From an uncultured Dehalococcoidales bacterium (GTDB lineage Bacteria; Chloroflexota; Dehalococcoidia; Lucifugimonadales; Lucifugimonadaceae): a stretch of 36,735 nucleotides of DNA. Each line of letters opens with the position of its first letter. The first letter of the stretch is position 1. Positions 1 to 36,735 of this stretch are shown piece by piece. The notes under the pieces were generated by a model. That model worked only from the letters and a program-made list of their open reading frames with translations. It was not told the DNA's origin and did no database searches. Where the stretch lies: the NCBI GenBank assembly GCA_964471055.1, contig CAYYFS010000002.1, forward strand, positions 2,233 to 38,967, given 5' to 3'. The translations under genes were made by a program, and so were the position numbers.

Positions 1-368
1 ATACCCACGTACGACGCGACCTTTTGAAGCTCGCACCGCTGATTGGCACGGCACGCCAGGCAGTCTCCCGTGTGTTCCGACATGATCAGCGCCGTGGTTG
101 CGCGGCGCAGCGCGTTGATCTGGTCCGTCTCGCTGCTGACTGTCATTCCGTCCTGGGCGAGCGTGGTACAGGCAGCAACCGGGCCGCGCGCACCTTCGAC
201 CTCCACGAGGCAGAGGCGGCACCCGCCGTAGCCTTCCAGCAGCGGGCTATGGCACAGGTGCGGGATGTAGACCCCTGCGTCCAGTGCTGCGTCCAGCACC
301 GACTTGCCCGCGGACGTCTCGACGGGCCGGCCGTCCAGCACGAAGCTCACTTTGTCTTGCGCTGTCAT
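1..368 (-). CDS. NuoG/HydA/FdhA-type catalytic-subunit N-terminus (2Fe-2S ferredoxin domain plus His/Cys 4Fe-4S motif). 5' part only; the gene continues beyond the left edge.
   Basis: Manual minus-strand translation from the ATG at 368-366 gives MTAQDKVSFVLDGRPVETSAGKSVLDAALDAGVYIPHLCHSPLLEGYGGCRLCLVEVEG...SEHTGDCLACRANQRCELQKVASYVGI, open to position 1. It starts 8 nt after the stop of the NuoF-like gene. It is absent from the ORF track because it is open-ended. Confidence 0.75.
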   Translation of the reverse strand, partial: MTAQDKVSFVLDGRPVETSAGKSVLDAALDAGVYIPHLCHSPLLEGYGGCRLCLVEVEGARGPVAACTTLAQDGMTVSSETDQINALRRATTALIMSEHTGDCLACRANQRCELQKVASYVG

Positions 369-376
369 CGCTTCCT

Positions 377-2278
377 TCACTGTTCCGGTTCGCCTCTTGG
401 ATTCCGAACTCGCCGGGACGGGCCCGACGCCACGAAGATGGCGTCCACGTTGCACGCGTCCCGGCACGAACCGCACTTGGTGCATTTCTCCTGGTCGATC
501 GCGTGCGGCTTCCTGAGCTCGCCGATGATTGCATCGGTCGGGCAGGCTCGCGCACACAGAGTGCAGCCTGTGCACTTGTCTGTGTCGATGACGAACGTCG
601 TGAGCTCCCTGCAGATACCCGCCCGGCACCTGCCGTCGTTCACGTGTTCCTCGTACTCGTCGCGGAAGTGCCTGAGAGTGCTAAGTACCGGGTTCGGTGC
701 CGTCCCGCCCAAAGCGCACAGGGAGCCCGCCTGCACCGTCTTGGCCGTTTCGGCGAGGTAGGTGAGATCGCTCTCTTCACCCTCACCCTCGGTGATACGC
801 GTCAGCGCCTCCAGCATGCGGCGGGTCCCGATGCGGCACGGCACGCACTTCCCGCACGACTCATCCTGCACGAACTCCGTGAAGTACCGCGCCACCTCCA
901 CCATGCAGGTCGTGTCGTCCATCACGACCATTCCGCCGGAGCCCATGATTGCGCCTACTTGAGCCAGAGTGTCGAAGTCGATGGGCATGTCGAGATGCTC
1001 TTCCGGCACACAACCGCCGGAGGGTCCGCCCATCTGGGCCGCCTTGAACGTGCGCCCGCGGGGCACGCCGCCGCCGATCTCCGACACCACCTCCCGCAGG
1101 CTGATCCCCATGGGCACTTCCACCAGGCCGGTGTTCTGCACCTTTCCGACGAGTGCGAAGATCTTGGTGCCCTTGCTCTTTTCGGTGCCGATGGAGCTGA
1201 ACCAGTCCGCGCCCTTGTTGATGATCACCGGGACGTTGGCCCATGTCTCAACGTTGTTGATGTTCGTGGGCTTGCCGAAGAGGCCGGACTGGGCCGGATA
1301 CGGGGGCCGGGGCCGGGGCATGCCACGGTACCCCTCGATAGAAGCGATGAGCGCCGTTTCCTCGCCGCACACAAAGGCGCCGCCGCCTTCGCTGATCTTC
1401 ACGCGGAACGAGAAGCCGGTGCCGAGTATGTCGTCGCCGAGCAGCCCGTGCGCCTCCGCCTGCTCGATCGCCAGCCTCAGGTGCTGAACAGCAAGTGGGT
1501 ACTCCGCCCGGACGTATATGTAGCCTTCTGCCGCGCCGATCGCGTGCGCGCCTATGACCATCCCTTCGAGGATCGCGTGGGGATCGCCTTCGCAGACACT
1601 GCGGTCCATGAACGCTCCAGGGTCACCCTCGTCCGCGTTGCAGATCAGGTATTTCGGCGACCCTTCCGCGCCGCGGCAGAAGCCCCACTTCACGCCGGCC
1701 GGGAATCCAGCTCCGCCGCGGCCCCGAAGACCGCTCTTCGTGACCTCGTCGATCACCTGCTCCGGTGACAACGACGTGAGGCACTTCGCAAGAGCCTCGT
1801 ATCCGTCCAGGGCCAGGTAGTCTTCGATGCTCCGAGGATCGACAACGCCGTTGTGCCGGAGAACGACGCGCTCCTGCCGGTTGAAGAACGGAACGTCGTC
1901 CTGCGTCAGACAGCGCTCGCGAGTCACGGGGTCGCTGTACCGCAATCGCTCGACGACCTCGTTCTCCAGAATCGTCTTCTCGAGAATGTCCGGAACGTCT
2001 TTCGGCTTCACACGCTGATAGAAGAACCCGTGCGGGCGCACGACCATGACGGGGCCGCGCTCGCAGAACCCCTGGCACCCGGTTGTCTGAAGACGAACCC
2101 GGTCGCCGAGCCCCCTCTCGTCGATCTCTCGGATCAGCGCGTCCCGAACGTCGGCGCTATCTGTAGCGCGACAGCCGGTGGTATCGCACAGCGATATGCA
2201 GGGAAGCTCCCGCTCCCGGGCCGACCGAAGGCGTTCTTTCAGAGCGAACAGATCGTCGATTGAGCTGATCCGTTCCAA
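377..2278 (-). CDS. NuoF/HydB-type NAD(P)H-binding flavoprotein subunit, with an N-terminal thioredoxin-like 2Fe-2S domain and two C-terminal 4Fe-4S ferredoxin motifs
   Basis: 633-aa ORF. Motifs: GLRGRGGAGFPAGVKW (FMN/NADH site), ESCGKCVPCRIG and SLCALG (N3-type 4Fe-4S), C-terminal CTGCTLCARACP and CTKCGSCRDAC, N-terminal CISLCDTTGC...CQGFCERGP. TTG start 3 nt after the NuoE-like stop, preceded by GGGAGAAG. Confidence 0.9.
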   Translation of the reverse strand: MERISSIDDLFALKERLRSARERELPCISLCDTTGCRATDSADVRDALIREIDERGLGDRVRLQTTGCQGFCERGPVMVVRPHGFFYQRVKPKDVPDILEKTILENEVVERLRYSDPVTRERCLTQDDVPFFNRQERVVLRHNGVVDPRSIEDYLALDGYEALAKCLTSLSPEQVIDEVTKSGLRGRGGAGFPAGVKWGFCRGAEGSPKYLICNADEGDPGAFMDRSVCEGDPHAILEGMVIGAHAIGAAEGYIYVRAEYPLAVQHLRLAIEQAEAHGLLGDDILGTGFSFRVKISEGGGAFVCGEETALIASIEGYRGMPRPRPPYPAQSGLFGKPTNINNVETWANVPVIINKGADWFSSIGTEKSKGTKIFALVGKVQNTGLVEVPMGISLREVVSEIGGGVPRGRTFKAAQMGGPSGGCVPEEHLDMPIDFDTLAQVGAIMGSGGMVVMDDTTCMVEVARYFTEFVQDESCGKCVPCRIGTRRMLEALTRITEGEGEESDLTYLAETAKTVQAGSLCALGGTAPNPVLSTLRHFRDEYEEHVNDGRCRAGICRELTTFVIDTDKCTGCTLCARACPTDAIIGELRKPHAIDQEKCTKCGSCRDACNVDAIFVASGPSRRVRNPRGEPEQ

Positions 2279-2281
2279 TTC

Positions 2282-2743
2282 CTACTTCTCCCGTTCCAGG
2301 TATTCGTCCAGAACGCCCTCCACTCGTTCGGGCGTCATGCCGCCGTGGTACTTGCCGTCGATGACCATGACCGGCGCGAGCGCGCACGTCCCCAGACACG
2401 CGACGGTCTCGAAGCTGAAGAGGAGGTCTTCGGTCGTCTCGCCATCTGCGATGCCCAGTTTGTTTTCGGCCCGATCGCGAATCTCCCGGGCACCTCTCAC
2501 ATGGCATGCCGTGCCCCGGCACACCAGCAGCCGATGGCGACCCTGCGGCTTCAGATAGAACTGGGCGTAGAAAGTCACCACGCCGAACACGGCGCTCGCC
2601 GGGATCCTCAGTCGGCGCGCTACCGCGAGCATTGTCTCTTGCGACAGGTAGCCGAGTTCTCCCTGGGCATCCTGGAGGATCGGAATCAGGTCGCTGCGGC
2701 CGGTGCCGTGGCGACCCAGCACTTCATCCAGTTCCGACGCCAT
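2282..2743 (-). CDS. NuoE/HydC-type thioredoxin-like 2Fe-2S subunit
   Basis: 153-aa ORF with CRGTACHVRGA ... CLGTCALAP Cys spacing typical of the NuoE/HydC family. ATG preceded by GGAGGAGGGTGA. Confidence 0.9.
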   Translation of the reverse strand: MASELDEVLGRHGTGRSDLIPILQDAQGELGYLSQETMLAVARRLRIPASAVFGVVTFYAQFYLKPQGRHRLLVCRGTACHVRGAREIRDRAENKLGIADGETTEDLLFSFETVACLGTCALAPVMVIDGKYHGGMTPERVEGVLDEYLEREK

Positions 2744-2839
2744 TCACCCTCCTCCGCCTTCCGTAGCCCCGCGGGCACACGATTTTGCGCGGCGCGTGCG
2801 CGCCGACCCACCTGTCACCTAATGTACCGGGCCTGCCGT

Positions 2840-3631
2840 CTATGGCGACTCAGCACCAACTGATCCGCCCAGCTCCCGAACCAGAGAGTCGAACACAGAG
2901 CCAAGCTGATCCAAGAACGACCCGGGTTCTTCGTAGGGGGAGCGTCCTTCCAGATCGCTCCGGAGGACTTCTTCATCATGGGGCAGGACGCCAACGACAG
3001 GAATGTCGCCGAGCGCGTTCCTCAGCGTTTCCTCCTGCCCCGAATCCGCCACACGGTTGCAGACGGCGAGAACTCGGGGTACTCCCAGGCTGATCGCCAT
3101 GCGGTTCACGTCTTGAGCTGTTCTCACGCTGCGCATGCCGGGCTCGACTACCGCGATCATCGCGTCCACGTTCTGTGCCGAGGCCCGGCCCAGATGCTCG
3201 AGCCCGGCCTCCATGTCGAGGATCACGGACTCGCCGGGCCTGAACACGAGGTGTCCCATCAGTGCCCGCAGGAAAGTCGATTCGGGACAGAGACAGCCTC
3301 CTCCCGCCTCGACCGTGCCAAGGACCAGCAGACGCACCCCTTTGTGTATCACGCTGTATTCCTCGGGAATGTCGTCCACGTACGGATTCAGCTTGAAGTA
3401 CCCGCCGAACCCGCCCTCGGTCGCCCCGGTGCGCTCCATGATCACGTCTTTAAGGCTGCTGATGGGCCAGGGCGCCTCAGATCGCGGGATGCCGAGGGCA
3501 TCGGCCAGGTTGCCGTCCGCGTCGGCATCGACGGCTATGACGCCGCCTCCCCGGCTCGCGACAACTCGCGCAAGGCCGGCTGACAGCGTCGTTTTGCCGA
3601 CCCCGCCCTTGCCAGCAATGGCCAGTTTCAA
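2840..3631 (-). CDS. cooC: CooC-family Ni-insertion ATPase (CODH/ACS maturation), copy 1
   Basis: 263-aa ORF. Deviant Walker A AGKGGVGKTT and metal-binding GGGCLCPES (CxC) motif. TTG start with AAGGTGA 5 nt upstream. Confidence 0.85.
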   Translation of the reverse strand: MKLAIAGKGGVGKTTLSAGLARVVASRGGGVIAVDADADGNLADALGIPRSEAPWPISSLKDVIMERTGATEGGFGGYFKLNPYVDDIPEEYSVIHKGVRLLVLGTVEAGGGCLCPESTFLRALMGHLVFRPGESVILDMEAGLEHLGRASAQNVDAMIAVVEPGMRSVRTAQDVNRMAISLGVPRVLAVCNRVADSGQEETLRNALGDIPVVGVLPHDEEVLRSDLEGRSPYEEPGSFLDQLGSVFDSLVRELGGSVGAESP

Positions 3632-3682
3632 CCGATCACCTTTCCCGCTGCCGGTCTGAAGGCGCCGTCAGCCCACGTCCGT

Positions 3683-5374
3683 TTAGAACAGGCCCACTAC
3701 CTTGTCGTCGACGATGTCCACGCGCTGACCGGCCGGCTCGCTCGGCAGGCCAGGCATGGTGCTCATGTCGCCGCACAGGGGGTACAGGAACCCGGCGCCG
3801 ATCGACGGGCGAATGTCCCTGATCGGCAGGGTGAAGCCCTCCGGCCGGCCCTTGAGCAGCGGGTCGTGGGACAGCGAGAGATGAGTCTTGGCCATGCACA
3901 TAGGCAGCGACCCGTAGCCGAGCCTCTCGAACCGCCTGATCTTCCTGTTGGCGATCGGCGTGTAGCTGACGTCCGCGGCGCCGTACACCTTCTTCGCGAT
4001 GGTTTCGATCTTCTCCTTGATCGGGATATCGTCCTCGTACAGCAGCTTGAAGTTCGACGGCAGGTCGCACGCGGCGACAACGGCCTTCGCAAGGTCAGCA
4101 GCGCCGGCACCGCCCCTGGCCCAGTAGTCGCTGACTACCGCGTCCTCAGCACCGGCCGCCTTTGCCGCCTTCTGGACCGCCTCGATCTCCCCCGGCGTGT
4201 CGCTCGTGAAGCAGTTGACCGCCACCACCACCGGCACGCCGAACATGCGTGCGTTCTCCACGTGCTTGGCCAGGTTGGCGGCACCCGCCTCAACCAGGCC
4301 GACAGCCTCCTCGGAGTACTCCTTCGCGAGAGGCCTTCCGGGGACGACCCGTGGCCCGCCGCCGTGCATCTTGAGCGCCCGGATTGTGGCCACGACGACC
4401 ACGCAATCCGGAGCCAGGCCGCTCTGGCGGCACTTGATGTTCATGAACTTTTCCATGCCGCAGTCTGCGCCGAAGCCGCTTTCGGTCACCAGGTACTCGC
4501 CCATGTTCATGCCAATCAGATCCGCCATGATCGAGCTGTTGCCGTGCGCGATGTTGGCGAACGGACCGGCGTGGACCAAACAGGGGGTATGCTCCAGCGT
4601 CTGCATCAGGGTCGGCTTCATGGCGTCCTTGAGCAGCACGGCCATCGCGCCGGCCACCTTCACGTCCTCCGCCGTGATGGGCTTCCGCTTCGAGTTGTAC
4701 GCCACGACGATTCTGCCGAGACGCTCGCGCAGGTCCTCCATGCTCGACGCCAGCGCCAGGATCGCCATGACCTCGCTGGCCACCGAGATGTCGAAACCGG
4801 TTTGACGGGGTGAGCCATCCAGAGTCCCGCCCAGACCTATGACGACGTTCCTGAGGAACCGGTCGCTGACATCGACCACCCGACGAACGCTGATCGACTC
4901 CGGATCGATGTCAAGGGGATTGCCCTTGGCCCAGGAGTTGTCCACAAACGCGCACATCAGGTTGTTCGCCAGGCTGACGGCGTGCACGTCACCGGTGAGA
5001 TGAAGGTTGAAGTCCTCCATCGGGATGACCTGTGAGTAGCCGCCGCCGGCCGCGCCACCCTTGATGCCAAACACGGGGCCAAGGGACGGCTGACGGATAG
5101 CCGTGATTGGCTTCTTCCCGATATGCGCAAGGCCCTGGGACAGCCCGATCGTCGTAACGGTTTTGCCTTCGCCCAGGGGCGTCGGGGTAATCGCCGTCAC
5201 ATCGACGTACTTGGCCCTTGGCCCGCCCTTCAGCTTCTCGACGACGTCCAGATTGACCTTGGCCTTGTACTTCCCGTACAGCTCTATGTCGTCATCATCG
5301 AGCCCGATGCTCTCAGCGATCTCAGTGATGGGCTTCAGTTTCGCTTCCTGGGCGATCTCCAGATCCGTTTTCAC
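3683..5374 (-). CDS. fhs: Formate--tetrahydrofolate ligase
   Basis: 563-aa ORF, full-length match by eye to FTHFS: MKTDLEIAQEAKLKPITEIA..., PTPLGEGKTT P-loop, FANIAHGNSS. GTG start with GGGGAG about 8 nt upstream. Confidence 0.95.
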   Translation of the reverse strand: MKTDLEIAQEAKLKPITEIAESIGLDDDDIELYGKYKAKVNLDVVEKLKGGPRAKYVDVTAITPTPLGEGKTVTTIGLSQGLAHIGKKPITAIRQPSLGPVFGIKGGAAGGGYSQVIPMEDFNLHLTGDVHAVSLANNLMCAFVDNSWAKGNPLDIDPESISVRRVVDVSDRFLRNVVIGLGGTLDGSPRQTGFDISVASEVMAILALASSMEDLRERLGRIVVAYNSKRKPITAEDVKVAGAMAVLLKDAMKPTLMQTLEHTPCLVHAGPFANIAHGNSSIMADLIGMNMGEYLVTESGFGADCGMEKFMNIKCRQSGLAPDCVVVVATIRALKMHGGGPRVVPGRPLAKEYSEEAVGLVEAGAANLAKHVENARMFGVPVVVAVNCFTSDTPGEIEAVQKAAKAAGAEDAVVSDYWARGGAGAADLAKAVVAACDLPSNFKLLYEDDIPIKEKIETIAKKVYGAADVSYTPIANRKIRRFERLGYGSLPMCMAKTHLSLSHDPLLKGRPEGFTLPIRDIRPSIGAGFLYPLCGDMSTMPGLPSEPAGQRVDIVDDKVVGLF

Positions 5375-5786
5375 TGTCGTGCTCCCCTGTTGATACAGAT
5401 CCCTCGCAGGTCTCCGATCCCGGCGTGTGTCGCGTCGCTTTCACCTCTTACTAGTGCCGCTCTCACGATGCTGCACTGTCCGGTCCGGACACGCGCCCAC
5501 ACCGCGTCTCTCCAGCCGACCGACCGTAGCCGCCTGAAAGACGGTGCAGCGGTCGCGCTGCTACTTCTGCCGGCGGCGTCCCTGTTCCTGTCTTGCACGT
5601 CGCCGATTCCGCGGCAGCGCGCAACACAATAGCATCTTCGCGTACGGTATCACGCTCAGGACCGATGCTCGTAGCAGTCTATGCGTCCCATCTCCCGTCG
5701 GCGCGACGGCAATTCGGAATCCGCGAGAGGATCCGGTTCGGGTGACATCGTTGCCCGGACGTGCTCGCCAGGGACACCCACCCCTT
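5375..5786 (-). promoter_or_regulatory. Long untranslated spacer/leader between mobA and fhs; probably holds the fhs promoter and a structured 5' UTR
   Basis: 412 nt with no protein-like ORF, visibly less GC-biased in codon terms than its neighbours. Contains local hairpins, for example CCGTCG-CGC-CGACGG on the minus strand just after the mobA stop. No promoter consensus was identified. Confidence 0.3.
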
Positions 5787-6452
5787 TCACGGCTCGCGGG
5801 CGCGTCCTTCTGGACCGTCCTCAGCGGGCCGCGCGTCCAGTAGCTGTCGAGCTCGTTCCAGATCCTCCCTAGTGTTGATATTGAAGAAGCTCAGAGGCTG
5901 TCCGCTGAACTGCTCCACCTCCGCTTCCTCGACGTAGCGGACGTCAACTTCCGGGAAGAAGGACACGATCCTGCTCTCCCCTCTGTTCAACGCGGTTTCT
6001 ATCGGTCCCAGGCACTTCTTCGAATACACCGCGTGCAAGGGTTCTATTAAGTCTCCGTGTCTGGGAATCACTACGTCGTGCGGACCACAGAAGTCCACCA
6101 AACGGCGCAGGAGCGTCACGTTCACAAACGGCATGTCACACGCGACGACCGCGCTGTGAAAGGAACGAGCTGCAGACAGGCCAGCGTGGATACCGGCCAG
6201 AACGCCCCTACCTTCGTAGACGTCACCTACCGTCCTGATCTCGGTGCCCGCGGGGGTGGGCAACCGATGCGGCTCCATATTCAGAGCACCGACCACGATG
6301 ATCTCCGTGGCCAGCGGAATCAGACGGCGGACGATGCGTCGCAGGAGACTCTCGCCACCGAGTTCCTCCAGCGCTTTGTCTCTGCCCAGTCGGAGGCTAC
6401 GGCCGCCCGCGAGAACCACGCAGGTCAGCCGCCCGTCTCTGCTCTGCCGCAT
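5787..6452 (-). CDS. mobA: Molybdenum cofactor guanylyltransferase (MobA-like NTP transferase)
   Basis: N-terminal CVVLAGGRSLRLGRDKA signature of MobA. The ORF track starts at a TTG at 6476. The ATG at 6452 is preferred because GAGG lies about 9 nt upstream and gives the typical N-terminal length. Confidence 0.75.
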   Translation of the reverse strand: MRQSRDGRLTCVVLAGGRSLRLGRDKALEELGGESLLRRIVRRLIPLATEIIVVGALNMEPHRLPTPAGTEIRTVGDVYEGRGVLAGIHAGLSAARSFHSAVVACDMPFVNVTLLRRLVDFCGPHDVVIPRHGDLIEPLHAVYSKKCLGPIETALNRGESRIVSFFPEVDVRYVEEAEVEQFSGQPLSFFNINTREDLERARQLLDARPAEDGPEGRAREP

Positions 6453-6476
6453 CTCTTCTGCCTCAATAGAGAGCAA

Positions 6477-6912
6477 ACCCGTGCAGTCCCAGCGTTGTCA
6501 AGGAGCACAGCGGAGAGGAGAGCTCCACCGGCACCAGTCACCCCAACATGGCCGATCCCCGGTTCGCCCGTAACCACTTTTCATCCTGTAGCGCCGCTCG
6601 ATTACCGACGATTCCAAATGGCTCATACGGGAATGAAGCACGGTCCCGTGGAGACGATAGGTCCCCATTCCGGTTTCCGGATGCCCGGACAACCCCAGCA
6701 CACGTCTGTCGCATTACCATTGACCCGACGACTCATGATAGTGTTGGGCAGCTACGGGCCGGCGAAAGGCCGCGATACTTCGTATCGTCCCCGGAATCCC
6801 GTACCTCAAGGGCCCTAGCACTGGCCGGACGACCACCGCGCTCCGGGATTCTCGGGGCCGGTACCGGACTGCGAGCGAGCCCGGATGACGCTGAGAGAGG
6901 AGCTTGGCCTGA
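6477..6912. promoter_or_regulatory. Divergent control region between the mobA-fhs-redox operon and the cooS-acs operon
   Basis: 436 bp without a credible ORF between divergently oriented genes. Contains TTGACC at about 6720, inverted repeat CGATAC-TTC-GTATCG (6773-6787), perfect palindrome CCGGTACCGG (6858-6867), and the cooS SD GAGAGGAG about 10 nt before the ATG. Confidence 0.4.
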
Positions 6913-8886
6913 ATGAGCCCAGAGGAGAGCAACCCCGTAACCATTGATCCCGCCGCCGCCGAGATGATCGAACTGGCAGCGGCCGAAGAAGTGACCACTG
7001 CCTTCTCCCGGGCCGAAACCATCAGACCCTGCCCCATCGGTCAAAACGGTCTGTGCTGCCGCATCTGCTTCATGGGCCCGTGCCGCTTCACCACCCGTGG
7101 TGACATTGAGGATGCACGCGGCGTCTGCGGAGCGACGGCGGCCACCGTCGTTGCCCGCAACTTCGCCCGCATGGTCGGGGCCGGCGCCGCCGCGCACTCG
7201 GACCATGGTCGCGATATCGCCCTGGTGCTGCTGGCCGTCGCCAACGGCGAAGCCCCCGGCTACGAGGTGCGCGACGAAAAGAAGCTCCGCTCGGTCGCCG
7301 CGTTCATGGGCATCGAGAGCGACGGCAAGCCGACGCTTGACCTGGCGCGAGAAGTGGCCGAAAAGGCCCTGGCTGATTTCGGTCAACAACAGGGCGCGCT
7401 GACTTACGTGTCCCGGGCCCCTGAACGACGCCAGCAGTTGTGGCGGAACCTGGATATGGCGCCGAGGGGAATCGACCGGGAGATCGTAGAGACTCTCCAT
7501 CGGACCACCATGGGCACCGACCAGGATCCCGAGCACATCCTCCGCCACACGCTCCGCGCATCGTTGGGCGATGGCTGGGGTGGTTCCATGCTGGGCACCG
7601 ATCTCAGCGACATCCTGTACGGCACGCCAAAACCGGGCACGTCCAAGGCCAACCTGGGGGTTCTCGAAGAGGACCAGGTCAACCTGGTTATCCACGGCCA
7701 TGACCCCAGTCTGTCGGAGCAGATAACGGCAGCGGTCCGAGACCCGGAGATCATCGAATACGCGGAATCGAAAGGCGCCAAAGGCGTCAACCTGGTCGGC
7801 ATCTGCTGCACGGCCAACGAAGTCCTGATGCGGCACGGCGTCCCGTCCGCGGGGAACATGCTCAACCAGGAGCTCGTTATCCTCACGGGCGCCGTAGAGG
7901 CCATGATCGTCGACGTCCAGTGCGTCATGGAGGCGGTTGCGGACCTCGCGGACCGGTTCCACACCACGCTCATCACCACCTCGTCGAAGGCGAAGATCGA
8001 GGGAGCGACGCACATCGAGTTCGACGAGCACGATGCGCCCAATATCGCCCGACAGATCGTCCGAACGGCCATAGACAACTTCCCGAAGCGTGAAGGCCGC
8101 ATCCGTATCCCCGAGCAGTACAGCGACCTGGTTGCCGGCTTCTCGCATGAGTACATCCGGTACATGCAGGGCGGGGAATACAGGGCGTCTTTCCGGCCTC
8201 TGAACGACGCGATCATGGCCGGGCGGATACGGGGCGCTGCGGGCGTCGTCGGCTGCAACAACCCGAGGGTCCCGCAAGACGAGGGAATCCTGCACGTTAT
8301 CAAAGAGCTCATCAAGAACGACATTCTGGTCGTGGTGACGGGCTGCGGCGCTCTTGCAGCAGGCAAGTACGGCTACCTCACCCCCGAGATGATGGAGGAG
8401 TGCGGTGCAGGGCTCAGAGAGGTCTGTGAAGCGGTCGGCATCCCGCCGGTGCTCCACATGGGGTCCTGCGTCGACAACAGCCGCATACTGACCGTTCTCA
8501 CCGAGATGGTCACCGAGGGCGGCCTGGGTGAGGACATCAGCGAATTGCCGGCCGTCGGCATCTGCCCGGAGTGGATGAGCGAAAAGGCGGTGGCCATTGC
8601 CTCCTACTTCGTCGCCTCCGGTGCCTACGTCCTGTTTGGCGTTGGGTCGCCTGTCTCCGGCAGCCCGAAAGTCGTGGACCTGATGATGCGTGGCTGGGAA
8701 GAACTGGTCGGCGGCAAGCTGGAGTTCGAGCCAGACGCGGCCGAGCTCGTCAGAAAGACCCTTGACCACATAGATGCCAAGCGCGCCGCACTGAATCTTG
8801 AGGAATACGATCCCGACCGGTATGGCGGGAGCGGCGATGCCCGATTCGTGGAAGCGGGGCTGGAGACCGGACTCAGGAGCGTGTAG
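6913..8886 (+). CDS. cooS: Ni-Fe carbon monoxide dehydrogenase catalytic subunit (CODH, ACS-associated)
   Basis: 657-aa ORF. B/D-cluster motif CPIGQNGLCCRICFMGPCRF. C-cluster ligand contexts HGHD, GICCTANE, VQCVM, VVGCNNP, VTGCGA, GSCVDN are all present. Confidence 0.95.
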   Translation: MSPEESNPVTIDPAAAEMIELAAAEEVTTAFSRAETIRPCPIGQNGLCCRICFMGPCRFTTRGDIEDARGVCGATAATVVARNFARMVGAGAAAHSDHGRDIALVLLAVANGEAPGYEVRDEKKLRSVAAFMGIESDGKPTLDLAREVAEKALADFGQQQGALTYVSRAPERRQQLWRNLDMAPRGIDREIVETLHRTTMGTDQDPEHILRHTLRASLGDGWGGSMLGTDLSDILYGTPKPGTSKANLGVLEEDQVNLVIHGHDPSLSEQITAAVRDPEIIEYAESKGAKGVNLVGICCTANEVLMRHGVPSAGNMLNQELVILTGAVEAMIVDVQCVMEAVADLADRFHTTLITTSSKAKIEGATHIEFDEHDAPNIARQIVRTAIDNFPKREGRIRIPEQYSDLVAGFSHEYIRYMQGGEYRASFRPLNDAIMAGRIRGAAGVVGCNNPRVPQDEGILHVIKELIKNDILVVVTGCGALAAGKYGYLTPEMMEECGAGLREVCEAVGIPPVLHMGSCVDNSRILTVLTEMVTEGGLGEDISELPAVGICPEWMSEKAVAIASYFVASGAYVLFGVGSPVSGSPKVVDLMMRGWEELVGGKLEFEPDAAELVRKTLDHIDAKRAALNLEEYDPDRYGGSGDARFVEAGLETGLRSV

Positions 8887-8942
8887 GTAGCAGGGCGTAC
8901 CGGCGCGAGCGACGGAAGCAGTAATCAGATAGGGGTTTAACG

Positions 8943-11216
8943 GTGTCGAGATTCATCGCGACCTCAGCCATGAGAGGGGCGCACGCCATAGTGGAGCAGG
9001 CGGAGCGCGAACTGGAGCAGGCGCTCCAGGAACACGGAGCCGACACTCCGGTTGCCTTCACCAATACCGCCTACTACCTTCCCGTCATATACGGGTATAC
9101 GGGAGAGACGATCGAGACGCTGGGCCAGATGAAGCCCATCGTCGAGAAGGCCCGTTCGTTCCTCACGCCCGTTCCGCCTGAGAAGCTGTGGCTACCCTAT
9201 CTGGGCGAGACTCTGGACGCCGGGGTAGCAACGCTCTTCGCCCAGGAGATCATCGAGGGACTCCGCTTCATACGCGGCGAGCAGCCGGAGCAGATGTCCC
9301 TGGACGGCATCGCCCTCCCGGCGGAGGTCGCTGACGGACAGACGAACGGTCACTACGCGCTGAACGGGCCGATTGACGACATCCAGCTGCGCAGCTGGGG
9401 CATCCAGCTGGTAGACGGCCGTATGCCCGGATTCGCAGCGATAGTGGGGTGCGCCAAGTCCAACGAAGTGGCGGTCAAGATAGTCAGGGAACTCCAGCGA
9501 CGGGGCATCCTGATCTTCCTGTCCGGGAACGTGAACGGCCGCAGCATCATCCACCAGCTTCTCGAAGAAGGCGTCCAGCTCGGATACGACACGTACACAG
9601 TGCCGTTCGGCACGGACACCGTTTCAGCAATCTACGCACTCGGGTTCGCTACCCGCTCCGCTCTCACCTTCGGCGGCCTGACAGCCGGCCAGGCGAAAGA
9701 CATGCTGCTGTACAACAAGAACCGCGTCTTCGCCTTCGTTCTGGCGCTCGGTGAAGTGGACGATCTGAAGTACGCCACGGCAGCAGGTGCGATCACCTAC
9801 GGCTTTCCGGTCATCGCCGACACTCTCATCCCGGAGATTCACCCCTCCGGCATCACCACCTACGAACACGTCGTCAGTATGCCCTTCGACGACATCAGCG
9901 GCTCGGACGACATCGAACGAGCCGAACGGCTGGTGGAACGGTGCATCGAAGTCCGCGGCGTCAAGATAAGCATGGTCGACGTCGACATTCCGATGGCCTA
10001 TGGCCCGGCTTTCGAGGGAGAGATCGTGCGTCGCGAGGCGATGCAGGCGGAGTTCGGCGCCAGGACCACCGCAGGCTTCGAATACCTGCGAATGGCTGAC
10101 TCGGACGAGGTCCAAGACGGCCGTGTTCAGGTCATCGGTCCGGACCTGGACGAGATGGAGGTTGGTTCCAACAACCCGCTCGGCATAGTGGTCGAGGTTT
10201 CAGGCAGAACGATGCAGGAAGACTTCGAACCCGTCCTGGAACGGCAAATCCATCACATGTCCAACTTCGCCGAAGGCATCCAGCACATCGGGCAGCGGGA
10301 CATCATCTGGATCAGAGTCTCGAAGAGCGCTTTCGACCGCGGATTCCGGCTCGCCCACTTCGGCAACATCCTCCACGCGAGCCTGCACTCGAGCTTCTCG
10401 GCCATCGTGGACAAGGTCCAGGTGACCATCTACACCGAGGAGGAAAAGGTAGAGGAGTTGCGCGGGGTTGCTCGCGAGGCGTTCCAGGAACGCAACCTCA
10501 AGGTCGCGAGCATGACCGATGAGACCACGGACACGTTCTACAGCTGCACCCTCTGCCAATCCTTCGCTCCCGACCACGTGTGCATCATCAACCCGGAGCG
10601 GGTGGGACTGTGCGGGGCGTACAACTGGCTGGATTGCAGGGCCTCCTACGAACTCAACCCCAACGGGCCGAACCAACCTGTGCCCAAGAGGGGCGCCATC
10701 AACGAGGAACTCGGTGAGTGGGAATCCTTTAATGAGTTCGTCTACCAGAACTCCAACATGAACATCGAGCGCATGACCCTGTATTCGATCATGGATGCGC
10801 CCATGACCTCTTGCGGGTGCTTCGAGTGCATCATGATGCTCATCCCTGAGGCCAATGGATTCATGATCGTCTCCCGCGACGATCCGAACATGACCCCTGC
10901 CGGAATGACCTTCTCCACCCTCGCGGGAATGGCCGGAGGCGGACAGCAGAGCCCTGGCATGATGGGCCACGGCAAGTTCTACCTGCTCAGCAAGAAGTTC
11001 ATTCCCAAAGAAGGCGGTTTGAAGTCCGTCGTATGGATGTCCGCAAACCTGAAGGAGGAGATGCGGGAACAGTTGCAGGAGAGATGCGAGGAGATTGGAG
11101 AACCCGGCCTCCTCGACAAGATCGCCGACGGGGAGTCCGCCGCAACTGTGGAGGAGCTTCTCGCCTTCCTTGAGGACATAGGACACCCGGCACTGACGAT
11201 GGAGTCGCTCCTGTAG
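8943..11216 (+). CDS. acsB: Acetyl-CoA synthase (CODH/ACS alpha subunit, bacterial type with N-terminal domain)
   Basis: 757-aa ORF collinear by eye with Moorella AcsB. A-cluster motifs CTLCQSFAPDHVCIINPERVGLCGA and TSCGCFECI; C-terminus GHPALTMESLL. GTG start with AGGGG 8 nt upstream. Confidence 0.95.
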   Translation: MSRFIATSAMRGAHAIVEQAERELEQALQEHGADTPVAFTNTAYYLPVIYGYTGETIETLGQMKPIVEKARSFLTPVPPEKLWLPYLGETLDAGVATLFAQEIIEGLRFIRGEQPEQMSLDGIALPAEVADGQTNGHYALNGPIDDIQLRSWGIQLVDGRMPGFAAIVGCAKSNEVAVKIVRELQRRGILIFLSGNVNGRSIIHQLLEEGVQLGYDTYTVPFGTDTVSAIYALGFATRSALTFGGLTAGQAKDMLLYNKNRVFAFVLALGEVDDLKYATAAGAITYGFPVIADTLIPEIHPSGITTYEHVVSMPFDDISGSDDIERAERLVERCIEVRGVKISMVDVDIPMAYGPAFEGEIVRREAMQAEFGARTTAGFEYLRMADSDEVQDGRVQVIGPDLDEMEVGSNNPLGIVVEVSGRTMQEDFEPVLERQIHHMSNFAEGIQHIGQRDIIWIRVSKSAFDRGFRLAHFGNILHASLHSSFSAIVDKVQVTIYTEEEKVEELRGVAREAFQERNLKVASMTDETTDTFYSCTLCQSFAPDHVCIINPERVGLCGAYNWLDCRASYELNPNGPNQPVPKRGAINEELGEWESFNEFVYQNSNMNIERMTLYSIMDAPMTSCGCFECIMMLIPEANGFMIVSRDDPNMTPAGMTFSTLAGMAGGGQQSPGMMGHGKFYLLSKKFIPKEGGLKSVVWMSANLKEEMREQLQERCEEIGEPGLLDKIADGESAATVEELLAFLEDIGHPALTMESLL

Positions 11217-11247
11217 CCGGCCAGGGCAAGACCAGAGAGGATTTCCA

Positions 11248-12201
11248 ATGCCCACGATTGAGACCCCGACGGAGAAATGGGCGGGTCAGATACGAGAAGT
11301 AACCCTCGGTGCCGGTTCACGGACGCCGGTGGTGATCGGTGGTGAGAGCACCCTCCCCTTCCTGCACTTTGAAGGCGCCACTCCAAACCCACCGGTGGTG
11401 GCGATTGACGTGGAGGACCGGCCGCCCGAGCGTTGGTCGCCTGCGCTGACCGCAGCCTGGGGCGATGTTATCCAGCAAGGAACCGCTGCCTGGGCGAAAA
11501 AGGCTGTGGAGTACGGAGCGGACATGATCGCGCTCACACTCCGCAGCGCAGACCCGGAGGGAGGGAACACCGGGCCGGATGAAGCGGTCGACACAGTCAA
11601 GCAGGTCCTCGGAGCTGTCGACGTCCCGCTCATCGTGTACGGCCCCGGAGTCGCAGAGAAAGACAACGAGGTGCTCGTCGCGGTGGCCGATGCCACTGCG
11701 GGAGAACAGCTCGCTCTCGGCCTCTGCGAGGAGAAGAACTACCGGACGATCGTCGCCACCTGCCTGGCCAACGGCCACATACCCATCGCTTTCTCTCCCA
11801 TGGACGTGAACCTGGCAAAGCAGATGAACATCCTCATCACGGACATGGGTCTCCCTGCCGATCGCATACTGATGGATTCGACTACCGGCGCGCTCGGCTA
11901 CGGCCTCGAGTACGCGTACTCGGTTATGGAACGTCTCCGGCTGGCTGCCCTGCAGGGCGACAGCATGACCAACATGCCACTCATCCTGAACCCGGGCAGA
12001 GAAGCCTGGTGCGTGAAGGAAGCGATGGCCTCGGAGGGCGTGCCCGCGGAGTGGGGCGACATCGAGGAGCGCGGCATCACGTGGGAAACCATCACCGCCT
12101 TGACGTTGATCCAGGCGGGCGCCGACATCCTGGTGATGCGCCACCCGAGAGCAGTAGAGCTGATCAAGGGCGCCATCAACGGGCTGATGGCGTCGAACTA
12201 G
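11248..12201 (+). CDS. acsD: Corrinoid iron-sulfur protein small subunit
   Basis: 317-aa ORF of AcsD/CdhD-like size and TIM-barrel-like sequence (WAGQIREVTLGAG..., PLIVYGPG). Sits between acsB and acsC. SD AGAGAGGA. Confidence 0.88.
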   Translation: MPTIETPTEKWAGQIREVTLGAGSRTPVVIGGESTLPFLHFEGATPNPPVVAIDVEDRPPERWSPALTAAWGDVIQQGTAAWAKKAVEYGADMIALTLRSADPEGGNTGPDEAVDTVKQVLGAVDVPLIVYGPGVAEKDNEVLVAVADATAGEQLALGLCEEKNYRTIVATCLANGHIPIAFSPMDVNLAKQMNILITDMGLPADRILMDSTTGALGYGLEYAYSVMERLRLAALQGDSMTNMPLILNPGREAWCVKEAMASEGVPAEWGDIEERGITWETITALTLIQAGADILVMRHPRAVELIKGAINGLMASN

Positions 12202-12220
12202 CGCAGCGGAGGAAACACCA

Positions 12221-13606
12221 ATGGCGCTGACCGGGCTCCAGATCTACAAACTGCTGCCCAAGACGAACTGCAAAGACTGCGGCTTCCCGACCTGCCTGGC
12301 CTTCAGCATGAAGCTTGCGCAGCAGGCGGTTGAACTGTCCGACTGCCCTCACGTCTCGGAGGAAGCGAAACAGGCGCTGGAATCGGCCGCCCGGCCGCCC
12401 ATCCAGCTTGTCACAGTCGGGGCCGGCGACAGGGCGTTCTCCGTGGGCAACGAAACGGTCCTGTTCCGACACGAGAAGACGTTCTTCAACCCCACGGCCT
12501 TGATGGTCAGGGTGAAGACATCCCAGTCGAGCGACGAGATCGCCGCCGTCATCTCAAGCGTGGACAAATACACGGTCGATCGCGTCGGCATCGACCTGAG
12601 GCTCGACGGCATCGCCGTGGAGGACACCGAAGGCAGCGCGGACGCCTTCGCCTCGGCGGTGGAACTTGCGGCCTCCAGCACAGATCTATCGCTGGTCCTG
12701 ATGTCGAAAGACGCCTCGGTCATGAAAGCCGGCCTGGAAAAGGCTGAAGGTCGGCGCCCGCTCATCTATGCTGCTACGACAGACAACGTTGGAGACATGG
12801 CGGCTCTGGCCGTGCAGTACAAATGTCCGCTGGCGGCGTGCGGCGAGGATCTCTCAGAGGTGGCCGGAGTAGTGGAAGAGGCCACCAAGGCCGGAGTGGA
12901 GGAGCTGGTTCTCGATCCCGGATCGCGGGACTTCGCTTCGACGTTATCCAACTTCACCCAGATACGCCGTCTTGCGCTGAAGGCCAGCGAGCGTCTCATG
13001 GGCTACCCCACCATTGCCTTCCCGGGCGAAGGCACCGGTTCTGCCGAAGAGGAGACTCTCCTGGCAGGCCAGCTGGTCGCCAAGTACGCGGGAATCGTGG
13101 TGCTGGACCACTTCGCTCCGCACTCCGCGTACGCCCTGCTCACCGAGCGCCAGAACATCTTCACGGACCCGCAGCAGCCGATACAGGTGAAGGCAGACGT
13201 CTACCCGCTCCGGGACCCCGGCAAGGACAGCCCGGTGATGGTCACCACGAACTTCTCGCTCAGCTACTTCTCCGTGACCGGCGAAGTAGAGGGTGCGGGA
13301 TCGCCTGCCTGGGTCATCGTTTGCGACACCGACGGCCTGTCGGTCCTCACGGCGTGGGCGGCAGCGAAGTTCGATGGCGAGACCATCGCCAAGGCGGTCA
13401 ACGCAGGCGAGGTCGCGGACCGGGTGGATCATCGGCTCTTGATCATTCCCGGCCACGTCGCCGTGCTCCTGGGAGAGATCGAGGAAGAACTGCCCGAGTG
13501 GTCGGTGGTCGTTGGTCCTCGGGAAGCCACGGACATCCCCAACTTCCTGAAGAACATATGGACCGCCCGGCTCGAGGAGTCCCAGCTACAGGGGGCCGGT
13601 CGATAG
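12221..13606 (+). CDS. acsC: Corrinoid iron-sulfur protein large subunit
   Basis: 461-aa ORF. N-terminal 4Fe-4S motif TNCKDCGFPTCLAFSMKLA...DCP typical of AcsC. SD GGAGG. Confidence 0.93.
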   Translation: MALTGLQIYKLLPKTNCKDCGFPTCLAFSMKLAQQAVELSDCPHVSEEAKQALESAARPPIQLVTVGAGDRAFSVGNETVLFRHEKTFFNPTALMVRVKTSQSSDEIAAVISSVDKYTVDRVGIDLRLDGIAVEDTEGSADAFASAVELAASSTDLSLVLMSKDASVMKAGLEKAEGRRPLIYAATTDNVGDMAALAVQYKCPLAACGEDLSEVAGVVEEATKAGVEELVLDPGSRDFASTLSNFTQIRRLALKASERLMGYPTIAFPGEGTGSAEEETLLAGQLVAKYAGIVVLDHFAPHSAYALLTERQNIFTDPQQPIQVKADVYPLRDPGKDSPVMVTTNFSLSYFSVTGEVEGAGSPAWVIVCDTDGLSVLTAWAAAKFDGETIAKAVNAGEVADRVDHRLLIIPGHVAVLLGEIEEELPEWSVVVGPREATDIPNFLKNIWTARLEESQLQGAGR

Positions 13607-13615
13607 CACCGGCCC
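13593..13615 (+). promoter_or_regulatory. GC-rich hairpin enclosing the acsC stop codon (intra-operon RNA structure)
   Basis: GGGCCGGT-cgaTAGc-ACCGGCCC: a perfect 8-bp stem with the acsC TAG (13604-13606) inside the 7-nt loop, 12 nt before the acsV GTG. No U-tract follows. Confidence 0.5.
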
Positions 13616-13627
13616 GGCGGCCTAGAC

Positions 13628-15598
13628 GTGGATGATTCACGCTGCGCCATCACCTTCCTGCCTCAGAACAGGCATGCGGAGGTTCCGGTGGGCACGTTGC
13701 TGTCCGACGCCGCCCGGCAGGCAGGCATCGACGCCGCCGTTCCCTGCGGCGGCCAGGGCAGATGCGGCCGTTGCACGGTACGCGTCCAGCGCGGCGAAGT
13801 CCGTAGCAGATCGGACGCCCATCTGACACCTCGGCAGGTCGCCCAGGGCTGGGTGCTTTCCTGCCAGACCGAGGTGCGTGGGCCGGTCACAGCCTTCCTG
13901 ATCCCGGAGGAAGTCGAAAGGACTCTGCCGGGAGCGGCGAAGATCGAGGTGCAGCGAAGAGGCCGCCCACCCCGCGATCCCGTCGTCTCACACCATCTGC
14001 TCGAACTATCACCCCCCACTCTCCAGGACAGCGCGTCGGACCTGGAGCGAGTGCGGCGGCAACTGGGTACTTCTTCCAACGTGAAGAACCTGGACGCGGA
14101 CCTCCCCGCGGTACGCGGCCTTGACCGCACCCTGAGAGACGGCGACTGGCGCGCAACGGCGATTGTGGAACGCGCGCTCCGGGGGGGAAGGTCCCGGCTG
14201 GTCGCGGTCAGACCGTACGACGCCGCGGGCACCAGCCTGGGTGCGGCGGTCGATATCGGCACAACGACGGTCGCCGTGGCGCTCCTGGACCTGCGCTCCG
14301 GCCGCTTGATCGACACTGCAACCACGTTCAACAGACAGATATCGTGCGGCGAAGACGTGATATCCCGCATCGTCCACAGCCAGCGCGGGAATGGCCTGCG
14401 GGAACTTCAGCGTCTGGCGCGTGAGACGGTGAACGGTCTGATCGACGATTTGTGCGCGCGGCACGATCTCGATCCCACTCACATCGACGACGTGGTAATG
14501 GCCGGAAACACCACCATGACGCACCTGTTCCTGGGCCTGAACGCGAGGTCCATCCGGGAAGAGCCGTACACTCCACTCGCGACGAGCTTCCCGGCTGTCC
14601 AGGCACCGGATGTGGGCCTGAAGGTCAATCCCGGAGCCTCAGTCTACTGCCTGCCGGCGGTCGCGGCGTATGTAGGGGGAGACATCACCGCCGGCATCCT
14701 CAGCTCGGGCCTCTACCGCCGCCGCGACCTGGCGCTCTTCATGGACGTGGGCACCAACGGTGAACTCGTACTGGGCAACGCCGACTGGCTCGTGGCATGC
14801 GCCTGTAGCGCGGGACCGGCCTTTGAGGGAGCCGGGGTGCAGTCCGGAATGCCGGCTGCTCCGGGCGCCATCGAAGACGTAACCATCAACTACAACACCC
14901 TGGCCCCCACTCTCCGGGTCATCGGCGGTGGCTCGCCGAGAGGCATATGCGGTTCCGGCATGATCGCCGCGCTCGGCGAGATGTTCATGACCGGCATCGT
15001 CGACAAAGCGGGGCGGTTCACCACGGCGACCGGCAGGGCCCGAAAGAGCGGCAACGGACGCATCGTCGAGACCGATCACGGCCCGGCATACGTGCTCGTG
15101 CATGCCGCCGAGTCAGCCTCGGATGAGGACATCGTTCTCACCGAGGTCGATGTCGCCAACTTGATCAGCACCAAAGGAGCCATCTACGCCGGCCTCGCCG
15201 TGATGCTGCGCTCTCTGGACATCCAGGCCAGCGACATAGAAGCGGTGCTGATCGGCGGCGGATTCGGACAGCACATCAACGTCGAAAAGTCCATCCTGAT
15301 CGGGCTGCTGCCCGATCTGCCGTGGGACAGATTCCGCTTCCTCGGCAACACCTCCGCCCTCGGCGCGAGTAGAGTCCTCCTGTCGAGGGGAGCGCGGCGC
15401 CAGGCAGAGAAGATCGCCGCCGGGGTCACGTACCTTGAACTCGTGGCCGACAATTCGTTTATGAACGAGTTCACGTCCACTCTGTTTCTGCCTCACACCG
15501 ATCTGGGCGGCTTCCCGTCGGTGAAAGACATGCTGGCGAGCCTGCCGAGCAGCGGGTCGGGTGGGAGCACCGCAGGTGAGGGGGAAAACCCGACATGA
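13628..15598 (+). CDS. acsV: Reductive activator of CFeSP (RACo/AcsV-type: 2Fe-2S ferredoxin domain plus ASKHA ATPase)
   Basis: 656-aa ORF. N-terminal plant-type ferredoxin motif CGGQGRCGRCTV...SCQ. ASKHA phosphate motifs AVDIGTTTVAV and DVGTNGE. Located between acsC and cooC as in acetogen acs clusters. Confidence 0.85.
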   Translation: MDDSRCAITFLPQNRHAEVPVGTLLSDAARQAGIDAAVPCGGQGRCGRCTVRVQRGEVRSRSDAHLTPRQVAQGWVLSCQTEVRGPVTAFLIPEEVERTLPGAAKIEVQRRGRPPRDPVVSHHLLELSPPTLQDSASDLERVRRQLGTSSNVKNLDADLPAVRGLDRTLRDGDWRATAIVERALRGGRSRLVAVRPYDAAGTSLGAAVDIGTTTVAVALLDLRSGRLIDTATTFNRQISCGEDVISRIVHSQRGNGLRELQRLARETVNGLIDDLCARHDLDPTHIDDVVMAGNTTMTHLFLGLNARSIREEPYTPLATSFPAVQAPDVGLKVNPGASVYCLPAVAAYVGGDITAGILSSGLYRRRDLALFMDVGTNGELVLGNADWLVACACSAGPAFEGAGVQSGMPAAPGAIEDVTINYNTLAPTLRVIGGGSPRGICGSGMIAALGEMFMTGIVDKAGRFTTATGRARKSGNGRIVETDHGPAYVLVHAAESASDEDIVLTEVDVANLISTKGAIYAGLAVMLRSLDIQASDIEAVLIGGGFGQHINVEKSILIGLLPDLPWDRFRFLGNTSALGASRVLLSRGARRQAEKIAAGVTYLELVADNSFMNEFTSTLFLPHTDLGGFPSVKDMLASLPSSGSGGSTAGEGENPT

Positions 15599-16389
15599 CC
15601 ACGACGATAGCGGTGGCAGGCAAGGGTGGGACCGGCAAGACAACGATCGCAGCGATGCTGATCAAGCTTCTGGCCGGGAAAGGCACCGTGCTGGCAATCG
15701 ACGCGGACCCGAGCGTCAACCTGCACATGGCCCTGGGCCTCGAGGAACCGGAGGCCATCGGCAGCATCCGCGAGGAGATCGCGACCGAAGGCGACGACCT
15801 GCCGGCGGGGATGACCCGGCACGACTACATGGCGTTCCGTTCCCGCCAGGCGGTGATGGAATCCACCGGACTCGACCTGCTCGTCATGGGAAGGCCGGAG
15901 GGGCCGGGATGCTACTGCGCCTCCAATCACGTTCTGCGAACGGCCATCGATCGCATGACGGACGCCTACGACCACGTTGTTATCGACAACGAGGCGGGCA
16001 TGGAGCACATCAGCAGGCGGACCACCAGAGACCTGCAGGCACTTCTGCTCGTGTCCGACCCAACCGTGCGGGGCATAACGGCGGCCGGACGGGCGCAGGC
16101 GCTGCTGCACGACCTCCGGACGCATGTCGACACCGTGGGGCTGGTGGTCAACCGCGTGGATGGAGAGCTGCATCCGGAACTCAGGAAGACGGTAGATGCA
16201 CAGGAGCTCCGGCTGCTGGCCACTATCCCTTCCGACCCCCTCGTGGGCGAACTGGATGCCGTGGGGCGGCCGCTGGTGGAACTACCATCCAACTCGCCGG
16301 TACGAGAGGCCGTGGACCGGCTGGCACATGAACTCGGGTTCGTAACGCGGGAGGGGGCGGCTGGAGCCGGATCTCCGTCCGCCCGCTGA
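15595..16389 (+). CDS. acsF: CooC/AcsF-family Ni-insertion ATPase, copy 2
   Basis: 264-aa ORF. AGKGGTGKTT Walker A and GPGCYCASN CxC motif. Its ATG overlaps the acsV stop by 4 nt (ATGA). Confidence 0.85.
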   Translation: MTTTIAVAGKGGTGKTTIAAMLIKLLAGKGTVLAIDADPSVNLHMALGLEEPEAIGSIREEIATEGDDLPAGMTRHDYMAFRSRQAVMESTGLDLLVMGRPEGPGCYCASNHVLRTAIDRMTDAYDHVVIDNEAGMEHISRRTTRDLQALLLVSDPTVRGITAAGRAQALLHDLRTHVDTVGLVVNRVDGELHPELRKTVDAQELRLLATIPSDPLVGELDAVGRPLVELPSNSPVREAVDRLAHELGFVTREGAAGAGSPSAR

Positions 16390-16427
16390 AGACAAAGCAA
16401 TCGACCGAGAAGCTAGGAGCGTGCTCA

Positions 16428-17348
16428 ATGATCGTCATCGGAGAATCGATCCACGTCATTGCCCCGAGGGTCAGGGCGGCACTGGAGAACCGGGACGCGC
16501 GCACGCTGCAGGACATGGCTGTTAGCCAGGTCGAGGCGGGCGCCGGAATAGTCGACCTGAACATCGGCCCGCAGAGGCGACAGGGCCACGAGATCATGCC
16601 CTGGTTGGTGGACATCCTGCAGGAAGTTGTGGACGTACCTTTCAGCCTGGACACGACCAACGCAGCCGCCATTGAGGCCGGCCTCAAGCGGTGCAAACAC
16701 AGGGCCCTGATCAACAGCACGGACGCCACCGAGGAACGCATGGCGGCGATGGTGCCGCTGGCCGCGAAATACGAGGCAGACCTCATCGCGCTCGCACTGG
16801 GTGACTCAGGCCTGCCGACCACTGCGGAGGAACGACTGGAACTCGTGATGGGCAGGCTGCTCCCCGCCGCCGAGGAGCACGGCCTCCCAATCGAGAACCT
16901 GTACCTGGACCCGTTGGTGCTCACTGTGAACGGCATGCAGGACCAGGCCATCCAGACGGTGATGGCGGTGCATTACTTCAAAGAGCTTTCCGACCCGCCC
17001 CCAAAGACAACCGCCGGTCTGTCAAACGTGTCCAACGGGACTCCCGCAGAAGGCCGTCCTCTCATCAATGAAGTGTTCGCCGCGATGATGATCGGCGCCG
17101 GAATCGTCTCCGCCATCGCCAACGCCCTTGACGAAGGCACGATGAACGTCATCAGGACGATCGATCAACGGGATACGTCCACGGCTCAAGGGCGCCTGTA
17201 CGTGGCGCTGGCAGATACCGTCGGTACCGGCGAAGAGTTCGAGGTGGAACCCTCGATGCTGGAAGACCCGGAAACCAGCGACATAGCCAAAACCATCAAC
17301 ATCCTGTACGACCGCCAGATCTACGCGCCGTCATACCTCACCCTGTAG
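16428..17348 (+). CDS. acsE: Methyltetrahydrofolate:corrinoid iron-sulfur protein methyltransferase
   Basis: 306-aa ORF with a pterin-binding TIM-barrel pattern (IIGESIHV..., VDLNIGP, SLDT, GLSNVS). SD AGGAG. Confidence 0.9.
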   Translation: MIVIGESIHVIAPRVRAALENRDARTLQDMAVSQVEAGAGIVDLNIGPQRRQGHEIMPWLVDILQEVVDVPFSLDTTNAAAIEAGLKRCKHRALINSTDATEERMAAMVPLAAKYEADLIALALGDSGLPTTAEERLELVMGRLLPAAEEHGLPIENLYLDPLVLTVNGMQDQAIQTVMAVHYFKELSDPPPKTTAGLSNVSNGTPAEGRPLINEVFAAMMIGAGIVSAIANALDEGTMNVIRTIDQRDTSTAQGRLYVALADTVGTGEEFEVEPSMLEDPETSDIAKTINILYDRQIYAPSYLTL

Positions 17349-17367
17349 CAGAGACTGAACGGCTTGC

Positions 17368-17391
17368 GGGCCCCGGGCCGACCCGGGGCCC
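17368..17391 (+). terminator. Terminator-like GC hairpin after acsE
   Basis: GGGCCCCGGG-ccga-CCCGGGGCCC: a perfect 10-bp stem 20 nt after the acsE TAG. No downstream T-run, so it is not a canonical intrinsic terminator. Confidence 0.45.
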
Positions 17392-17615
17392 TGCCGGGGG
17401 GCCGCACGGCGGCGGACGTTCCTGCTCTGGAGAAAACCAACCCGCCCGCGTTCCTCGGGATACCGGAGGAGATGCTCGGCTGGATACGCTACGGAATGGT
17501 CCCTCCTGCCACCTGGATGGATGCGCGTCCCACGCGCCGCGGTCCTCACCGCGGCAATATGGTCAGTCGTACATGCACCGAATCTTCAGGCTCTCGAACC
17601 GAGCACCCGAAGCGA

Positions 17616-19019
17616 ATGCCCCTCTCTAGCTACAGCGCCGCCGCCGACCGCCTGCTGAGCCTCGCCGACTTCGAGCGAAAATCGCGGGCGGGCGAGCCTC
17701 CCGACTTCCACCTGCGCCGCATGGGAATACTCCTGTCGCGCATCGGAAACCCGCACCTGGCAACTCCCACGGTCCACGTGGCAGGGTCCAAAGGGAAGGG
17801 CAGCACGGCCACGCTTGTCGCATCCGTTCTCGTCGCCCATGGCGCAAAGGTTGGCCTGTACACGTCTCCGCACCTCCACACCCTGTGCGAGCGTATTCGC
17901 GTCGACATGGAGCCGATCGCACCCGCCGATTTTGCCGGCCTGGTCGACGAGTTGTGGCCGCATGTCGAAGCGGTGGCTGCGCGGGGCGACTGCCGCACCG
18001 TGAGCGTCTTCGAGATGCTCACCACCATGGCGTTCGTTCACTTCCAGCGCGCAGGTGCAAACTTCCAGGTGATCGAAGTTGGCCTCGGCGGGCGGCTCGA
18101 TGCTACGAACCTGGTTCGTCCCGAGGTCACAGCCGTTACGCCCGTGAGCCTCGATCACGTCAGGATCCTCGGCGACACCATCCCGAAGATAGCCGCCGAG
18201 AAGGCCGGCATATTCAAGCGGGGAGCCGCAGCGATCTCGGGCCGTCAGACGGCAGCGGCACTCGAAGTCCTGCACCGAACCGCCGCAGAAACAGGTGCGC
18301 CTTTCACGAACGCGATGGACGCGGTCAGCGTCGAGCGCGAGGAGCCCTGCGGTGCTGGGCCACAGCGCCTGACGCTCGTCGGTCGGCACGGCCGGTACGA
18401 CCTGGCCTTGCCGCTTCTGGGTGCCCACCAGGTAGACAACGCTCGAACCGCCGTCGCAGTACTGGAAGAACTGGCTGATCGGGGGTTCCCGCTCCGCGCC
18501 GAAGCAGTAGCACGAGGCGTCGCCGGCACCGAATGGCCGGCACGCGCCCAGCTCCTTCCGGGCTGCGTGCCGCCGCTCCTGGTTGATGGCGCACACAACG
18601 ATGCCTCTGCGGGAGCTCTCCTGGACACTGTCCGGCGTCACTTCCCGGCCGTGACGCGAATCGTGCTGATCTTCGCGGGCTCCGGAGGCCACGACTTCGC
18701 TGCCGCGGCACAGGTCTTCTCTGGCTTCTCTCCCCGGATCGTGGTCACCCAAACGCGTCACCCGAAGGCTGTACCCGCGGACCGGGTCGCAGACGCGTTG
18801 CTGGCGGCCGGCATCGCGATCGACGCGGTAGCGCCCGATGCTCAGGGAGCGCTCAAAGCAGCGAGGCGTCTGGCGGATGATGACGACCTCATCATCGCGG
18901 CCGGTTCCCTTTTCCTGGCCGCAGAGATCGTTGAGGATATCCTTGGCGTAGAGCCCGAACTCTACCCGGACCTGAGGGGCTCTTCGAGGAGGACGCGTGG
19001 CCCTCGCGTGTACGGGTAG
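17616..19019 (+). CDS. folC: Folylpolyglutamate synthase / dihydrofolate synthase (Mur-ligase family)
   Basis: VHVAGSKGKGST P-loop, GLYTSPHL, EVGLGGRLDATN and DGAHN motifs. The ATG at 17616 is preferred over the TTG at 17364 in the ORF track, because the upstream 84 codons are low-complexity and overlap the hairpin. Confidence 0.85.
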   Translation: MPLSSYSAAADRLLSLADFERKSRAGEPPDFHLRRMGILLSRIGNPHLATPTVHVAGSKGKGSTATLVASVLVAHGAKVGLYTSPHLHTLCERIRVDMEPIAPADFAGLVDELWPHVEAVAARGDCRTVSVFEMLTTMAFVHFQRAGANFQVIEVGLGGRLDATNLVRPEVTAVTPVSLDHVRILGDTIPKIAAEKAGIFKRGAAAISGRQTAAALEVLHRTAAETGAPFTNAMDAVSVEREEPCGAGPQRLTLVGRHGRYDLALPLLGAHQVDNARTAVAVLEELADRGFPLRAEAVARGVAGTEWPARAQLLPGCVPPLLVDGAHNDASAGALLDTVRRHFPAVTRIVLIFAGSGGHDFAAAAQVFSGFSPRIVVTQTRHPKAVPADRVADALLAAGIAIDAVAPDAQGALKAARRLADDDDLIIAAGSLFLAAEIVEDILGVEPELYPDLRGSSRRTRGPRVYG

Positions 19020-19072
19020 AATGCTTCTCGCAGGTCCAGGTAGATCAACAGGGAGCGAAAGACACTTCAACC

Positions 19073-20332
19073 ATGACCAATAGCAGCAACGGGCGCACCA
19101 GGGTAGTCGTCACCGGCATCGGCGCACTCAGCGCGCTCGGCAATTCCGTCGCCGAACTGTGGTCGGGCCTCAAGGCCGGTCGATCTGGCATCGCGCCGCT
19201 GACGGCCTTCGATGCGGAGCCATACCCCTGCAAGATCGGCGGGGAGGTGCGCGGCTACGATCCCACCGCGATCATGGACCGCAAAGAAACGCGCCGGATG
19301 GCCCGTTTCTCCTTGCTGGCAGTCGGCGCCGCAACGGAGGCAATCCAAGATTCCGACCTCAAACCGGAAGATGAGAAAGCGGAGCGGGTAGGCGTGCTGC
19401 TTGGATGCGGTGCCGGCGGGCTGGTTGAAACCGATCAGCAGGCACGCGTGATGCTCAACAGGGGCGGCATGAAGATAAGCCCGTTCTACCTGCCCATGAT
19501 GCTCCCGAACATGGCGACCGCGAATCTGGGCCGCCTGTTCGGCTTCACCGGATACAACAACACGTGCATCACCGCCTGCGCCGCGGGCACCCACGCGATT
19601 GGCGAAGCCGCTCACGTGATCCGACGCGGCGACGCCGACGTGATGATCACAGGTGGTACCGAGGCGGGCATCTGCGAGCTGGGCCTGGGCGCGTTTTGCA
19701 GTATCCACGCGCTCACCACCAGAAACGACGAGCCGGAAAAGGCAAGTCGGCCGTTCGACGCAAACCGCGATGGATTCGCCCCCGGGGAAGGCGCCGCCAT
19801 CCTCATCATAGAGAGCCTCGAACACGCGCTGAAGCGCGGCGCGCGAATCCTGGCCGAAGTACTCGGAGCCGGCGTGACAGCAGACGCCCATCACCTTGTT
19901 CAGCCGCACGCAGAAGGACTGGGCGCGGCCAACGCGATCCTTCTGGCACTCGCCGACGCTGGGCTAGCGACCAACGATATCGACTACATCAACGCCCATG
20001 GCACCTCGACACCCCTGAACGATGCCTCTGAGACAAAGGCGATCAAGCGAGCCCTGGGAGACCGCGCGTATCAGATCCCGATCAGCTCCACCAAATCCAT
20101 GATCGGCCACGGGCTCGGGGCCGCCGGCGCGCTGGAGGCGATAGCCTGCATCAAGACGATTGTCGAGGGCGTAATCCACCCGACGATCAACTACGAGACA
20201 CCGGACCCGGCATGCGACCTGGACTACGTGCCGAACGTCGCGCGCGAGGCAGATGTGAAGACGGTCCTATCGAACAGCTTCGGGTTCGGAGGCCAGAACG
20301 GCTGCCTCGTCTTCGGCAAGTACGAGGCCTAG
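19073..20332 (+). CDS. fabF: 3-oxoacyl-ACP synthase II (KAS II)
   Basis: 419-aa ORF. RVVVTGIGALSALG, active-site ITACAAG (Cys), His contexts ADAHHLVQP and INAHGTSTP, C-terminal SNSFGFGGQN. Confidence 0.92.
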   Translation: MTNSSNGRTRVVVTGIGALSALGNSVAELWSGLKAGRSGIAPLTAFDAEPYPCKIGGEVRGYDPTAIMDRKETRRMARFSLLAVGAATEAIQDSDLKPEDEKAERVGVLLGCGAGGLVETDQQARVMLNRGGMKISPFYLPMMLPNMATANLGRLFGFTGYNNTCITACAAGTHAIGEAAHVIRRGDADVMITGGTEAGICELGLGAFCSIHALTTRNDEPEKASRPFDANRDGFAPGEGAAILIIESLEHALKRGARILAEVLGAGVTADAHHLVQPHAEGLGAANAILLALADAGLATNDIDYINAHGTSTPLNDASETKAIKRALGDRAYQIPISSTKSMIGHGLGAAGALEAIACIKTIVEGVIHPTINYETPDPACDLDYVPNVAREADVKTVLSNSFGFGGQNGCLVFGKYEA

Positions 20333-20420
20333 TTACCGGACGGCGGGGACGCCTGCGGGGCATTTCCGGCGCAAGAAACGCTCAGGAGGAGCGGGGGATC
20401 CGAGCCTACGGCCGGGGGAC

Positions 20421-23375
20421 CTAGCGCCGCGTCGCGGCCGCCTCACTCACCGCACCCAGCACGACCTCCACGGCTACGGACGTCCCGTCGGCCTCTCGCC
20501 TGACACTCACGCGCGCCTCGCGCCCCACCTCCGGCGCTCCCACGATTCGGGTGCCGTCGGTCACGACGAATGCGACGCCCTCTATCGTCCAGACGTTTCC
20601 TGCAATGGAGCGGACAACGCCGGACACCAGAACCGTTCCGTCCGCGGCATCGCTCGATCCCGGCTTGACGTTGATCGGTCTGCGCTCGGGATTCTCGCTT
20701 GGCTTGCCGGCGACACTCACCGCCAGGGCTGTGAACGCGCCGTCTTCGCCGGCCCGCAGTGCAGCCTTCGCCACCAGGCCGGGTTCCGGTTCCTCTCCGA
20801 AGAACTGTGTGGCCTTCGTGACGACGAATTCTCTGCCGCCGATGACCCACCTGTCGCCGTCGATCAGTTCAATCACCCCGGATATCGTCGTCTCAACCGG
20901 GCCCGGCATTGCGACAGGCGTGCGCCCGGACGTGTACGGCTCCTGGCTGTTCGTGACGGCCTCCACCACCCGGCGTCCGGACAGCACATGTAATCCCAGT
21001 GCACTGATTTGACCAGGCTCTTCCTCCGCATACAGCGCCGCAGCCACCGTATCCCCAGCCTCGATTCCCGCCAGAGATCCCACCAACCTGCCGTTCAGAC
21101 GGATTTCGGCGTCCCCGGCTGTCACCATCCGCACGGTGTCGCCATCGGAACTCACCACTGCCAGCGCGCCGGCCACGGGATCGACGCTGCTCACGACGCC
21201 GCGTATGCGTTCCGCGCCGGGTGTCACAACTGTCAGTCGTGCGAGCGCGCCCGTGCCCGGCTCGTAGGCCGCCGATTCCACTATGTCGCCGATCTCGATG
21301 CTCTCAAGTCCGTTCGTCTGCCGGCCGTCTTTGAACACCGCCACGCGGGAGGCGGGGTCGGACACGAACAGCTTGACGGGCTGTTCCCGGTCTGGATCGT
21401 CAACCATGATCCGACCCGCCCCGTTGTGTACCTCGTCCAGCAGAACGACGACACCGCGGAGGCCATCGATCTCCGGCGGTGCGACGGCCAACTCTGTCGC
21501 CACGTTGAAGGCCAGCCCGTCCGTGTCGACCGGCCGATACTGTCCCGCCACGACCCGATCACCCACCTGGAGGTCGCTGAGCAGCACGGCGCGGTCTTCT
21601 GGGCCATCCAGCTCAGTGTCTTCTGTCACCCGCACCGTGGTCGTTCCGCCATTGTCCAGGCGCACTGTCACCCGGCCGGCGGCCTCGTTCACACCGGCGA
21701 CCGTGCCGGCCAGGTTCACGCTTTCGAGCGAACTAACCACCAGCCTGTTCACGACTCGCGTCTCAGGATCGAAGCTGGAAGCGCCCAGCACCAGGTCGTC
21801 CGAGCCCACTTCTGACAGGCCGACGTCTTGCCCGTTTCGTGTAATCCCTGCATCCGGTGCGATTCGCAGCTCCACGGGTTCGCCACTCACCGGAGCGACC
21901 AGGATGCTCCTCCCTTCCGTGTCCAGGCGCCTCACGACGCCGGACAGGTGTGCCTCCGGCCGTTCCTCCAAGCTGACGCGGAGTTGCGTCGCGGTCACAC
22001 CGTCTCCGGTGAGCCACACCTCCGCGCGCTGCCCGGCGGCCAGCTTGCCGACATCCGCAGGCTCACCGTCAAGGCTGATCTTCGTGCCGGGCCTCACATT
22101 GGCGGCGACTTTCGTTCCTTCGGCCACGTCTGCCACGATCACGACCCCGTCCACGCCGGCCAACCCAGACCCCACGTCGACAAGCGTGATCGATCCGTAG
22201 AACACCTGCGGACTCTCCGCCGCCACTGCGGCGGCGACCGCTCCGGGAAGTTGCGGTGGCCGGATGCTGACGCGAACAGCTCTCGGTGGCCCGTCTACCG
22301 GCGGCTCCGCGACATCCGCTGCCGTGGTCAGCACGCTCACCCGGCGACCCTCGCTCAGCAAATCGAAAGGAGTGGCGGCGGACGAAAGCGCCGTCTCGAT
22401 CTCCGTGGCCGCGGTCAAGAGGAATTGTCGCTCCACTCCCGAGTGGCTCAGTCTCACCGACAGCACATCCCCGGACAGGCCCGTGACGACTCCACCGTCC
22501 TCAATGCCCGGCGTTTCGGTGCCGGCGTTCAGGGCGGTCCTCGCGTATTCCTGCCCGAAGCGAGCGACAGCGGCCACCACCTGCGCTCCCGTCTCGGCGC
22601 TCACGTTCGCCAGAGCCTCGTTCAGCGCTGTCAGATGCCGCGTGCCGTTTCTCTCGATCAGCGTCTGGATCTCGCGCTTCTTTGCCGGATCCTCCACTCG
22701 TTCGAGCGCGGACTCCAGCCGTTTCACCGTTCTTTCGGCCCGTTCGAGGGCCTTCACCATCAGGCTGTTCGTGCGCTCATCTCGTCGCGCCACCGCGGTG
22801 ATCATTTCGCCGACGGCGGGCTCTTCAAGCGCCACCGGCCATTCGAGCGTCACCGTGTTGCCATTGCGGTCCGTGACCTCGATCCGGGCGTCTCCGACCC
22901 CGGTCACAACACCCACGACGTGAAGGTACGACGCCCCTCCCTCCTTCGGGCGCACAATCACGCTCTGGCCGATCAGCGTGCCCTCAGCCCCGCGCTCGGC
23001 TGTCGCTACGATGCGGTCTGCTTCCGCAACCCCGTCCAGCGTCGTTTCGGCGTCTCCTGCCTTCAGGGTCGTGCCGGCCTGGATTTCCAGCGCCACGACT
23101 CCGTCGTCAGTGGCAAGCCAGATGACCCCTCCAGCTTCGCCCGCGGAGACCCTGAGCACCGTACCGAACACGGCCTCAAGCGTGGCGAGCCCATCCGCCC
23201 GCACCGCGGCCGACGTGGGCAGCATCAGAACGCCCAGAAGCAAGAGGACACCGGCTGCCAGCGCCGCTCTCACACAGATCTTGTGCATGGCCATCTTGCG
23301 CGTCATCAGTACCTGTCGCAGCCCCGATATGCGACTACGGGACCGCACATACTCATCCATCTTCAACCTAGCCAT
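20421..23375 (-). CDS. Large exported repeat protein: signal peptide or anchor plus about 10 DUF5666-like beta modules and one helical insert. Function unknown.
   Basis: 984-aa ORF. Hydrophobic segment RAALAAGVLLLLGVLMLPTSAAVRA/DG. Recurring roughly 70-90-aa units begin G[VT]V..[VLI] (GVVTGVGDARIEVTD, GVVTGLSGDVLSV, SGVVRRLDTEGRS, AGTVAGVNEAAGRVTV, RGVVVLLDEV, RGVVSSVDPVAG, SGVIELIDGDRWVIGG, SGVVRSIAGNVWTIEG). The true start may be an internal ATG at 23306, 23294 or 23288. Confidence 0.8.
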   Translation of the reverse strand: MARLKMDEYVRSRSRISGLRQVLMTRKMAMHKICVRAALAAGVLLLLGVLMLPTSAAVRADGLATLEAVFGTVLRVSAGEAGGVIWLATDDGVVALEIQAGTTLKAGDAETTLDGVAEADRIVATAERGAEGTLIGQSVIVRPKEGGASYLHVVGVVTGVGDARIEVTDRNGNTVTLEWPVALEEPAVGEMITAVARRDERTNSLMVKALERAERTVKRLESALERVEDPAKKREIQTLIERNGTRHLTALNEALANVSAETGAQVVAAVARFGQEYARTALNAGTETPGIEDGGVVTGLSGDVLSVRLSHSGVERQFLLTAATEIETALSSAATPFDLLSEGRRVSVLTTAADVAEPPVDGPPRAVRVSIRPPQLPGAVAAAVAAESPQVFYGSITLVDVGSGLAGVDGVVIVADVAEGTKVAANVRPGTKISLDGEPADVGKLAAGQRAEVWLTGDGVTATQLRVSLEERPEAHLSGVVRRLDTEGRSILVAPVSGEPVELRIAPDAGITRNGQDVGLSEVGSDDLVLGASSFDPETRVVNRLVVSSLESVNLAGTVAGVNEAAGRVTVRLDNGGTTTVRVTEDTELDGPEDRAVLLSDLQVGDRVVAGQYRPVDTDGLAFNVATELAVAPPEIDGLRGVVVLLDEVHNGAGRIMVDDPDREQPVKLFVSDPASRVAVFKDGRQTNGLESIEIGDIVESAAYEPGTGALARLTVVTPGAERIRGVVSSVDPVAGALAVVSSDGDTVRMVTAGDAEIRLNGRLVGSLAGIEAGDTVAAALYAEEEPGQISALGLHVLSGRRVVEAVTNSQEPYTSGRTPVAMPGPVETTISGVIELIDGDRWVIGGREFVVTKATQFFGEEPEPGLVAKAALRAGEDGAFTALAVSVAGKPSENPERRPINVKPGSSDAADGTVLVSGVVRSIAGNVWTIEGVAFVVTDGTRIVGAPEVGREARVSVRREADGTSVAVEVVLGAVSEAAATRR

Positions 23376-23413
23376 ACCGTCATTACCGTTGTGTTACTGC
23401 ACCAGTTCCACGC

Positions 23414-24001
23414 TCAGGGTGACGATTCCGGCAGTGACACGACGGCGAGAGTCTTTCTCTCCTCGTTTCCTTCGAGATCGCTCGCGACAACCTCAATCAG
23501 GTTCGGTCCCGGATCGAGCGTGAGCAGGACCTCGAAGCTCCCACTTTCGTCGATCGGGATGACGACACCGTTGATGCTCAGGAGGGCATCGGGAGTGGTG
23601 CGCCCCCGGGCCACAACTGTGTCGCCGCGCACCACGCTCTCCTCGGTCAGACCCTCTATTTCCAGATACAGGCCGTACTGCTGCACCGGCGGATCAGCGG
23701 GGGTGATCACCGGCCAGGGAGCTGAAGTGGCTGTCGGCGCTGGGGTCAACGTGCCTGAAGGCGCTATCGTCGAGGTCGGCGCTTCCGTGGGCCCGGGTGT
23801 GACACTAGCCGAAGTCACCGTAGCGGCCGCGGTCGCCGTCGGGACCTGTGTCGTCGGCCGGGGTGTGGCCTCTGGCTGCTGACTGGAGGCGACGCTCGGC
23901 GTCGGCGATTCGGCGACTCGTTCGACGGTACGGAAGCACCCGACCGCGAACGCACCTGCCACCAGTACTAGTACCAGTCCGAGCACTCTCCGCCGGGTCA
24001 T
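23414..24001 (-). CDS. Putative lipoprotein with Pro/Thr-rich linker and C-terminal Ig-like beta-sandwich domain
   Basis: 195-aa ORF. MTRRRVLGLVLVLVAGAFAVGC has a positive n-region and lipobox A-V-G-C. An approximately 90-aa P/T/A/S-rich linker follows. C-terminus: VVRGDTVVARGRTTPDALLSINGVVIPIDESGSFEVLLTLDPGPNLIEVVASDLEGNE. GAGG about 9 nt before the ATG. Confidence 0.75.
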   Translation of the reverse strand: MTRRRVLGLVLVLVAGAFAVGCFRTVERVAESPTPSVASSQQPEATPRPTTQVPTATAAATVTSASVTPGPTEAPTSTIAPSGTLTPAPTATSAPWPVITPADPPVQQYGLYLEIEGLTEESVVRGDTVVARGRTTPDALLSINGVVIPIDESGSFEVLLTLDPGPNLIEVVASDLEGNEERKTLAVVSLPESSP

Positions 24002-24094
24002 GCTGGGAACCTCGCGTGCCGGACCGCGGGCGTGGACCGGCAGTGACAGGGCTCAAGCACCGGGGCTGCGTCTCCATCTATCCGTTCCACGGGG

Positions 24095-25075
24095 CTACTG
24101 TGGCCCGCCGACCGGATCACTTCTCATCGGGACCACGAGGGTGAATGCCGTGTGCTTTCCCGCTTCCGGCGACGCGGCACCGTCCACGGTCAATTCCCCC
24201 CCGCACCGCCTGGCGAGCATTTGCGCGATGAAGAGGCCGAGCCCCGAAGAGGCCCGTTCAGTTCGGCCGGCTACCTCCGGCGTCCAACCCCGATCGAAGA
24301 CGTGGGGCACGTACCCCTGCGGGATGCCGGGGCCGTCATCCCAGACCCGCACCGAGAAGCTCTCCGGGTCGCGGGTCAGCCTTACCGCCACCTCCGTCTC
24401 CGCGAACCGGACCGCGTTGTCAACCAGGTTCGTGACGATGTGGTCGATCGCCCCTGCGTCCGAATAGACGACGCCGAATTCCGCCGGTTCAGACCACCAG
24501 GAAAGCTCCGTCCCCCGCTCCGCGGCCACGCCACGGTAGCGGTCGGCCACGTTCCGCACCACCTGTGCCGGATCCACCGGATCGCGTCGTGGGGTCTGCT
24601 CCGCCTCCTCCAGCTCCACCAGCACCTGGACATTGGACACCATCAACCTGAAGCTGGGCGCCTGTCGCTCGATTTCATCAAGCAGATCAGCCACCGCCGG
24701 CTCGACATCCCGCCCCGACTCGTCCAGTCGGGCCCGCACTTCGCGCTCCTTGCCCAGAATCCGACGGAAGGGCCGACCCAGGTCGTGCCCGAACATCTCA
24801 AAGTACTCCTGGGTGACCCGGCTCCACTTCCGCATCGTCTCGCCCGCGACCCGCTCGCCGGCGCCTCTCATCTCCAGTGCAAAGGCCGTCAGCCCGACCG
24901 CGAGTCCGGCAACCACCGCAACCACGCCCAGGTACGCCAGCGGCTCAACCTGCCACTTGAACGACGGGAACAGGGTCTCTCCTATGAAGGGCGCGAGGAC
25001 GATCGCCACCACCCCGAGTGTGGCGGCCGCGATCCCCGCGTACCTGGCCACCCTGAGCCAGTCGCCAACTCTCAC
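24095..25075 (-). CDS. Sensor histidine kinase, minimal intramembrane type (2 TM helices, about 13-aa outer loop, no HAMP or PAS)
   Basis: 326-aa ORF. TM1 about aa 12-31, TM2 about aa 45-67. H-box FGHDLGRPF (His97), N-box NLVDNAVRFA, G1 DDGPGIP, G2 GLGLFIAQ. GTG start with GGGGAG 6 nt upstream. Confidence 0.9.
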   Translation of the reverse strand: MRVGDWLRVARYAGIAAATLGVVAIVLAPFIGETLFPSFKWQVEPLAYLGVVAVVAGLAVGLTAFALEMRGAGERVAGETMRKWSRVTQEYFEMFGHDLGRPFRRILGKEREVRARLDESGRDVEPAVADLLDEIERQAPSFRLMVSNVQVLVELEEAEQTPRRDPVDPAQVVRNVADRYRGVAAERGTELSWWSEPAEFGVVYSDAGAIDHIVTNLVDNAVRFAETEVAVRLTRDPESFSVRVWDDGPGIPQGYVPHVFDRGWTPEVAGRTERASSGLGLFIAQMLARRCGGELTVDGAASPEAGKHTAFTLVVPMRSDPVGGPQ

Positions 25076-25224
25076 GCCTATCTCCCCGCTACCGGCTGTC
25101 CCGACCGCGTCGCGCGGCCCGAAGACCGGACCCTACCGTACCCGGTGCACCGTCTCATACGGCTTCACCCCCGACATCGCAAGGCCCGCGCCCAACTGTT
25201 CTCCCTGCCGGTCCAAAGTCGACG

Positions 25225-26016
25225 CTACACCGGATCACGCGGCGGGACCAGACGATAGCCGCTGCCGCGAACGTTGACTATCAGTTCATTCGCCCCGAAG
25301 CGCCTGCCGAGCGCCTCGCCCATGGCGTCCTTGATCTCACGGATGCGCACTCGAAGGGAAGCGCGAGAATCCTCTCCACCGGAGAACCGTTCAAGTCGTG
25401 AGAACGGCACCAGCTCACCTTCGCTTCGATACAGAGTGGCAGCCAATTCGTGGAGTATCTCGTACTTCATGCCCTGGATCTCCCGAACCGGTCGGTTTTC
25501 GCCACCCACCCTGGCGTAGAGCACGCGATTGTCCGCGTCCAGTGAGAAGTACGGCCCGATAGTCATCGCGGACGGCGATCTGCCGATGAGACGGCGCAGC
25601 CGCAGGACCACTTCATCCGGGCTCGCCAGCTTGTCGATGAAATCCACCGGAGCGTCCACGCTCAAGCTTCCAGTCACCGCCGTGTCCCGATACGGGCCTT
25701 CTGCATACTGCGTGAACACCAGCACCGGCAGTTTCGGGGCCTTCTGCACGATCCGTCGAAGGATGGACAGGCCCTTGAATCGATCATCCGGGTGGTCTCC
25801 GAAGCGGACGTCTAGCAGAACGGCCGCCGGCCTCTGCTCGTCGACCTGGTAGAGGGCTTCCGCTTCGAAATCATCGCCCGTCACGTGTGGGCCTTCTGGT
25901 TGCACCACATCCACGATGAACCCCTCCCGGCGTAGACGGCGAAGCACGGATCGCATCAGGTCAGAGCCCGCCTCGTCATCCACAACCAGGATTCTCTCCG
26001 GATACAGCTCGGTCAC
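25225..26016 (-). CDS. OmpR/PhoB-family response regulator (receiver plus winged-helix DNA-binding domain)
   Basis: Receiver residues ILVVDDE, VLLDVRF, VLVFTQ, DFIDKL. C-terminal wHTH ...RVRIREIKDAM...LIVNVRGSGYRLV. The GTG at 26016 (GAGGAA 9 nt upstream) is preferred. The ORF track extends to the ATG at 26103, adding a 29-aa Arg/Thr/Gly-rich tail. Confidence 0.88.
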   Translation of the reverse strand: MTELYPERILVVDDEAGSDLMRSVLRRLRREGFIVDVVQPEGPHVTGDDFEAEALYQVDEQRPAAVLLDVRFGDHPDDRFKGLSILRRIVQKAPKLPVLVFTQYAEGPYRDTAVTGSLSVDAPVDFIDKLASPDEVVLRLRRLIGRSPSAMTIGPYFSLDADNRVLYARVGGENRPVREIQGMKYEILHELAATLYRSEGELVPFSRLERFSGGEDSRASLRVRIREIKDAMGEALGRRFGANELIVNVRGSGYRLVPPRDPV

Positions 26017-26498
26017 GGCAGCATTCCTCGCGCGCCCTGTCTTCCGGGTTCCGCCCGTATCGGTGCGTCTGTCTCGCGTTCCCGGCTCGGTGCCGCGCCG
26101 CATGCCACCGCTGACTTCGGCTCTGCTCTCGCGCTCATCCCGACCATCCCTCCCCAGCCCGGCCTCACCACGTTCCCCACCTCCGGCGCGCTGTTCCCCG
26201 TGAATCAGGCAAGTTTAGCGTCCCTCCACGGCCGGAATGTGGCCGAGTCTGGTGCTGCCAATCGCACCGGCACGCGCCAGACCCCAATCCCTTGTGATTG
26301 ACTCACGCATAACCGCAACATCTCGTCTGGCAATCAACCCTGCAACGCCCTCGACGCGGTGCCCGCAGCCACGCTATAGTCCGGGACAGCCTTCTGTCGA
26401 CGGACCCCGCGTCCTGTCGGCCCCCAACCGAAGCAGACAGCCCCGGGCCATCCGCCGTTCGCGGGTTCCGGCGGACCGCCCGGCAGTCCATACACGCC

Positions 26499-29400
26499 GT
26501 GTTCGTTCATCTTCACAACCATTCCGAGTACAGCCTCCTCGACGGCTTGAGTCGCGTTGACGGCATGGCCCGACGCGCGGCCGAACTGGGCCAGCCGGCG
26601 ATAGCGCTCACGGACCACGGCAATCTCTACGGCATCATCGATTTCTATCGCGCCGCCAGAGATGCGGGCGTGAAGCCGATCCTGGGTTGCGAGGCCTACG
26701 TCGCACCCGGCGACCGCCGCGACCGCGGAGGCGCCGGCCGCTCACCTCACCACCTTGCACTCCTGGCGCAAGACGAGACCGGCTACCAGAACCTGCTGAA
26801 GCTCATCTCTCGTTCACACCTGGAGGGTTTCTACTACCGTCCCCGGGCCGACCGAGCACTCCTCGAGGAGTACAGCGAAGGCCTTATCGCCCTGTCCGCA
26901 TGCCCCTCCGGTGAGGTGCCGCGGCTTCTTGCATCGGGGCGCATGGACGACGCGCGGAGCGTCGTCGATTGGTACCGCACGGTTTTCGAAGGCCGGTATT
27001 ACCTGGAGTTGATGCACCACGAGGGAGTGCCCGAGCAGCCGGTCATCAACAAGGGCCTCGTGGAACTCGCTCGCGAGACAGGTCTTCCGCTCGTTGCCAC
27101 AAACGACTCACACTACATCTCGCGGGAGGACGCCCCGTTCGCGGAAATCCTGACGTGCATACAGACCAACACCACCCTCAACGATCCGAAGCGGCTCCGG
27201 CTGGAAGACGATTCCTACTACATCAAGAGCGAAGAGGAGATGGCGGCCAGATGGGGTGAGGCACCCGAGGCACTCGCCAACACGGTGCGCATCGCGGAAC
27301 AGTGCAACGTTGAGATTCCGTTCGGCGAGACTCACGTCCCTCGATATCCGACTCGGGATGGACAGACTGCACACCAGTACCTGGCGGAGCTGTGCGAGAA
27401 GGGTCTGCGAAGGCGATACCCGAACGCACCTGCCGAGGTGGAAGCACGCCTCAGGTACGAACTGGACGTCATAAGGCAGACCGACTTCGCAGATTACTTC
27501 CTGGTGGTCTGGGATATCTTCCGCTTCGTCAATGAGCGCCACATCCTGTCCGCGGTCCGGGGCAGTGCGGCGGCAAGCCTGGTCCTGTACTGCCTCGATG
27601 TCACTCAGATCGATCCGCTCGCCACACGTCTTGTCTTCGAGCGTTTCCTGAACGTGGAGCGTAAGGAGATGCCGGACATAGACATGGATTTTCAAGATGA
27701 CCGCCGGGCGGAGGTCATCCACTACTGCGTGGAACGGTACGGTCGCGCGCATGTCGCCCAGATCATCACGTTTGGCACCCTCGGCGCCAAGGCCGCGGTG
27801 AGGGATGTCGGCCGCGCCCAGGGCGTGGACCTGGCGGAAGTGGACCGCATCGCCCGCCTCATACCCCAGCGGCTTGGCATGACCCTGGATGCCGCTCTGT
27901 CTGAGAGTACGGAACTCAAAGTCCTTGCGGAATCCACCCCGCAGAACCAGGAACTCATCCGAGCAGCGCGGCGCCTGGAAGGGAACGTCCGGCACGCCAG
28001 CACACATGCCGCCGGTCTCATCATTTCTGAAGACCCCCTGGTAGATGTCGTGCCTCTTCAGAGGCCGATCAAAGGCGACGAAGACGATCCGCCCATGACG
28101 GAATACGCCATGGGACCCCTTGCTGACCTCGGCCTGCTCAAGATGGACTTCCTGGGCCTCACCAACCTGACGGTGCTTGACAAAACCGTCAAACTCATCC
28201 GCGCCCACCGGGGCGAGCACCTGGCTCTCGATACGGTACCGCTGGATGACGCCGATACCTTCGAACTGCTCGGCGCCGCGGACACCTGGGGTGTGTTCCA
28301 GCTCGAAAGCTCGGGCATGCGGCGGAATATCAAGGAACTGAAGCCCACATCCGTGGCCGATGTCTCGGCCATGATCGCCCTCTACCGCCCCGGGCCGATG
28401 GAGCACATCGGCACGTTCATAGCAGCCAAGCACGGCCGCGCTCCCATCCGATACCCGCACCCGGCGTTCAAAGAGATCCTGGAGGAGACGTACGGAGTCA
28501 TCGTCTACCAGGACCAGGTTCTCCTGATCGCCCAGGAGTTCGGCGGCTACACGCTCGGCGAAGCGGACGTCCTGCGCAAGGCCATGGGTAAGAAGATCCC
28601 GGAGGTCATGGCCGCCGAACGGGAGAAGTTCATCTCCGGCGCCCGGGCAAAGGGCTACACACAGGAATTGACGGCTACCATCTTCGAGCTGATAGAGCCC
28701 TTTGCCGGGTACGCCTTCAACAAGGCCCACTCCGTCAGCTACGCGATGATCGCCTACTGGACCGCGTACTTCAAAGCGAACTACCCGGTCGAGTACATGG
28801 TTTCAATCCTGGATGCTTCGGCCGGCCACCCCGACAAGCTGGCTGACGGTATCCGGGAAGCCCGTCGGATCCGAATCAGAATTCTGCCTCCCGACGTCAA
28901 CCGCAGCCTCGCAGGCTTCACTATCGAGGACCAGGAGGACGGCAACCAGGCTATCCGCTTCGGCCTGGCGACCGTGAAGAACGTGGGCGAGCTCGCCGTG
29001 CAGCCCATCATCGAAGCCCGGGACGCGGGCGGACCGTTCGAGTCCATCGAGGACTACTGCCGGCGCGTCGACTTCAGAGGGCTCAACCGGCGCACTCTGG
29101 AGAGCCTGGTCAAAGCCGGTGCGCTGGACGCCTTCGGAAGCCGGGCGGCGCTTCTGGAGGCCTGCGAGCGGATTGTCTCGGCGGCGCAACGTGAGGCACG
29201 CCTCCGAGACTCCGGGCAGACCACCATGTTCGACATGTTCGGGGACTCCGTCGACAGCCCTATGCCCGCCATCGAACTGCCTGAGTCGGAAGAGGTCACT
29301 GCTCGCGAGCGCTCCATCTGGGAGCGAGACCTGCTCGGCGTCGAGATCAGCGAAGGGCCGTTCTCGCGAGAGATGTACGCCCAGGCAGACAACTTCGTGG

Positions 29401-30245
29401 TGTTCTCCAACCAGATCACCGCTGAGAACGCGGGGCAGAAGAAGTCCGCGCTCGGCCAGATCTCCGGGGTGCAGGAGCGTCTGACCCGCAAGGGCGAGCG
29501 CTTCTTCTCCGTGAATCTGACGCTTCTGGACGGAGATCTTGAGGTCGTGGTGTGGCCCGACCTGGTGGAGTCGACAGGGCCTCTCTGGAAAGAAGGGCGG
29601 TTCGTCGCAGTGGCCGGACGCGTACGGGACAGGGACGGACGCATCTCTCTGGCAGCGGCCGAGGCTCGCGAATATCGCCTGCCGGGCGACGATCCCGGAG
29701 GCCCCGCAGACCCGCCGATCTCGGGTGCCGCTGCGGCACCGGACAACGTACAGATCGAAGGCAACGGCACTCCCGCTGAGGAACTCGTGACGGACGGCAT
29801 GGAAAACGACGGAATTCTCTCTCCTGAAGACGGGACTCAAAGCGCCAACGGGTCGCCGGTTGAGCCGGCGGTCTCACTCGGACCCTCGAACGGGGACGGC
29901 GGCGCGCAGATTGCCGAAGGGTTCGTCCTACGGCTCAATGAAACGGGCGAGCAGATCGAGGACCGATACCGTCTCGAAGACCTGGTGAAGCTGCTGCTGG
30001 AGTACCGCGGCCCTGATGCCGTCATCCTGGAGGTGGAAACCCGGGACCGGCTCGTTCGGCTCGACATGCCGTTCGTGACAGTTGCCGCCTGTCCGGAGCT
30101 GGAGAACAGGCTCGTGGAGATGCTTGGCCGCGGGTCGGTGAGCCTCGCCGGCAACGGCGGGTCCGACGACGGCGCGCAACCGGCCGACACCGGGGATGCC
30201 ACTGCACGCACAACGGGCGATACCGAAACGGTCCACCCGTCCTGA
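26499..30245 (+). CDS. dnaE: DNA polymerase III alpha subunit
   Basis: 1248-aa ORF. PHP domain FVHLHNHSEYSLLDG, palm/fingers motifs (PDIDMDF, HAAG, GLLKMDFLGL, FNKAHS), OB-fold region, then a low-complexity linker and C-terminal domain. GTG start. Confidence 0.95.
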   Translation: MFVHLHNHSEYSLLDGLSRVDGMARRAAELGQPAIALTDHGNLYGIIDFYRAARDAGVKPILGCEAYVAPGDRRDRGGAGRSPHHLALLAQDETGYQNLLKLISRSHLEGFYYRPRADRALLEEYSEGLIALSACPSGEVPRLLASGRMDDARSVVDWYRTVFEGRYYLELMHHEGVPEQPVINKGLVELARETGLPLVATNDSHYISREDAPFAEILTCIQTNTTLNDPKRLRLEDDSYYIKSEEEMAARWGEAPEALANTVRIAEQCNVEIPFGETHVPRYPTRDGQTAHQYLAELCEKGLRRRYPNAPAEVEARLRYELDVIRQTDFADYFLVVWDIFRFVNERHILSAVRGSAAASLVLYCLDVTQIDPLATRLVFERFLNVERKEMPDIDMDFQDDRRAEVIHYCVERYGRAHVAQIITFGTLGAKAAVRDVGRAQGVDLAEVDRIARLIPQRLGMTLDAALSESTELKVLAESTPQNQELIRAARRLEGNVRHASTHAAGLIISEDPLVDVVPLQRPIKGDEDDPPMTEYAMGPLADLGLLKMDFLGLTNLTVLDKTVKLIRAHRGEHLALDTVPLDDADTFELLGAADTWGVFQLESSGMRRNIKELKPTSVADVSAMIALYRPGPMEHIGTFIAAKHGRAPIRYPHPAFKEILEETYGVIVYQDQVLLIAQEFGGYTLGEADVLRKAMGKKIPEVMAAEREKFISGARAKGYTQELTATIFELIEPFAGYAFNKAHSVSYAMIAYWTAYFKANYPVEYMVSILDASAGHPDKLADGIREARRIRIRILPPDVNRSLAGFTIEDQEDGNQAIRFGLATVKNVGELAVQPIIEARDAGGPFESIEDYCRRVDFRGLNRRTLESLVKAGALDAFGSRAALLEACERIVSAAQREARLRDSGQTTMFDMFGDSVDSPMPAIELPESEEVTARERSIWERDLLGVEISEGPFSREMYAQADNFVVFSNQITAENAGQKKSALGQISGVQERLTRKGERFFSVNLTLLDGDLEVVVWPDLVESTGPLWKEGRFVAVAGRVRDRDGRISLAAAEAREYRLPGDDPGGPADPPISGAAAAPDNVQIEGNGTPAEELVTDGMENDGILSPEDGTQSANGSPVEPAVSLGPSNGDGGAQIAEGFVLRLNETGEQIEDRYRLEDLVKLLLEYRGPDAVILEVETRDRLVRLDMPFVTVAACPELENRLVEMLGRGSVSLAGNGGSDDGAQPADTGDATARTTGDTETVHPS

Positions 30246-30305
30246 CAAACGCCCTCATCCCAACCTGTCTGTAGCCACAACCGGAGGGGCGAGTCGCCGA
30301 TCAAC

Positions 30306-30554
30306 ATGGCCACGTGGGAAGTATTCGCAACCGCGCCGGATCAGCTCATGGCTGAGATGTGGCGCGATCTGGTCCTGCGGTCGGGTGTCGAATGCGCCAT
30401 TCGGGCCGGGGACACCGTCAGTTTCCTTGGCGTTTCGCCGCTCCCCGTGCGACTCGTCGCCCGCGGAGAAAACGTTGAGCGCGCCCGTGCGGCTCTCGAA
30501 GCCGCTCTCGGAGGCGAGGAAGAGCCTCACACCACGCGGGCGGGCCAATCCTGA
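30306..30554 (+). CDS. Small DUF2007-like protein (putative signal-transducing fold), hypothetical
   Basis: 82-aa ORF. WEVFATAPDQLMAEMWRDLVLRSGVECAIR...VRLVARGENVERARAALEAAL fits the beta-alpha pattern of DUF2007 by eye. No well-placed SD. Confidence 0.5.
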   Translation: MATWEVFATAPDQLMAEMWRDLVLRSGVECAIRAGDTVSFLGVSPLPVRLVARGENVERARAALEAALGGEEEPHTTRAGQS

Positions 30555-30576
30555 GATTCGCCCCGGCGGGTCGCGG

Positions 30577-31089
30577 CTACTTGCCTCTGGCTTCCAGTGC
30601 GAGTAGCCGCCTCTTCATCTCCACACCCGAGCTGCTATTGAACCCGTGCGGCGTCCCATCGGAGGCCACGACACGGTGGCACGGTACTACCAGGGCCAGC
30701 CGGTTTCGCGCCATCGCCTGGCCCGCTGCCCGGGATGCCAGCGGATTTCCTGCAGCGGCAGCGAGCCACCTGTACGACCGCGTTTCACCAGCCGGAATCG
30801 ACCGGCAAGCCTCCCACGCCCGCCTGTAGAACGGCGGGGCGTCGACAAGATCCAGAGGGATCGTGGCGAGGTCGGAATCCTCGCCGCTCAGGTAGGCACA
30901 CACGCGCTGGCGAACCCAGTCCACTGCTGCCTCATCCGATTCCACACCGTCCAGCTCGTAGCCCAACCTCTGCTCCGCCGCGTCCGGGGTCGGCTCTGGT
31001 GCCGTCAACCTCCGCAGACCCGCCGGAGACACCACTGCGGCCACCCAGCCGAGTTTCGTCTGGAACACCCCGTACTTCAGATCGCTCAT
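30577..31089 (-). CDS. ogt: Methylated-DNA--protein-cysteine methyltransferase (MGMT/Ogt)
   Basis: 170-aa ORF. Active site VVPCHRVV, IPAGETRSYRWLA, GNPLASRAAGQA. Its ATG overlaps the stop of the upstream transglutaminase-like gene (ATGA). Confidence 0.9.
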   Translation of the reverse strand: MSDLKYGVFQTKLGWVAAVVSPAGLRRLTAPEPTPDAAEQRLGYELDGVESDEAAVDWVRQRVCAYLSGEDSDLATIPLDLVDAPPFYRRAWEACRSIPAGETRSYRWLAAAAGNPLASRAAGQAMARNRLALVVPCHRVVASDGTPHGFNSSSGVEMKRRLLALEARGK

Positions 31090-33728
31090 GGCCGAGATTC
31101 CTCCTGGGCTGCCCGCTCTCCGGCGGCGATTGACCTATGGCCGGGCACCAGCGTCCGCAGCCGCCACTTCACCATCCCGCGCCCGACCGTCCGCCACGCC
31201 CTCTTGAGCGCCGCGGTCGTTTCGTGTGACTCATCCGACCGGCCGTATGTGCGGGCTTCGTATCCGGCGACGATCGCCCCAACCGCCTGAGCAAGATGTG
31301 GTGCCGCTCCGGTCAGCAAGCCGGCGTACTCCGAGGATGTATAGTGCTCCGGCCGGCCGATTCCAAGCAGCGTACCCAGACGTGTCATCTGTGTATAGGT
31401 GTGTTCGGCAGTCGGTAGACCTCGAAGGCTCCATCTCCACACCAGCCACACCAGGAGCGGGAATCCCAACGTTCCTGAGAGCGCGCCCGCGAGCGCTACG
31501 ACCCACCATCCAACGGCCGCCGGGTCAGCTCCGGCCCCCACCGCTCCCCTGGCCTGTCGCACGAACTCCCCGAGGTCCTCAAGATCCTCTTCGTACAGGA
31601 GCTGGTCCTCCTCGCCGGAAGGGAGGCCGAAGTAGAGCAGGGGGCGGTTCAGTTGCGGCACCGGTAGTCCGCGAACGTGTTCGGCGACGCCGGGCGTGGC
31701 CTCGACGTCGATCCAACCGTAGCGCGGGAAGAACACCTGCGACCAACCGTGACGGTCCGTGCCCCGCACAACGAACCCTTCGGTCGGCGACACGTATTCA
31801 CCCGGCGCGTACCCGGCAACCATGCGGGCCGGCACACCCACGGAGCGCAGCAGGACCGTCGCGGCCGATCCGAAGTACTGGCTGTACCCCTTCGCGCTGG
31901 TCTCATCGCAGTCGGGCGCATCCGAGGGACAGGGCTCATCCACGGTGTCGAACAGGAAGTAGTCAATCGCATCCTGGCCCCGAGCCGGGCCTTCGATCTG
32001 TTGGCTGTAGACAAATGATCTGAGGTATTGGATCACGGCGCCCGTCTTCTCGAATGGAGTCGCCGCGCCCGCGCGCAAGACGATTCGCTCCGCGAGGCGC
32101 CGCACGCGAACCGGAAGCGTAGAAGGTAGCTGGAGGTAGCGGTCTTCCACCCACGCCGGGTAGTCGATCCCGGCTGCCATCAGTTCTTCGTCCGATACCG
32201 TCGACACCAGGGTAGATATTCTGTAGGAGTCATCCGCATCCACCGGTGTCGCCAATCGCACGTTCACCTGCGCGGCGGGCTCTTCCTCCGCATGCAGCAC
32301 CGAGACGGCCACCAGCTCGCCGTCGCCGTCCAGCGACGCTCGCCAGGTCAGGCCCTCCGAGGGGATCTCACGAAGGGCAGCCAGGGCGTCTTGGGGGGGG
32401 CGCGGCGCGTAGACGAACGCCTCTCGCACCCGCTCTCCGAACGTACGTACGTCTTCCGGAAGCGACCGGCTCAGCCTTCTCCGCCTGAGGTTAATCTCAA
32501 ACTCCATCGCCTGCATCGTCTGCACGCGTACCTCGCGGTCGGCCTCCGCCAGCAGTCCCCCTGGCGAGACCTGGTCTGTCGGGAACAGCGGTTGCACGAG
32601 CTGATCGACGTACTCCAGGTTCTCGTAGGGCGGCTCAGCCGGCCAGACCGGCGAATGCTCCGGTACGGTGGTTTCCTCCGTTGCGCTGTTGACCCACCCG
32701 CCGGGCGTGTACGTGCCGTACACCCGGCCAACGTGGTACGTCGGATAGTCGGACCAGATCCGCATCACGGGATCCTCTGGCAGGTTGATTGCGCCGAAGA
32801 ATGGCAGCGCGTCCCCAAACGGCTTGAGCGGACCCGCCTCACGGCCCTTGATGCCCGACAGGAGCCTCGAGGCCGGCTCGCGAAGCGCTTCGACCGGGGA
32901 CCGGACCGTCATCCAGACCTCTCGCACAGATGTCGAATGAGGCTCCCACAGCGGCATGACGACAGCTACTACCACGACCAGCGGGCCGAACAGCACCGCG
33001 TCCCGAACGCTTAGCCACCGGATGCTCGGGGGGAACGCCGTTCCGGCAGCGCGCCACCTCGCCATCCTCCGTACTGTCGTCACGTGCACGAACAATGCGA
33101 TGGAGGCGAGCACGAAGAAGAAGAACGTGTATTCGAATTGATGCAGCCGATAGCTCAGGCTCGTCAGAATCGACAGGCCGAGCAGTATCACCGCAGGCCA
33201 CGGACTGCGCCACCGGAACAGGGGCCATGCTGCGGCGTAGCCCACCAGCCACGCCGCACTCAGGAACATCACAGTGAACGGGAGCGTGTCCAGAGAAACG
33301 CCGCCCGAACGAGCTGCTTCCAGCCAGTCCCCGAACCGATACCACGTGTCGAAACCCCGGCCGACCGGACTCGTTCCTTCAGCCCGCAACGATGCCTGCC
33401 ACATGACCATGACAAAGCCGAGAGGCAACGAGACGATGTGACCCACCTGCCACGGCATGCGCGAACGGGCAAGCGTCAGGGCTACTACGCCGGCAACGAA
33501 CAAGGAGGGCAGCACGGACGGCGAATCGCCCCAGTTGGCGAGTTGCAGCGACCATGCCGCCGTGATCGACATGCAGGTGAGGAGGGCCAGGCTCACCCAT
33601 TCCTCAAGCGGCAGACCCAGCATGCGCCCGATGAGCACGCTCGATGCGCCCCCGGCCGGGCCCCGGGCCCTCACGTCGGCTTCACCTGCGCGGTCCAACG
33701 CCACAGCGGTTCCCGTGGATGCGCTCAC
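31086..33728 (-). CDS. Transglutaminase-like multi-pass membrane protein (TgpA-like architecture)
   Basis: 880-aa ORF. N-terminal block of about 6 hydrophobic helices, a large middle domain, transglutaminase-core-like GYSQYFGSAATVLLRSVGVPARMVAGY ... DRHGWSQVFFPRYGWIDVEAT, and a further TM segment (WWVVALAGALSGTLGFPLLVWLVW). Its start overlaps the DUF58 stop by 4 nt. Confidence 0.85.
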   Translation of the reverse strand: MSASTGTAVALDRAGEADVRARGPAGGASSVLIGRMLGLPLEEWVSLALLTCMSITAAWSLQLANWGDSPSVLPSLFVAGVVALTLARSRMPWQVGHIVSLPLGFVMVMWQASLRAEGTSPVGRGFDTWYRFGDWLEAARSGGVSLDTLPFTVMFLSAAWLVGYAAAWPLFRWRSPWPAVILLGLSILTSLSYRLHQFEYTFFFFVLASIALFVHVTTVRRMARWRAAGTAFPPSIRWLSVRDAVLFGPLVVVVAVVMPLWEPHSTSVREVWMTVRSPVEALREPASRLLSGIKGREAGPLKPFGDALPFFGAINLPEDPVMRIWSDYPTYHVGRVYGTYTPGGWVNSATEETTVPEHSPVWPAEPPYENLEYVDQLVQPLFPTDQVSPGGLLAEADREVRVQTMQAMEFEINLRRRRLSRSLPEDVRTFGERVREAFVYAPRPPQDALAALREIPSEGLTWRASLDGDGELVAVSVLHAEEEPAAQVNVRLATPVDADDSYRISTLVSTVSDEELMAAGIDYPAWVEDRYLQLPSTLPVRVRRLAERIVLRAGAATPFEKTGAVIQYLRSFVYSQQIEGPARGQDAIDYFLFDTVDEPCPSDAPDCDETSAKGYSQYFGSAATVLLRSVGVPARMVAGYAPGEYVSPTEGFVVRGTDRHGWSQVFFPRYGWIDVEATPGVAEHVRGLPVPQLNRPLLYFGLPSGEEDQLLYEEDLEDLGEFVRQARGAVGAGADPAAVGWWVVALAGALSGTLGFPLLVWLVWRWSLRGLPTAEHTYTQMTRLGTLLGIGRPEHYTSSEYAGLLTGAAPHLAQAVGAIVAGYEARTYGRSDESHETTAALKRAWRTVGRGMVKWRLRTLVPGHRSIAAGERAAQEESRP

Positions 33729-35170
33729 GACACGCCTCCACCAGTACCATCCGCGTTGCCTGTCTCCGCAATCTCCCGATGCCTTGCCGGCTCAGACGGC
33801 GTGCGGGAAGCCGTCGTTCTCCACGCCTCGCCGATCGGCTCCGAAAGCGATACAAAGAGCGGCACGTCCCGGGTGACGCCGAATGTCCGCACACCGCGAC
33901 TCAACAGGTTCCGAGCAGCATCGCGGTTGCCGGCACCGCCGAACGACTCGCTATCCACCAGCGCAACCACTACCCTCACGCCCCGCCGCTGCAGTCCCTC
34001 CACAGCTTCCACCCATGGACCGTCGCCCGCCGCGGTGATCACGACAAGCGTCGAGCTTTGGGACAGCCCTCGTTCCAGGCCGGCCAGCAGGTCCAGCAGC
34101 GAGACGCTGCCGGTGGGCCGGGCCGAGGCGAGATGATTCATGATCATCTCGCGCTGGTGCGATCCGCGTTCAGGCTGTAGCGTGACCGGTTCACCGCCCT
34201 GGGCCGCGTAGCCCACCGGCAGGGCCATGCCCAGGTACTTGTCTACGATCGACGCGGCCAGTGTGGCGCCGTACTCGTCCGTCGACTCGGCGCCTTCGCC
34301 CGCCACCGTGTCGGCGTGCATGTCGAACGCCACCCACACGTGGCTGGCCGACCCGCGGTCGAACTGCTTCACCATGAGCGCCCCGGTAAGTGCGCTCGTC
34401 AGCCAGTGGATGCGATTCTCGCTATCGCCCGCGACGTACTCGCGTACCGACGATGTATCAGTGCTGATCGCGTGCAGCCGCTGCCTCGGGGTACTCTCGC
34501 CCACGATCTGCGTCGCCGGGCCCGCAAAGTCCGGCAGTGGCACGATCCGTGGGAACACAAGAATCCTCTCGATCTCACCGAACGCGGCCTCCTGCGGAAA
34601 CATGTCGAAGGGGTCTGACGCCCGCACGAGGAGCGGGCCGAGTGAGTACTCGCCTCGCTGTGGGAGCTCGGCAGAAGCCGTGAAACGGCTGAAGCTCACC
34701 AAGACGCCGAGGCCGGTCACCTGTCGAACGCGGAACCCGGGTATGTCGCTTACATCCTCCACCTCGACCCACGCCTTCGGCGCGCCGCCCCGATTCCAGA
34801 CGACGATCTCCTCGGTGACCCGGTCGCCGACCGAGAGTTTCCCCTTCGGCCGGGACACGGCGGCATCGAGTCTCTGAAGGCCCGCAGTGGCCCAGAGGTA
34901 GGCGACGATGAGGACCGTCGCCAGGACGTAGTTGAGGCGCACCATCAGGTCGAAGCCGGTGGCCATACCCGTCAGGAAGGTCACCACCATGATGGCGGCG
35001 ATGATGTACACCACGCGGCTTCGCCGCAGTCCGCGCCAGTGTGGGCGTTGGGATGCCTGGCGGTCCCAGATCGGCCCGCCGCTTCGCCGGCCGCCGTCCG
35101 GCCGCGTATCCGTCCTGCCGCTCTGCCCGACTGACGGGAATCGCATGTCGCCCGTATCCCACCGGGCCAA
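33725..35170 (-). CDS. DUF58-family protein (vWA-like; MoxR partner)
   Basis: 481-aa ORF. Two N-terminal TM helices and the DUF58 signature REYVAGDSENRIHWLTSALTGALMVKQFD. TTG start with GGGAGG about 9 nt upstream. Confidence 0.85.
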   Translation of the reverse strand: MARWDTGDMRFPSVGQSGRTDTRPDGGRRSGGPIWDRQASQRPHWRGLRRSRVVYIIAAIMVVTFLTGMATGFDLMVRLNYVLATVLIVAYLWATAGLQRLDAAVSRPKGKLSVGDRVTEEIVVWNRGGAPKAWVEVEDVSDIPGFRVRQVTGLGVLVSFSRFTASAELPQRGEYSLGPLLVRASDPFDMFPQEAAFGEIERILVFPRIVPLPDFAGPATQIVGESTPRQRLHAISTDTSSVREYVAGDSENRIHWLTSALTGALMVKQFDRGSASHVWVAFDMHADTVAGEGAESTDEYGATLAASIVDKYLGMALPVGYAAQGGEPVTLQPERGSHQREMIMNHLASARPTGSVSLLDLLAGLERGLSQSSTLVVITAAGDGPWVEAVEGLQRRGVRVVVALVDSESFGGAGNRDAARNLLSRGVRTFGVTRDVPLFVSLSEPIGEAWRTTASRTPSEPARHREIAETGNADGTGGGVS

Positions 35171-35220
35171 GCCGGCGGCCTCCCGTTTCGCCTCTTCGGG
35201 AGCTGGTCGCGTCGAGAACG

Positions 35221-36261
35221 TCAGCGGCGCAACCAGCCGCGAGCGCGGGCACCGGGCACCGGTACGCGCGCCAGTGTGTCCTCGACGATCTCCTCCTGCG
35301 TGATGCCGCGCATCCGCGCTGATGAGGAAAGAAGAATCCGATGTGACATCGCGGATACGGCGATCGCCTTCACGTCGTCCGGGATCACGTAATCGCGTTC
35401 CTGCATCATCGCCATCGCCTGGGCACCCTGCATCAACGCGAGCGATGCCCGTGGGGACGCCCCCAGCGCCGCGTCCTCGTGGTCTCTGGTCGTATTCACG
35501 AGCGACACGATGTACTGCTTCACCAGTTCATCGACATACACAGTGCGGGCCTGCTCCTGCAACCGCACAATGTCCACTGGAGTGCAAACGGCTTCCAACG
35601 CGTCGATCGGGTCCGCCAACTGCTGCCGTTCCATGATCGCGACCTCGTCCTCGGCGCCCGGATAGCCGAGGCGGATCCTGAAGAAGAACCGGTCCAGCTG
35701 TGCCTCAGGCAGGGGGAACGTACCCTCGTACTCAATCGGGTTCTGCGTCGCCAGTACCATGAACGGCCGGGGAAGGGGCCGCGTCACCCCATCCACCGTT
35801 ACCTGCCGTTCCCCCATCGCCTCCAGGAGCGCCGATTGCGTCTTGGGCGTTGCACGGTTGATCTCGTCCGCCAGGACGAACTCCGAGATTACCGGCCCCG
35901 GACGGAATTCGAACTCTCGCGTCTTCTGGTTGTAGACGGACGCTCCGGTCACATCGCTCGGCAGCAGGTCCGGCGTGAACTGCACGCGGTGGAACTCACA
36001 GCCCGTCGAAACGGCCAGGCTGCGCGCCAGCATCGTCTTGCCAACACCTGGCACATCTTCGATGAGCACGTGCCCGCGAGAGAGCATGGCGGCGAGGGCC
36101 AGCTCTATGGCTCCCCTCTTTCCGACAATGACCCGACTGACGTTCTCTATCAGCACTTCGATCAGAGCCTTCGGGTCTGCGGCCACTGCCACGATCTGCG
36201 CCTCCTGGTGTCGTGGGAACCCGCTCCGCTTCGGTTGCCTCGCAGCGAGCAACCCGTTCAT
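35221..36261 (-). CDS. moxR: MoxR-family AAA+ ATPase
   Basis: 346-aa ORF. Walker A DVPGVGKT, Walker B/sensor [51 protein letters not shown]. Confidence 0.92.
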
Positions 36262-36326
36262 GGCTCACCCGATCTACCCGTCCACTGGGCCGGATTAATC
36301 GGAGCACATGAAATCACCCGCGTGTC

Positions 36327-36403
36327 TGGTGGGCGGTAGAGGACTCGAACCTCTGACCTTCTGTGTGTAAGACAGATGCTCTAGCCAGCTGAGCTAACCG
36401 CCC
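36327..36403 (-). tRNA. tRNA-Val (anticodon UAC), CCA encoded
   Basis: The reverse complement reads GGGCGGTTAGCTCAGCTGGCTAGAGCATCTGTCTTACACACAGAAGGTCAGAGGTTCGAGTCCTCTACCGCCCACCA. It folds as a cloverleaf: 7-bp acceptor GGGCGGT/ACCGCCC, D arm GCTC/GAGC, anticodon stem TCTGT/ACAGA with loop CT-TAC-AC, T arm AGAGG-TTCGAGT-CCTCT. Confidence 0.9.
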
Positions 36404-36564
36404 CACCACTACGCTCAGCATACATGGAGCGCCCCGGCTCCCGCCGGGTTTCGGTTGGGTCGCCGGGCCTCCGCGAGCCGTTTGATTTTGGAGCCTGCAC
36501 GCACACGGTGGGCTGTGCTAGCCGAAAAGGTGTCGTCCAATCTCCGGCAACGCTTGCGCGCCTC

Positions 36565-36645
36565 GCACGCGTCTGAGACGCGTGCCCGTGATTGCGCACG
36601 GGGTGGGCGCCGGCAACACGATGCCCCGGGGACAGAGCTTCCCCG
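36565..36645 (+). promoter_or_regulatory. Structured leader (three consecutive perfect hairpins) upstream of the right-edge gene
   Basis: GCACGCGTC-tga-GACGCGTGC (36565-36585), CCCGTG-attgcg-CACGGG (36585-36602) and CGGGGA-cagagct-TCCCCG (36627-36645). They end about 20 nt before the SD GGAGG (36666-36670). Confidence 0.3.
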
Positions 36646-36675
36646 CAAATCGCTCACTGCTCAATGGAGGAAACA

Positions 36676-36735
36676 ATGACGGTTGGCAACTTCCGCCGAT
36701 TGCCCTGGTTGATCCTCGGGATCATCGCTCTTACC
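36676..36735 (+). CDS. 5' end of a membrane or secreted protein gene (runs off the right edge)
   Basis: ATG at 36676 preceded by GGAGG with a 5-nt spacer. Translation MTVGNFRRLPWLILGIIALT has a positive n-region followed by a hydrophobic stretch. Only 20 codons are visible. Confidence 0.4.
   Translation, partial: MTVGNFRRLPWLILGIIALT

Follow-up and report, generated by a model that had tools for sequence, protein, structure and literature searches.

The four minus-strand genes at positions 20421 to 26103 of the window (the whole stretch of 36,735 nucleotides analyzed here, from an uncultured Dehalococcoidales bacterium) are a real, uncharacterized cell envelope signaling module of many uncultured Chloroflexota. 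They encode a canonical phosphorelay, in which a kinase tethered to the membrane by two transmembrane (TM) helices and devoid of a sensor domain is partnered by a divergent regulator of the OmpR/PhoB fold with every phospho-acceptor residue intact, followed directly downstream by two exported proteins, a lipoprotein and a large repeat protein. All four open reading frames (ORFs), with gaps of 149 nt (regulator-kinase), 93 nt (kinase-lipoprotein), and 38 nt (lipoprotein-repeat protein) as annotated, exactly match those reported in an earlier sequence-only reading of this DNA, whose descriptions of the genes also held in Pfam and NCBIfam domain searches and in the fold of the regulator. We estimate a probability of roughly 0.5 that the four genes constitute a single operon-level functional unit, specific to Chloroflexota, with an envelope structure as its main local output.

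The response regulator is encoded by an ORF of 292 amino acids (25225..26103, minus strand). Its true start is probably the GTG codon at 26016, giving a protein of 263 amino acids, since no conservation is seen over the ORF's first 29 codons and a 263-amino-acid database protein (P0005) is 100% identical to the shorter form. The Response_reg model matched with 31.4 bits (cutoff, 30.2) and Trans_reg_C with just 17 bits, under its cutoff of 26.2. When the AF2 model of the protein (pLDDT 83) was submitted to Foldseek, the top 11 full-length matches were all OmpR/PhoB regulators. The OmpR type is thus established by the predicted fold and not by the sequence, which is divergent. The phospho-acceptor Asp is encoded at 25812-25810, and the characteristic DD, D, T, and K residues do not vary among 4 sequences and show full or at least 90% conservation among 44 orthologues. 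At loci carrying both genes, the regulator shows 67 to 70% identity versus 56 to 64% for DnaE, a degree of conservation that hints at a core role.

The kinase (24095..25075, minus strand; 326 amino acids) is a minimal membrane histidine kinase of the intramembrane-sensing type, whose geometry we read from the sequence and from an alignment of 11 orthologues. TM1 (approximately residues 13 to 32; 25039-24980) and TM2 (residues 45 to 68; 24943-24872) are joined by an outer loop of 12 amino acids (residues 33 to 44; 24979-24944), and a variable linker (residues 69 to 83; 24871-24827) leads toward the H-box FGHDLGRP, whose His97 (codon 24787-24785) lies ∼28 amino acids past TM2. The domain search returned HATPase_c at 76 bits and no match to HAMP, PAS, or HisKA, even at an E value of ≤1. 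The two helices, the lack of HAMP and PAS domains, and the distance to the H-box had been recognized correctly in the earlier reading, which gave the loop length as ∼13 amino acids. Invariant positions in the alignment include G21, P29, G32, and E44-P45, the last three of which border the outer loop (10 to 13 amino acids among the 11 orthologues), as well as W84-S85..TQ.YF..F.HD.GRP and the N, G1, F, and G2 boxes. The linker between TM2 and the DHp domain, on the other hand, varies from 14 to 19 amino acids with indels, is rich in Gly, Pro, and Ser, and looks disordered; its variable length and composition are hard to square with classical helix-borne transmembrane signaling.

The lipoprotein gene (23414..24001, minus strand) encodes 195 amino acids with a signal peptide and a lipobox (Cys22, codon 23938-23936), a Pro/Thr-rich linker (approximately residues 29 to 105), and a C-terminal Ig-like Glucodextran_B domain (23638-23438; 33.2 bits, cutoff 27). 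Across 11 orthologues, the lipobox Cys is invariant and the C-terminal domain conserved, with a linker of very variable length; the protein at locus L052 carries two Ig domains.

The gene for the large secreted repeat protein (20421..23375, minus strand) has an ORF of 984 amino acids. Translation probably starts at one of Met24 to Met30 (∼23306-23288), as homologues align solely from the signal peptide onward, which would widen the gap to the lipoprotein gene to ∼100 nt. A Sec signal peptide ends at ∼23196, with cleavage between AVRA and DG, and in 12/12 orthologues an AxA signal peptidase site precedes the conserved motif (E/Q)AVFGTV; the cleaved protein has no anchor of its own. The remainder is laid out as two beta-barrels, a three-helix insertion (22739-22524), and ∼8 further small barrels, the last two of which are clear DUF5666 units. 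DUF5666 matched with 52.2 bits (cutoff, 27) in three stretches, the best at 20621-20463, and an iterative HMM found three to four DUF5666-like units per full-length protein and one in forms of 680 amino acids. The AF2 model resembles beads on a string, predicting ∼10 small OB-like beta-barrels and one helical insertion, ∼30 nm in length if extended, although bead count and length are approximate given the low confidence of the model (pLDDT 59, pTM 0.28).

The order regulator, kinase, lipoprotein, repeat protein is kept in all 13 informative contexts of regulator orthologues (the window, L001, L007, L008, L009, L049, L050/51, L052, L053/54, L055/56, L057/58, L059, and L061), which come from Chloroflexota metagenome-assembled genomes and metagenomes of 50 to 69% GC. 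The same order in 13 independent loci places the arrangement beyond chance. In a preset synteny test, homologues of the repeat protein were syntenic with a two-component system across a broad Chloroflexota clade, which supports the earlier view that they form one functional module. Its flanks fall into three or more distinct contexts, and the stop codon of one gene often overlaps the start codon of the next. In most loci dnaE lies upstream of it, and ogt and transglutaminase/DUF58/MoxR genes are likewise syntenic with it in many, whereas in L052 the place of dnaE is taken by a hibernation factor and a transposase; L053 is flanked by glycine cleavage genes and ilvD. Spacing is often tight: the gaps in L007 are 33, 12, and −1 nt, regulator and kinase genes overlap by 4 nt in L052, kinase and lipoprotein genes by 1 nt in L051, and lipoprotein and repeat protein genes by 4 nt in L051, L057, L059, and L061. 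In one Dehalococcoidia sublineage (L002-5, L010, and L011), the lipoprotein gene abuts one for a 680-amino-acid repeat protein and the surrounding ∼6 kb contain no two-component system, which points to the pair of exported proteins as the older core.

In the window, the gaps of 149 and 93 nt are wide for an operon, so that internal promoters are possible. A terminator scan of the minus strand found none in the three gaps between the module genes; a weak terminator-like hairpin (20379..20393, minus strand; 5-bp stem, T-rich tail) 28 nt past the stop of the large gene may mark the operon end, and the sole other such site on this strand (23265-23247) falls within the 5′ end of the large gene. The module promoter presumably resides in the stretch that separates the regulator gene from dnaE (26104..26498); dnaE starts at 26499 on the plus strand, and most related loci share this divergent arrangement. 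The intergenic stretch had no RNA family match, and a k-mer search of eight upstream regions yielded no shared motif beyond shuffled controls.

Taken as a functional unit, the module could work as follows. The kinase would report on the state of the membrane or envelope, and the regulator would activate transcription of its own operon, making the lipoprotein-repeat protein complex the main local output. In this complex, the Ig domain of the lipoprotein would anchor the repeat protein on the cell surface, forming a long tethered envelope structure; such tethering is suggested by the fact that the two genes always occur together, that they often overlap by 4 nt at start and stop, and that they persist without an adjacent two-component system. 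The complex may also feed back on the kinase via the conserved residues at the borders of its short outer loop. A point against this interpretation is that the conservation of the regulator beyond that of DnaE suggests a regulon much wider than two neighboring genes.

Less probable, in our view, is the sensory-partner reading of the original proposal, in which the lipoprotein, the repeat protein, or both provide signal input to the sensor-less kinase, making up a three- or four-component envelope-monitoring system. The kinase fits the definition of an intramembrane-sensing kinase, a class that often depends on accessory proteins according to the reviews as quoted in PMC5083920; the accessory genes are always coencoded in the same order, the borders of the kinase loop are invariant, and SaeP/SaeQ-SaeS, LpqB-MtrB, and LiaX-LiaFSR offer precedents. 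However, neither the lipoprotein nor the cleaved secreted protein contains a TM helix that could touch those of the kinase, of which just ∼12 loop residues are exposed, and a conformational signal from outside would find no obviously rigid route through the variable, Gly/Pro/Ser-rich linker to the catalytic core. Together with the occurrence of the pair without an adjacent two-component system, this weakens the case for sensory partners.

That same solitary pair, the wide gaps in the window, and the conservation of the regulator would also fit a merely inherited synteny, with the two-component system as a core housekeeping regulator of Chloroflexota and the pair as an independent structural element of the envelope. 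The shared synteny of dnaE, ogt, and transglutaminase/DUF58/MoxR indeed indicates that genes in this clade generally keep their local order. We nevertheless regard the lack of a direct functional link as unlikely, given that the module is intact where the flanks differ wholly (L052 and L053), that start/stop overlaps join the kinase to the lipoprotein gene and the regulator to the kinase gene, and that all four genes stay together in every informative context even though the repeat protein has diverged to 28 to 35% identity. It is more improbable still that the large protein belongs to a characterized surface class (S-layer protein, adhesin, or CusF-like metal chaperone), which would make the module an ordinary one. 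Its size and export, along with weak, subthreshold CusF_Ec and GroES-like matches, are compatible with such a class; yet, as had been anticipated, it matched no S-layer or adhesin family in Pfam or NCBIfam and no PDB sequence better than an E value of 0.15. Foldseek returned only generic tandem OB-fold proteins at a probability of ∼1.0 (Unr CSDs, Mpa OB domains, and HIN), and our literature search on DUF5666 found no functional literature. The orthologues contain zero to two Cys and few His or Met residues and hence no CusF-type Met/His site.

The claim that the module has no characterized counterpart was too strong, as it is well established that two-component systems can come with a coencoded lipoprotein or with exported accessory proteins (PMC5083920, PMC5845573, PMC6936494). 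SaePQRS, MtrAB-LpqB, and LiaFSR-LiaX are analogues in design, none of them homologous in the accessory proteins, and the novelty lies in the protein families and the phylum rather than in the design. SaePQRS of Staphylococcus aureus is a four-gene, autoregulated locus with an OmpR family regulator, in which the lipoprotein SaeP (146 amino acids, without similarity to proteins of known function) and the four-TM membrane protein SaeQ act on SaeS, an intramembrane-sensing kinase with two TM helices, a HAMP domain, and a 9-amino-acid outer loop that SaeP is expected to touch (PMC5083920). Gene number, regulator type, the two-TM, short-loop kinase (9 versus 12 amino acids), and the coencoded lipoprotein plus second auxiliary protein are shared with the Chloroflexota module, for which autoregulation would be a further likeness; action of the auxiliary proteins on the kinase is a feature of Sae. 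The differences, apart from the phylum, are the absence of HAMP, a cleaved secreted beta-barrel protein of ∼950 amino acids in place of SaeQ, a lipoprotein with a Pro/Thr tether and a Glucodextran_B domain, and accessory genes that come last instead of first.

The enterococcal protein LiaX, surface exposed or released, is controlled by LiaFSR as an output and in turn modulates it (PMC6936494). The likeness here is a kinase without a real outer sensing domain and an exported protein that co-occurs with the two-component system, the dual role being a feature of LiaX, which shows no relationship to DUF5666 proteins. In LiaFSR, the regulator LiaR is of the NarL type, the kinase LiaS carries a HAMP domain, and LiaF acts as an inhibitor in the membrane; all three of these features are absent from the Chloroflexota module. 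BceRS-BceAB of Firmicutes pairs an OmpR-type regulator with the same minimal type of kinase (two TM helices, short loop, no HAMP or PAS), but its defining ABC transporter, BceAB, is absent from the window and all related loci, and a continuous helix couples TM2 to the DHp domain in BceS where the Chloroflexota kinase has a disordered-looking linker. Periplasmic BOF/OB-fold proteins controlled by two-component systems, namely, YgiW/VisP with QseBC and VCA0732 with VC1638-39 (PMC5636140), are similarly exported, small OB-fold proteins that form the main or adjacent target of an envelope stress system; they are, however, single-domain BOF family proteins of ∼130 amino acids, in contrast to a chain of ∼10 domains that includes DUF5666 and is paired with a dedicated lipoprotein.

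MtrAB-LpqB of Actinobacteria shares with the module the order regulator, kinase, lipoprotein, an OmpR-type regulator, and wide conservation. MtrB differs in carrying both a true extracellular domain and a HAMP domain. The Chloroflexota kinase scores 78 bits against the MtrB model (cutoff, 450), through its catalytic domain only, the profile of the regulator matches MtrA in the receiver domain only (E value of ∼1e−3), and the domain search found no LpqB-type domain in the module. In Actinobacteria, the LpqB lipoprotein interacts with MtrB and lowers its activity, and the operon is highly conserved across the whole phylum, with a core role in the cell envelope and division (PMC5845573). A comparable core envelope or division role would be in keeping with how very strongly the Chloroflexota regulator is conserved.

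Four minus-strand ORFs called in the window encode a response regulator (25225-26103), a histidine kinase (24095-25075), a predicted lipoprotein (23414-24001), and a large repeat protein of 984 amino acids (20421-23375), separated by gaps of 149, 93, and 38 nt, just as given in the sequence-only reading. We refer to these genes as the module and to the regulator and kinase as its two-component system (TCS). No terminator-like site was found between the module genes in the window, and a weak one lies 28 nt past the large gene. Rfam gave no match above the gathering threshold in the 149-nt gap or in a 395-nt gap, so structured RNA was rejected, and the NCBIfam search assigned none of the four proteins to a named equivalog. 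The true regulator start is most likely the GTG at 26016, giving a protein of 263 amino acids, since this form is identical to a database protein (P0005) and the 29 extra N-terminal codons of the ORF are not conserved. For the large protein, the start is probably at Met24-30, given that its homologs all align only from the signal peptide onward.

The module is flanked by housekeeping genes, with FolC and FabF on one side and DnaE, Ogt, and a transglutaminase/DUF58/MoxR group on the other. Base composition is uniform over the region, and horizontal transfer or a genomic island was ruled out because the GC content and skew of the module are the same as those of its flanks; a role in antiphage defense was ruled out by the lack of a PADLOC match. 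The block at 30577-36261 (minus strand), which encodes an Ogt-like DNA-binding domain protein, a transglutaminase/DUF4129 protein (880 amino acids), a DUF58 protein, and a MoxR AAA ATPase, also flanks dnaE in the related loci L049 to L051, L055, and L057. Elsewhere in the window, positions 377-17348 hold a complete-looking gene cluster for the carbonyl branch of the Wood-Ljungdahl pathway, including NuoF/NuoE-like subunits (377-2743, minus strand), formate-tetrahydrofolate ligase (3683-5374, minus strand), CODH (6913-8886), the ACS beta subunit (8943-11216), two CdhD/CFeSP subunits (11248-13606), a RACo activator (13628-15598), a pterin-binding methyltransferase (16428-17348), and two CooC-like ATPases within the same interval. 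The sole RNA gene detected in the window is a tRNA-Val (TAC) at 36327-36403 on the minus strand.

A relative of the large protein at 58% identity (L001) is encoded together with the other three module genes, and their order is unchanged. Scanning one genome per species with the large protein gave five loci, all from metagenome-assembled genomes (MAGs) of Chloroflexota, and tblastn recovered the full module in three of them, namely, a Dehalococcoidia MAG (L007), a Chloroflexota MAG (L008), and a Thermoflexus MAG (L009, which ends at contig ends on both sides), whose large proteins are only 34 to 35% identical to that of the window. We also inspected the genomic neighborhoods of nine regulators. 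Eight carry, in order, the regulator, a kinase of 302 to 338 amino acids, a Glucodextran_B protein, and a protein of 746 to 1,268 amino acids, the lipoprotein gene of L050 being uncalled but detected by tblastn; in the ninth (L060), regulator and kinase are followed by a third ORF that overlaps the kinase end and is broken by the contig end. Together with the window, the loci reached from the large protein and from the regulator make 13 informative contexts, and all of them carry the whole module. The sequence-only reading had staked the module on homologs of the repeat protein being syntenic with a TCS in other genomes, and on this point it survived.

In most loci, but not all, dnaE lies divergently upstream of the module: a hibernation factor and a transposase take its place in L052, and L053 is flanked by glycine cleavage genes and ilvD. 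The gaps shrink to 33, 12, and -1 nt in L007, start/stop overlaps of 1 to 4 nt occur in several loci, and GC content ranges from 50% to 69% among the module loci. Given these varying flanks, the tight packing, and the GC range, the conservation goes far beyond chance or a simple inherited neighborhood and argues for the four genes being a functional unit. The module is confirmed as real, and its conservation among Chloroflexota is wide. Between dnaE and the regulator, some loci carry a gene for an RDD-family membrane protein that is divergent from the module (L007:6355-7047, L055:7284-7976, L057:7013-7795, and L061:5651-6706) and is absent from the window. One module-bearing MAG (L049; GCA_017114025.1, JAFITW010000004.1) is labeled Dehalococcoides mccartyi, a species label that may be unreliable, since the gene order resembles that of the Dehalococcoidia metagenome contigs L050 and L051 and the locus has 50% GC.

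The lipoprotein and repeat protein genes also occur as a pair. In a Dehalococcoidia sublineage (L002 to L005, L010:9442-12037, and L011:2599-5353), the lipoprotein gene abuts a gene for a short repeat protein of 680 amino acids, with no two-component genes within ~6 kb; the neighbors there are a GNAT acetyltransferase, CoaE, CbbQ, and GroES/EL. Given that this sublineage keeps the pair with no TCS nearby, the pair is the older, self-sufficient core.

From the sequence alone, the four proteins had been described as an OmpR-type regulator, a minimal kinase with two transmembrane (TM) helices, a short loop, and neither HAMP nor PAS, a predicted lipoprotein with a Pro/Thr linker and an Ig-like domain, and a very large DUF5666-like repeat protein. 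These descriptions were borne out, the first by fold (AlphaFold2 model and Foldseek), those of the kinase and lipoprotein by Pfam and alignments of 11 orthologs, and the last by Pfam; Pfam, NCBIfam, PDB sequences, and Foldseek gave no match of the large protein to a characterized S-layer or adhesin family. In the regulator, the Pfam model Response_reg scored 31.4 bits, just above its cutoff of 30.2, and Trans_reg_C remained subthreshold (17 bits; cutoff, 26.2). The acidic pocket, phospho-acceptor Asp, Thr, and Lys typical of OmpR/PhoB receivers are present: D13, D14, D69, T102, and K129 are invariant among four sequences, and across 44 orthologs D69, T102, and K129 are invariant, with D13/D14 at least 90% conserved. 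A profile search against the PDB matched receiver domains only, with E values of ~1e-4 or weaker, and no match covered the C-terminal effector domain. In an AlphaFold2 model built on the 44 orthologs (pLDDT 83), the effector domain (E150-176, H183-197, H205-211, H217-236, E246-256) has the layout of the OmpR/PhoB winged helix, with a four-stranded sheet, three helices, and a hairpin wing. Foldseek's 11 best full-length matches to this model all belong to the OmpR/PhoB family (256 to 267 columns, probability 1.0) and include M. tuberculosis PhoP, KdpE, PrrA, DrrB, and PmrA. Given the modeled layout and these matches, the OmpR-type label is right by predicted fold, even though the regulator is unusually divergent in sequence.

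A protein search with the regulator returned at least 120 clusters at 64 to 81% identity, and the named ones are from Chloroflexota or Dehalococcoidia; one MAG is labeled Dehalococcoides mccartyi and one short contig Gemmatimonadota. A metagenome scan with the regulator alignment, using the generic receiver motifs [RK]ILVVDDE and PVL[VM]FTQY, gave among the matches listed only unrelated regulators at 23 to 41% identity. To find a regulator-binding motif common to eight loci, we compared 9-mers (one mismatch allowed) from the 330 nt upstream of the regulator with shuffled controls, and none stood out beyond chance. By eye, and with no statistical support, six loci share an extended -10-like element, TGnTAnAGTCG, ~95 to 110 nt upstream of the regulator start (L007:~7190-7205, L008:~7110-7125, L049:~8920-8935, and also L050, L055, and L057), a position that would imply a long 5' leader. 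A similar inspection, likewise with no statistical support, showed the direct repeat GTCGATT-N3-GTCGATT directly downstream of this element in L049 and L050, and the window carries GCTAAACT at 26219-26212 (minus strand) in its place.

The input region of the kinase consists of TM1 (amino acids 13 to 32), a loop (33 to 44), and TM2 (45 to 68), followed by 28 amino acids up to His97, and the outer loop measures 10 to 13 amino acids across 11 orthologs. Pfam at E ≤ 1 matched only HATPase_c families (76 bits), with no HAMP, PAS, or HisKA. Invariant residues at the loop borders (G21, P29, G32, and E44-P45) and an invariant H-box (W84-S85..TQ.YF..F-H97-D.GRP) stand out in the alignment, and the N, G1, F, and G2 boxes downstream of the latter are standard. 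By definition, an intramembrane-sensing kinase has no cytoplasmic sensing domain (PAS, GAF, etc.) between the membrane and DHp. The definition also calls for two TM helices with a linker under ~25 amino acids, too short for a ligand (Mascher 2006/2014, cited in PMC5083920). Judged by its sequence, the kinase fits this definition on both counts. The linker from TM2 to DHp (amino acids 69 to 83; window 24827-24871) is 14 to 19 amino acids long in the 11 orthologs, carries indels, is poorly conserved and rich in Gly, Pro, and Ser, and looks disordered. Such a linker is unusual among transmembrane histidine kinases and would offer no obvious rigid route by which a conformational change at the membrane could reach the catalytic core.

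The lipoprotein has a predicted lipobox, FAVGC, whose Cys is invariant in 11 orthologs. The Pro/Thr linker of these orthologs is highly variable in length, and their C-terminal Ig-like domain, duplicated in 1 of the 11, is well conserved; Glucodextran_B (PF09136; cutoff, 27) scored 33.2 bits in the window, 29.7 bits in L010, and 36.2 bits in L007. In all 12 orthologs of the large protein, a Sec signal peptide bearing an AxA cleavage site precedes a near-invariant mature N terminus, (E/Q)AVFGTV. DUF5666 (PF18914) scored 52.2 bits (cutoff, 27) over three stretches of the large protein. Its AlphaFold2 model is weak (pLDDT 59, pTM 0.28, 4 sequences only) and suggests ~10 small beta-barrels plus one three-helix insertion (amino acids 213 to 284). 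Two C-terminal barrels and one at amino acids 150 to 209 are recognizable as DUF5666 and the remaining ones are divergent, full-length proteins having only 3 to 4 recognizable barrels each. High-probability Foldseek matches were only tandem OB-fold proteins (Unr cold-shock domains, Mpa OB domains, and HIN domains). CusF-like metal binding was rejected as unlikely, since the orthologs contain 0 to 2 Cys and few His or Met. A membrane anchor is absent, and Pfam, NCBIfam, PDB sequences, and Foldseek against the PDB yielded no S-layer or adhesin family, SLH, or other anchor. Word-indexed protein searches, run with the single sequence and with a 4-sequence profile, gave 4 relatives, the profile adding none, and an exhaustive profile search gave 1,075 representatives at E ≤ 1e-3 and 99 at E ≤ 1e-30, which fall into length classes of about 600 to 780 and about 950 to 1,200 amino acids.

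Conservation declines along the module. Where dnaE adjoins it (L007, L008, L049, L050, L055, and L057, compared with window positions 25225-26016 and 26499-30245), the regulator is 67 to 70% identical to that of the window and DnaE 56 to 64%. Over all module loci, identity to the window is 51 to 70% for the kinase, 33 to 70% for the lipoprotein (best aligned segment), and 28 to 58% for the repeat protein. That the regulator exceeds the replicative polymerase in conservation suggests a function that is core and possibly essential, not one in a niche response.

The claim that the module has no characterized counterpart proved overstated. A TCS with coencoded exported or lipoprotein accessory proteins is an already well-known design, shared by SaePQRS, MtrAB-LpqB, LiaFSR-LiaX, and a Vibrio TCS; what is new is an uncharacterized, phylum-specific envelope TCS module with novel accessory proteins. 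LiaS-like kinases have a HAMP domain and an adjacent liaF, whereas the module kinase lacks HAMP and neighbors lipoprotein and repeat-protein genes instead of a gene for a LiaF-type membrane protein. Sensing by the BceS-like subgroup requires a neighboring BceAB-type ABC transporter, but none is encoded in the module, in its immediate window flanks, or next to it in 12 related loci, and the sole ABC gene listed in the related loci is in L052, ~8 kb upstream. The surface protein of LiaFSR-LiaX serves as output and modulator alike (PMC6936494), and the main target of the Vibrio TCS is an exported OB-fold protein (PMC5636140). SaePQRS combines an intramembrane-sensing kinase with a 9-amino-acid loop, a lipoprotein, and a second auxiliary protein (PMC5083920), but SaeS has a HAMP domain, and a gene like that for the 4-TM SaeQ is absent from the module in the window and related loci, so that domains and gene content set the two apart. 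The disordered-looking linker is also unlike those of BceS, LiaS, and SaeS. The lipoprotein LpqB interacts with MtrB and lowers its activity (PMC5845573); in contrast, the module lipoprotein has no LpqB or GerMN match, the NCBIfam MtrB model reaches only 78 bits on the module kinase (cutoff, 450), and MtrA structures match the regulator in the receiver domain only (E ~1e-3). Membership in the named families therefore fails, given the missing HAMP, the missing BceAB-, LiaF-, or SaeQ-type partner, the MtrB score, and the missing LpqB domain.

The module encodes an intact phosphorelay and, downstream of the TCS, two exported proteins, all four genes being linked at the operon level. We propose, with a probability of about 0.5, that it works as an operon-level unit with an anchored complex as its local output and an envelope-reporting kinase. 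The repeat protein, which itself lacks an anchor, would be fixed to the cell surface by the Ig domain of the lipoprotein, and the two proteins would form a long tethered envelope structure. The regulator may autoregulate its own operon, which would make this complex the local output; the kinase would report the state of the membrane or envelope, and the complex could feed back on it via the conserved loop borders.

That the two exported proteins instead serve as the kinase's sensors is plausible, if tentative: such an arrangement has precedent in known systems, but neither partner has a TM segment, the kinase linker looks disordered, and the pair exists without a TCS. Synteny with no functional link between the genes appears unlikely, given that the module is intact in 13 of 13 informative contexts with differing flanks, and it is highly improbable that the large protein belongs to a known class of surface proteins, since none of the databases searched matched it to an S-layer protein or adhesin. 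WalRK-YycHI of Firmicutes and MtrAB-LpqB of Actinobacteria are envelope and cell-cycle TCSs, essential and phylum-wide, and a more speculative, rather doubtful analogy would make the module their Chloroflexota counterpart, a master regulator with its activity set by a long, lipoprotein-tethered chain of OB-like domains. Coupling would then occur by clustering or sequestration rather than through a helix, because the TM2-DHp linker appears disordered, and the chain would gauge, as a physical probe or ruler, how far the outer protein layer stands from the membrane in bacteria whose envelopes are atypical and often poor in peptidoglycan.

The module is the first conserved functional context for two domains whose function is vague or unknown, the Glucodextran_B-type Ig domain and DUF5666, the latter mentioned in the papers examined only in omics tables and with no functional account. 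A kinase on a seemingly disordered tether could reveal how a minimal kinase is controlled when no helix carries the signal through the membrane. Chloroflexota, which include Dehalococcoidia and marine lineages of the SAR202 type, are abundant and matter ecologically but are almost genetically intractable, and their envelopes are poorly understood. Given a regulator that is conserved at 64 to 81% identity across the database clusters listed, exceeds DnaE in identity where the two were compared, and is always followed by the same three genes, the module is a strong candidate for a core envelope homeostasis circuit of Chloroflexota.
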